Assembly (NCBI RefSeq): GCF_004010195.1
Contig: NC_057731.1
Span: forward strand, 43,678,623 to 43,742,622
DNA length: 64,000 nucleotides
Direction: 5' to 3'
From: Chiloscyllium plagiosum
Lineage: Eukaryota
In this document: piece by piece, positions 1-64,000 of the stretch
Layout: each line of letters begins with the position of its first letter
Numbering within the stretch: position 1 is the stretch's first letter
The notes under the pieces: model-generated
The model's input: only the letters and a program-made list of their open reading frames with translations
What the model was told of the DNA's origin: nothing
Database searches by the model: none
Program-made: the position numbers and the translations under genes

Positions 1-99
1 TGGGCCTGGGGAAGGGGAGGGAGCAGGGCCTGGGCCCGGAGTTGAGGCCGACGCCGGGGCCTCACTTTGTGCCGCCGCCGGCTCTGACACCGCCGCCAT
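1..99 (-). CDS. Probable first coding exon of an unidentified gene running off the left edge (MAAVSEPAAAQSEAPASASTPGPGPAPSPSPGP...)
   Basis: CpG-rich segment; on - it reads CAAAATGGCGGCG, an ATG-Ala-Ala start inside a YY1-type motif typical of housekeeping genes. The frame is open to the window edge. A possible donor (A|GTGAGG after MAAVSEPAAAQ) could end the exon earlier. Confidence 0.55.
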   Translation of the reverse strand, partial: MAAVSEPAAAQSEAPASASTPGPGPAPSPSPGP

Positions 100-255
100 T
101 TTGACAGCGTTTGAGCGTTTCACGACACCACCTCTCTTTATAAAGTGGACGCCTCGTTTTACGGCAGTTTGGGCAAGTCGCTGCTCATCATTGTGTATGA
201 CAGTTTGGGCAAATTGGAAATCGCTTTACGGATGAACGGGTGTGCCATTTTGAAG
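91..255 (-). promoter_or_regulatory. Promoter region of the left-edge gene
   Basis: Two GCCATTTTG (YY1-like) motifs at about 95-103 and 244-252, TTTATAAA at 137-144, and a repeated CAGTTTGGGCAA. Confidence 0.4.
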
Positions 256-1952
256 ACAATGCTAAATACTAAGGCAAAACAAAACCTTAAATCCTGTGAC
301 TCAGATTTCAACACGACTGATGTCAGATTTCACTATCAACTGAAAGCTAGTGTGCTTCCAATTAAACCTGTTGGACTATAACCTGGTGTTGTGTGATTTT
401 TAACTGAAAAACAAAACAGGGACAAGTTTAACAGTATTATGAAAGCTTTTACAAAAAAATTAGTTACATTCTCACTGTACAAATACAACTTTAAAACTCA
501 AAGCAACCCATGATCATCAACATGGGCCAAACTGGTCAAAGTTGGGAGCCATACGAATCCTCAGTGTGGCTCTGGTGGCAAAAGTTGTAGGACAGGCCCT
601 TTCTTTGTATACAGTCAGCAGAACAGTAAGCCCAGGGGTGTTGGCCCTCGAGTGCATTTTTCTTCCTTTCAGAACAATCCTAATGTAATCTTTGTGACCC
701 ATCACTTGTATCTTTGCAAAGAATCCAAAGCAACAGAGAAGCCAAAAAGCATCTCATGAAACACAGGGAATTCTGTTACCCTGCAAGTCACCCACATCAT
801 ACCCTGCTTGAATCGTCAACATGCATTCCACTGTGAGAAAAATTGATCAGCTTTAGTGTCAGAATTTTGTGAAACAGAAAATTCAGTGTAATTTACAAAG
901 TATCAGCATTTTTATTTATCTCAAGGTTACTTATGCTGCTTAGTGATAACTGGAAAATTAAGGCATGTCACCAAGGAAAGAAAAATGTGTTCATATAGTG
1001 ATAACTGGAAAATGTTACTCAATATAATTAATTGGTATTAATTATTAACTCATTCGCTTAATATTGGAACAAATTTCCCTGCCAACCTTTAGCACAATCT
1101 TGATCCCCGGCCAGTGCCTCAACTTGATCAGACTGTTCTGAACATTTCCACTTCATTCAATTGTGGGACATAAGCAATTTTTGTCAATCCCTAGTTACTC
1201 TTGAGAAAGTGGTGGTGAGCTGTCTTCTTGAACAGTTACATTCCATCTCTCATAGGAACTCCCCATGTCATTAGTGAGAGAGTTTCAGAATTTTGATCCG
1301 CGACACTGAAGGAATGGTGATATATTTCCAAGTCAGGATGATGTGTAGGTCGGAGATGAACTTGCAGGTAGTAGTGTTCCCATGTATCTGCTACCCTTGT
1401 CTTTTTAGGCAGTAGAGACGTCAAAATTTGAAAGTGCTATCAAAGGAGCCATGGTAAGTTGGTGCAGGGCATCTTGTACATTGTATACACTTCTGCCATT
1501 GTGCATCAGTGGTGAAGGGAGTGAATGTTGAAGCTGGTGGATGGGGTGCCAACCAAGTGTGCTGGATGATGTTGAGGTTCTTGAGTTTTGTAGGAGCTGT
1601 ACTCAAACAGGCAAGTGCAGAGTATTTCATTACACTCCTATTTTGTGCTCTATAGATGGTGAACAGGTATTCCAGAGACTGGAGGTGAGTTGCTCACCAC
1701 AGAATTCCCAGCCTTGAAACTGCTGTTGTAGCCACAGTATTTATATTGCTAGTCTAGTTCAATTTTTGTTCAATGGTAACTCCAGGATGTTGACATTGTG
1801 GAATTCAGCAATGGTTCTGCCATTGGCCATCAAGGGGTGATGGTTAGATTCTCTCTTTTTGAAGATAGGTATTGTCTGGCACTTGTGTGGCAAGACTGTT
1901 GTTTGCTACTTATTACACCAGACTTTGATATTGTCAAGGTCTTGCTCTTTAT

Positions 1953-2350
1953 GTTAAAAATCACACAACACCAGGTTATAGTCCAACAGGTTTAATTGGA
2001 AGCACACTAGCTTTCGGAGCGACGCTCCTTCATCAGGTGACAGTGGAGGTCTCAATCCTAACTCAGAATTTATAGCAAAAATTTACAGTGTGATGTAACT
2101 GAAATTATACATTGAAAAATTGATTGTCTGTTAAGCCTTTCATCTGTTAGAATACAGTGATAGTTTCACTTCTTTCATGTAAATTTTTGCTATAAATTCT
2201 GTGTTAGGATTGAGCCTTCCACTATCACCTGATGAAGGAGCGTCGCTCCGAAAGCTAGTGTGCTTCCAATTAAACCTGTTTGACTATAACCTGGTGTCGT
2301 GTGATTTTTAACTTTGTACACCCCAGTCCAACACCGGCATCTCCAAATCA
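1953..2350. mobile_element. Penelope-like-element-derived insertion with about 135-bp inverted arms, each carrying a minimal hammerhead motif
   Basis: Arms about 1953-2087 and 2178-2312 are reverse complements. A 12-bp target duplication TTGCTCTTTATG is at 1942-1953 and 2351-2362. CTGATGA-stem-GAAA cores are present. Confidence 0.7.
2226..2260 (+). ncRNA. Minimal hammerhead ribozyme motif (PLE type); mirror copy at 2005-2039 on -
   Basis: CAC-CTGATGA-A-GGAGC-GTC-GCTCC-GAAA-GCTA-GTG: conserved core, 5-bp stem II, palindromic AGCT stem III, 3-bp stem I. Confidence 0.55.
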
Positions 2351-3084
2351 TTGCTCTTTATGGACATGGACTGCCTCAGTATCTGAGCTGTTGTGAACAG
2401 TGCTGAACATTGTGCAATGATCAGAGAACATCACCACCTCTGACCTAATGATGGAGGGAAGGCCATTGATGAAGCAGAGGAAGTTGGCCTACGAGGCCTT
2501 GGACACTACCGTGAGGTATTCCTGCAAAGATGTCATAGAACTGAGATGAATGACCTCCAACAATCCAAACTTCTTCCTTTGTGTCAGGTATGACTCCAAT
2601 CAACGGAGAGTTTTCTCCTTAACTCCAGTTTTGCTATGGCTCCTTGATGTCATACTTCATCAGTTGCCACGTTGAAGTCAAGGGCAGTCACTCTCACTAG
2701 TCCTGGGGCACAAGTCTTCAATACTATTGCCAGGATATTGTCAGAGTTCATAGCTTCTGCAGTATCCAGTATCTTCATCCATACCTTGATATCACGTGGA
2801 GTGAATCAAATTGACTGAAGACTGCCTACTGCCACCTTCATAATGTCACTCATTTAGACCTTACATTCTACTTGACCGCATACATTTAAATTGGAACAAT
2901 ACAGAGAACATTAGTCTCTCTGCTGGTGGAAATGTCTTCTATATTTTATCAAGACTGGATTCAATTACTCACCTCCACACATATGTACGCATATCGCTCC
3001 CCCCCATACCATCTCTTTTCCATGCTGAGTAAACTTTGGTTTGTCCAAACCTCTGTTGCTGTATCTTGACTCACATCAAGTCAA

Positions 3085-3930
3085 AAATAGATGGGAAGAC
3101 AAATGCTGAGGATGCCACAAAGAATCTACAAAAGAAATAAGTGGCCAAAGCTCGGCTAATGGAATATAATGTGAGTTATGTGCCTTGGCAGGAAGAACAG
3201 AGGGGCTGAATATTATTTAAATGTAGAAATAATGCAGAAAGCTGCAGAACAGTGAGCTTTTGGAGTCCTCATCTATGAATCACAAAAAGCTAACACCCAA
3301 GTTCGGCAGGTATCAGGGAAGGCAAATGTAATTTTGGCCTCTATTTCAAATAAGGGGGTTTCGCTAAAACTATGCAAGGCACTAGTCAGACAACAGCAGA
3401 AATGTTGTGAACAGTTTGGGTTCTTTATCCACGAGAAGATATTCTGACTTTGGAGGCAGTTCATTAGGTTGATACCAGATGTGGAGGGACTGCCTTATGA
3501 GGAAGAGTTGAGTTGGTTGGGTATGTACTCATTGAAATTTAGAAGATGAGAGGCGACTTTCTTGAAACATTGAAGATTCTTAAGGGATTTGACAGAGTAG
3601 ATGCAAAAAGATTGTTTCCCTGTGTGGGACAGTCTAGGACCAGAGGGCATAATCTTAGAATAAGGGGTCACACATTAAAGACAGAGATGAGGAGGAGTTT
3701 CTTCTCGTAGAGGGTAGTGAATCTGCAAAATTCTTTACCACAGAGGGTTATAGAGACTGAGTCATTAAGTATATTCGAGGCTGAGATAGACCTAATTTTA
3801 ATCAGTAAGGGATCAAGGGTCAAGGGAAAAGTTCAAGAATAATAGATCCGCAATGATGAGCTAATGAATGGTGGAGCAGGCTCAATGGGCTGAATGGCCT
3901 ACTTTTTCTCTGATGTCTTATGATCTTATT
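3085..3930 (+). mobile_element. CR1-clade LINE 3' fragment
   Basis: Degenerate ORF2 C-terminal sequence and a CR1-type 3' end (GGCTGAATGGCCTACT...TCTTATGATCTTA). Confidence 0.65.
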
Positions 3931-4525
3931 GACCCATCATCCCCTCTGTCCACTGACAACACCCTCCATGCCCATTACCCAACAACCCCCATCCTCACTG
4001 AGAACACCCTTGTCTTCATTGCTCAAAACCTCACGTCCATTGACAATGTCCATTATTGTTCAACCTCCAACATCCCATGCCCACTGACCAATAACCCCTG
4101 CCTTCTACCACCATCCTTCAACCGCCTTGCTCACTGCCCAATACACCTCATGCCATTTGACCAATGCCTTGTACTCCCATGCCATTGACGGGCATTCCTT
4201 ACCCCCTTGCCCATGAACCCCATGCCCACTGAGCGATCATGATATAAAATTCTTATTTAGTTTAGATTCTGTCATGGCCTTGCTCCGTCAGTCTCTCTCT
4301 TTCTTGACCCCTATACTACAACCCTGAAGCTCTGAATCCAGCAGCCTTTCTCTCGCTGCCACCAACCCATTTCTGGTAACGAGTCTTGGACAGCCAAGTG
4401 GGTCAGACGAGTGCCACATTGCTGTTATGTTAAAAGGTACCCCCCACCCCAGACCTTTTCTTACCGCTTTCTTGCTGGGTGAGGTGACAAGGATTCAAGT
4501 TAGGGTTTTAATGAAATTGGACTCC

Positions 4526-4650
4526 TGACCTTGTGGCTGTGGCAGTAAAGGCTCTGGGGTATGTTTATGGTGTTTGCCAGAATCCAGCTGTACACTTCCC
4601 ACACTTAAACTCAATGTTTTGAAACATTGAGAACTCTTGGAGCATATAAA
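4526..4650 (+). promoter_or_regulatory. Putative pancreatic-acinar promoter of the lipase gene
   Basis: TGACCTTG (NR5A2-like) 4526-4533; TGTTTAT and TGTTTGC (FoxA-like) 4562-4577; E-box CAGCTG 4585-4590, then 5 bp, then TTCCCACA (RBPJ/L TC-box) 4596-4603; TATAAA 4645-4650. Confidence 0.6.
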
Positions 4651-4694
4651 TAAGAGTGAGAACAGCGGCAAGCTCCAGAGGTTGTGCTTGTATC

Positions 4695-4709
4695 ATGGTC
4701 TTAGGGAAG
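4695..4709 (+). CDS. Probable upstream first exon of the lipase; in-frame ATG adds MVLGK
   Basis: About 45 bp downstream of the TATA; ATCATGG Kozak context; donor AAG|GTGAGT at 4710; phase-0 join to the acceptor immediately before ATG 6185. Confidence 0.5.
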
Positions 4710-5199
4710 GTGAGTCTCTCTATTTAATGCTTCACTTCTTACCCAGAATAAATGTCACTTTAATGTTCCTGACTGGGAGGAGGGGAAATACTTGAGGTTG
4801 TTCATTAGAATGGGACCAAAGGAAAAACTGGCAGCAGCTGTCCCATAACACAGGAACCAGTGAGGAGAAAAAGGGAAAAAACAGAACAATAGTGACCTCG
4901 AATGCACTGCCTGAAAAGTTGGTGGAAGCAAATTCAATTAAAGCTTTCAAACAGGAATTGAATGTACCTGAAAGAAGGAAATATATTTTCTGGGCAAAGG
5001 GCAGATGGGTCTAAGACCAAGAAAGATACGATGGGCCAAATAGCCTGAGATTCCTTCACTTGATGTGAATGTGAGACACAGCAAATTAAGAAATAGGGAG
5101 CAGGAAACTGCAAACTTAGCTATTGGCATTTTCCATTGACATCATCAAAAGTGTTTTCTAATTTTATATTTCTCAGAGACAGTGTGGAAAATACCCTCA

Positions 5200-5780
5200 G
5201 AGTGAGTGAGGAGAGAGAGAAGTGAAGAGGAACGGAGCTGAGGAATGCAGGAGGTAACAAGGAGAAGCAAGGGAGCAGCGAAGGGGGTGAAGAGAAGGGA
5301 ATAAAGAGTGGGGACATAATGAATAGGAAGGGTTTGGAGGGATATGGGCCGGGTACTGGCAGGTGAGACGAGATTGGGTTGGGATACCTGGTTGGCGTGG
5401 ACACGTTGGACCGAATGGTCTGTTTCTGTACTGCACATCTCTCTCTCTCTCTGATTATAATGAGGAGGACCATTGAGGAATAAGGGAGGTAACAAAGAGA
5501 AGATTCTGAGGGGTGAGGGAGGTGAGGAGGGGAAGTGAAAAGTGAGGGAGATGAGGAGGTGATCGGTGAGGAGGACAAGGCTGAAGAGAAAGAGAGGTGA
5601 GGAGAGAGGAAGATAAGGATGGAAGTGTTAAGAATTGAACGAAGTTAAGAATGAGGGAGAGCGTGAGGAGTGAGGAAGGTGAGGGCAGTGAGTGTGAGGA
5701 GGCGGAAGTGAGGTGGATGAAGGTGAAGAGAAAGGCATGTGATGGGGAGAGGGAGGAGGCTGAGAAAGGTGAGGAGAGAG
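5200..5780. repeat. Purine-rich (GA) low-complexity tract containing a short CR1/HER1 3' fragment (about 5317-5440)
   Basis: GAG/GTGAG-rich degenerate repeats. Confidence 0.6.
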
Positions 5781-6184
5781 GAGCCATTCTAGTTTTAAGA
5801 TCCTTAAGGGTTAGTAGGGGAAGGAACCAGAATGTAATCATGGCCAGGATTTGTGGGGGTGTAGGAGAGAGTTGGTGGAACACATGAGGAGAAGAGAAGC
5901 TTTGAGGAGCTGCAGTTTGGGAGGGAGTCACGGTTCATCAGGAGCTCCATAATAATTTGGCAGAGTGATAAGGATCGGTGAGTATCACTGTTTCAGATTT
6001 AAAAATGTAACAATTAAAGTGAGCGAATGTGGTCCTGTTCACTAGACTCTTTGTTCACAGTCTGTACACTGACACGACTAAAGCTAATATGAGATGATGG
6101 TAGTTTCCTGAGTTGGTTCCAGGTGTTAAAGTCTCTTCACTGGTTGATATGGCGATGACAGCAGCGACTTCATCTCTCTTTCAG

Positions 6185-6233
6185 ATGCTGAGGCTCCTGC
6201 TTGCCGTCACCCTCCTTCTAATCCAGGTCAATG
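6185..6233 (+). CDS. Lipase coding exon 1: signal peptide [16 protein letters not shown]
   Basis: Acceptor tttcag directly before the ATG; donor G|GTAAGG; hydrophobic leader. Confidence 0.88.
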
Positions 6234-9200
6234 GTAAGGAAACAAGAGAGCACTCGGTTCTGTGGGAATGCTCAAGGTGAAGCACATGAGTGGGACCAGC
6301 CTAGAGTCGTTGCTCCTGAAGTACTCACTGTATGGGGGAAATCTTAAATACTGTCATGACAGTATTTGGGAAAATGAATTAATCAGGAAAGTGACTTTGA
6401 AAGTGACTCAAACCCTGTATAAATCAATCAACACCCTCATGTACTTTAAAGTAGGAAAGTAGATCCTGTCTAAGCTATCGACAATTGGGGGCGGCACGGT
6501 GGCAGGGGGCGGCACGGTGGCACAGTGGTTAGCACTGCAGCCTCACAGCGCCAGCAGACCCGGGTTCAATTCCCACCTCAGGCGACTGACTGTGTGGAGT
6601 TTGCACGTTCTCCCCGTGTCTGCGTGGGTTTTCTCCGGGTGCTCCGGTTTCCTCCCACAGTCCAAAGATGTGCAGGTCAGGTGAATTGGCCATGCTAAAT
6701 TGCCCCATAGTGTTAGGGTCGGTGTGGACTTGTTGGGCCGAAGGGCCTGTTTCCACACTGTAATCTAATCTAATCTAATCTAATCTAATCTAAATTCTAA
6801 ACACTTAGACGTCTCAGGGCAACTTGGGATCGGAGATCATAAAAAATAAAATGCATCAGGATAGGTACAGCATGGGGTTAGCCACACAGCAAAGCTCCTT
6901 CTACTCTTTTAACTGAAATTAAAGCTCCCTCTACTCTTTTAAACTAGGAGTAAACTGAAAGTAAAGTTCCCTTGACACAGTCCTCATCAAACACTCCCAC
7001 AACAGGGACAGCACAATATTCAATGCAGAGTGAAGCTTCCTCTGCTCTTTTACAACAGCAAGGAAAGAGGAAATAAAGTTCCCACAACACCATCTCCATC
7101 AAACACTCCTGGGACAGGAACAGCACAGGGTTAAATACGGAATAAAGCTTCTTCTACACTGCCCCTATCAAATGCACAATTAGAGTTATCACCCATCACT
7201 CTGTGATAGACTGAAATAAGGAAACACACAATGGCTGATACAGTGAATCTGTGAGTTTTATTAACCTTTTGGTTATCTGTCAGCATTAAGTGTCTGTTGT
7301 TCAATGTGACAAGCCTTGTGATATCTTATGAAGTTACAGGCACTAAATCAATATGGGTTGTTGTCATGGAATCACACAGTCTGATATAATAATCTGTCTT
7401 TGGAAATCCCTTAGATATGCCATGTGCCTAAATCTGGTACCATATAATGCACGTTGACTGCTTGTGAGGGTTTGGATCAGATTGCATATTATTCTCACTA
7501 ACTCTGTTTTCCTTTACCTGTTAATGCTGCCTTCTTTGAAGCGGAGGGCATTTGCTTTGACAGACTCGGCTGCTTCCCAGGTGGATATCCATGGACAGGG
7601 ACAAAGGAGAGGCCTGCTAACAAACTCCCCTGGAGCCCGGAAAAGATCAACATACGTTTCCTGCTGTACACTAGGCAGAACCCAAACAATTATCAGGTAG
7701 GGACACTTAGAACATCCTCACAGGCAGTCACCAATAGCAGGAATTTGGAGGGTTGAAGTGTTGGGAGAGACTGAATAGGCTGGGGGTATTTTCAATGGAG
7801 TGACCTATTGAGGCTTATAAAATCATGAGAGGCGTAGACAGAAAAATAGCCAAGGTCTTTTTCCCACGATAGTGGAGTCCAAAACTAGAGGGCATAGGTT
7901 TAAGGTGAGAGGGGAATGAATTAAAAGGGACTTAAGGGGCAACTCTTTCACACAGAAGGTGCTGCGTGTATGGAATGAGCTGCCAGAGGTAGTGGTGAAA
8001 GCTGGTACAATTACAACATTTACAAGATCTTTGAGGGGCACATGAATAGGAATGGGCCAATGCTGGCAAATGAGACTCAGTTTAGGATATTTGGCCTGTG
8101 TGGAAGGATTTGTGTCTGTGCTGTATAACTCTGTGACTGTAAGAGGAATGACGGTACAGAGTAATTAATGCACATGTGTGATTTGATCCAATGTAAGTAC
8201 ACCCCTGGCCCTGAGTTCTTTGGCGCATTTGAAATAAGCACAGAGGTACTAGTTTGAGGCACTTATACAGATTTACACTGTGAGATCCTAGCCTGAAATT
8301 CCTGATTGTAATGTCAGTTATCACATCACCACTGTGAAGTGTGTATCAAATTCTAGCACCTACACATGCACAGTTAAATATAAAAAAACCTGGATGTTGC
8401 TAAGTGATACCTTTTCCTGATGAAAGGCTTATGCACAAAACGTCGGTTCTCATGCTCCTTGAATGCTACCTGACCTGCTGTGCTTTTACAGCACCACACT
8501 CATGACTAAGTCAACTTTACTTCTAGATAACCTCTCTGACTCTCCAAAACAAATATACGTGTGGGTCTCATTTCCTCAGGGTAAGATTTCAATCACAAAG
8601 TCAGAAGTGGAGACGTTCGTCCGAGATTGCACAATGTTCAGCACCATTCGCAACTCCTCAGCTACTGAAGCAGTGAACGTTCAAATGCATCAAGACCTTG
8701 ACAGTACCTTGAAGCTGGAGTTGAAAAGTGGCAAATGGCATTCATGCCACACAAATGCCAGGGCTCATAGCTCATAGATTCTGGATTAGTGGTGCTGGAA
8801 GAGCACAGCAGTTCAGGCAGCATCCAAGGAGCAGCGAAATCGATGTTTCGGGCAAAAGCCCTTCATCAGGAATATAGCTCATAGAGCCATACAGCATGGA
8901 AACAGACCCAAGTCCGTGCTGACCATGTCCGCAAACTAAACTAGTCCCACCTGCCTACTCCTGGCCCATATCCCTCCAAACCTTTCCAATTCATGTATCT
9001 ATCCAAACGCCTTTTAAATATTGTAACTGTATGTGCATCCACCACTTCTTCTGGCAGTTCATTCCACACGCTAACCACTCTCTGTGTAAAAAACAAGTTG
9101 CCCCTCATATCCTTTTTAAATCTTTCTCCTCACACCTTAAAAATATGCCCCTAGTTTTAAACTCCCCACGTTTGGGGAAAAGAACCTGTTATCAGCTTAT

Positions 9201-12200
9201 CTATGTCACTCATCATTTTATAAACCTCTATAAGGTAAGCTCCTACTCTCCAGTGACAAAAGTCCCAGCCTATTTTTATTACTCAAACCCTCCATTCATG
9301 GCAACATTGTGGTAAATCTTTTCTGAACCCTCTCCAGTTTAATAATATCCTTCATGAAGACAGATCACAATATGACATAATGGGCAAACATGCAGTAACA
9401 GAAAAGACTTGCATCATTCTCCCTTTTCAAAATAATATTGGAATAGTGGAAGCCTTGCACATCCACCAATGTCATTTATTGTATCCATTGTTACCGATAC
9501 GGTCTCCTCTACATTGGGGAGACTGGATGCCTCCTCGCAGAGCGCTTCAGGGAATACCTCCGGGACACCCGCACCAATCAACCCCACCGCCCTGTGGCCC
9601 AACATTTCAACTCCACCTCCCACTCTGCCGAGGACATGCAGGTCCTGGGCCTCCTTCACCGCCGCTCCCACCCTCGCCACCCGAAGCCCGGAGGAAGAAC
9701 GCCTCATCTTCCACCTCGGAACACTTCAACCCCAGGCATCAATGTGGACTTCACCAGTTTCCTCATTTCCCCTCCCTCCACCTTACCTCAGTTCCAACCT
9801 TCCAGCTCNNNNNNNNNNNNNNNNNNNNNNCACCCCCATACACCTATTGTACTCTTTGCTACCTTTCCCCACCCTCCTCTCTGACCTATCACCTCCATCC
9901 TCACCCCCATTCACCTATTGTTCTCTTTGCTACCTTCTCCCCAGCCCCACCCCCACATTTATCTCTCCACCCTGGAGGCTTCCTGCCTCTATTCCTGATG
10001 AAGGGCTTTTGCCCAAAGCGTCGATTTTCCTGATCCTCGGATGCTGCCTAACCTGCTGTGCTTTTCAAGCACCACTCTGACCTAAACTCTGGTTTCCAGC
10101 ATCTGCAGTCCTCACTTTTGCCAAGTGGAACCCTTCAGCCAAGGAGAGAGAGGCACTTAATGAAGCTAAATCAATTGGTGAATGCTTTAACTCATTGAAT
10201 TTGTGTAGCTGTACACAGTCCTCAACTTAAGTCAATGATGAAAAATATAGAGCACTATAGGGATAAAACACTGAACAAATTCAGGAAAAACAGATAAAAA
10301 CATTAGAGAACAATTCAGCGATGAACATCTCCAATAAAAGACAGTCTAATCACTGACCCTTGACATTCAATGGCATTACCATTGCTGAATCCCCCACCAT
10401 CAACATCCTGGCAGTTGCCATTGCCCAGAAAAGCAACTGGACTCACCATAAAATACAGTGACTCCAATAGCAGGTTAGAGGCTAGAAATACTGCAGCAAG
10501 AAACTAATTTCCTGACTCCCCAAAAGCCTATCCATCATCTACTCATCACGAGTGTGATGGAATGCTTCCTATTTGCCCTGATGGGTGCAACTCCAACGAC
10601 ACTCAAGAAGATTGACACCAGCCAAGACAAAGCAGTTCATTTGATTGGCACCACATCCACTCCCTCCAACACTGACATTGAATAGCAGCAGGTCAAGAAG
10701 GCAACTCACCAGCATCTTCTCAAGGGCAAATTAGGGGTGGACAATAAATGCTGCAAAGGCCATATCCCACAAAAACTAAAAAAAATCCTTGACTTTTAAA
10801 ATGATGACATTAATGATATTTAATCTTTTAATCTTGCGTCTGTCTGGATCTTTATTTCCTGCATGCCCTTAGAAAGGGAGTTATAATTCCTGTTCTTTAT
10901 TGTCTGCTTGACTCTTCAATCTGCTTGGCTGATGAATCTATCTGCTCCCACACTTTTGGAGGGTGACAGACTTAAAGTTAGATCAAATTCTGGAAAATCC
11001 ATGATCTTGTGAAAATCAGATCTTTACAGAAAACCTTTCTTTTGGTCATACAGAGAGCGTGGTCCCTCTGGTACTGACCACCCAATCAGGATCAAGAAAA
11101 ACAAACCATGTGCTTGTGACAGCTTCAACTATATTACGAACATTTGAGGGGGGATCACTTCTAATCTGAATCTCAACCTGTTTCTTGTTATTTGTTTAGG
11201 AAATTAGTGGAACAAACCCTGAGACAGTAGATGCTTCAAACTTTGACCTTGATCAGAAATCAGTGTTCATCATGCATGGATACTTGGAAAATGGAGATGT
11301 CAGCTGGGCTGTAGATCTATGCAAGGTGAGAGCTGGTGATATGTATCACATGTGAGCTGGGGAAATGTACATAGTGATATGTACATAATGATATGTACGT
11401 CGCATGTGATATGTACATAAGAGCTGGGGAAACCCGCAAGGTGTGAGCTGGGCTGCAAGATGTGTGTTGGGGAAGCATGCAAGGTGTGAGTTGGGACATT
11501 GTGCAAGGTGGCAGCCAGAGTCTGTGTAATATGTAAAATTAGGAAGTGTGCAAATTGTGAGGTGGAGAAGTGTGCAAGGTGTGAACTGGGAAAGTGTGCA
11601 AGCTGTGAGCTGGGGAAGTGTGTGCAAGATGTGAACTACAGAACTGTGCGAGATGTGAGAGCTGGTGATATCTGTAAGGTGAGGGCTGCAGAAGTGTCCA
11701 TGCTGTGAGAGCTGGGGAGGTATGTCAGGGGTAACTGGTTTCTGTATAGAAGCCTGGTGACTTTCTGAAGTGAGAAGAGGGATGGCAAATGGGAAATAGG
11801 GCTGACAACCCTCGAGGATTGCTTTGGGAATAGACAATAAACCTCAGGAGCCAACATCACTGGGTGCTACAATCGATTGTGTGATATTTATTCATCCTTT
11901 TTCAACAATTTTATGGAGGCTTACAAAGGTAAGAGAGGCATGGATAGGATAAATAGATAAAGTCTTTTCCCTGGGGTCGGGGAGTCCAGAACTAGAGGGC
12001 ATAGGTTTAGGGTGAGAGGGGAAAGATATAAAAGAGACCTAAGGAACAACTTTTTCACACAGAGGGTGGTACATGTATAGAATGAGCTACCAGAGGAAGT
12101 GGTGGAAGCTGGTATAATTACAACATTTAAAAGGCACCTGGATGGATATATGAATAGGAAGGGTTTGAAGGGATATGGGCCGGGTGCTGGCAGGTGGGAC

Positions 12201-15200
12201 TAGATTGGGTTGGAATATCTGGTCGGTGTGGACGAGTTGGACCGAAGGGTCTGTTTCCATGCTGTACATCGCTATGACTCTGTGACTCTGTTTATCTTTA
12301 TTGATACTGTAATATTGGAGGTACGGTAAAAGGCAACTTATTGAGTGGGAATATGGGTGACCAAGGTCAAATGATGAAACCTCCAGGACTACATTCAGTG
12401 AGAGTTGGTGACCCTCACTGGGAGGAGGGAACTGGGGAGGGGGGGGGAGCAGTTGTAGTTTTTTGTGGAGAGTAAGCACCAATATGGTAGTGAATGGCCT
12501 TTGTCTTTATTGTACATATGTGTTTTTAAGCAGTCCCCTCAGGGTGGGTTCCTGCAGATTGATGAGATCAGCAAATTCATGTCAGATTCTGTTTTCTGCT
12601 CTCTAAGATGATTCTGCATGTGGATGATGTAAACTGTATCTGCGTTGACTGGCGAGGGGGTTCACAATGTTCCTACAGCCAGGCTGCTCAAAACATCCGA
12701 GTTGTGGGTGCGGAAACTGCATACTTCCTGGACACTCTGGAGGTGAGTGATCAACCGCAACCCTACAGACCAGTGCAGACAGCCCATTGAGGAATAATAC
12801 CTCATAGAGTAATCACCGTATAGAACAGATGGTAGCCACTCTATAGAATAGGCTTACAATGTAACAGAAGCAGTGACTCTATAGAGATGTGTATAAAATA
12901 TTGGTGGTAATTTCCTTTAATCACAGGATGTGGGTGTTAGTGGCAAGTGTAACATTTGTTGCCCATCCCTAATTGCCCCTGAACTGAGTGGCTTACCAGT
13001 CCATTTCAGAGGGCAGGTAGTATTCCACCATATTGCTATGGGTCCAGAGTCACAAGACTAGGTAATTATGGCTGATTTCCTTCTCTAAAGGATTTTAGTG
13101 AAGGAGGTTTACTTGGCTTATATATCAACTTATTCACTGCATTTAAATTCCACCAGCTACCCTGCTGGGAGATAAACCCATTCCCCACAGCATGAGCTCC
13201 TGGATTACTAATCCAGTGGCATTACCACTGTGTCATTACCTGAAGTCAGGTATTCTGGGGCCAGACAGGAAGTGGTTAGGTGAGGAGGTGAAGGGGCAGA
13301 TACAATGTGACCCCTGTCCGACGTTATCCCTGGACTGGATTTCATTCCTGTTCTCCGAATATTGAAAAATTCTACTGGGATTTAGTAAGAGAGTTCAAGC
13401 AGGGATTTGATAAGATACTCAAATTTACTTCAAATGTCTGTGGACTTAACTTTCTGCCTCTTCCTTATCTGCCTCAGAGTCACTATAATTACACCATGTC
13501 TGATGTGTACCTGGTTGGACACAGTCTAGGGGCCCACGCAGCCGGGGAGGTGGGGAAACGGACACCAGGCATTCCTCGGATTACTGGTAATTCATTCCAT
13601 TCTCAAACTAATATGAACCGCTGTCTAAATGAAAGTCAGAAAGAATGGGAATCCCATGGACTGTGTGTCGAAGAGAAGCACATTTGCATTTTACATAATA
13701 GAAATGTGTTTATTTGTTGGGCTATTATTCAATATACATTTGTTTTTTTTTCTCATTTGTTTAAGGGATGTGGGTGTCAATGGCTGAGCAACCATTTATG
13801 CCCTTGTGAAGGTGGTGCTGAGCTGTCTTCTTAAATCTTTGTTGTGGGCACATCCTCAATGCTATAAAGGAGAGAGTTCAGGGATTTTGACCCAGGGCCA
13901 CTGCAGGAATGGCAATATATTTCCAAGTCAGGATGGTGGGGGGCTCGGAGAGGAACTTCTGAGTGAAATGAGATGGAATTGATTAATTAGAATGCTGGTT
14001 GATGGGGTGAATGGGAAGAGGCCAAGTTAGCAACCTGGAATTAACCCTGCTGTTTGTGAAGGTTATGAATAATCTAACAAATATGTTGAAAAACACTTCA
14101 AACAATCCCAGATTTATCCCACAGGGCTTGATCCTGTCGAGCCGTATTTCCAGAACACGCCACCGGAAGTCCGACTGGATCCCACGGATGCGTTCTTTGT
14201 TGATGTGATTCACACGGATGGTTCATCCCAATTTCCCAGTATTGGTAAGTGTCACCACTCAAATATTCAATCAGAGAAACCCGGACAGGGGATTGGGTAG
14301 GACGGGCTGTTAGGATTAGCCCAGGAGCAGGGCAAGGTATTCGGACTAGTTTAAGGATCCTGAGACAAAACAAAAGGTTAGCTGTAGAAAATGCTACTGT
14401 AATTCTTTGGCGAATAACAACTCCTCTCCCATTAAGGCCTGCCCACCATCTACAAGGCAGAGTGTAATGGGATACTAGGAGAAAGTGAGGACTGCAGATG
14501 CTGGAGTTCAAAGTCGAGAGTGTGTTGCTGGAAAAGCACAGCAGGTCAGGTATTTTATGAGGAGCAGGAGAATCGACGTTTCGGGCATAAGCCCTTCCTC
14601 AGGAATCTGATGGGATACTCGCCACTTGCTGGAATGGGTGCAGCTTCAACAACACTCAAGAAACTTGACACCATCCAGGACAAGGGAGTCTACTTGATTG
14701 GCTCCCCATCCACCATATTCAACATTCACTTCCTTCAGCACTGACACATAAAGACAGCAGTGTGTACCATGCACAAGATGGAGTGCAACAACTCATCTTG
14801 GCCTCTTTACTAGTGTGAGAACATAGAACATTACAGCACAGTACAGGCCTTTCAGCCCTCGATATTGTGCCAGCCTTTTATCCTGCTCTAAGATCAGACT
14901 AACGCACATTCTGCAGCACAAATCTGAGTGCAATGGCTGGAATGTTGTTATGGCTGTTATGGACTAGGCCAGACCATTCAAAACATTCTTAAGCAGACAG
15001 CCCCAGACCATAACTTTGCAATTTATTTCGATAAGTGTACAGTGAACATTACCCAGAATAAGTTATATAGGTTGACTACTAGATTTTAAGATTTATTCAC
15101 AAAATTACACAATAAAACGCAAAGCACAGAAAAAAGAACCCGTACAGAACTCAGTCTATCGAAACAAGCCTTAATAGTGCTGTTCTGAATATACACAATA

Positions 15201-18200
15201 GTCCTAATAAATCAACTCCCTTTAAAACCCAATAGAACACATGCTTACAGGTTGAAGTTGAAAGGCAGAAAGAGAAAGAGTTTCCACACAGCTCCCTGTT
15301 GAATTTCTTACCAGTTCAAGACTGAACTAAACTGTTCAGCCAGAGAGCTGACCACTCCCCTTTCTTTATAGAGGTCATTTCTAAAACATGACCAGTTTGG
15401 CCTGAAGTCTCATCTGTTTACACATAAACAAAAGGCTTTGCAAAATTCTATTCATCTCTGTACCAAACCAGACCATTCAAAGCCTGGCCTGGTTTATTAC
15501 CCCTCTGAAAGAAAATCAAGGACAGAGTATCCAGGGAACAGCTTTTAGAAAAAATAAGGGACTAGCTTTGTGACAAGGCCTATAGCCTTTGCAATATCCA
15601 GCACCTCCAACCAGTTCATGTGCAGTAAATCTGATTAGTTGGAGACCATGGGCCTGGGGACCTCAGGAGGAAGTTGTGATAGATCATGCACTTGGTACTT
15701 CTGGCTAAAGTTGCAACAGCTCAGGCTTGTCGTTCACATGGATGCACTGGCTTCCCCATCATTGAGGATGAGGATATTAATGGATCCTTCTCTTTCAATA
15801 TAAATTATCCACCACCATGTATGACTGGATTTGGCAGGATTGTGGAGTTTTCATCTGATCAGATGGTTCTGAAATTTGCCTGGAGTTTGCTGTTTCTGCT
15901 GTTTAACATGCTGTTGACACTATTTTGTAGCTTCATTAGTGATTGTATGAGTGAGTGGAATCCTCTCTCTGTGGATCACTCTGAACAACTGTCTCCTGCT
16001 ACAGGATTCGGGATGTTTCAGGCTTGTGGACACATGGACTTCTACCCAAATGGTGGTGAGGACATGCCAGGCTGCAGCAAGAACATCCTTTCAACAATCC
16101 TGGACATTGATGGGTTATGGCAGGGTAAGTTCCAGGTGGTGGCATTGTTCCTCAGGCAGACTCTGCTGCTGGGAACACCAAGCAGAGCCAGGGTACGAGG
16201 GAAAGGGTGTTCAATCTTAAGCAGCCCTCCGGGTTCTCTGCTGACATCAAAGCACGTACCTTTGTCATAGAGTCATAAAGTCATAGAATCATATAGCACA
16301 GAAACAGACCCTTTGATCTAACATGTCCATGCTGACCAAATATTTTTACTTAATCTAGTCCCATTTTCCAGCACTTGGCCAAAATCTCTCTAATCACTTC
16401 CTATTCATAGACCCATCCAGTTGCCTCTTAAATGTTGTAATTGTACCAGTCTCTACCACTTCCTCTGGCAGCTCATTCCATACATGTACCACCCTCTATG
16501 TGAAAACATTGTCCCGTAGGTTCCTTTTAAACCTTTCCCCTCTCACCTTAGACCTATGCCCTCTAGTTTTGGACTCCCCCAACCTGAGAAAAAGACCTTG
16601 GCTATTTACCCTAGCCATGCCCCCTCATGGTTTTATAAACCTCTATAAGGTCACCCCTCAGCCTCTGACACTCCAGGGAAAGAAGCCCCAGTCTATTCAG
16701 CCTCTCCCTATAACTCAAACCCTTCAATCCTGGCAATATCCTTGTAAATTTTTTCTCAACCCTTTCCAGTTTAACAGCATCTTTCCCATAGCAGGGAGAC
16801 CTGAGTTGCATGCAGTATTCCAAAAGTGGAGAAAGTGAGGTCTGCAGATGCTGGAGATCAGAGCTGGAAATGTGTTGCTGGAAAAGCGCAGCAGGTCAGG
16901 CAGCATCCAGGGAACAGGAGAATCGACGTTTCGGGCATAAGCCCTTATTCCAAAAGTGGCCTAATCACTGGGGTATTGTCTGTAAGATTTCCCTGCAGGA
17001 GCTGAGACAGTCACAGAAACATCAATACATCATAGCACAGGCCATTCAGCCCATTGTATCCATGCTGGAGTACAAAATTGATTGTTTAAGATGCTGGTGT
17101 CATGATGAGGGAATGTTGGGTCTCATCCTTTTCTATCTAGATTGATACTGGGCTTGTTTGGACAGTCCTTGTTCAAAATCAGGAGGTTTGTGTTTATGTT
17201 CCACTTGTGGACAGTCCTGATACATGGAGACTGGAGTACTGAGTAAATATCTTATTGGATTCCTGACACCACAACCCATCCCACCCCCATTCCCCCCTCA
17301 CACACCCTACCCCCCCATATTTTCACTTGAGTAAACCATCTCCCTCCCTGGTGTGTAAGACAAAAACCTCTTGGCCAGGAGACAGACAGTTCTGGTTAAT
17401 GATGGAGAATTCATGGTGCAACCCGTCAGATTGTTCATCCCACCAGCACCTCATCCTGCTTTCTAAAAGTGCAGGAAGATACAACCATAACAGCATTCTT
17501 TAAACCTCTTCATTTGTATAGCAACCGGTGTCATGGAGGTTATTTTGGTTCACTGGTAATCCAGGGAACCAGACTAGTAATCCAGCCAAAAGTTCAAATT
17601 TCAAAAGAGCACCTGGACAAATTTAAGTTAAGATTAATTTGGAATAAAACAATAATCTTAAGAATTCACGATGCTCTTCAGGGAAGGTAATCTGCCATCC
17701 TTCCCCAGTCTGGCCTACATACGACTCCAGACTGACAACAATATGGCTGACTCTTAATTGCCCTCTGAAGTGGTTGAGTGAGACAGTTAGGATAGTCAAT
17801 AAATACAGCAACATCCATACCCTGTGAATAACATTTAAAAACAAAGTTAAAAATTGCACAACACCAGGTTATGGTCCAGCAGGCTAGCTACCTGGTGAAG
17901 TAGCAGCGCGACGAAAGCTTGTACTATGAGATAAACCTGTTGGACTATAACCTGATGTTGTGTGATTTCTAACTTTGTCCACCCCAGTCCAACACCAGCA
18001 CCTCCACATCAGTTTAAAATAAGTTTGATCTGCCTCTTAAGCAGGAAATATCACTACATGTGCAGCCATTTCCCCTGAGGTCATAGACCCAGCACCTCGT
18101 GACAGAATGTTCCAGAAGATGACAATTTCCTCATTGAGGTTTACTGTCACTCTTGAACTGTGAAAACATTCATACCCACACATTGAAAAGACAAAGACAG

Positions 18201-21200
18201 TGCTGGTCCTGTGTCACATCTGTATTCCTGGGTCTCCTTGTTCAACAGATCCAGAACCAGCCTCCAGGTGCATCAAAGTTGCACAGAATTCATTATGCAT
18301 TATTAATTATGATTATTAATTAATTTTCAGGTACAAAGAACTTCATTTCCTGCAACCACTTCCGTGCAGTTCGATATTTTTCGGAGAGTGTTGTGTCACC
18401 TGATGGTTTTTTGGCCTTTCCCTGTGGCAGTGAGAAAGAGTTTCAGGCAGTAAGTATGAGAGAGGGAGTACGGCTCACTCATCTATACTCCTAGCAGCAT
18501 TTACCAATCAAACTAAATAGCAGGGAACTATAGAGAACCCTTCAACATCAAACTTCAAACAAGCACAACAGGGCTTACGTACAGAGGGAAGATCAATAAG
18601 ATCAGCTGTGAGCAGCTACTCATAGACAACACAGAGAACGCCAAACTAAACAACTCATTACAAATGAGTCCTGATAAAAGAAAAAGCCTCTGAATGATCA
18701 GAAACAGGAAGCTTTACTCAGTATCTACCTCTGGCAGATTGTTATCTGACTGGCAATACACTGGGGAAACTGGGTGCTCTGCAAATGAACTTGGATATTG
18801 GATATCTTTGTGCACAGTAGGCATGCAGGTGCAGTAGGTAGTGAAGAAGGTAAATGATACATTGGCCTTCATAGTGAGAGGATTCGGTATAGGAGGAGGG
18901 ATGTCTTGCTGCAATTATACAGGGTCTTAGTGAGACCACACTTGGAGTATTCTGTGCAACTTTGATCTCCTTATCTGAGGAAGGGTGTTCTGGCTATGGA
19001 GGAGTGCAACAAAGATATACCAGACTAATTCCTGGAATGGCATGTCTAATGAAGAGCTTATGCTCGAAATGTCAACTCTCCTGCTCCTCAGATGCTGCCT
19101 AACCGGCTGTGCTTTTCCAGTGCCACACATTTCGACTCTGATCTCCAGTCCTCGCTTTCTCTATAACAGAACTGAGGTATGAATGGACACTGCAGAGATC
19201 ACTTAGGACTATATTAGGAGCATGAATGAGTCTCTCATAGAAACCTGTGAAATTCTAACAGAAGTAGACAGTATTAACACAGGAAGGGTGTTCTTGATGA
19301 TGAGGGAGGCCAAAACTAGGGGTCACAGTTTAAGGATAGGGGGGGTAGGCCACTTAGAATTTAGATGAAGAGGCATTTATTAACCAAGAGAGTGGTGAGC
19401 CTGCCGCATTCTCTGCCACAGAAAGCAGCTGAGGTCAAAATATTGAATGTTTTCAAGAAGGAGTTAGATACATTTCCTAGGGCTAAGGGGATCAAAGGGT
19501 ATGGGGAGAATGCGGGAACAGTCGAATGATCCGCATGATCATATTGAATGGAAAAGCAGGTTTGAAGGGCTGACTGACCTGCTGCTATTCCTACATTCTA
19601 TTTTCCTATGTGCTGTATCTGTCCAGGGTGCATTTGATGGGGACAGTGTATTTTGTTTCTTTCCATTTAAAAAAGTAGAGTGAGCTTTACTTTGTATCTA
19701 ACCCCATGCTTTCCCTGTCCTGGGAGTGTTTGATGGGGATAGTGTGGAGGCAGCTTTACTCTCCATATACAAGAGTAGAGAAAGCTTTACTCTGTTTCTA
19801 AACATGTGTTGTCCCTATTCTGGGAGTGTTTGATGGGGACAGATTAGAGAGAGCTTTATTCTGTATCTAAATCTGTGCTGTACCTGTCCTGGAGTGTTTG
19901 ATAGCTACAATGTCGAGAGAGCATTACTTTCAGTTTCAAAGAGTTAAGGGAGCTTTAATTTTAGTTTCAAAGAGTCGAGAGACCTTTACTTCAGTTTTAA
20001 AGAGGAGGAAGAGCTTTCAGTTTTAAAAAGTTAGAGAGAGCATTACTTCCAGTTTTAAAAAGTCGAGGAAGCTTTAACCTGTATGTAATCTTGTGCTATA
20101 CCTGTTCTGGGAGTGTTTAATGTGGACAGTGTCAAGGAACTTTAATTTCAGTTTAAGAGAGTAGAGGGAGCTTTCCTCTGTATCTAACCCTACGCTTTGC
20201 TTGCTCTAGGAGTGTTTGGTGGGGACAGTGGTTGCTGCACACTGTTTCCAAGGGAGCTTGAATCATCTGCTGAGGGATCGAATTTGAGGCATTGGGCATT
20301 TTTGCAGTACGTGTGTCAGTCTGTTGAGCTGGATCTTTGCTAACAGTTTGCACAGAGTTCACCGAGAATTTGTGAGAAAAGGAGATGACTGAGTGCTCAA
20401 ATGTAACCTCTCAATCTGTAAAGCAAGAGGAAAAGATGTGGAAAGATTCCTTTCTGCATTGACCAACTATGCCAATTGTTCCACTTTGATCAGTTCAGCT
20501 TTTAGGCTGTATTCCCAGCAATGAGCCCAACTGAAAGGTTCTTTGCTGCCATTGGGTGGTGCCAGTGAGCTATCTGCTACTTCCCGAGCCCTGGTCTAAA
20601 ACACTAAAACTGTTTCTCACTTGCCCTCCAGCGACTCTTCAGCTGTGCTCCATTCTGCTTTGGAAATGTACTCTCTGGATGGGTGGACTGGGAGAATGGT
20701 CTCTTTTGACATCATACAGGGGGATTCACAAAACCAATCCTGCAAAATGGATTATCTCAAATTATTTACTTGAGAACTCCACTTTCCCCCACCCATGGGC
20801 GTCTAGATCCAGGGCTTTCCTGAGACTCTCTGATGGATTGTCAGGCAGTTTGCTGTTGAACGCTGGGCAGTGTGGAGTCTGACAGAATCCCCCGAATACA
20901 GATGCAAGGTCTGCAGACTGATTGGCCATTATCAGGGCCTTTGTCACTAGTATTTGGGCCTTTGTCACTAGTATTTGGGATCGTTCTCTGCACTGGTTCC
21001 TGCACTGTTGGGAGTAAAGCTGATCTCTGATGTAGGTGGCGATGTGAACCTGAAGATTTTCTGTGTGTGTGTTCCAGGAGGAATGCTTTGCATGCCCAGC
21101 TGAAGGCTGTCCAACTATGGGCTACACGATCGGGCCATATCGCCCAGCACCTGGGCTTCTACACCAGACCTTCTACCTTCGAACAGGAGAATCCAGCCCC

Positions 21201-24200
21201 TATGGAGGTGAGCATCAGGAGCAGTTTGTTAACCCTCTGCAGTTTGTCCTCACTAGCCTCAGAGTTTCCCAGCAACAAATAACCTCCCCACATCCCGATC
21301 CTATCCCTCTCCTATAAAACTAAAAGAACACCCTTGGCACTTAACACTCATACTACCCCTTCCCTCACTCCCTTAGCCCTCACACTCACCCGACCCTCAC
21401 TCCCCCAGCCCTCACACTACCTGGCCCTCACTCCCTCAACCCTCATATGACCATGATCCTCACTCCCTCAGCCCTTACACTACCTCAACCCTCACTACTA
21501 CCCCGACCCTCACTCCCTCAGCCCCGCACTACCCCGACTGTCACTCCTTCAGCCCTCAGACTCACCCAACCCTCACACTACTCTGACTCTCAGTCCCTCA
21601 GCCCTCACACTACCTAACCTTCACTCGCTCAGCCGGCACACGACCCTCAATCCATCAGCCCTCGTACTCACCTGACCCTCACTGCCTCAGTTATCATACT
21701 CACTTCATCAGCATTCACACTCACTCTGTCAATCCTTTCTTCTTCAACCCTCTCGCATTCTAGATTAGATTAGATTAGAATTCCTACAGTGTTGGAACAG
21801 GCCCTTTGGCCCAATCAGTCCACACCAACCCTCCCAGACCCATTTCCCTCTGCAAATGCACCTAACACTATGGGCAATTTAGCATGGCCAATTCACCTGA
21901 CCTGCACATCTTTGGAGTGTGGGTGGAAACCGGAGCACCTGGAGGAAACCCACGCAGACACAGGGAGAATGTGCAAACTCCACACAGACAGTCACCAAGG
22001 CTAGAATCGAATCTGAGACCCTGGTGCTATGAGGCAGCAATACTAACCACTGAGTCACCATGCCACCCCTACACTGCCCCCACACTCACTCTGTCAACCA
22101 TCAGTCAGACTCCCTTAACCTGCAATCTCTCTAACCTCACACCCACTGCCTGAAACCTCACCTCACTCCTTCAAACTCCACCCTCGTTTCATCAAACCTC
22201 ACTTCGCTCGTTCAACCTTCACTCCATCCAATCACATGCTCCCTAAACATCATGCTCCCACCAATCTCTTCCTCACTCACTTGACACTCATTCAAACCTC
22301 TCAGTAGATCTGATAGATCACATACAGACCCAGGCCTCAATATCTAAATCCTACCACAACTATCCAACATTACAGTCACACTGGGTTGTATAATTCTTTA
22401 ACCCCTTTCTGTGTTCTCATCACTCTCTCAGTTTGGCGTTACAATGTGTCTGTGACACTGTCTGGTTCCCACTCTGTTTCTGGGATTTTGAATGTTGCTT
22501 TGTATGGATCCAAAGGGAACACTCGACAGCATCAAATCACCAAGTAAGTGCCACTATTTCCAACATGTCTATTGGATTGTCATTGACCTGGATTTTAAGA
22601 GGGAGGGTCTCACACTCAATTGGTGGCTGATAGACCCTGTTCTGTGGTCTTGGGGGAAATGATCTCCCCCAACCCCAGATAATCTGATTGGCAGCTCCAG
22701 CAAGACCAGTAGCACCAGAACTAGGTGGTGGGCACTACCAAAGTGGTCAGTCACAAGCTAAATGGTTGGGCAGATAAGGGGTGACAGGGGTTATGGGGAA
22801 ACTGGTTTTGAGGAACAGGTTGGAAAGATTGAAGGGAGGCATCTTGGCCTCATAGCGTTTTACATCATAGAAAGGACCCTTGGGCCCATCATGTCCACAC
22901 CAATCAAAAAACATGCATCTATTCTCATCCCATTTTCCAGCACTTGGCCCAAAAGCCATATATGTATGATGTTTCATCTGCTCATCTAAATCCTCCTTAA
23001 ATATTTGCAGGTTCCGGCCTGTTTGTAGTCTGTGAGTTCCATGATATATTTGCACAAATCCACTTGAAACCTCCTGCTGCTTTCCTTAAAACCATGTCCC
23101 CGGTTAATGATCCCTCTACTGAAGGGAAAAGTTTATCCCTATCTACCTGTGCTCCTCAGAATCTTGTTCAGCTCAATCAGATTCCCCTCCACCTACTCTG
23201 CTTAAGGAAAACAACCCCAGCCTATCAAGTCTCTCTGCGTAGCTGAATTATTCCAGCCCAGGCAACTTCCTGGTGAATCTCCTCTGCACTTTCTCTCGTG
23301 CAATCCTTTAGTATGGTAACCAGAATTGCACACAGTACTCCAGCTGTGGTCTCACTAATGTTATATAAAGCTCTGTCATAAAATCCTTGCTTTTGTATTC
23401 AATGTTCGAGCTAATGAAGACAAATATCACACAGGCTGCCTTAACCACTTTATCTGCTGATCCTGCAGCCTTCAAGGGTCCATGGACATGCACACCAAGG
23501 TTCCACTGATCCTCCGTACTTTATGGGTCCCACCATTCAACGTGTACTCTCCCGCCTTGTTTGTGCTCCCAAAGAGAACCTCCTCACACTTTTCAGGATT
23601 AAACTCCATTCATCACTGTTCAGCCGTTTGACAAGCCCCATCGATGTTACCCTGTAGTCTGAGATTAGATTCCCTACAGTATGGAAACAGCCCATCCGGC
23701 CCAACAAGTCCACAGTGACTCTCCAAAGAACAACCCACCCAGACCCACTCCCCATCCTATATTTACTCCTGACTAATGCACCTAACTATGGGCAATTGAG
23801 CATGACCAATTCACCTGGCCTGCAAATCTTTGGACTGTAGGAAGAAATGGGAATCGAATCCATGTCCCTGGCACTGTGAGGCAGAAATGCTAACCACTGA
23901 GCCACTGAGCCACCCCGTGGTATTCCTCCTCACTATTTACCACACCATCAATTTTTGTGTCAGCTGCAAACTCACTGATCATACCCCCTTGGGGGAGTTG
24001 TCCTCAGTAAGTTCAAGCTTCCCTCTTGAAAGGGTATGACTTCCCCCTTCCTGCCTTTTATCAAGTTAGGGTTTTAAAAAAAATCGATCTTCCCATTCCT
24101 GCCTGGCTAGACCACTCTTATCATGGCAAAGGCAGCATAACAAGGTGGCTCAGTGGTTAGTACTGCTGCCTCATGACATCAGGGGCCTGGGTTCAATCCC

Positions 24201-26343
24201 AGCCTCGGGCAACTCTCTGTGTGGAGTTTGCACATTCTCCCGGTGTCTGTGTGAGTTTCCTCCGGGTGCTCTGGTTTCCTCCCACAGTCCAAAAATGTGC
24301 AAGTTTGGGGAATTGACCCTGCTAAATTGCCCATAATGTTCAGGGATGCTTAGGTTAGGTGCATTAGTCAGGAGTAAATGTAGAGAAGTGGGTTTGGGTG
24401 GGATACTCTTCGGAGGATCGGTGTGGACTTGTTGGGCCTGTTTCCACACTGCAGGGATTCTTTGAACATTCCAGGTAGTTGGCTTAGTAACAAAAACACA
24501 TTTGGCAAACTATGATGTATTGAAAAATGGGGGCTGGGTCGCCGATTACAGTGGGCAGCTTGGGATGGGTATGGGGGAGGGGAGGGGAGCTGTGCAACGG
24601 CTGTATTTTACATGCAATGTACTCTTCGTTCAAACACACCTAGCCTATGTTGGGAGGGAGCTTGTATCAAGCCTATGCACATTCCTTTATCAAAGTATCC
24701 TTTGTTAATATATTTGTCTTTTTATTAAGTAATAAAGTACCTCATTATAATTCTTGGTGAGGGGATATTCAGTGCATTGGGTCAAACTCTACTTTCGATG
24801 CTCTGCTTTGGGAGCTGCTTCCTGTAGTGACCCAGTTGAAGGATAGGATGCTCCCCACCTAACCCCCTCCCCACCTCCCTCCACCTCCCCCCTCCACCTC
24901 CCCCCCCAACCCCCACCCATCCCATCCCCCACCCCCGATCAGTAACAGGGACACTGAGCAGGAAATGCAGCAGGAGTTTGAGTCAGGGACATTTTACTTT
25001 ATTCCAGAACGAAACTCCATCCAGGCAAAACATATTGGGCGCTCATTGATGCAGAACATGATGTGGGTGATGTTACCAAAGTGAAGTTTCTGTGGAACAA
25101 CAATGTGATCAACATCTTCCAACCCAAGCTCGGAGCTGAGAGCATCACCTTAGTGCGAGCGAAGGACCACACCAGGTCAGTCAGTGCCCAACAATGGATT
25201 CACAGGTGAAGACAGCGAGTGGTAGAATTCACCCAGTAATGACAAGGAGGCTTCTTTATGGGGCAAAAGTGAGGACTGCAGATGCTGGAAACCAGAGTTT
25301 AGATCAGAGTGGTGCTGGAAAAGCACAGCAGGTCAGGCAGCATCTGAAGAGAAGGAAAGAGCAGGCTTCTTTATGGGGGCAAGTGGGGCTTCACTAAGCT
25401 TAGTGACTCCTTTTATAAAATATGCCAGATTCCAAACCACAAACCAATGAAATCCATAATCTTTGCTGACAGAACAGTCAAAGTACACACTGTCAGAGGG
25501 TCAGTACTGAGGAAGTGCCGCACTGTCGGAGGGTCAGTACTGAGGAAGTGCTGCACTGTCAGAGGGTCAGTACTGAGGGAGTGCTGCACTGTCAGAGGGT
25601 CATTACTGAGGCAGTGCCGCACTGTCAGAGGGTCAGTACTGAGGCAGTGCCGCATTGTCAGAGGGTCAGTGCTGAGGGAGTTCTGCATTGTCAGAGGGTC
25701 AGTACTGGGGAAGTGCCGCACTGTCAGGGGGTCAGTACTGAGGGAGTGCCGCACTTTCAGAGGGTCAGTACTGAGGGAGTGCCGCACTGTCAGAGGGTCA
25801 GTACTGAGGGAGTGCCGCACTTTCAGAGGTCAGTACTAAGGGCGTGCCGCACTGTCAGAGGGTCAGTACTGAGGGAATACTGCACAATTGAAGGGTCAGT
25901 ACTGAAAGAATGCTGCACTGTTGAAGGCACAGTATTGAGGGAGTCCTGCACTATCAAAGGGTCAGTACTGAGGGAGCATTGCACTATCAGAGGGTCAATG
26001 TTGAGGGAATTTTGCACTGTTGGTGAATTTTGATGGTCATGCTTATAAGAGGGTATTAGGGAGCATATTTGGATAGAGTTTAGATACTGATTAAACAATA
26101 TTTAATTGACCAATAGAATAACATCGAGAGGCGCAATGTTCTTGGGTTCCTAATTGTAAAGTGGAAGGCAGGGATAAAATGGGATGAATGAAATGCTAAC
26201 GTAACTTTCCCAAATTTGATTTTCACAGTCTTATACAAACTTTGTAATGCCTGTTCCTTATTTTTCCTGATAGTTTCCGTTTTTGTGGGAATGAGATGGT
26301 TAAAGAGGAGACTCTGCAAACTCTCACTCCCTGCACCTCGTAG
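6185..26343 (+). CDS. Pancreatic triacylglycerol lipase family gene (PNLIP/PNLIPRP-like), 12 coding exons, 470 aa
   Basis: Exons 6185-6233, 7542-7696, 11200-11325, 12608-12742, 13478-13586, 14125-14244, 16005-16124, 18331-18449, 21078-21207, 22432-22543, 25008-25175, 26274-26343. All junctions are GT-AG with consistent phase (1413 nt). Encodes a signal peptide, GHSLG, GLDP, CNH triad, lid and PLAT domain. The exact paralogue cannot be assigned by eye. Confidence 0.95.
6487..6793 (+). mobile_element. HE1-type tRNA-derived V-SINE with a duplicated 18-bp head
   Basis: A/B-box-like head, V-domain TGTGTGGAGTTTGCAC...GGTTTCCTCCC, (TCTAA)n tail; GGGGGCGGCACGGTGGCA occurs twice at 6487-6522. Confidence 0.85.
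6858..7170 (+). repeat. Degenerate dispersed satellite (AGAGTAAAGCTCCCTCTACACTGTCCCCATCAAACACTCCCAGGACAGG type)
   Basis: Several diverged units; the same family occurs at 19610-20230 (-) and about 27385-27485. Confidence 0.6.
7542..7696 (+). CDS. Lipase coding exon 2 ([12 protein letters not shown]...[24 protein letters not shown])
   Basis: Typical pancreatic lipase N-terminus; gaag| and |GTAGGG junctions. Confidence 0.93.
7770..8140 (+). mobile_element. HER1/CR1 LINE 3' fragment
   Basis: ACTAGAGGGCATAGGTTTAAGGTGAGAGG...CTCTGTGACT, shared with many copies in the window. Confidence 0.7.
8570..10775 (+). mobile_element. Nested repeat stack: a LINE fragment (8570-8765, resuming about 10320) interrupted by a short PLE-derived element, an antisense CR1 (about 8875-9350) and a Penelope 3' fragment
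   Basis: The outer LINE sequence is colinear across the insertions and matches the family at 63680-64000. Confidence 0.55.
9456..10123 (+). mobile_element. Penelope-like element 3' fragment with a GIY-YIG endonuclease remnant
   Basis: Translates to [19 protein letters not shown] and [13 protein letters not shown]; ends in a terminal repeat with a mutated hammerhead core (9992-10025); contains an assembly gap at 9809-9830. Confidence 0.8.
11200..11325 (+). CDS. Lipase coding exon 3 ([15 protein letters not shown]...[20 protein letters not shown])
   Basis: HG[F/Y] beta5-loop motif; tttag| and |GTGAGA junctions. Confidence 0.93.
11316..11725 (+). repeat. Degenerate ~24-bp minisatellite (TGTGCAAGGTGTGAGCTGGGGAAG) beginning at the exon 3 donor
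   Basis: Repeated units are visible directly. Confidence 0.7.
11917..12290 (+). mobile_element. HER1/CR1 LINE 3' fragment
   Basis: Very similar to 54890-55243; tail CTATGACTCT. Confidence 0.8.
12608..12742 (+). CDS. Lipase coding exon 4 ([19 protein letters not shown]...[17 protein letters not shown])
   Basis: VNCICVDW motif; taag| and |GTGAGT junctions. Confidence 0.95.
13478..13586 (+). CDS. Lipase coding exon 5 with the catalytic Ser (GHSLG, Ser codon 13523-13525)
   Basis: [26 protein letters not shown]; cag| and |GTAATT junctions. Confidence 0.96.
14125..14244 (+). CDS. Lipase coding exon 6 with the catalytic Asp ([32 protein letters not shown])
   Basis: Family motifs; cag| and |GTAAGT junctions. 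Confidence 0.96.
14476..14607 (-). mobile_element. Short PLE-derived element with an intact hammerhead core (14571-14606)
   Basis: On -: ATTC-CTGAGGA-A-GGGC-TTAT-GCCC-GAAAC-GTC-GATT; flanked by an ATGGGATACT duplication. Confidence 0.6.
14955..15575 (-). mobile_element. Probable solo LTR
   Basis: TGTTA...TGACA termini, about 620 bp, TATA-like and AATAAA motifs on -, imperfect 4-bp flank duplication (TGGC/AGGC). Confidence 0.5.
16005..16124 (+). CDS. Lipase coding exon 7 ([40 protein letters not shown])
   Basis: GHxDFYPNGG motif and start of the lid; cag| and |GTAAGT junctions. Confidence 0.96.
16262..16965 (-). mobile_element. HER1/CR1 LINE 3' fragment with a nested short PLE-derived element (16830-16945)
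   Basis: The ORF at 16611-16823 resembles a CR1 ORF2 C-terminus ([24 protein letters not shown]); the nested element has a TATTCCAAAAGTGG duplication at 16816-16829 and 16946-16959. Confidence 0.8.
18331..18449 (+). CDS. Lipase coding exon 8 with the catalytic His ([21 protein letters not shown]...[11 protein letters not shown])
   Basis: CNH motif (His codon 18357-18359); ttcag| and |GTAAGT junctions. Confidence 0.95.
18700..19610 (+). mobile_element. CR1-clade LINE 3' fragment with a nested PLE-derived piece (about 19045-19160)
   Basis: Degenerate LVRPHLEY-type ORF2 coding and a CR1 3' end. Confidence 0.65.
19610..20230 (-). repeat. Dispersed satellite array (same family as 6858-7170)
   Basis: Repeated CTGGGAGTGTTTGATGGGGACAGTGTAGAGGGAGCTTTACTCTGTATCTAAC units. 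Confidence 0.7.
21078..21207 (+). CDS. Lipase coding exon 9 ([16 protein letters not shown]...[13 protein letters not shown])
   Basis: CFxCPxxGCPxMG motif; cag| and |GTGAGC junctions. Confidence 0.95.
21340..21725. repeat. C-rich degenerate tandem repeat (CCCTCACTCCCTCAGCCCTCACACTAC)
   Basis: Visible periodicity. Confidence 0.7.
21761..22069 (-). mobile_element. HE1-type SINE
   Basis: Reverse complement of the 6487-6793 family with a (TTAGA)n tail. Confidence 0.85.
22432..22543 (+). CDS. Lipase coding exon 10 ([37 protein letters not shown]), start of the PLAT domain
   Basis: WRYxVSVTLSG motif; cag| and |GTAAGT junctions. Confidence 0.95.
22850..23660 (-). mobile_element. CR1-clade LINE fragment
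   Basis: The ORF at 23308-23493 contains [28 protein letters not shown]. Confidence 0.8.
23662..23919 (-). mobile_element. HE1-type SINE (internally deleted)
   Basis: Head and tail match the family. Confidence 0.75.
24131..24461 (+). mobile_element. HE1-type SINE
   Basis: Head, V-domain and tail match the family. Confidence 0.8.
25008..25175 (+). CDS. Lipase coding exon 11 ([55 protein letters not shown])
   Basis: [15 protein letters not shown] motif; cag| and |GTCAGT junctions. Confidence 0.95.
25488..26022 (+). repeat. 33-bp minisatellite (CACTGTCAGAGGGTCAGTACTGAGGGAGTGCCG), about 16 copies
   Basis: Direct tandem units without spacers. Confidence 0.95.
26274..26343 (+). CDS. Lipase terminal coding exon ([23 protein letters not shown])
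   Basis: FxFC...V.E..LQTL.PC C-terminal motif; tag| acceptor; TAG stop at 26341-26343. Confidence 0.93.
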
Positions 26344-26702
26344 AAAAACAATCTGTGCTGATTGAACTACACACCAAATCTGTCTGTGAGAGAAACAGAG
26401 ACAACTCTTCCATTCCCAATTCTGTCCTGAATGTTTCTGTGAATTGTCCTGGGAAATTTGGAATCGAAGAGAAGGGGAAATAACACAAATCAAGGTCACA
26501 GAGAATTGAATGGTAAAGGAATATTTCAAAATCCTCGACAAACTGTACATCGGAAAATCCGATGAGGTCAGATCATTCCTGTCAAAGCATCGTTCCAGTT
26601 TGATTTCATATTCCTGCACACACAGCTGGAGTGGATTCCTCCAACAGAAACAGATTTCAATCATCATTGATTAGATTCACTTGGATCCAGCCTTCTGTAT
26701 CA

Positions 26703-26708
26703 ATTAAA
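26703..26708 (+). terminator. Candidate lipase polyadenylation signal ATTAAA
   Basis: First canonical-type hexamer seen after the stop, about 360 nt downstream. Confidence 0.35.
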
Positions 26709-26809
26709 TTTTAAAAAAAGGCAACTTGCTCGTTGACTAATTTAATCTTTCTACAGAAATTCAAAAGGCAGCGAATGAACAGATAACACAGAACTACAGG
26801 AGCACTGGC

Positions 26810-27250
26810 CAATTGTCCAGTGGGAATGAATGGGAAAGGATCTGTCTCCAATGGGATTGTGCACAGTGGGAATAAATGGGAATGGGCTTGTATCTATTGG
26901 GATTGTGTACAGTGGGAATGAACAGGAATGGGCTCGTGTCCATTGGGATTGTGTACAGTGGGAATGAACAGGAATGGGCTCGTGTCCATTTGGATTGTGT
27001 ACAGTGGGAATAAACAGGAATGGACTTGTGTCCATTGGGATTGTGTACAGTGGGAATAAACAGGAATGGACTTGTGTCCATTGGGATTGTGTACAGTGGA
27101 AATGAATAGGAATGGTTTGTGTCCATTGGGATTGCGTACAGTGGGAATGAAGGGATTGGGATTTGTGTCCATTGGGATTGTTACTGCACGAGTGAAGGAA
27201 ATGGGTTTTGTCCATGGGGGTTTTACTACTGGTGAAATGGAGTTCAATTC
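26810..27250 (+). repeat. 46-bp minisatellite (CATTGGGATTGTGTACAGTGGGAATGAACAGGAATGGGCTCGTGTC), about 9 copies
   Basis: Unit starts at 26941, 26987 and 27033 give a period of 46. Confidence 0.9.
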
Positions 27251-28479
27251 TGTGTAATGGGAGTTGGCAGTTGTACTTGGAATTCACAACTGGTGCTGAT
27301 GAAAATAGACTTTTCAAAGTGAGCTTTGAAGCGTGATAGAATACCACATGTTCAATACAGCATGATGAAACCACAGTCCACCAAACACTGTCAGGGCAGA
27401 TATGGCATGGGGTTAGATACAGAGTAAAGCTCCCTCAACTCTTTTAAATTGAAAGTAAAGCTCTTGCTACACTTCCATTAAACATGTAAACATTTAGGGC
27501 AGGAAGCGTTAACTGTGATCATGCTGGACAAAGGCTGAGACTGACATATCAGGATAATGAGCTGTTTTTGAGGAGATTCTCAGTGTGAGATTTACGATAG
27601 TCAAGAGTGAGAACATGTTGAAATGCGAATGAATATAGTTTTAATGCTCTGTTTATTTTTGAAAATGACTATTTTGAAAGTTAATGAAATCTGTAACTGA
27701 TACAGTGGATCTGTCAACATGTGGCCGCTATGGAGTGTGAAAAAATGAGTGAATGAGGGAATGGCAGAGGGAGAAGTTGAGAGCATCTAGAAATGTACGA
27801 GCTTGCGAGACAGAAAGGGGCAACTGTTGGGAAGAGAATAAACAAGGACAAAGTAGACAGAGAGAAGAGAGAGTGAGGGAGAAAGAGATAGAAAGAAAGC
27901 CAGAGAGACAGGCAAATAGACAAGAAGACATAAGGTTAGGACCTTCTACAGGCCCATCACAGGAAGCAAGGCAGGAGTTGAGCCCATTTGCCTGGCAGTG
28001 GGAGAGGGGCATGATGTTCCAGAGGAAATCAATGCGTTTTCCTCCCCCAGGGCAGTTATCAAAAATGAGCAGGACAAGAGCTGGCGAGCGAATCAGAGGG
28101 AGAAGCCACAAGAGGGTGGGGTCTTGGGGGAGGATGCATGATGCTGTTGATGCCCCTCAGGCAGTTTTGTTCAGGGATATCTGGGTTAATTAGATACGCG
28201 ATCGGTGGGAATGGTACTGGTTATGGAATGTAGGGAGCTCAATTGCTGCAGGAATGGACATTGCCACTGATGTCACCATCAATGCCCACCTGACTGGGCT
28301 GTGGAGGTTTACCACTGGGGACCACTAGGAGGCTGCCCAGGAAGGCTGGGTTGGGGTTGGGGGCAGCAAAGGTGGGAGATGGTGGCAGTGAAGGTGGGAA
28401 GTGGGTTTAGGGACAGTGGGGATGATAATGTCAGAGTGGGATTGGAGGGGCTGATGGTGTTGGAGGTCATTCTCTGCAC

Positions 28480-28945
28480 TCACCTTCCCCTCCCCTTACC
28501 CTCCCCTCACCCTCCCCTTATTCTCCCCTTACCATTCCCTCGCCCATCCCTCACCTTCCCTTTACCTTCCCCTCACCCTCCCCTCACACTCCCCTCACAC
28601 TCCCCTCGCTCTCCCCTCACCCTCCCCTCACACTCTCCTCACACTCCCCTCGCCCTTCCCTCGCCCTCCCCTCACCCTCTCCTCGCCCTCCCCTTGCNNN
28701 NNNNNNNNNNNNNNNNNNNNNNNNNNNNNNNNNNNNNNNNNNNNNNNNNNNNNNNNNNNNNNNNNNNNNNNNNNNNNNNNNNNNNNNNNNNNNNNNNNNN
28801 NNNNNNNNNNNNNNNNNNNNNNNNNNNNNNNNNNNNNNNNNNNNNNNNNNNNNNNNNCCTCCCCTCCCCCTCACCCTCCCCTCGCCCTTGCCCTCCCCTG
28901 CACTCCCCTTGCCTTTCTCTCTCCTCACCCTCCCCTCCCCACACT
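28480..28945. repeat. C/T-rich low-complexity tract spanning the assembly gap 28698-28857
   Basis: CCCTC repeats and an N run. Confidence 0.8.
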
Positions 28946-30227
28946 CAGCATTGTCCAACACCCAAGGGAGTGAAAGATAAAGTGAATGCGACACAAAGAG
29001 GAGAGAGAAATAGATGACAGAAAGACAGAAATAGAGGAGTGTGAAAAACATGAGTCACATCCCACCTACCCTGGAGTATCTCGGTGAAACCCATGTTAGA
29101 CATATCCAATGGGCAAGTTTGGACACTCATATTCCCCAGGATCATCGACCCTCAAACCCTGATTTTCGACAGGCACTGTGAGTTTGATGAATGTGTGGCT
29201 GGTCTTTCTGAATGGGGTTACCTGATACAGGATTTTCTATAAATACCTCTGCCTCAGACTGGCTGTCTCCCAGAATGAACTGACCTTTTAAAAGCTTTTT
29301 AAGTAACAGGCCCGCTCTATGTAGTATCCTTCAGCAGTTATTTTAAGGTGTGTAGTGGTGAGTGAGGGTGCAGAAGTTTAATCTATTCTCTCTGCCATTT
29401 AGACAAAAATTAATTATTAATAAGGAGCCAATCAGCCTCTGAGAGAGAGAGGGAGCGATGATGCTGGGGGAATTAAATCTTGCGTGGCTTTGAATTTTCT
29501 GTTTCCTTCCCTCCTTAAGGCTCTGACGTGGCTCGGTGTGAGTCCCCGACCCTTCCAGCAGTTAATCTGCTTCCATTGTCCCTCACTTTGTATTTGTGAG
29601 GAAGTGTGTTGATTCAGGGATGAGGGGCTCGGAGAAGCTGGAATTGTTCTCCTTAGAAGGAGGGTATTGAACTGAGGAATTAAAATTAAAGGACAGTGTT
29701 TTAACAGAGTAAATAATGCAAAACTGTTTCCAGCAGAAAGACGGTCAGTAATGAGAGGGACGCAAATTGAAGAGAATCTGCCAATTGACCAGAGGGAGAG
29801 AATGAAAGAATGTTTACTGACAGCACAGGAATGCATTGCCTGGAAGGACAATGGAGACAGATTGATTGGTGACTTTCAAAAAAGAATTGAATAAACATTC
29901 AGAATCATAGAATAGTTACAGCAGGGCCCTCCCAACTATGGATGAGTACCCTGAGCGGGTTGGAGTGCTGAACCTTTTGGATTGTGGGTTCTGAGACAGC
30001 AATTGCACATGTCGAATTCCCGCTGAGAGTTCAAAGCTGTGTTGGCCCTTTAAATTGTCTGTGTTTTTTATACGGTGTGTGTGTGGCTGAACACAGAGTG
30101 AAATAACTCAATAGAGGCCGGTATCCCATCACCAAGTCACTCTTTATTTACATGAGGAGAGCCTTTGGCACTAATCCAGCTCTCTCAAAGCCAGCTCTCA
30201 GAGTGAGCAGAGCCTCAAACACTCCTG

Positions 30228-30735
30228 ATTGTTTTTTCTTTTTATTTTCACCCACACTACAGCCTGACAGTGGTAATGCTTATTTTTCCCCATGTCGTGT
30301 GTGTGCACGTGTCGGACACAGTGAAAAACAACAAGTGTATAAATTTTTAATTGTATTTCCCCACCAGGAAGAAAGGAAACACCCGAGTGGGCAGTGACAA
30401 GCAGTGCCCTTCTCAAACAATAAAGGGGAGGCAAGGATGAAATTAAAATGGAGTCGGAGGAGGAAATAATACACTCCAGTCCTTGTGGTGCCCACCTTTC
30501 CCTGAAAACCTCAAGGGTGTTGGTAGACCCTGCGTGCTCCGTCTGCAGGGAAACGTGGTGTCTGACATAACCATGGAACAGGAGCAGGCAAGAGGCCCTA
30601 ATGACCCCCTCCACAGCCCACTGCCTGGACCCGTTTATGGCCAGTTTGACCAGGCCCAGGAGCAGACCCATGAGGAGGTCCTCTGACCTACCCTCCTTCC
30701 CCCCACATCCCCCACCACCCACCCCGCACCAGGTG
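30228..30735 (-). mobile_element. Tx1-clade non-LTR retrotransposon 3' fragment (copy A) in the 3' LTR
   Basis: ORF2 C-terminus (LLGLVKLAINGSRQ...FRERWAPQG), 3' stem-loop, A-rich tail, ACTCCTG duplication at 30221-30227 and 30736-30742. Confidence 0.8.
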
Positions 30736-31245
30736 ACTCCTGTCTATATCTGTCAGCCAGCACTCCCTAAATGGACCAGATTAACAGCCCCAATCAGAGA
30801 ACTCATATTGTATGAGGTCCATCTGGCTGACCTCATTACAATCTCTACATCCCTCCCCCTCTGAGTTCGAGGACAAAGGCTGGTTTTTTTGTAGCTCCTC
30901 CTGGGGTGATGTAGCACCAGGTCAGGTTCTTCGAACTCTGCCTCAGATATGGGTGGAATATACCACCCAGTAGCTCGTCTGTTGTGCTCAGAGCATCCTG
31001 GCAGAAAATAATTCTCTTCTTCAAGCAGCAAAGGCATCAAAGTGGCAACGTAGAGTCATAGAGCTGTACAGTTGGGAAATCGGCTGTGTCCATCTCAGAT
31101 CCCCAGGTATCTTCAACGTTGATGGAGAGGGAGAACTCACGGATTCCAGAATGAGTTGTGAAGCCTGTCGAGGAGCCGGGCAGGTTTTGCTCCCCGCACC
31201 GTTTGTGAGGTTACAGACTCTATACGGTCTGCATTCATATTCAGA

Positions 31246-31419
31246 ATTAGATTGGATTAGATTACTTACAGTGTGGAAACAGGCCCTTCGGCCCAACAAG
31301 TCCACACCGACCCTCCGAAGAGCAACCCACCCAGACCCATTCCCCTACATTTACCCCTTCACCTAACATTACGGACAATTTAGCATGGCCAATTCACCTA
31401 TCCTGCACATTTTTGGATC
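31246..31419 (-). mobile_element. HE1-type SINE 3' half nested in the Gypsy element
   Basis: (TTAGA)n tail and family match. Confidence 0.8.
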
Positions 31420-34400
31420 TTCGCACTTACTCGAACGTTATACATCACTGGATCTAACCTTGCCTTGACCATCCCTCTTACCAATGCAGGGTCATTCCAA
31501 TGTTTCCTACACCAAACTTTGTCCCCCGAAGTAAACTGTCTCTCTCGTATTGTGTATGGCATTGATGTTTCTGATGCTAATTCACTCTCTACCCCAGGCC
31601 TGGGAAGATCAGATTTAATTTGGTGTGGAGACTGCTCCCCATTAGCAACTCTGCAAGAGCTATCCCTCTGATCGAATGAGTGATGGTCCTACAATCCAAT
31701 AGGAATTAGGACAGTTTGGCTCCGGGTGAAGCTATAGGCTGTTTCTTTAAGCCTGCCTTCAAAGTTTGGACTGCTTTTGTTGCCAGACCATTGGATGATG
31801 GATGGTTTCGAGCTGTCCTTATTTTTTTTTGGTGTTTAGATTAGAGTGGTGCTGGAAAAGCACAGCAGGTCAGACAACATCTGAGGAGCAGGAAAATCGA
31901 CATTTTGGGCAAAAGCCCTTCATCAGGAATGGAGGCAGAGAGCCTCCAGGGTGGAGAGCTAAATGGGGCTATCCTTATATGTCAAGTGCCATTTAACTTT
32001 CAGAAATACTCTAAATCCCTGTTGGTAAACGATGGCTCATTATTTGTGATGAACATTTCCGGAGTCTGTGTGTTGAGAAGATGTGCACGATTTTTCTATC
32101 ATTGTCCCCATTTCATGAATCAACTCTAGGCACGACCAGCCACTTTGAATGGGTGTCCACAATGACTAAGAACATTGAGTCCATGAAAGGACCTGTATGG
32201 TTGGCGTGTAACTGAGTCCAGGGTTTACCTGGTCAATCCCATGAATGTGGGCAAGCTGCTGATGGAAAGTTTTGTCCTTGTTGGCACTCTGGGCACTGCC
32301 AAAGCAATGCAGTGACGTCAGCATCCAATCCTGGCCACCTGACATAACTTCTTGCCAATATCTTTGTTTTAAAAACCCCTGGGTGACCCTGGTGGAGTTT
32401 AGCCAGTATCTGGCAGCAACCTTTGCCTGGAAATATCACTCTTGCTCCCCAGAATAATATGCTGTTCTCTCCAGTGATCTGCTCTCTCCAGGTACAGAAA
32501 GGTTTCAGTTCTGGTTGTGACAGTCCTTCAGTTTCCCCCATCACCACCAGCTTTTTCAGTTTTGCCCAGACTGGATTTTCTGCATCCAAAGACTGATATT
32601 GTCAGTTGTCACTGAAAGTGTGTCTTGAAAATTTGAAACCAGAATAGAGGCGGTCCCACCAGTGGTGTATCTGCCAGCGGGAGGTGTCTTAATGTATTTG
32701 TTACACAGCCTCCCGGGCGGTTTTCCATCTTGTAATTATACACACTTAGTATTCGAGCTGAATCTGGCATTCCTGAAACAGCACTGCCTTGTCCTCTTTC
32801 AGTTGACCTAGCTGTGGTTTTTGGTTTGTTATTATTACAAATCTACATCCATAAAGGTTTTGGTGGAATTCCTGACTCCAAATATGACTGCCAAACCTTC
32901 CTTCTCCATCTGGGCTTATTTATGCTCCGCATTAGTCAAAATCCTGGATGCCTACACTATTGGATATTTCTCTCCATTGGGCCACTATGATCTAATACTA
33001 CCCTAATGCCGTACGGGGTGGTATTGCATGTCAATACCAGATCTCATTTGGGATCATAGTGTGTCAACACCTTAGAGGGTGATAGCTGTTTCGTCATTTC
33101 ACTGAAAGCTTTGGCTTGGCTATATGACCAGCTCCAAGGCTGACCCTTTTTAAGGACTGATACAAAGATGCCAGGATGGAGTCGAGGTTATGTATGAATT
33201 TTCTGTAATAATTTACCAGCCCAGAGAAAGACCTAAGGCCTCACTCTTTCTTTCAACACATGTAACCCAGTCTTGTAACTCTGTAGCCCAGTTAGATCAT
33301 TTTACTGCCTGAAACAAACATTTTTCCATCTAAGGCATACACGCGCCTGGGGGAAAGGACTATGTTCAAACTCTCTAAGTGCTCCTTATTGGTCTTCCCT
33401 GTTATTAGCACGTCATTTAGATAAATGGCAACCTCGGGTAGACTTTGTAAAATGTTTTCCATTGTCCATTGAAAAATTGCACGGGCTGATAGTACCTCAA
33501 ATAACAGTCTTATATATTGGTACAAACTTTTATGGGTATTAATTGTAGCATTACTGGTCGCATACTTCTGGGAATCTTCATCTAACTGCCATTATAAGTA
33601 TGCATGGCTCATGTCCAGCTTTGTGAAGGACAAATTGCTGCCAGTGTTGCATATAAATCCTTTATGTGTGGGATTGAGTATTTATCCAGCTGTAAAAGTG
33701 GTTCACTGTTTGTTTAAAATCCCCATAAAGGCAAACTGAGCCATCAGGCTTCACAATTGGTGTGACAGGTGCTGCCCATTCGATAAACTGGACTAGTTCG
33801 ATGATTCCTTCGCTTTCCAGCCACCTGATTTCTGCCTCTACCTTTTTCCCATAAGGCAAATGGCATTGCGCGGGCCTTGCAGAATCATGGAATTGCTTCC
33901 TGGTCAACATGCAGGGTGGCCATGGATTCTTTGATAGTTCCCTAGCCCTTTCTTAAAAGCGTCTGGGTATTTAATCAGGACTTCACTCAAGCAGCCATTT
34001 TCTAATTGCAAACTGTTGAGCCAAACCAGGTGCATCTTTCTCAACCAATTTCACTCCATCAAGCTCGGGCCTGTGCCTTTTCCTACATTCAGTGGGAACT
34101 GAACCAGCTGCTTCTCCTAAGAGATTGGAGTGAAAGTTATACCCATAATCTGTAAAAGTTCCCCAATATAGATTCTCAGTTTAGCCTAGATCTTGCACAA
34201 ACTTAAGGGGTTGGAGTCCAGAACGAAGTTTGTTAAAAACTGGTTCGCGATCACTGAAACAGTCGTGTCAGTATCGACCTCCGTTAGAACCAGGTGTCTC
34301 TTTAATCAGAGGTTAGTTTTGATTGGATGTTGCGAAGCAATTTAACTATTCCAAAACAGATGTAGATGGACATTGCAGGGTGTGCACTCTCCTGAATATA

Positions 34401-35470
34401 GGTCTATGAGTTCTCTTACTCAGTTTTGATTTAATGACACTCTTTTGCTGTCTCGAGTCCGCATACCGGCAGCAACTACAATGGCTTGCTGGCCCAGATC
34501 CTGAAGAAAGTTTTAATGGTTTGGCTGAAGCTTGGCTTTATTTAGGGTTTTGCTGTGTCCCTCTGTTCAGGATATGTCCTGAGCGAGGCTATGCAATTGC
34601 CTTCATTCATGTGGTGTTCCCCAAGCTCAGTCGGATTGGCCAGGGTGTTCACTTCCATCGGAATATCCTGCAAGACATATGCTCCACTTGCTGCATTTTC
34701 CAGATAAAGCCAGTTGTAGTGCCTGTTTGAAGTCCAGTTAGGCTTCAGCTAGTCGGCATTTTTGCGTGGTTACATCATTAACTCCACGTACCGAATGGTC
34801 TCTCAGCATCGCATTATGGTTAAACTAAAGTCACATGCATCTGCCTGGGTCTTAACCTAATCACAATAACCTGGTTCTCGAAATGTTGAATAAAACCAAT
34901 AGTATCCCAGAATTAGAAGAAGCTTGGGGTCATAATATTTCTTAACTAAATCCTTCAACTCTTGAAAACTTTTAAAATCTGGTCCACTCAGGGATAGTCA
35001 GACTTCTAATAACTGAAAAAGCTGTGGGTCCACAAGCTGTCAGGAGAGTTACTCGTTGTTTTTCATCTGCCCCAATGTCATTTGCCCAGAAACAAAAGCA
35101 TTCTTTCCACATACTGGGTCTTCAAAGGCAGGAGTGAACGAGTTAAGCGTCCCAAACAATGGCATGATGCCAGAATGCTCACCCCAACTCAAAGACCACT
35201 GTTGCGAATGAATTCCTTCATTTTCTCTCATCGCCACTGAAGTAACTCCACAGAGGCTGGTATCCCGTCACCAAGTCACTCTTTATTTACACATGAGGAG
35301 ACCTTGACACTGACCCAACTTCCTCAGAGCCAGCTCTCAGAGGAAACAGGATGTCCGACACTCCAGTTTATTTTTATGTCACCCTTTATTTACACATGGA
35401 GGGTCTTTGACGTCGATTCAGCTCCCACAGAGCCTCCTCTCAGAGTGGAAGGGATGTCTGAAACTCCTAG

Positions 35471-36227
35471 TTTTTTTAATGTTTACTTTTTTTTCCTTTT
35501 TTTTAAAACCCCCACACTACCGCCGAACCGCAGTAGTGCTTATCCTTTTCCCACAGCAGCCATGGTGTGTGTGTGCAGGTGTGAGACACAGTGAAAGACA
35601 CAAGGTGCACGAATCTTTATTCAAATTTCCACCACCAGGAAGAAGGAAACACCCGAGTGGCCAGTGACAAGCAGTGCCCTTCACAAAAGGCAATGCTGTG
35701 TGATCAAACAGTGAAGGGGAGGGCAGGGACAAAATCAAAATAGAGTTGGAGGGGGAAATAATGGACTCCACTCCCTGCAGAGCCCACCTCTCCCTGAACA
35801 ACTCCAGGGTGTTGGTGGACACCGCTTGCTCCTTCTCCAAGGACACCCGGGCTCTAACGTAACCGCGGAAGAGGGGCAGGCAGTCAGCCCTAACGATGCC
35901 CTCCACGGCCCACTCCCTGGACCTGTTTATGGCCAGTTTGGCCAGGCCCAGGAGCAGACCCACAAGGAGGTCTTCAGACCTCCCTTCCTTCCTCCGTACT
36001 GGGTGCCCGAAGATCAGGAGTGTGGGACTGAAGTGCAACCAAAAGCAGAGGAGGAGGTTTTTCAGAAAGTCAAAAAGAGAGTGCAAACGCCCACACCCAA
36101 TATACACGTGGTCCACAGACTCTACAACGCCACAGAACAAGCATTTGGGCTGGGGGTCCGTGAACCACCGCAATCTGCAGTTGCAGGGGACTGCTGCGTG
36201 CAGCACCCTCCACCCCAGATCCCCAAT
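35471..36227 (-). mobile_element. Tx1-clade 3' fragment (copy B) in the 5' LTR
   Basis: Open ORF with GDLGWRVLH and a CCHC knuckle CLFCGVVESVDHVYIGC; poly-A tail. Confidence 0.85.
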
Positions 36228-36294
36228 ATTCCTGTTTAATTTTTTTTTCTTCACTCCAGTTTATCTTTTCTTTTTCTTTTCAAGGCTCCTGTAT

Positions 36295-37049
36295 ATTTTT
36301 TCTTTTTTTTTTCTTTTTTTAATATATTAACCCCCACACTACCACCTAAGTGCGGTAGTGCTTATTTTTCCCCAGCACCCATGGTGTGTGTGTGTAGGTG
36401 TAGACACAGTGAGAGACACAAGGTGCACAAATCTTTATTCAATTTCCACCACCAGGAAGATAGGAAAACACCCGGGTGGCCAGTGACAAACACTGCCCTT
36501 CACATCAAAGGGCAGTGCTGTGTGATCAAAACAGTGAAGGGGAGGGCAGGGACTAAATCCAATAGAGTTGGAGGGAGAAATGATGCACTCCACTCCCTGT
36601 GGCGCCCACCTCTCCCTGAACAACTCCAGGGTGTTGGTGGACACCGCGTGCTCCTTCTCCAAGGGCACCCGGGCTCTAACGTAACCGCGGAAGAGGGGCA
36701 GGCAGTCGGCCCTAACGACCCTCTCCACGGCCCGCTGCCTGGACCTGTTGATGGCCAGTTTAGCCAGGCCCTGGAGCAGACCCACGAGGAGGTCTTCAGA
36801 CCTGCCCTCCCTCCTCCGTACCGGGTGCCTGAAGATCAGGAGCGTGGGACTGAAGTGCAACCAAAAGCAGAGGAGGAGGTTTTTCAGAAAATCAAAAAGG
36901 GAGTGCAAACGCCCACACCCAATATACACGTGGTCCACAGACTCCACAGTGCCACAGAACAAGCAGTTGGGCTGCGAGTCCGTGAACCACCGCAATCTGC
37001 GGTTGCAGGGGACCGCTGCATGCAGCACCCTCCACCCCAGATCCCCAAT
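36295..37049 (-). mobile_element. Tx1-clade 3' fragment (copy C), in tandem with copy B
   Basis: Same ORF (CLFCGTVESVDHVYIGC), hairpin CACTACC...GGTAGTG, poly-A tail. Confidence 0.85.
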
Positions 37050-37189
37050 ATTCCTGTTTAATTTTATTTTCTTCACTCCAGTTTATTTCTGTCAGCCAGG
37101 TCTCTCAGACTGGACCAGATTAACAGCCCCAGTCGGGTCTCACTATAGTGAGACCTGAAGTTTTTTATTTAATCAGGGCATATAGGCAA

Positions 37190-38680
37190 TGTTGGATGAG
37201 CCGGTGATTATTGCCCATCCCTTATTACCCTCGCGAGGGTAGTGGTGAGTCACCTTCTTGAACTGCTGCAGTCCATGTGCTGTAGGTACACGCACAATGA
37301 TGTTAAGTGGGGAGTTCTAGGATTTTCTAGGATAGTGAAGGAATGGCGAGATATTTCCAAGTTAGGATAGTGAGTGGATTGAACAGGAACTTTTGGTGGT
37401 GTTCCTTGATTCCTGATGCTCTTATGCCTACCTGATGGTAGTCTTCATGTGTTTGGAAGGTGCTCTCACTGGAGGCTTGGTGAATCTTCGCAGTGCATCT
37501 TGTCGATGGTACACACTGCTGCCACTCTGCATTGGTGGGGGAGGATGTCAATGTTCAAGGTGATAGATGGTTCAAAGAATGCGAGTCGACGGGCCTCTTT
37601 GTCCTGGATAGTATCAAATTTCTTGAGTGTTGTTGGAGCTGTACCCATCCAGCCAAGTCAGACTATCCTATCACATTCCTGATTTGTGGATTGGGGATTC
37701 AGGAGGTGAGTTACTCACTGCAGGATTCCTAGCCTCCGAACTGCTCTTGTAGCCACTATATTTGGTCCATTGCAGTTTCTGGTCAATTATAACACCTAGG
37801 ATGGTGATAGTGGGGGATTCAGCGATGGTAATGCCATTGAATGTCAGGGGCCAATGGTTAGATTCTCTCTTGTTGCAGATGCCATTGCCATCTTCTCTAG
37901 CAGAATATTATTTGCCACGTGTCAGCCCAAAGCCTGGATTTTGTCCAGGTCTTGCTGCATATGGAAACAGACTGCTTCAGTATCTGCGGAGTGACCAATG
38001 TTGCTGCACATTGTGCAATCATCAGTGGACATTCCCATTTTTGACCCTGGGGCCTTTATTCTGAGGCATGGGATCGCTGTGGGGGCTGTTTCAGGAGATC
38101 CATTAGAATGACCTTATGATGGAGGGAAGGTCATTGATGAAACGCCTGAAGATTGGGCCGAGGACACCACCCTGAGGAACTCCTGCAGTGATGTCCTGGA
38201 GCTGCGATGACTCACTTCCAACAACAACCATCTTGCTATGTGCCAGGTATGACTTCAACCAGTGGAGAGCTTGCCCCCTGATACCCATTAATTCCAGTTT
38301 TGCTCGGGCTTCTTGATGCCAAACTTGGTTGAATGTAGTCTTGTTGTCAAGGACTCTCTCACCTGACCTCTTGAATTCGACTCTTTTGTCCATGTTTGAA
38401 CCAGGGCTGTAATGAGCTCAGGTGCTGAGTGGCCATGGTGGAACTGAGTTTCAGAGAGCAGGTTATTCCCATTCCTCAGACTGCTGATGATCCCTTCCTT
38501 CACTTTACTGAAGATCAAGAGCATTTGGGATTGATGGGACAGTAATTGGTCAGGTTGGATTGTCCTGCCTTTAGGTCAACATCAGTGTTATAGCTGTACT
38601 GGAACAGCTTGGCTAGGGTGCAGCTAGTTCTGGGACACAGAACTGGAATGTTGTTAGGGCTTAGAGGCTTTGCAGTACCC
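37190..38680 (-). mobile_element. Decayed LINE with a reverse transcriptase remnant
   Basis: ORF 38103-38393 reads VWHQ...GIRGQALHWLKSYL...AGVPQGGVLGPIF..FINDL. Confidence 0.85.
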
Positions 38681-38949
38681 CATGTGGAGAAAGCTTCTAT
38701 GGATGAAGATGCTGTTTTAACCTAAACATGTGGGAATGAGACAGTCCCTCAATCTCCTTCATATAGACCCATGGTTGTGCCTATTGTCAAATGGGAAAAA
38801 GTTTGGAAAGTGCTGAGAAGGAGGTCATTCAGCTCATGAAGCCTAGGCTGGCCGTCTGAAGAAGAACTCAGCCGGTCCCACTCCCCAAACATGTGCACTG
38901 TAACCCTGAAAATTACTTCTCTTTCAGTGCTTACGCAATTCCCGTTTGA

Positions 38950-39505
38950 AAGCCGCAATTGAATATTCCTCCTACAATGCCTTCCAGATCCTAACCACTG
39001 TATTTTAAAATATGCATCGTCATTTTCAAATGCCTCTCTAGCTCTGTAATCCCCTCCAGCCCCATGCTCTAGCCTCTGGAACACGCTGCCACTTATCATA
39101 AGGCTGGTGCCTGGGTCTTCAGTTGCCAGATCACCAAGATCCAGAACTCCCTTCTCAAAGCTCTGCATCTCTCGCTACCACAATTTTCTTTTCAAACACT
39201 CTTTAAAGCCTTTCTCTTTGATCAAGCTCTTAGAACATAGAATATAGAACAATACAGTGCAGAACAGGCCCTTCGGCCCTCGATGTTGCACCGACCTGTG
39301 AACTATTCTCAGCTCGTCCCCCTGCACTATCCCAAAAATCATCCATGTGCTTATCTAAGGATTGTTTAAATCTCCCTAATGTGGCTGAGTTACCTTACCT
39401 ATTACCGCTTACTAATCTGTGTTACAAACTCCTTGATAACCTTTCTCTGAAGCACTTTGAGGTGTTTTAGTGTGTTAAAGTTGCTAGATGAATGCCAGTT
39501 GTTGT
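38950..39505 (+). mobile_element. L2-like 3' fragment interrupted by an antisense CR1 tail (about 39231-39390)
   Basis: L2-type 3' end (GAAGCACTTTGAG...AAAGTTGCTAGATGAATGCCAGTTGTTG). Confidence 0.45.
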
Positions 39506-40919
39506 TATGTTAATAGTGACTTTATCCGTTAGTGCAGCAACATTGCCTCATTATAAAACAGACAATCCTCCTTTAATACAGTGGACTCATTTACAGTAAA
39601 GTGGACACGTCATTGTAAAAATTGGATTATTTAACAGAAATATTGACGATATTGTAACGTATGGGTTTGTCATATAATTACGAATGAAACCAAGTGAGCA
39701 GGAGAATTGAAATGTGTAGTATCTGGTTATATTTCAGAATGAAACTCGTTGCAATTGATTTTTAATGTATTGTAAGCAGCTAAAATAAGTCTAATATTTA
39801 TGATTGAATATCATGCAATGCTGAAAAAGAACATCAAGATTTGAGTTAAACCTGGGATTCCAATATAACTTTAAGCAATCACTCATATCATTTTCTAGAA
39901 AGGCAACTCATGTCAGAGAATATTGTATTTTTTTCAGTGAAATGTATTTTACGTAAAACTTTCCATTAGATTTTTACAAATAAATTCAAACATCCAGTTG
40001 AAATAGGAGACAGTAATTCTGTTGGCATTTGCTCCTCATGAACAATCACTTGTACCATTGGAATCATGGACATTAAATGACAAATTCCAAGAAAACAATT
40101 AATAACATCCCAAATTTGTTTAACAACAGTATGTTTGTTGTCTTGGACTGTGTTACTGACAGTCTGAGGGTACAACATGAGTGTGTCTCGCAGTGTGTGT
40201 GTGTGTGCGTGCACACGCACGCGCCACTATGACTAACAGTGTGAATTGTAAAGCTTTTTTAAAGATTTTCTATTTCTTTACCATTATGTACATGTCACTG
40301 GCTAATCTGACATTTCCCAAACTGCCCAGGTAAAGGTGCTGGTGGGTTGCTTCATAATATCTGACCTGGAAAACTACACAGTTATTTTTATTTTTATGTG
40401 AGTGTTGTTATATTCCCTCCACTGTCTGAAAGCTGCAATTGGCTATTTACAATTGGATCAATTTGAGATGTGGCTGAGCAACCATAACGACATACTTTGC
40501 CACGTATTGCAATACTGCTCCCCAGTTTGACAGTATCTGGTTTGAAAGACCTGAGGAATCAATATTGAATTTCAAAGCAAGCAGGTAAAAAGCCTTCTTT
40601 GCTGCTTTTAAGTTTGACAGTGTCTTCTCAATCCTTTCAAACGTGTTCTCTAACCAAGTGCACCCTCCCCCACATTTTATACACCAGAATAACAAGAGAC
40701 AGACAGAACGAGAGAGACCAACTTGACTGGCTGTGCTGGCAGATACAATGTGGATAATGATGTTGTCAGATAGCATTGCACTATTGATTCCCAGCTAGCT
40801 TCTCCATCCAGCAAAGACATCCAGGGCGACATCCTAGGAATCTGAGAGCCATTCAAACGGTCCCAAGAATAGATTATTTTATTTTTGAAGCCTGATGTAG
40901 ACCATTCAGCCAATTCAAA

Positions 40920-41240
40920 CCATCCCCATATCCAACCTCACCTTCTCCCCACATCCCTCAATTCCACCTTTCCCCTTCTCTCCACATTCCTCAATCCCAT
41001 CAACCCCCTTCTCCCATTGTCCTTCTAATCCCACCATCTCCCTCCTCCCCACATCCCTCAAACCCATCATCCCCTTTTCCCCATGTCCCTCAATCTCATT
41101 ATCCCCACATCCCACAATCCCACCATTCCCCTTCTCCCCATGTCTCTCAAACACATCGTTCCCATTCTGCCACCATCCACCTCCTCCCCATGTCTCTTCC
41201 TCCCACCATCCCTTTCTCCCCACATTCCTTGATGCCTTGT
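40920..41240. repeat. C-rich degenerate ~30-bp tandem repeat
   Basis: CCCCACATCCCTCAATCCCACCATTCCCCTTCTC-like units. Confidence 0.65.
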
Positions 41241-41856
41241 CTCTCCTCAATTGTTTCTTCATCCCATTTATCTTGATGGGATTTGCTGTCCTTCTCTGAG
41301 AATTATTTTGCATTAAGACAGTTGTCTGGCTGATGCCTTCCCCTGTATTTCCTGCTGAGTGATCTTTAACCCTGGCTCAGGGGAAATCAGCCTTTCATCT
41401 CAAAGAGCACATTGCCTCCATTTGTCAATTCTAATTTCCTTATAAACTATAAAAAAATCATCATGAAGTTTCTCCTTTCTAAGAAAATGAGAAATTACTT
41501 TTTTAATGTTTCTTGAGACAGTTAATTCCTCATCCCTGAAATCTATTTTCTGGCAAGTTTGAAATAATTTGAACAAACCTTTTTGACAATGATGATACTT
41601 GCAAGAGTTGAACATGAATGAGAAAATTAGCAAATATCAATTTAGCAAGGAATCAATTTAAAAAAAAGTATCCTAGAATGTCAGAAATATTTGGGATTAT
41701 GGCAGTGAGACAAATGTGGTGTGATTGGCAATCAGATTTTTGACAGGAAGGTGGTTATGTTGAGATTTCAGTGACTCTGAGGAACTATCACTACAGTTGA
41801 CGCCAGTTAGAACTCAACAAGAAAAGACAACACACACACAAAAACCAAATTTCTGC

Positions 41857-41862
41857 TTTATT
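41857..41862 (-). terminator. Candidate TLX1 polyadenylation signal AATAAA
   Basis: On -: TGTAAATAAAGCAG...TTTGGTTTTTGTGTGTGTGTTGTC, an AATAAA followed by a GU-rich downstream element. Confidence 0.5.
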
Positions 41863-42599
41863 TACATTGTGTAAACATTGATGGAAAAACAGGTAAAAAT
41901 CTCACAGACTGGAAGAAAAAAATACCAACTTTACAAAACTTAAAAGGTTCTGTGATGAGGGGAGAAGCGCTGGTTGTAACTGTGTCAAGTGCTATCTGTG
42001 GAACTAACAGTTACATGGATTATTAAGAATATGGGACATGGGTCTGAGACTTTTCCACTCATGAACAGATTGTGAACTGTGTAGAACATTTAAAACCAAG
42101 TTCATGTGAATCTCTAGACCTCTTAGGTGCTGTCACTAACAAATCTCTTGTTTCAGTTGAAGAGTAATATTCATCAAAGTGGCACCAAGAATAATCTTCT
42201 CCAAATCAGCATAGCCAGGAAAATTCAAACAATCCAGAAAGTATCACCTAAAGCAATAAATGGGATTGAGTTGAAGGCTCATCCAGGGGTTGATTGGCCA
42301 GACTATGGAGTTTGGACACCCTAAACAATGCAAACCAAAGCTGCTCTAACAAATTTAACACAAAATAAAATTCCTGGTGGATGATGGAACTGACTTTGAA
42401 TCAGGTAGAGATAAAAACAGACAGCACTGAAAATCACACCTTGGGATGTTTCGCTATGATAATGCTGCCATCTACATGCAAGTTGCTGTTGAAATACAGT
42501 GTAGATCCAACTGCAACTGACAGTGAGAGAAACATCAAGTTAATGTCCCATTTAAGGTAATGTCAGCTGTTTCCGTGTACTCTCACTCTAAATCTCAGT

Positions 42600-42808
42600 G
42601 TGAAGAACAGAGGATTTCTCCCTGAAGTTGTGGTCAACATTTATCACTGAAACAACATGACAGAATAGCAGTTTAACTGGTTATTATCATATCGCTGTTT
42701 ATGGGAGTTTGCTGTGCAAAGGTCGACTGATGTGTTTTCTGCATTACAATGAGAAATTTTAGGATGTCCTGAGATTGTGAAAGGTGCTATACAAATGCAA
42801 GATCTTGT
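42600..42808 (+). mobile_element. DeuSINE (SacSINE/AmnSINE-like) 3' fragment
   Basis: CTGGTTATTATCATATCGCTGTTTATGGGAGTTTGCTGTGC...AAAGGTGCTATACAAATGCAAG resembles the Deu domain and tail; recognised from memory, not aligned. Confidence 0.5.
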
Positions 42809-44099
42809 TTTCATTCACACACTGACTGACCCTCTGTGCATTTTTACCACTTTCTGTCTTCATTTCAGATTTCAAGGACTTGGCCCTTTTCATGAATGTA
42901 CTTTGCTGTTTAAATGGGGACTCTTTGACCATGAGCCCCTCTCCTCTCAGAGGCTGAGATTTGTACATAGAAAAATAAATCAGAGACTCTCCAAATACAG
43001 GACTTAGTGCTGCAGAACTTTTCTTCCCCTCATTCTTTTTAGACATAATTTACACAAGATTTGTAGAAAGTTGATTACAGAAAATATTGATCATAAGTGC
43101 ATAACTTATTTTGAAAGCTAGGTCCATTGTTAAGGAATAGCCTATGTGCTGGAATCATTCTGACTGTCAAATGCTTATCCAGCAAAGATTCCTGGCCGAA
43201 ATTGTAAATGTTAACACTGACCTTCAGAAAACAAAATACTTTGATCACTAATTTTACCATTACTTTATATATTTATATATTTATATATATATCTATATAG
43301 AGACGACAGGGAGCTGTCTTTCACATGTCTTTTAAAGTGGACTCACTATATCTCTTACAGGGCAATAATTCTCATCCCTTAAAGACTAAACATTGATTTG
43401 ATTTAAAACAAACTCATGATGACTGACGCTGTGCACTAACTCACCAGTGTGAGAATGGGGCAAACGTTCCCAAATTGAAAGGAGGAGTTTAAAATTGAGA
43501 ATTGCCCTCCACAGTGACCTGTTCTGAAACTCTATCTCAAACAACTCCGTGACTCCATCATTCCATGTGAACCCATTTGCTCACTGCACATTCATTACAT
43601 CTGGAACGGTTACCCCATGTTTTACTGGTGGCATGTTGTTATAATGCACAGCAGCGGGCTGATAACATCACTGCATCAGTTAGTGAAAGGGACCACAGTT
43701 TAAATCCCACGGCGGCAATCTGAATTAACACTTCTTTTTGTTGTAAAAAGTAATTGAATTTGGAAATACGAGGCCGGCCTCAAAGTTGTGAAGCTGTTGG
43801 ATTGTCATAAAAAGCCAACTGGTTTACTAATTCTACCTGGTCCCCTGCCCGGTGAGGTTAATGACCTGTACACAGTTCAGCGTGGCCTTTGAAATGACCA
43901 GTAGCAATTCTTATTCCCCGAGTTCCTCACAGCTCCTCTCCAACTGACTTACACAAAGCTGGATATCCAGGCTGGAACTGAGGCTGCTTAGGGTGGGGAT
44001 TTGGGGTGAGGGGTGAAGGTTTACAACTGAGACAGAGGATGATCATTGGGCGCAGGTATCTCTCATGTCAGTTCATTGTCCAAACATTGATCCTACATA

Positions 44100-44645
44100 C
44101 ATGTGTCTGTGTCTATAGGTGTATGTCCACATCTGTCCCCCTGACTGTCTCTGTCTATGTTTCATTCTGTGTCTCTGTTGGTATCTATCCCTCTGTCTCT
44201 GCCCATTTCCCTGTCCATGTCATAGAGTCATAGATATCCTAAATTAATCTAGTGCCATTTGCCAGCACTTGGCCCATAGCCCTCTAAACCCTTCCTATTC
44301 ATATACTCACACAGATGCTTTTTAAATGTTGTAATTGTACCAGCCTCCACCACTTTTTGTCAGTATCTGTGTTTCTCTCTTTGTCCATGTCTGTGTCTCT
44401 ATCGACATCTGTCCCCCGACTGTCTCTGTCTCTATAGGTATCTGTCCCCCTGACTGTCTCTGTCTCTATAGGCATCTGTCCCTCTGTTTCTGTCTCTATA
44501 GGTATCTATTCCCCCTAACTGTCTCTGTGTCTATACAGTATAGGCATCTGTCCCTCTATTTCTGTTTATGTCTATTTTGTATCTCTATAAGTATCCGTCC
44601 CCCTGACTGACTTTATCTGAGTCTCTGTCGGTACCCGTCCCTCTG
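44100..44645. repeat. TGTCTC/TATAGG-rich simple repeat with a short CR1 tail
   Basis: Visible low-complexity periodicity. Confidence 0.65.
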
Positions 44646-45014
44646 TTGGAATATGAGCTGTTGTTTGATGTCTCTGTAGGTGTCTATGTGTTGCTGAGCT
44701 GGCCTGCTTTAGAAGCACTCACTTCCTTTGCAGCTTGGCCTGATGGCAGGAGAGAGGTGGAATTCACGAGCTGCCGAGTTGGCTTTTTAATCTGCCCCGG
44801 CAGGAATGGGGATCCCAATCCAGTGTCCCGGGAGGGAGCGAAGAGAGAGGCTGGGGAGCAGGAATCTGGGCTCTTCCGGGACCTGCAACCAGTCCAGTTT
44901 GACCAGAGAGTTACTGCCTTCCAGCGCCGGGTCTGTGCCACTGCAAGGACAACAACATGAATCCGGAGGCCTCTGTCTTTGTAAAAACCCCAGTTACATG
45001 ATTGAATCTATTTG

Positions 45015-45237
45015 TTACTCGCAGGCAGAGGCCACGGAAGTAACCGAGGCAATCTTAGACGTCTCATCCGACCAGGGCTGCAGGTTCTGCAGGGCGTACA
45101 GCGAGGAGTTGTGCAGGCAGATGGGGTCAGGCTGAATGGGCTGGTTCAGGGATTTTTGGAAAGCTTCTTGCTGCAGTTGCATCAGGATTCGGTTCGCTTG
45201 CTGGCGCTCCGCTTCTCTCTCCTCTGCTGTCTGTCGC
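45015..45237 (-). CDS. TLX1: TLX1 exon 3 ([30 protein letters not shown]...[10 protein letters not shown])
   Basis: aag| acceptor; TAA at 45017-45015. Confidence 0.95.
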
Positions 45238-48200
45238 CTTGTCCCCAACAGGCCAAGGAGCAGCCGAAACAACAAACAGAACAAAAACAAAACAGAGACA
45301 AGAGTCTGTCAGTCACACTCTCCCCCGCCCCCACTCCTCAGCACTTCATGTGGTCAGTGTGTGCAAACCGGCCCCTTCACTCGGCTCGCCCCTTTCCAGG
45401 AACCATTTACCCAGCAGGAACGGTCTAGCCAAGCCCGTCCCATCATCTAACTGTATCCTATATCCACGGTGACCGCCAAATGTAAATCCGTGAGGTGCTT
45501 TCAGACGTTTACAACCCGCGGCACAAAGTTTCATGTGGTCAGTGTGTGCAAACCGGCCCCTTCACTCGGCTCGCCCCTTGCCAGGAACCATTTACCCAGC
45601 AGGAACGGTCAAGCCAAGCCCGTCCCATCATCTAACTGTATCCTATATCCTCGGTGACCGCCAAATGTAAATCCGTCAGGTGCTTTCAGACGTTTACAAC
45701 CCGCGGCACAAAGTTTGAGTTTGACTGTTAAAATGTTTTCCCTCCTCCAAATCCAGTCATTTCCCCAGTTCTCTCCCTTTGAAGACCATAAGAGGTAGGA
45801 GCAAAAGCAGACCATTAAGCCCAATGGCTGATCTGATCATCTTCACTTTCCTGCCTTTTCCCATTAACCCTTGATTCCCTGATTGAATAAAAAATCTATC
45901 CCGGCCTTGACTATATCTAATGAACCAGCCTGGACAAACCCTCTGTAGTAAAGAATTCCACTGATGCACTAAATCTCTGAGAGAAGACATTCCTCATCTC
46001 TGTTAGACCAGTGACCCCTTATTCTGAGATTTTGCCCTCTGGTCTCAGACTCTCCCACAACCTGTCCATATCTAAGGTTCCATAATCTCAGTTTGTTTAA
46101 TATATTTCAGCCGCATGACACTGTAACCTTTTGCTATAAATTCTATTTCTTATGGTTCAGCTTCACAACCACCTGATGAAGGAGCAGCGCTCCTAAAGCT
46201 AGTGCTTCCAAATAAACTGTTGGACTATAACCTGGTGTTGTGTGATTTTTAACTTTGCCCACCTCAAATCCAACACCACCTCCTCCAAATCATTTCCATA
46301 TCTACCTTGTCAAGTCATCAGAGAACTTCCTAAAAATCTTATACATTTCAATAAGGTGGTCTCTCATTTTTCCATATCGAATGAGCTCAGGCCCAATCTA
46401 CTCAATCTCTCCTCATAACATTGCTTCCCCACCGCAACCCCCCCCCCCCCCCCCCATACCTGGGATCAGACTCGTGAATTGTCTTTAAACACTTTCCATT
46501 GTTCATTGAGGGAACACTTTTCAGATCCCAACTCAATTCAGTTCAAAATAACATTCACTGCATGTTCTCCCCAACCCTGCACCCTCCAACATTCCCTGTC
46601 CCTATGGCCAGTGATCCTCCTGCCATTGGAGACAGCTTCTCTTGATTTTTTTCTGCAAAACCCTTCATGATTTCCCTAGTATATTTTCTTGAGGTTTTAG
46701 GTATGAATTGTATAAATCCTCAGATGGAGAGATCCCTGCAGAGATCAGATAACCACCATCACTACCCCACAATCAGTTTCTTTAATACCACTGTGTTATG
46801 TCTCAACTGGATTTTCAGCTCTTGACATTGAACCACGGTTCATGAACTGAACTCCAGCGCCTGTCCCAGATCAGCTCTGGAGTTTCCTGCCCAGTGAAGT
46901 AGTTGTTGCTACTTCAGTAAACGTTTTTAAAGCCATGATAGATGTTTTTTGAACAATAAAGGAATGAAGGGATACGGTGAGAGGGCGGGTAAGTGGATCT
47001 GAGTCCGCAAAAAGATCGGCCGTGATCTTATTGAGTGCGGAGCAAGCCCAAAGGGCCAGTGGCCTACTCCTGCTCTTAGTTCTTATGTTCTTATGTATGA
47101 ATGAATACAAATAAAACCAGAGTACAAAACCCATAGTAGCAATGGTATTGATATCCTTTCCGATCTGGAACCCATACTCAGCTCCTACTACTGAGCAGGA
47201 GTGAATAAGGAGCAGGAGCCTGGCTGAGTGAAAGGGAATGGTTGGGGGGGTGGTGGTTAGGTTCAAGGTGGAATAAATCCTCAAAGCTAAGGGAGGAGCT
47301 GCCCAAATGGGCTGGAGATGATTTAACAGCAGATGTCATACAGGCAGGCAGATGAAAAATCATTATCGAATCAAACTGAATCAACGTAGCTTCATGAAAT
47401 GCCTGACTATTTTGTTTAGAGTTTTTCAAGGAAGAATCAACCAGAGTGGATAGAGAGGAACCAGTCGATGTGTTGCATTTGGACTTCTACAAGGAACCTC
47501 ACAAAAGGTTAAGCTACAAGATAAGAGCCCACAGTATTGGAGGTAGTACATTGGCATGGATAGAGAATTGGCCTATGGGGTAGGAAGCAGTGAGTGGGGA
47601 AAAGAGATTCTATTTCAGGTTGATGACCAGTGAGGTTCCACAAGGATCAGTAGTGGGTAAGGAAATGAATATAGCCAGATTTACAGATGACACAAAAATA
47701 GGTGGGAAAGCAGGTTGAGAGAGGGATGCAAACAGTTCAGAGATATATTGATCGGTTATTAAGTGTGCAAAAAGTTGACAAATGGAGTATAATGTGGGAA
47801 AATGCAAAGTTGTTCATTTTGGAAGCCACGACAAAAGAACAGAATATTATTTAAGTGGAGAAAAACTACAGAAAGCTGCAACACCACTTGGAGGTACTTC
47901 CACACAAAACACAGAAAGCCAGCACGTGGGTGCAGCAGGTAACCAGGAAGGCTAATGGAAGGTTGGCCCTTATTTCAAGGGGTTCAGAGTTTAAGAGTAA
48001 GGAAGTCTAACTGTAACTGTACAAGGTGCTGATGAAACCACATCTGGAGCAATGTGAACAGTTTTGATCCCCTTATTGATATCATTTCAGTGGAGGCAGT
48101 TCAAAGAAGGCTCATTAACATGATCCCTGGTATGGAGAGGTTGTCTAGTGAGCAAAACCTAAACAGGAAGGGAATCGAGTCATTGGAGTTTTAAAGAACA

Positions 48201-51200
48201 ATAGATGATCTGATTGAAATATATAGGATTCTTATGGGGGCTTGACAGGGTACATGCTGAGAGGATGTTTCCCCTCATGTGCGTGTCTATGACTAGAGGA
48301 CATAGTCTCAGAATAAAGGGGCACCAATTTAAAACTGAGTTGAGGAGGTATTTCTTGTCCTGGAGGATTGTGAGTCTTTGGAACTCCTCGCCACAGAGAA
48401 CTGTGGGGCCATAGTCCTTGCATATATTTAAGGCTGAGATAAATAGATTCTTGATTAGTTGGGGATCAAGGGCGATGGGGAAAGAGCAGGAAAGTGGACA
48501 TGATGAATGTCTGATCAGACATTATGAATGATAGGGCAGGTTCAAAGGGCCAAATGGCCAACTCCTATTTCTTATGGTCTACGGTCTTATGGTCTAAGAC
48601 AAAAACAACTTGTGTTTACATAGTACCCAAAACATCCCAAGATTCTTAAAAGAGGGTGATGGAACAAAATACCGTATAGGGAGACATTGGGTCAGGTGAT
48701 CAATAGCTTGGTCAAAGAAGTGAATCTTAAGAGCGATAGACAATCGAGAGGCAGGAGGAATTTAAGGAGGCAATTCCAGGGTTTGAGATGGAGGCACAGC
48801 CAATGGTGCAGCATTACACTCCAGGAAGTTCAAGAGGCCACACTGAGAGCACACAGAGGTCCCAGAGGATTGTAGGACTGGAGGTGATGACAGAGAAAGG
48901 GAGGGGAGAGGCCATTGGAAGATTGCAATACAGAGATGAGAACTTTAAATGTCAGGTTTTGGTGGATGGAAGGTACTCAGTGAGGACAGAAACCAAAAAG
49001 GAGAAAGTGAGGACTGCAGATGCTGGAGATCAGAGCTGAAAATGTGTTGCTGGAAAAGCGCAGCAGGTCAGGCAGCATCCAGGGAACAGGAGAATCGATG
49101 TTTCGGGCATAAGCTACAAGATAAGAGCCCACAGTATTGGAGGTAGTACATTGGCACGGATAGAGAATTGGCCTATGGGCTTATGCCCGAAACGTCGATT
49201 CTCCTGTTCCCTGGATGCTGCCTGACCTGCTGCGCTTTTCCAGCAACACATTTTCAGCACAGAAACCAAAAACACATGCAGAGGGTATGTGGACCAAAGT
49301 GCGGAAAGAGAAGTTACAAAAAAGCAGCAAATTTGAGAAGGTTGTACTGGAGATTAAGAAGCTACAGGACAGCAAGGATTCATGCACTGTGGCCAAGATG
49401 ATGGGAACATCCTAAGCAGTCCCTTTCATTTAGCTTGGAAATACTGAGCACCTACCAATAACACTGACCAATCAAGAGATGGTGGGAGAGGTGGGACAGC
49501 TCTGAAGTTAGAAGTACAATAGAATGATAGGATGATACAACATGAAGAGAGACCACTTGGTCCATCTTTGAAGAGGTAACCACACAATGCCAACAAAGCC
49601 TGGCTGTCAATCAGCATTAATAGGTGCAATCTCCATAGCAACACCTCTGACTTACAGAATTCCCTGGACAATCAATCAGCACTGTCATGCAGTATAAATT
49701 TTGGACATCTCCTTAAATGGCTATTCTTGCAGATCGTCCTGATAAGTTGAGGACAGAAAATCTTCCAGAAAATGTGTCCTTTCTCAGCAATACTTGAGAA
49801 CAATTGGGTTAGTCACAGTCTTTCTCCTGTAACCCCCCGAAACTGCTCCTCTTCAGATATTTCCTCAATTACTTCTTGAAAGTTATGATTGAATCTGCTT
49901 CTTGCTCCTGGGTGAAAAGGTTTCCTGGTGAATTTCTTGTAAAACATTGAGTAGACAGATTGGATTCAGTCCTATTACATTGTGTTAACCTTACTGGAAC
50001 ACTGGAGGAGCCTGAAGTCAGGGTGGGGGAGTGGGAACAAATATTTACAGAGTGGTGGCTTCCACCAAAATTAATTTCAAGTTACCAGTTGCTTAGCGAA
50101 TGTAGAGGAGACAGGGACAGCTGGATGATACCAATTTTTTTTATGATCATCTTCCTTCTTGTTTATTCAACTAATATTTACAAGAAATTTAATTCCCTGC
50201 CCCAGACTCAAGCTATTGCATTATTAATGTGATTGAGAGATTGATCCTATCCAAGGACTTTCAGAATTCCCAGATTCGGGGTAAGGTTACATTGGAAAAA
50301 TGTTCCGGAAGAGCTTCACACAGAGACAGAGGCACAGGACAGGAGGGAGAGAGATCCTTACACAAGGGTAGAGAGACTTGCATACACAGGGACAGGACCC
50401 TCACAAACAGGGAGAGAGACCCTCACACTCAGGGAGAGAGATTGCCACACTCAAAGACCAAAGTCTTATCAACACTCAAAAGGGACAGTGACCTTCATAA
50501 GCATGCACATGTTTATTGGGACAGAGCCCTCAAAGAGACAAATACTCACACACCCTCTTAGACACCCTGACAGACACACACATGCTCACAGACACAACAA
50601 CATCCACTCACAGACAGATAGGCTCCCTAACAGAATGACAGACACTCATACAGATTCACACACACATCCTAACAGACTGACACACCCCTTGCAGACACAC
50701 ACACCTTTTCACAGACACACACATACCCGCATAGAGACAGACACAAATCCTCACAGACACACACCCTCACAGACATCTACATCCTGACAGACACACGCAC
50801 ACCCCTGCACAGACACTCATACATCCTTACAGACATACACATCCTCACAGACATACACCTCTTCTCAGACACGCAAACACAAATCCCCACACATACACAA
50901 TCTCTTGGACACACATATACTCATGAATCCTCACAGACACACATAGAGATTTGCATATAAACAGGGACATATTACTTTTCTGTATTTAATGTCACCTATC
51001 TTAAACACATACACCTCCATTTAATTGCTACTCTGCAATTTCTATTTTGTCACAATTTATAAAAGATCCCAATGTTAGTTTCTCCCACCTGATACTCTGC
51101 AATATTGGAGTTTTGCTCTTTAATTTGTCTCTGTTTGTTTGCAAATTTCTGGCCCCAAGTTCACAGCACACTGCCATTCCAATTTAGTGTTTGTAAATTT

Positions 51201-54200
51201 GTAAATTCAACTTTCTATTCCTTCACCCAAGTCCTTAATAAATACAATGAAAAGCTGAGAGTTCCCTGCTGAACATCAATGGTCATGCTCAGGAATCAAA
51301 GTATGTGTCCTTCACCCTTGCTCTCTGTCACCAGCCTCCCTCGTCCCCATGTCACAGGGTTTGCTCCAATTCATGTTTAATAAATTTGAGTGTAGGTTAT
51401 TAAAGATCAAAGCTTTATTGTGATAAAATGAATTAACTGAAGGCACCGACTATAGCACAGTTAAGGGCTCCAGTATTATTCCAATATAATGCAGAACCCA
51501 CTGGGTGCTGGGGACTTGGGCTTGTAAATTAGCTGCACCCTTAGTCAAACTGTTCCAGTGCAACCTCGATACTGGCATGCACACACCAATTTCCCAGATA
51601 TGTCCTACCCACAAAAAGCAGGACAAAGCTAAGTCATCAATCAACTGTTGATCATCAGCAGAGTAACAGAAAGTGCTATTCAGGAGCCCTTGCACAGCAA
51701 TATGCCCAGTCTCGGTTCCACCAGGGCTACCCAGCTCCTGACCTCATAACAGTCTTGGTGCTAACATGTACGGAAGAGCTGAGCCCCAGAGGTGAGGTGA
51801 GAGTGACTGTTCTGGACATCAATGTATGTAGTTTTATTTGTTTACCGGATGTGAGTGTGGTTGGCTGTGCCAGCGTGTATTGCCCAGCCCCAGTAACCCC
51901 CAGGAAGGCGACAGTGAGCTGCCTTGCTGAACCCACCAAGCCCATGTGATGTTGGTGACCCCATAGAGCGGGTTTGAATGGGGCTCCAGGGCCGATTCCA
52001 GGGCATCTCAGCGAGACTCGGGGGCAACGGTGGGGGTGATGGGGCGGGGGCGGGGGCGGGAGGGGCTGGAGGTGGGCTGTTACTAAAGGGCTTTCCTGTT
52101 TTATTTTGATGCGATCGGGACAGTTATTCTGTGACACTCAGTCAGGACCGTTCACTCGGGCCAGAAACATGACAGTTCCCAGAATAAGGAGCGTGTCAGA
52201 GTTGCAGGACGCGAGTGAGTGAGAACTAGAGGGAAACTGGCAGAAAAATAGAAACAAGAGAGAGAGGAGGAGGAGGAAAGAGAGAATGAAGGGGACGAAA
52301 GAGAGAGAGAGCAGAGACAAAAAAAAATCCGTCAGACTTGTTCAAATCTTTTTTCGCGAGGAATTGCACCGGCTGAAGTAGAGCGGAAAGTGAACGGGGA
52401 ATGGGATCGTCCCATCCCGGGAGAGGAATAAGATTCGGTCTCTAGGATTCACCGCCTCCTGAATCCCAATGCTGCTGAAAATGTGGGGAAGTCTGACAGG
52501 TTGGCGGGCATTTGAGAGAGAGAGTGAGAGAGTTGGGGCTGTAGGAGAGGGGAGAAAGAGAGATTGGAACAGCGACAGAAAGAGAATTAAAACAGTGAGA
52601 GGGATGGAGGATGGGGGAAAGTGAAAATAGAGAGAGAGAGAGAGCGGAGAGAAATCAGCGAACAGGCAGAGACTTTACCGAAGGATAATTTTCATTTCTA
52701 GGACGGGACAGATCGAAGTCAGTGGGCAATAAGTAAGGTCACTGTGGGTCACTCTTTCTTAAAAGTGGAGGCCTGAGGATTCTGAGTCTGTCTCGCAACA
52801 AACTGTGTGAATAATTCATTCCAACGGCAGGTGGGGCTTACCCCGAGCTGGAATGAGTGGTTCACAGCGCCACGCTCACCGGGTGAACGGTCAACGTTGA
52901 TTTCAATGGCACTGAATCGCGGTTTTTAATCGAGGACTGATACAACATACAGAAAGTCCTGAATAAACTTGCAGAATGCAATTAACAAATTGACCTCACT
53001 GTGTCAGCCAGTACAGTATATTTTGGCAGGAAGAATAGGGGGTGATTTTCTTTCTCTTTTAAGGTAAACATCTGACCTTATAGACGCTTATACTGTCGCT
53101 GAAGGGGTAGGCACTGCTGCCTCGGAGCGCCAGGGACCTGGACTCGATTCCAGCCTCGGGCGACTGCGTGGAGTTTACACATCCTCCCCGTGTCTGTGTG
53201 GGTTTCCTCCCACAATCCAAACACGTGCAGGTTAGGGTGAATTGGCCAGGCTAAATTGCCCGTAGTGTTCATCATGGATGTGTAGGGTCCGTGCCTTAGT
53301 CAGGGGTAAATGATGAGCAATAGGTTCGGGGTGAGTTACTCTTCGGAGGGTCGGTGTGGACTTGGGGATTTCCACACTGTAGGGATTCTATACACAAAAA
53401 TAAAGGCGTTAATGGGAATTGTATTTTTTTCCGAGAATGAGGGATTTCAAGACGAGGGGCACAATTTTAAGGTGAGAGGAAAAAGACTTTAACACAGAAT
53501 GAACTTCCTGAGGAAGTGGTGGATGTGGGTACATTTGCCACGTTTAGAAGACATTTGGGTAAGTGTATGAACAGGAAAGGGTTTGGAGGGATATGACCCA
53601 TGCGCAGGCAGGTGGGACTAGTTTAGTTTGGGATTGTTGGCCTGAAGGGAACAGGTCTGGAAGTGCAGGATAATCAACTCACTACACGCAGTGACAGAGG
53701 TTAATAAACCCACTCAAAAAAAATACTCGGGGCTCCACTTTCAGCAAGAGACAACTGGAAAACGGGGAAAACCATAATAAACGTGCATCAACAGAAATTG
53801 CTGGAAAAGCTCAGCAGGTCTGGCAGCATCGTGGAGAGAAACCAGAATTGATCTTTCGGCTCTTCCTCAGACTCAGGGTTCTGATTTCTCTCCACAGATG
53901 CCGCCAGACCTGCTGAGCTTTTCCAGCAATGTCTGTTCTTGTTTCTGATTTGCAGCATGCAGTTCTTTCGGTTTTTAAACTTGTATCAAAATGGTTAAGA
54001 CCACACCTAGCTCTGTGAACCGCTCTAGTCTGTTATGAAAGGGATATAAAGGCATTGGGGAAAGTACGGAAAATATTGAATGGATTGGGAGCTTTTCCTT
54101 ATTAGGAAGGGCTGAGCAGCGTGGAATGCTTTTCTCTAGAGAAGGGAAGATTGAGGGGTGACTCGACTTGAGGGCTGTGAAGATTCTGAAATGTGATGTG

Positions 54201-57200
54201 GGTAAAAGTTGCTATGGTCGACCGAGGGGCCATGACCGAGGGATCGTTACTATATCCCAACCAGCACTTCAGCAGCAATGTTAAAAAGTACACCACAATA
54301 TCAGAATTTTAACTTTGTACACCCCAGTCCAACACCGGCGTCTCCAATTCAGGAGCAGTGTCTTTCCAGGAGAGTAACGAGAATGTGGAATCCGCGGTGA
54401 GAGTGAGGGAGCAGCAGGAATCAGGCAGGAACCGCGCGGAGAGCCAGCTTCTGTCTGATTGTCCCATTTACTGCCAGCATCAGCGAGGCAATGGGAACCC
54501 AGTGAGGAAATAAAGCCGAAAGGCATGGAGTGAGAGGAGACGGAGGGAGGGAGTGTGATGGGGGCGAGGGGGAGTGAGGGAGAGGAGACCGAAGGAGGGA
54601 GGGAGATTGAGAGAGGAGGGGGAAACTGAGGAGGGAGATTGCGGGTGGGAGGAAGACTGAGGGAGGGAAACTGAAGGAGGGAAGGAAACGGAGGGAGGGA
54701 GACGGAGTGCGGGAGACTGAGGGAGAGAAACTGAGGAGGAATTGAGGGAGGGAGAAGTGGTATAAAGAGGAAAAGAATGAGGGAAGGGATTGATTAAACT
54801 GTTTAGGGAATCTTGGGAAGGGATGAAATAGTTTTGGAAACTTTTACGAAAATTCCAGAAAACATAGAAAATCAAGTCATGATCACCTCATGTAAAGTTT
54901 CAGAGAGGCATGGATAGGATAAATAGACAAAGTCTTTTCCCTGGGATCGGGGAGTCCAGGATTAGAGGGCATAGGTTTAGGGTGAGAGAGAAAAGATATG
55001 AAAGGGACGTAAGGATCAACTTTTTCATGGTGTGTGTGTGTGAAATGAGCTGCCAGAGGAAGTGGTGGAGGCTGGTACAATTGCAGCATTTAAAAGGCAT
55101 CTGGATGGGTAGATGAATGGGAAGGGTTTAGAGGGATGTAGGCTAAGTGCTAGCAAATGGGACTAGATTAGGTTAGGATATCTGGTCGGCATGGATGAGT
55201 TGGACCGAAGGGTCTGTTTCCGTGCTGTACATCTCTATGACTCTAATTTCCCCCACCTCCCCACCCCCACTCTCTCAGCCTCCCCCTCCTCACCACCCCC
55301 TGATTCCATCAGTTCTGGGTTTAGCTCCTAGGTGTTATTCGGCCCTCTCTCTCTCTCTGTTGTCCCTGGACCCAGCCGTTGGTGTTTGCAGAAATCTGAG
55401 ATGAACTTGCGGTTGAATTGCAGGGAGCCGCTGGAGCAGGCAAAGTATTGAAATGTCACATTGAAACGAGCCGAAACTCCCGGGTCTGGGGCTTAAAGCT
55501 CATCTCTCCCGTTAGGACCTTGCTGTCCACTGGGCCGGGGTCTCTCACTCAGAGGACCCCACTTCCTGCAAATAGAGAGAAATCCTTCACACTGTTCACT
55601 CGGACCTTGGTGAATGTAGTTGGGATGTAGCGGTGAGAGATCAGCACCTTCACATTATGTGATCAGCTGAAAATAATTGCGCTTTGATAACGTTTCATTT
55701 TTCCCAAGATTTTTTTTCCCAGGAGCGGGAATTTGTTTGGAAAAGCTCTCCTCGTTTATTCGCATCCCATTTAATAATTAGTTTCAAAATGTTGGGGAAA
55801 TTAATTCCGATGTAAGGAAAAATTCAGGTGGCTATAAGAAGGAAGGGAGGGCAGAGTCGGTGCCTAGGGACAGAGTCGAACGTTACGGCTTTGGGGAATG
55901 GCTGGGTTTTAGGGACAGAGAGAGAGAGCTAAACAGAGACAGAGAGAGACAGAGACAGTAGCGTACTGAATTCCCAGGCAACCGACTCTGAGGAGCTTCA
56001 GTTATCCCTGAATATTTACCCAGCTCCCCCCTCCCTTAGCGCTCCCCACATTTCACCGCAGCCACTGTCTATGCCCGTTGTAAACTGCTGACCATCTTAC
56101 CCCCATGGCCCAGAGAGTTTGTCTTTACCACAAGCGGAGGCATCGCCCCTTATTTCACCCTGTCCTGTCCTCGGTCTGCTCCCTTTTGTTGCAAAATACA
56201 TTTTCCAGGGAAGTTTGTGGAACTTATTCTTTTACATCAAGAAACGATTCGAGATCTGGATATGTATTCTGTTGGCATTATCTTTATGAAGGTTCTGTTC
56301 CTTACTGCGTGTCATTATAATGAGAGCACTCAGTTCCGGGAGGGCTGGAGAGGTCTATGCAAGATTTGATCCTAATTATTGTACCTTCCTACCGTTCCAT
56401 TCTGGGCCAGGAGCGGCGAATCCAAGTGTTTGAGTTATTTTCTGTGGTGTTTTTAGTGAGTTGTGTAACTGTGTATCCCAAGGCTGCCCCATTTACACTC
56501 ATTATTTCCCAAACAACCGGTTCAATTGGCCACCTCGCACTTACCTGTGTTAAAGCCAATTAGAACAGTCACATTGCTCTTGTGGAAGTCAATAACGTGT
56601 CTTATTGAAAAGGGTTGGCAAGGGGAGAGATGTGGGGAGAGGGGGAGAGGCAGAGAGCGGGGTTGGGGTCCAGGGTGGGGCGGCATGGTGGCTCAGTGGT
56701 TAGCACTGCTGCCTCACAGCACCAGGGTCCCAGGTTCGATTCCAGCCTCGGGCGACACACACTGTGTGGAGTTTGCACGTTCTCCTCGTGAATGCGTGGG
56801 GTTTCCTCCCACAATCCAAAGATGTGAATCCAGGTAGAATTGGCCATGCTAAATTACACCATAGCGTTAGGTGCATTAGTCAAAGGGAAATGGGTTTGGG
56901 TGGGTTACTCTTCGGAGGGCTGGTTGGGCCGAAGGGCCTGTTTCCACACTATAGGGAATCTAATCTGTAGCAATGGGAAGGCCGCCTGATCTCACCCTCA
57001 CTCCCCACCTACCTCCACTTGGTCCGCCGGTTCTGAAACCACGTTTTGACTTGAGCGTCGGTCATTTTCAAAGCTTTGGCCAACGCTGCTCTCTCGGCTG
57101 AGGCCAGGTATTTCTGGCGGTGAAACCGTTTCTCCAACTCGCAGATCTGTAGTCGGGTAAAGGAAGTACGGGGCTTCTTCTTTTTCGGTGGAGTTCTGTT

Positions 57201-60140
57201 TTGATAAGGGTGCCCTATCCGTCGGGTCACGGTGAAAGGCGACAGGGCCACTGCAACACAAGCAGACGGGGCAGAGTTAGTGACTGAACAATTCCAGGCA
57301 CAGGGACCGGGTGGAGGTATATTGCTGTCTCCCTCTCTCTCTCACACACACGCACTCCACCCTGGAGTTGGCCTGACAGGCGAATTGACACACTAACATC
57401 CGCTAAAAATCACTGCTCCACACAAACCACACTCTAATCTCAAAAATAGAACTGCGGATGCTAGAAATCTGCTACAAAAACTGAAATTGCTGGAGAAGCT
57501 CAGCAGGTCTGACAGCATCTGAAAAAAAAACCAGTTAAGATTTCGAGTGAGTTTTCGTTCCGAAGACGGGTCACTGGACTCAAGACGGTAACTGCACTTT
57601 CTCACTCCCACAGTCGCTGAAGTTCTCCAGCGATTTCTGTTTTTCTGTTGTTACAAAATGCACTCTCCACGGAAGCCTGCGAATTTGATCTTTACATCAA
57701 GCGAACCGACCCCGGGACAAACTCCCAGTCCCCATCCTGACTGCACTCATTAATCCGCAGCGTTTCGATAATTCTCTGAGAGTTTTCCGGGTGAGCGCTG
57801 CTTTCTGGCTCCATGTGCTGGCGGTGGACGGGACCGTTGGTGTTTATTGGGGTTTGCCCGGCCCGAGTTATCTGAATCCGGCGCCGATTTGCATGAAATA
57901 TCGCGCCTCGGAAATGCTTGAAGGTAGAAATAGTGAGGCGTTTGGGGCAGGCAATGATGGGGAAAATCTAGGGGATACTGACAGAGACGCAGAGTAACAG
58001 GCATCTGGGGAGGTGGGGGAGTGTGGGAGAGTTAGAAACAGAAAATATCAAAATATATAAGAAAACTGAGAGGAGGGGGAATGAAATAGAAAATTGAAAG
58101 AATTCGATAAAAGAGAGAGATAGAAAAAAGGCAAGTTGATAAAATGTTGTAGAATTCGATTTTAAAAATTGGGAATATTTGGTCATTTAAATGTCTGAAA
58201 TAAAATTCATGTTGTCTCTGGCTGTACTGCCCAGGTAAATGGGGATACATTTATCTAATGCACATCCCGGCTGCAAACTCTCCACTCTAAGTGATTGTTG
58301 GTCACCTATTTTTACTGTCTGATGGTGTGAAGGGGGCTTCTGAGGGGTGGGCAGGGCGGCTGAAGTCTAGGGGGCTCAAAGCCCCGGGCAAAACCGGCGA
58401 GGATGCCCGAAAATTTGGAATCTTTGAGAAGAACTGAATTAGGAAGGTCAGGGCTTCCAGAAACGGGTTTTATTTTCGCCGCTGAAAGAAGCCGAGAGGA
58501 TGTTTGGATTTAAATGGAAGTTTTCAGAGGAAGCCGAGCCTATCGAACAGTCTCTGAGCTCTTTTACTGTGATATTGGGACTTCTCCGGGATTCAAATGT
58601 CCCGTGATTTCACTACGGTATGCTTTAAAATCTAAACGGATTGTAAAAAAAGTTTTAAAATATTCTTTTCAAATTTTATCTAGATATGTAAACATATAAA
58701 AATGCTTCTTTTTAAAAAAAAACAGTTGAAATACATTAATTGTCTCAACGAATTGCCAGAAACCAGTGTTATAATCACTCAGTTAAAAATTAAAATGTGG
58801 ATAAGTTTGAGGATATTATGAAAAGAATTGAAATGAAATCCACCTACCTAATATTAAAATGACAAGTCATCTATATATATAGTACATGAGAATAATCTGG
58901 TTCATGTTTCCACCTCACACAAACACTTGGTTTAATTTATAAATAAACCCAAGTTATTTTGAAATGATAATATAATTATTAATGCAGCCTCAAAACCTTT
59001 TTTTTGTGGTTGTTGGAGGTAAATACCGTCCGTGTGTTTGCTGAGTAAATTTCAGGCATTAGTAACCGGCAGAGCCGGCTTGAGCAATTGTAAATAGAAG
59101 CAGAGTTGGGGATACTGAGCTTAAACAGTGTTAGAGAACATTATTCGTTTGGATTTAAATTCATACACTGTTTGGGGGGGGGGGGGGGGATATCGCGACT
59201 GCTGAATGCGGATCGTTTAGAACCAAGCTGTTTAATTCAGACTTTTGAAAACATCGAGGGGGCGGCGAGAGAAAGGAATATTCTCCAGCCAGTTAGAGAA
59301 AGATTCGGCCGACCCGTCCGTTCTGCTGTTTACATTCAATTCTCATTAGTTTCGTTTTTAAAAAGCAGGCTGTTTATAATAGCAGGTTGACTGCTTCTTC
59401 ATCAATCAGGCCAGTTACAGACTTCTGAAAATTGCTTAAATATCAGGAAGATGTTTATTAATGGACAAAATCTGCTGTGATCCGCACATTATTAATATCA
59501 AGTGGTGAATACATTGCGAAGTTAAAGAGACACGATCAGACCCGGTTTACATCCCCGGATAAAGCACCAAACGGTTCTCGCTAGTTTCCAAAGCATTTGG
59601 ACTTACAGAGAATGAAGGAAACGCAGGGAGGGGAGAATGAGAGGCCGGTTATAGCTCGGGGTGAGTTTCTCCCTCTCCTTTACCTGTGAATCTATCCTTG
59701 GTGTACCTTCTGTTACTTTCCATCCAGGGGAATGTCAGGTTTGTCAGGTTGTTGTTGGAGCTGGGGGCGGTCGTCACTCCAGTGGACAGGGGTTGGTGCA
59801 CCCCAGTGCTGACGGGCCGATGGGCCGGCACCCTGATGACTCCCGCCGGGTTTAAACTGCTGTTGTTCATGCCCAGGTTAACCCCGTACGGGCCCGTCAG
59901 TGGCGCCAAGCTGCACGCGTTATTATAGCCGCCTCCGCTGCCGTTGCTGTTGTAATTCACGGTGTAATTCATGTTGCTGTAATTCCCACTCACCATACAG
60001 CCCAGGCTATAGTCCATATCCTGCAGCCGGGAATTCGGGATCATGCAGCTCCCTTGATCCGGATTGTTCAAGATCTGGTCTATTCCGAAACTGATAGGTT
60101 CGTGTTGGGGGTGTGCAACTTGCCCCCCTATATGTTCCAT
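45015..60140 (-). CDS. TLX1: T-cell leukemia homeobox 1 (HOX11), 3 exons, 305 aa
   Basis: Exons 60140-59684, 57250-57013 and 45237-45015 (918 nt, GT-AG, phases 1 and 2). Contains eh1 motif [15 protein letters not shown] hexapeptide, a Thr47 homeodomain (VKTWFQN), and TLX1-type [22 protein letters not shown] and [10 protein letters not shown]. Confidence 0.96.
45345..45714. repeat. 185-bp tandem duplication (2 copies, 4 mismatches)
   Basis: Units 45345-45529 and 45530-45714. Confidence 0.95.
46080..46290 (+). mobile_element. PLE-derived terminal-repeat fragment with a mutated hammerhead (GAAA to TAAA), nested in a CR1 fragment
   Basis: Same family as 1953-2350. Confidence 0.6.
47420..48595 (+). 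mobile_element. CR1-clade LINE fragment
   Basis: Degenerate RT/ORF2 and a 3' tail (CTTATGGTCT)n. Confidence 0.75.
49000..49258. mobile_element. PLE-derived inverted-arm insertion containing a 70-bp copy of 47510-47579
   Basis: 14-bp TSD ACAGAAACCAAAAA at 48986-48999 and 49259-49272. Confidence 0.8.
50320..50950. repeat. CA-rich low-complexity tract
   Basis: CACAGACACAC-type units. Confidence 0.7.
53105..53391 (+). mobile_element. HE1-type SINE (diverged)
   Basis: V-domain and tail match. Confidence 0.7.
54890..55243 (+). mobile_element. HER1/CR1 LINE 3' fragment
   Basis: Same family as 11917-12290. Confidence 0.8.
56677..56966 (+). mobile_element. HE1-type SINE ending about 45 bp from the TLX1 exon 2 donor
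   Basis: Head, V-domain and TCTAATCT tail. Confidence 0.85.
57013..57250 (-). CDS. TLX1: TLX1 exon 2 (homeodomain)
   Basis: [80 protein letters not shown]; gcag| and |GTAGGT junctions. Confidence 0.97.
59684..60140 (-). CDS. TLX1: TLX1 exon 1 ([24 protein letters not shown]...[18 protein letters not shown])
   Basis: eh1 and hexapeptide motifs; donor G|GTAAAG. Confidence 0.96.
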
Positions 60141-60349
60141 TTTGTGGTCTGGGGTGGGGAAGGGGGGGAAGAGGGTGCGTGAGGGTAAGAAACAATAATT
60201 GCCCGGTGTTTCCAACTCGCAAATCGAGGTTCCTCCTCCCCAATCTCCAGGAATAAAAAAAAACAACCCTGGAATTCTCAGGCTCCTTCCCGTGGAGCCG
60301 AGGCCTGGCTGCTGTAATTTGCAGGAGGTTTTCCGAATGAGACTGAAGA

Positions 60350-60720
60350 CCAAAGCATCAATCATTACGCAGCAACAACTCCCAGACAGAAGGCATCGTG
60401 CATTGGAGGGAGGGCCTGTTCTTTATTGGCTGGGACCTGAGTGACATTAAAAAAAAAGAGGGGGTTTGGGGGGGGGGGGGGGGGGGGAGGAAGGAAGGGG
60501 AGGGGACGAGGAGTTTACCAGGAGAGCAAAGAGATGGCGAGTCCTACCCTAATAAAGTCAACTCACAAATTCATGCAAAAAAAAAAGCCCTTGGAATACT
60601 CAACTTATTGATTGGAATATCATCAAGAGCTCTTTCTCAATAAGCAATGAGAAGTGGGTCATATTTGACCATATTCTCTGAGGGGAAAGCCCGCCAGGCA
60701 ATATAATTCACAATTTGCAA
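60350..60720 (-). promoter_or_regulatory. TLX1 proximal promoter
   Basis: On -: TGATTGAT (PBX-type) at 60364-60357 and CCAAT boxes at 60429-60425 and 60615-60611; long G tract on +. Confidence 0.5.
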
Positions 60721-61939
60721 CTCGCTCCCGCCCTCAATCTCTTCTTTAGAAATCTGACCATCGAGTTCCCTCCTGTTGACATCCAAAGTTTATTTTTTCG
60801 CTTATTTTTTCTCTTTTCGTGTATACGAACTTCAAAAGAAAAACCCCAAGTAAAATGGTTATAAAACCATCTGATTGTACAATGATTGTGTATTATGCGT
60901 GTGGGTCTACATGTCTCTGTGCAGCGACAGAGTGAACGTGTTTCAGATTTGAAAGTACTCAGTGTAGTGAATTTGAAAACGGCTACACAATGTCGAACAA
61001 CTGACTATAGAGTGAGATTGGGACAACTGCTGGCCTGACAGAGGGAATAAACTCACAGAAACGCTCCACAAAACAAAAAACATAACACTTCAAAATCATT
61101 CAATCAACCAGGAAAACGACTGGACGAAAATCTTCAACATAAATTCATAAAATATCATTTATTACCCTACGTTAAACCTCTCGCTAGTTCAACGTGTTTA
61201 ATTAGAATATTCAGCTTAAAATAGAATTTGTTAGAAACTTGTTAGAAAGCGTTGAATAAAAATCGAAACATTGTAAAAGTGAACGATTCCACATTTAAAC
61301 AAATGGATGGTGGGTTCGCTTTTTTTCATCTGGAATAGGAACCGGGAACGTGTTTTATATTTTGATCGAACCTTTTAACACTCGATCTTTCCCGATTTAA
61401 CATTCGGGCAGAAAGTGGAGTTTAAATTAAATGATGAAATGTAACGAAAGAGAGGTTTCAGTGTATTCAAACAAATTCCCGCGGGTTTTTTTTTTAAATA
61501 TTGTCTTCATGGGGAATGAGCCTGGGGTGTTACACTCACAATGTTCCTTCGGGTGAGATTCACACACTCCCTCTGTCCCTCTATTCCTCTCTGTTCTGTG
61601 TTCACCTGGCTCGGGTTCTGACACTGACCTGACCACTGTCAAACCCCAGAGAACGGAATTCATTTTTCAAACACACAAAGAAATAGTTTGGCAGGTCCTA
61701 TGTTTTCGGGTCAGCCCAGTGATCAGTTTCACTGCCACGTATAGGAAGAAATTCCAGGATTCGGACCCCAGCAACCCCACTGTACCTAATTCTCCACCTG
61801 CAACACCATGCCCTCATTCACACATTCTTACATTCCCTCTCTCACACAAATCCCGCTCTCTCTTACATTCTCTCTCACATCCCCCTTCTCCCTCTCTTCC
61901 ATTCCCCTTTTTCATATTCCTCCCCCCAAATTCCCCCCC

Positions 61940-62823
61940 NNNNNNNNNNNNNNNNNNNNNNNNNNNNNNNNNNNNNNNNNNNNNNNNNNNNNNNNNNNNN
62001 NNNNNNNNNNNNNNNNNNNNNNNNNNNNNNNNNNNNNNNNNNNNNNNNNNNNNNNNNNNNNNNNNNNNNNNNNNNNNNNNNNNNNNNNNNNNNNNNNNNN
62101 NNNNNNNNNNNNNNNNNNNNNNNNNNNNNNNNNNNNNNNNNNNNNNNNNNNNNNNNNNNNNNNNNNNNNNNNNNNNNNNNNNNNNNNNNNNNNNNNNNNN
62201 NNNNNNNNNNNNNNNNNNNNNNNNNNNNNNNNNNNNNNNNNNNNNNNNNNNNNNNNNNNNNNNNNNNNNNNNNNNNNNNNNNNNNNNNNNNNNNNNNNNN
62301 NNNNNNNNNNNNNNNNNNNNNNNNNNNNNNNNNNNNNNNNNNNNNNNNNNNNNNNNNNNNNNNNNNNNNNNNNNNNNNNNNNNNNNNNNNNNNNNNNNNN
62401 NNNNNNNNNNNNNNNNNNNNNNNNNNNNNNNNNNNNNNNNNNNNNNNNNNNNNNNNNNNNNNNNNNNNNNNNNNNNNNNNNNNNNNNNNNNNNNNNNNNN
62501 NNNNNNNNNNNNNNNNNNNNNNNNNNNNNNNNNNNNNNNNNNNNNNNNNNNNNNNNNNNNNNNNNNNNNNNNNNNNNNNNNNNNNNNNNNNNNNNNNNNN
62601 NNNNNNNNNNNNNNNNNNNNNNNNNNNNNNNNNNNNNNNNNNNNNNNNNNNNNNNNNNNNNNNNNNNNNNNNNNNNNNNNNNNNNNNNNNNNNNNNNNNN
62701 NNNNNNNNNNNNNNNNNNNNNNNNNNNNNNNNNNNNNNNNNNNNNNNNNNNNNNNNNNNNNNNNNNNNNNNNNNNNNNNNNNNNNNNNNNNNNNNNNNNN
62801 NNNNNNNNNNNNNNNNNNNNNNN
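61940..62823. other. Assembly gap flanked by C/T/CA-rich simple repeats
   Basis: N run. Confidence 0.99.
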
Positions 62824-63679
62824 TCTCACAACCCCCCCTCTCTCTCACACTCCCCCTCTATCTCACACTCCCCCTCTAACACACACTCCCCCTCTCTCTC
62901 ACACTCCCCCTCACACAGACTCCCCCTCTTACACACATACTCCCCCTCTCACACACACTCCCCCTCTCTCTCACACTCCCCCTCTCACACACACTCCCTC
63001 TCTCACACACGCACACATTCGGCCAGGCACATATGATTGAACATTTGAGCGGAGAATCTGGAAGTTGCTGCAGAAAGAGCGGGTGTGACTGATCGTGGAG
63101 AAGCCGGGCAAGGTACAGCGGGACTTGGGGCAGTTCCTGTGGTCAGCCCGAATACGGTGAGCCTGTGCTATCAGAGCTGCACTGGCTGCACAGAACACAC
63201 TGCAGGTTAGGAAACTGGGAAACTGCAGACATTTGGAGGGATTTAATGCGTTGATTTAAAGGAAAATGTTACAGAAAGCCTCAAGCCAGAAAGCCTCAAG
63301 CCATTTGATATTAGCAAGGCTCCTGAAACTAATTCCAGACGACAGGTACACCCCCGTCAACATCAGTGCCCAGCCCAGTTAAAGTCTGTATGTGATGAAA
63401 ATTTTGATTCCTCATTGCATCAGATCCAAGGTCGCCCACTCCGGGAGTGCCAATGATCGCCTGCTCGCTGCCCACTTTAACTAATCATGGTCAACCATTT
63501 GGAAGCAACTAGCTGTTCCTCAATGGAAATGTACAATATTTTCCAACCTTGTTCAGCTCAGACACTAACAGGGTCTTTCGCTCAAATAGAATACAACAGC
63601 CGCTGAAATCCATATACAGTAATATGCAAACTCTGACACTGATCGCATACATATTACGATACGCATCTGGGGAGGTGTT

Positions 63680-64000
63680 CCTCAGGGCTGCTTCATCAAT
63701 GACCTTCCCACCAACAAAAGGTCAGATGCGAGGATGTTCACCGATGACTGCATTATGTTCCGGGCCATTCCCAGCTTCTCAGATACTGAAACAGTCTGTT
63801 TTCAAATGCAGCAAGATCTGGTCAACATCCAAGTTTGGGTTGATAAGTGACAAGTTACATTTGCAGGCAATGACCATCTCCAACAAGAGACAATCTAACC
63901 ACTGCCCCTTGACATTCACTGGCATTACCATAACTGAATCCTCCACTATCAACACCTTGCGGGTTATCATTGACCAGTAACTGAATTGGACTGGCCATTT
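63680..64000 (+). mobile_element. Decayed LINE RT fragment (family of 37190-38680)
   Basis: TTCATCAATGACCTTCC...CCCCTTGACATTCACTGGCATTACCA matches the other copies. Confidence 0.65.

Follow-up and report, generated by a model that had tools for sequence, protein, structure and literature searches.

A Tx1L-lineage LINE prefers the likely TATA site of an old Gypsy LTR in Chiloscyllium plagiosum and forms head-to-tail stacks there

Results

Within the 64,000-nucleotide stretch of Chiloscyllium plagiosum DNA analysed here (the window), a Ty3/Gypsy retrotransposon is interrupted by three Tx1 fragments, copy A in its 3' LTR and copies B and C in its 5' LTR (Table 1). The Gypsy element has two LTRs with TG...CA ends, a primer-binding site, a polypurine tract and a reverse transcriptase (RT) that precedes the integrase, and the outer end of its 5' LTR is lost. 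The halves of the two LTRs match each other (30099-30236 with 35238-35375, and 30736-30795 with 37075-37134) and are about 80% alike in local alignments (104/129 and 64/82). Two homologue searches for the Gypsy clade with short pieces gave no match; its short LTR and its primer site may point to a Mag-like element.

Table 1. Gypsy LTR parts, Tx1 copies and target-site copies in the window
Feature	Position	Strand	Remarks
Gypsy 3' LTR, downstream (R-U5-like) half	30099..30228	-	left target copy 30221 at its end
Tx1 copy A with A-tail	30229..30735	-	LINE part 30251-~30735
Gypsy 3' LTR, upstream (U3-like) half	30736..30849	-	right target copy, TATA-like GATATAGAC, CCAAT-type boxes
Polypurine tract	30850-30861		adjoins the 3' LTR upstream half
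Decayed Gypsy internal region	30850..35237	-	many stops, SINE insertions
Integrase zinc-binding piece	32236-32601		internal region; PF17921, E 3.6e-11
RT piece	33295-33591		internal region; PF00078, E 0.0013, below cut-off
Primer-binding-like TGGCGATGAG	35227-35236		internal region
Gypsy 5' LTR, downstream half	35238..35370	-	outermost target copy 35360 and T-tract at its end
Tailed piece of LTR downstream half	35378..35507	-	includes target copy 35464; tail of copy B comes next
Tx1 copy B	35508..36224	-	ORF2 C-terminus with zf-RVT, 3' UTR
Three target-site copies	36225..36329	.	36228, 36253 and 36285, T-tract after each
Tx1 copy C	36330..37046	-	same 5' end as B
5' junction common to B and C	37047..37074	.	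target copy 37050 and T-tract
Gypsy 5' LTR, upstream half	37075..37134	-	target regenerated, with TATA-like GAAATAAAC; half truncated at a small palindrome

The target LTR is about 236 bp long, its site reads GATATAAACAGGAGT in Gypsy sense, and Tx1 is inserted in sense to the LTR. GATATAAACAGGAGT is a likely TATA box of the LTR, the layout being CCAAT, TATAAA and then AATAAA 78 nt further on; the AATAAA in the downstream half of the 3' LTR in the window has this same distance from the target site. From 3/33 and 7/33 exact matches, the LTR copy number can be roughly put at 15,000-22,000, with an estimated share of 0.1-0.15% of the genome.

An initial annotation of this DNA had placed all three fragments at one LTR position in one orientation, and each of them indeed lies on the minus strand between a left and a right Gypsy LTR half. 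The motif copies that it listed were recovered within one base of the claimed positions (30221, 30736, 35360, 35464, 36228, 36253, 36285, 37050 and 37075), seven of the nine being followed by T-tracts while 30736 and 37075 open the right LTR half. As to its reading of tail-only insertions, the stretch 35378-35472 in front of the 35464 motif is tailed LTR sequence, 75% like the local LTR, and not a tail alone. The piece 35378..35507 was likely retrotransposed from LTR-derived RNA; comparable tailed LTR pieces are also present in other arrays.

Copy A is old (17.7% from the commonest base) and truncated at about reference position 500, and thus, as had been claimed, differently from B and C, which are both truncated at position 722. 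Copies B and C both carry the zf-RVT end of ORF2, are 90.6% identical to each other and have an identical 5' end together with the next ~41-44 bases. The two LTRs are, as had been argued against co-copying during LTR replication, more diverged from each other than B and C are. B and C have one 5' junction in common and are therefore not two independent truncations. This common junction, like the likely TATA box at the site, was absent from the initial annotation.

The fragments derive, by 5' truncation, from an APE-RT LINE of ~7.5 kb, for which Pfam gave PF03372 (E 3.3e-12, locus L165), PF00078 (E 1.5e-37, L177) and, below the cut-off, PF13966 (E 9e-5, L176). A natural endonuclease frame free of stops is present at L165:4762-5697 on the minus strand. 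With tblastn, Tx1L residues 1 to ~1290 are covered in pieces, and the RT is 63-65% identical to that of Tx1L. In an RT tree of 29 rows, 28 of which were hand-picked from the 120 matches listed, and which has neither an L1 outgroup nor rows identified as Keno, Kibi or Koshi, the element falls into a clade of nine rows (100/100) with Tx1L and turtle, sturgeon and stingray proteins, as sister to a stingray protein (98/97); the sole alligator protein in the tree (family unnamed) belongs to the other clade. The assignment to the Tx1 clade made earlier is thus borne out by domains, RT identity and tree, and the copies have the A-tail, the variable 5' truncation and the target-site duplication of that clade. 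Duplications were called automatically in only 35/57 arrays, and 32 of these 35 are 10-17 bp long. Upstream of ORF2, ~3 kb hold broken frames with a knuckle-like word, CHLCREVGHIRKNC, and no Pfam match. The sampled copies have a median divergence of 4% from the commonest base.

The 3'-end pattern of Tx1 has 3415 exact matches in the genome, as opposed to 0 for the control. In a position-ordered sample of 64 arrays, drawn from the 100 exact 3' ends that come first on one contig, 37 arrays lie at the LTR site by script and 39 after two re-calls, the other 25 lying elsewhere. This exceeds the share of flanks with one sequence type (>20%) by which PMC4494074 defines a target-specific Tx1. The LTR half resumes -1 to +11 bases from the last unit in 29/33 arrays, and both young copies (13/27 at the LTR site, a further 6 undecided) and A-like old copies (16/28, a further 3 undecided) use the site. 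Seen from the other side, 33/40 LTR sites are without Tx1, and the seven filled ones differ in junction and truncation and have duplications; one transposon hence fills roughly a sixth of another's sampled LTR sites. Random flanks, or a Tx1 piece fixed in the LTR with a single junction, had been named as outcomes that would speak against targeting, and neither was found.

The duplicated block ends in T's, mostly followed by A (CCTGTTT^ATATC at the LTR, TT^A/G elsewhere). Whereas 18/19 LTR sites are within two bases of the 9-mer TCCTGTTTA (8/19 differ at two), 15/16 non-LTR sites differ from it at three or more bases and resemble random TT^R positions. A 9-base motif was rejected as the basis of site choice, as TCCTGTTTA is abundant (61,965 genome occurrences) and yet mismatched at the non-LTR sites. 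Of exact 12-mer sites outside LTRs, only two were present among 30 sampled matches, both empty. The LINE is preferential for the LTR site but not exclusive, and its enzyme is not strictly specific, because 25/64 arrays lie elsewhere without a fixed motif.

The tail-side unit is the more mutated one in 54/72 arrays (p 2.6e-5), in agreement with the window (copy B 5.9% and copy C, the youngest of the three, 2.6% from the commonest base); the arrays grow towards the TATA side. A common 5' end is found within 56/98 arrays (mean 9.8 and maximum 18 in shuffles), and a common 5' junction in 208/1213 pairs within loci compared to 1004/119,513 pairs between loci. Among pairs with a shared end, 49/59 differ by at least 3% in their 3' part, and only 6 of these 49 have a twin of that 3' part within the array; another 8/59 differ by <2% from end to end and could simply have been duplicated. 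Rare bases are shared at 6/488 sites within 10 nt of the junction versus 3/3460 in the between-locus control. Divergence near the junction is 4.7% versus 6.3% (24 versus 13 loci, p 0.016), a modest excess of similarity to which the control leans as well (7.5% versus 8.2%). Only 69/342 units end as their immediate neighbour does and 121/342 as any older unit does, while 82/342 run past the end of their neighbour. It is likely that each new copy inherits the 5' junction of its neighbour. Truncation hotspots lie near positions 33, 174-199 and 248; when hairpins were considered as their cause, the 3'-terminal stem-loop (36330-36375 in copy C) was significant (z -3.3) and a second one was not (z -1.6).

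At the front of full-length copies there is either LTR sequence that lies immediately downstream of the TATA (loci L166, L170, L173 and L179) or a segment of the element's own 3' UTR without AATAAA. The latter leaders enter the 3' UTR at position 131-139 in 26/30 loci by BLAST and in 30/30 on reading; the ratio of leader types is biased because the 30 loci are the best matches to the 5' end of one copy. A non-coding passenger of 1.9 kb, with a 5' end that resembles LTR sequence, inserts at the same LTR site. No transcription start 25-30 nt past the TATA-like box was seen in one polyA single-cell run, whose 3'-biased library makes it a poor test of promoter use; depth was higher upstream of the TATA (~130-158) than downstream (~40-68), with no pile-up of read ends. 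In one polyA run the reads at the Tx1 3' end were strongly one-stranded (depth ~730-815 versus 9-32). Reads of this kind can, however, be primed from A-tracts in genomic DNA, and the same sample gave none in a second run. Among the indexed records that contain the sequence, none is listed as RNA.

Discussion

From our point of view, these data are probably best explained by a Tx1L-lineage LINE that prefers the likely TATA site of an old Gypsy LTR, in LTR direction, with an endonuclease that likely reads an extended sequence, and that piles up in head-to-tail stacks. New copies would likely enter these stacks at the regenerated site and often likely take over the 5' junction of their neighbour. 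Such a mechanism would start from a LINE of ~7.5 kb that has an APE endonuclease, an RT and zinc-finger domains and leaves A-tails and duplications of mostly 10-17 bp. Its first nick would fall on the T-rich strand and prime reverse transcription at the A-tail, and recognition would take more than nine bases; that the endonuclease reads the site is proposed by analogy with Tx1L. Owing to the duplication, the site on the TATA side is intact, and the unit there is the younger one. The second-strand overhang of this regenerated site would have the final bases of the preceding copy at its end, so that the growing cDNA could pair with it and the new copy would stop at the same point. Full-length copies open with post-TATA LTR sequence or a segment of their own 3' UTR. 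More tentatively, and with somewhat less than even confidence, donors may be transcribed from the interrupted LTR promoter, in which case the leader would offer a handle for pairing, through which promoter and leader would be restored with each full-length insertion.

It is also conceivable that the targeting is real and that the common 5' ends stem from events at the DNA level (unequal crossover, gene conversion or slippage) after independent insertions. The pairs that are nearly identical along their length, the multi-unit blocks repeated in some arrays (L032, L086, L095) and the shallow gradient of similarity are consistent with this. We nevertheless consider it unlikely, as for 43/49 divergent pairs the array contains no twin of the 3' part, two-unit arrays, B/C included, have different tails and 3' variants, and the 54:18 age polarity is not expected from crossover. 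Somewhat less likely still is targeting by RNA-DNA pairing, in which donor transcripts would read past the A-tract into the duplicated LTR site and the RNA end would pair with the nicked strand, making loose TT^A nicks productive mainly at LTR sites. A word like the LTR site precedes a T-run inside 15/25 non-LTR array rows, in some with adjoining LTR sequence, which suggests that donors at LTR sites carry the word along; the non-LTR sites resemble generic TT^R, and R1 transcripts carry flanking target sequence (PMC2718515). The control for the carried words is contaminated, though, the word being also present at 14/86 T-runs in flanks, and the carried words are followed by a further tail, which means that there was no pairing with the primer in those events.

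An improbable alternative to endonuclease-read targeting is tethering of the element through promoter-bound host proteins (TBP or the pre-initiation complex) or through open chromatin, in which case TATA promoters in general would be hit and the LTR would merely be the commonest of them. The nick does fall within a TATA-like box, a TATA-like word with ATTGG 20-60 nt off is present at 3/16 non-LTR sites (5.5% background; weak at p 0.054), and three non-LTR sites, L023 and L025 among them, resemble a second promoter-like repeat. Most non-LTR sites are without such boxes, however, LTRs with a damaged TATA word are still hit (the 8/19 at two bases from the 9-mer), and the targets are decayed LTRs, ~20% diverged, which are unlikely to be all active. 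As to the Tx1 piece being a fixed part of an LTR subfamily that hitchhikes with it, or a chance match in T-rich DNA, the single junction of B and C could point to the former, but A is confined to one LTR and B/C to the other, and 33/40 LTR sites are empty, the filled ones varying in truncation; it is therefore not hitchhiking. Most Tx1 copies are, moreover, far less diverged than the window LTRs (~20%), and the best relatives of copy A are 75-82% alike, with A's junction in 0/28. Both versions can be practically dismissed given the empty LTR sites, the count of arrays at the LTR site and the absence of A's junction in relatives.

The closest known system is Tx1L of Xenopus laevis (UniRef YTX2), which resides in the DNA transposon Tx1D and is of the same lineage, with an APE-RT-zinc-finger ORF2. 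Tx1L inserts at one site of another transposon, and its endonuclease is site-specific, nicking the target selectively in vitro (PMC1950540). The shark element differs from it in that the target is a TATA-like LTR site and not a piggyBac-type element, the specificity is loose (~39% elsewhere), the loop of the beta5-beta6 endonuclease hairpin is three residues shorter and without RDGH, truncated copies form large stacks, and the leader comes from the target or the element's own 3' UTR. A preference for LTR retrotransposons is in print for two crocodilian Tx1 families, Tx1-8_Crp and Tx1-4_AMi (Kojima, 2015; PMC4494074), so that "undescribed", as the initial annotation put it, fits the family but not the habit; specialisation on an LTR holds as a genome-wide preference and fails as exclusivity. 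According to that paper, with whose descriptions our comparison was made, the crocodilian families group with Keno/Tx1-Mar, whereas the shark element groups with Tx1L, and the LTR preference therefore likely arose separately in the two lineages. The crocodilian families may also hit a TATA site.

In this context, SINEU-3 accompanies Tx1-Mar in Mariner-N4_AMi as a non-autonomous passenger on the same target, with tandem insertions that sandwich the target duplication, as here (PMC4494074); the passenger described above is a 1.9-kb non-coding sequence with an LTR-like 5' end instead of an snRNA head. Drosophila R1, which differs in clade and target (28S rDNA), likewise forms tandem arrays, in that a new copy enters the duplication found 5' of one already present (Stage and Eickbush, 2009; PMC2718515). 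Its duplication is 14 bp, and in some lineages target sequence at the transcript's 5' end anneals and yields precise junctions. For D. melanogaster, junctions that are identical are explained by a single event that was amplified; the parts of that paper considered here do not describe common truncation points for independent tandem copies of R1. A literature search, with most subscription papers and Repbase reports outside its coverage, gave no paper that pairs Tx1 with Gypsy, Tx1 with shark and TATA box, or a LINE with LTR promoter and TATA. What is known is that Tx1 elements prefer other transposons, LTR elements included; what is probably new is the TATA-site variant.

One could speculate further, even though we regard it as rather doubtful, that the LINE, lacking its own promoter, depends on promoter capture, nicking the LTR TATA and settling in sense behind it. 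The donor's post-TATA sequence would then serve as leader, at first LTR sequence and later, as sites filled, the LINE's 3' UTR minus the polyA signal. By pairing with an occupied target, this leader would rebuild a working promoter-leader unit and stamp one truncation point per stack, the passenger would travel by the same route, and Gypsy LTR promoters would be disrupted as a side effect.

Overall, the targets known for the Tx1L lineage are extended here by a likely core-promoter site. An APE endonuclease that is near Tx1L, with another target and a shorter loop, provides a ready pair for studying shifts in specificity. The thousands of dated and ordered stacks further represent a natural record of second-strand priming in target-primed reverse transcription. 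Both the inherited truncation points and the leaders taken from the target are open to direct counting, and they favour a pairing of the cDNA with the cleaved target.

Results

A LINE of the Tx1L lineage targets the TATA-like site of a Gypsy LTR in Chiloscyllium plagiosum, and this targeting is real, abundant and preferential. A 23-base pattern of the LINE's 3' end has 3415 exact matches in the genome (none for a control), and in the DNA around the first 100 of these, taken in order along contig C1, a script found 64 rows of head-to-tail arrays, 37 of them flanked on one side or both by an LTR half at the site. Matches elsewhere in the analysis moved two further rows to the LTR group, which places 39/64 arrays of this C1 sample at the LTR site, in line with the specialisation proposed in the initial annotation, and 25/64 elsewhere; two rows are probably opposite ends of one array, and a 24-base copy that the script overlooked lies outside the LTR. 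The LTR resumes -1 to +11 bases from the last unit in 29/33 cases, and the LTR family, with roughly 15,000-22,000 copies, makes up about 0.1-0.15% of the 3.56-Gb genome. Hitchhiking of Tx1 as a part of the LTR is ruled out, because 33 of the first 40 C1 sites matching the LTR 21-mer exactly carry no Tx1 and the seven filled ones are differently truncated.

The window, on contig C22, holds three 5'-truncated fragments in a decayed Gypsy element (see table), A in the 3' LTR and B and C in the 5' LTR, and the same LTR position, the same orientation and all listed copies of the adjoining motif ACTCCWGTTT were found there as initially described. The LTR without insertion measures ~236 bp and the element's two LTRs are ~80% alike. 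Divergence from the family's commonest base (17.7% of sites in A, 5.9% in B, 2.6% in C) indicates three ages, and, provided that the two LTRs are parts of a single element, all three fragments were inserted after its integration. B and C have a common 5' end plus the next ~41-44 bases, and unlike tails and 3' parts. In two biased samples, 13/27 copies most like C (6 undecided) and 16/28 most like the old copy A (3 undecided) lie at the LTR site; the preference is therefore old.

Features of the window, with positions counted from its start
Feature	Position	Strand	Remarks
Decayed Gypsy element	30099-37134	minus	RT piece, integrase zinc-binding piece, primer-binding-like site, polypurine tract
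Palindrome	37133-37158		26 bp, at break-off point of 5' LTR upstream half
Minisatellite	19656-20241		period about 100 bp
Minisatellite	25433-26086		period 33 bp
Minisatellite	26768-27181		period 46 bp
Minisatellite	28466-28705		period 11 bp
Closely spaced inverted pair of short interspersed repeats	1953-2312		135 nt, 96%
Closely spaced inverted pair of short interspersed repeats	49030-49263		85 nt, 96%

In the Gypsy sense the site reads GATATAAACAGGAGT; CCAAT-type boxes precede it and AATAAA follows 78 bases further on, an order that is the predicted layout of an LTR promoter, the LINE lying in sense directly behind the TATA-like box. Of the 57 arrays seen at both ends, 35 gave a target duplication, which is 10-17 bp long in 32 of them, and the duplicated block terminates in T's, followed mostly by A. 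The 9-mer TCCTGTTTA alone was rejected as recognition cue: it occurs 61,965 times in the genome, far above what the LTR supplies, yet non-LTR insertion sites differ from it at no fewer than three positions in 15/16 cases, like random TT^R, whereas 18/19 LTR insertion sites show at most two differences. Recognition therefore needs a longer context or another cue. A 12-mer of the site has 5296 matches against 665 for a control, with LTR sites in 27 of 30 sampled matches.

Promoter-like boxes are only weakly enriched near non-LTR sites (3/16, p 0.054). Some non-LTR targets (right flanks of loci L023, L025, L057/L059, L082 and L087) resemble a different repeat in which a TATA-like word is accompanied by two ATTGG boxes; this may be a second family carrying a promoter. 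At L091 the array lies at an LTR's outer end, in opposite orientation, and immediately to the right of its Tx1 piece, which ends at 3106 (oriented), comes a stretch that presumably resembles reversed 5S rRNA sequence.

Walking outward from fragments yielded natural near-full-length copies of ~7.5 kb (L161, L162, L174, L178), all with broken reading frames; endonuclease, RT and zinc-binding domains are present in the element (Pfam). Among the matches listed, the named protein closest to the RT piece is Xenopus Tx1L ORF2 (63%), and a midpoint-rooted tree of 29 rows, 28 of them hand-picked from 120 matches listed, unites the element with Tx1L, turtle, sturgeon and stingray proteins (100/100), the stingray protein being nearest. 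The RT match and the tree uphold the suggested Tx1 assignment. One near-full-length copy, L164, has an internal duplication of ~3 kb spanning the ORF1-ORF2 boundary, and L165 (about 8200-8300, oriented) belongs to a more distant Tx1 subfamily with another 5' UTR, whose leader matches the LTR-like 5' end of the element described next.

A ~1.9-kb element (L230:1501-3380, L213, L222, L233; tail on the left) that carries an A-tail and internal repeats and has neither a long frame nor a Tx1L match in its own right is likely a passenger of the LINE. It has 2540 first-look candidates in the genome and inserts at the Tx1 target site in the same direction (9/27 at the LTR by script, 13 undecided), its 5' end looks like the part of the LTR behind the TATA, duplications of about 40 bp can be seen by eye in some full-length copies, and it builds tandem arrays of its own, also intermixed with Tx1 stacks. 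A second insertion hotspot, GGCATTCCTTTT^AGTG, lies within the passenger at several loci (L053/L054, L028, L012, L071).

Discussion

Within every cluster of exact 3'-end matches on C1 the orientation is uniform, and rare bases are more numerous in the tail-side than in the TATA-side unit in 54/72 arrays, so that new copies were added at a regenerated site. This resembles R1, for which Stage and Eickbush (2009, PMC2718515) describe such stacking and also leader annealing. Among 563 units at 167 loci, a common 5' end was found in 208/1213 pairs within an array versus 0.84% between loci, and in 56/98 arrays versus 9.8 in shuffles. Mostly these are not plain duplicates, which are in the minority: 49 of 59 long pairs with a common 5' end differ by at least 3% in their 3' parts, and no twin is present in the array for 43 of these 49. 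A second-strand overhang would include the older copy's end, where the cDNA would pair. Divergence is modestly lower near the junction (4.7% vs 6.3% farther, p 0.016; control 7.5% vs 8.2%) and shared rare bases cluster in the last 10-30 bases by it; against such pairing, only 69/342 units match the immediate neighbour's end, 8/59 pairs are near-identical and some arrays show block repeats. Tailed or duplicated pieces at the target, made of the LTR downstream half and primer-site-adjacent Gypsy sequence, occur at L125:1419-1812 and L069, and are possibly 5' parts of Gypsy transcripts that the LINE machinery inserted, or else long duplications of the target; such duplications span 151 bp in L069 and, at a target outside the LTR, 123 bp in L037.

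At the 30 loci that best match the 5' end of one copy, the 5' UTR leads on into the 3' UTR of the element itself, which it joins at position 131-139 (26/30 by BLAST, 30/30 on reading), and this 3' UTR piece ends before reaching the AATAAA, which lies at about position 105-110. An unselected list holds 11 rows with a 3' UTR leader and three with LTR sequence reaching the target site, a leader form also present at L179. LTR-site words within 15/25 non-LTR array rows (weak control) suggest that donors sit at LTR sites. Leaders, passenger and carried words fit promoter capture as a candidate reading; promoter capture with leader pairing, however, we regard as rather doubtful. RNA reads on the Tx1 3' end come from one strand, a pattern that could also result from internal priming. 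At the LTR, no transcription start was seen in this 3'-biased polyA run.

As to specificity, PMC1950540 ties it to an endonuclease hairpin loop, which in Tx1L is three residues longer than in the shark element. Kojima (2015, PMC4494074) describes crocodilian Tx1 families with a preference for LTR retrotransposons, as well as tandem insertions that include a passenger; these families cluster with Keno, whereas the shark element falls in the Tx1L clade. Of the supposed undescribed LTR-retrotransposon specialist, the LTR preference holds, but not exclusivity, given the arrays elsewhere, nor the novelty of such a preference, given these families. A literature search of limited coverage found no published account of the shark family or of a TATA target. 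As far as these sources extend, the general habit of Tx1 elements preferring LTR retrotransposons is known, and what is new is the TATA-like LTR site as the target of a Tx1L-lineage LINE.
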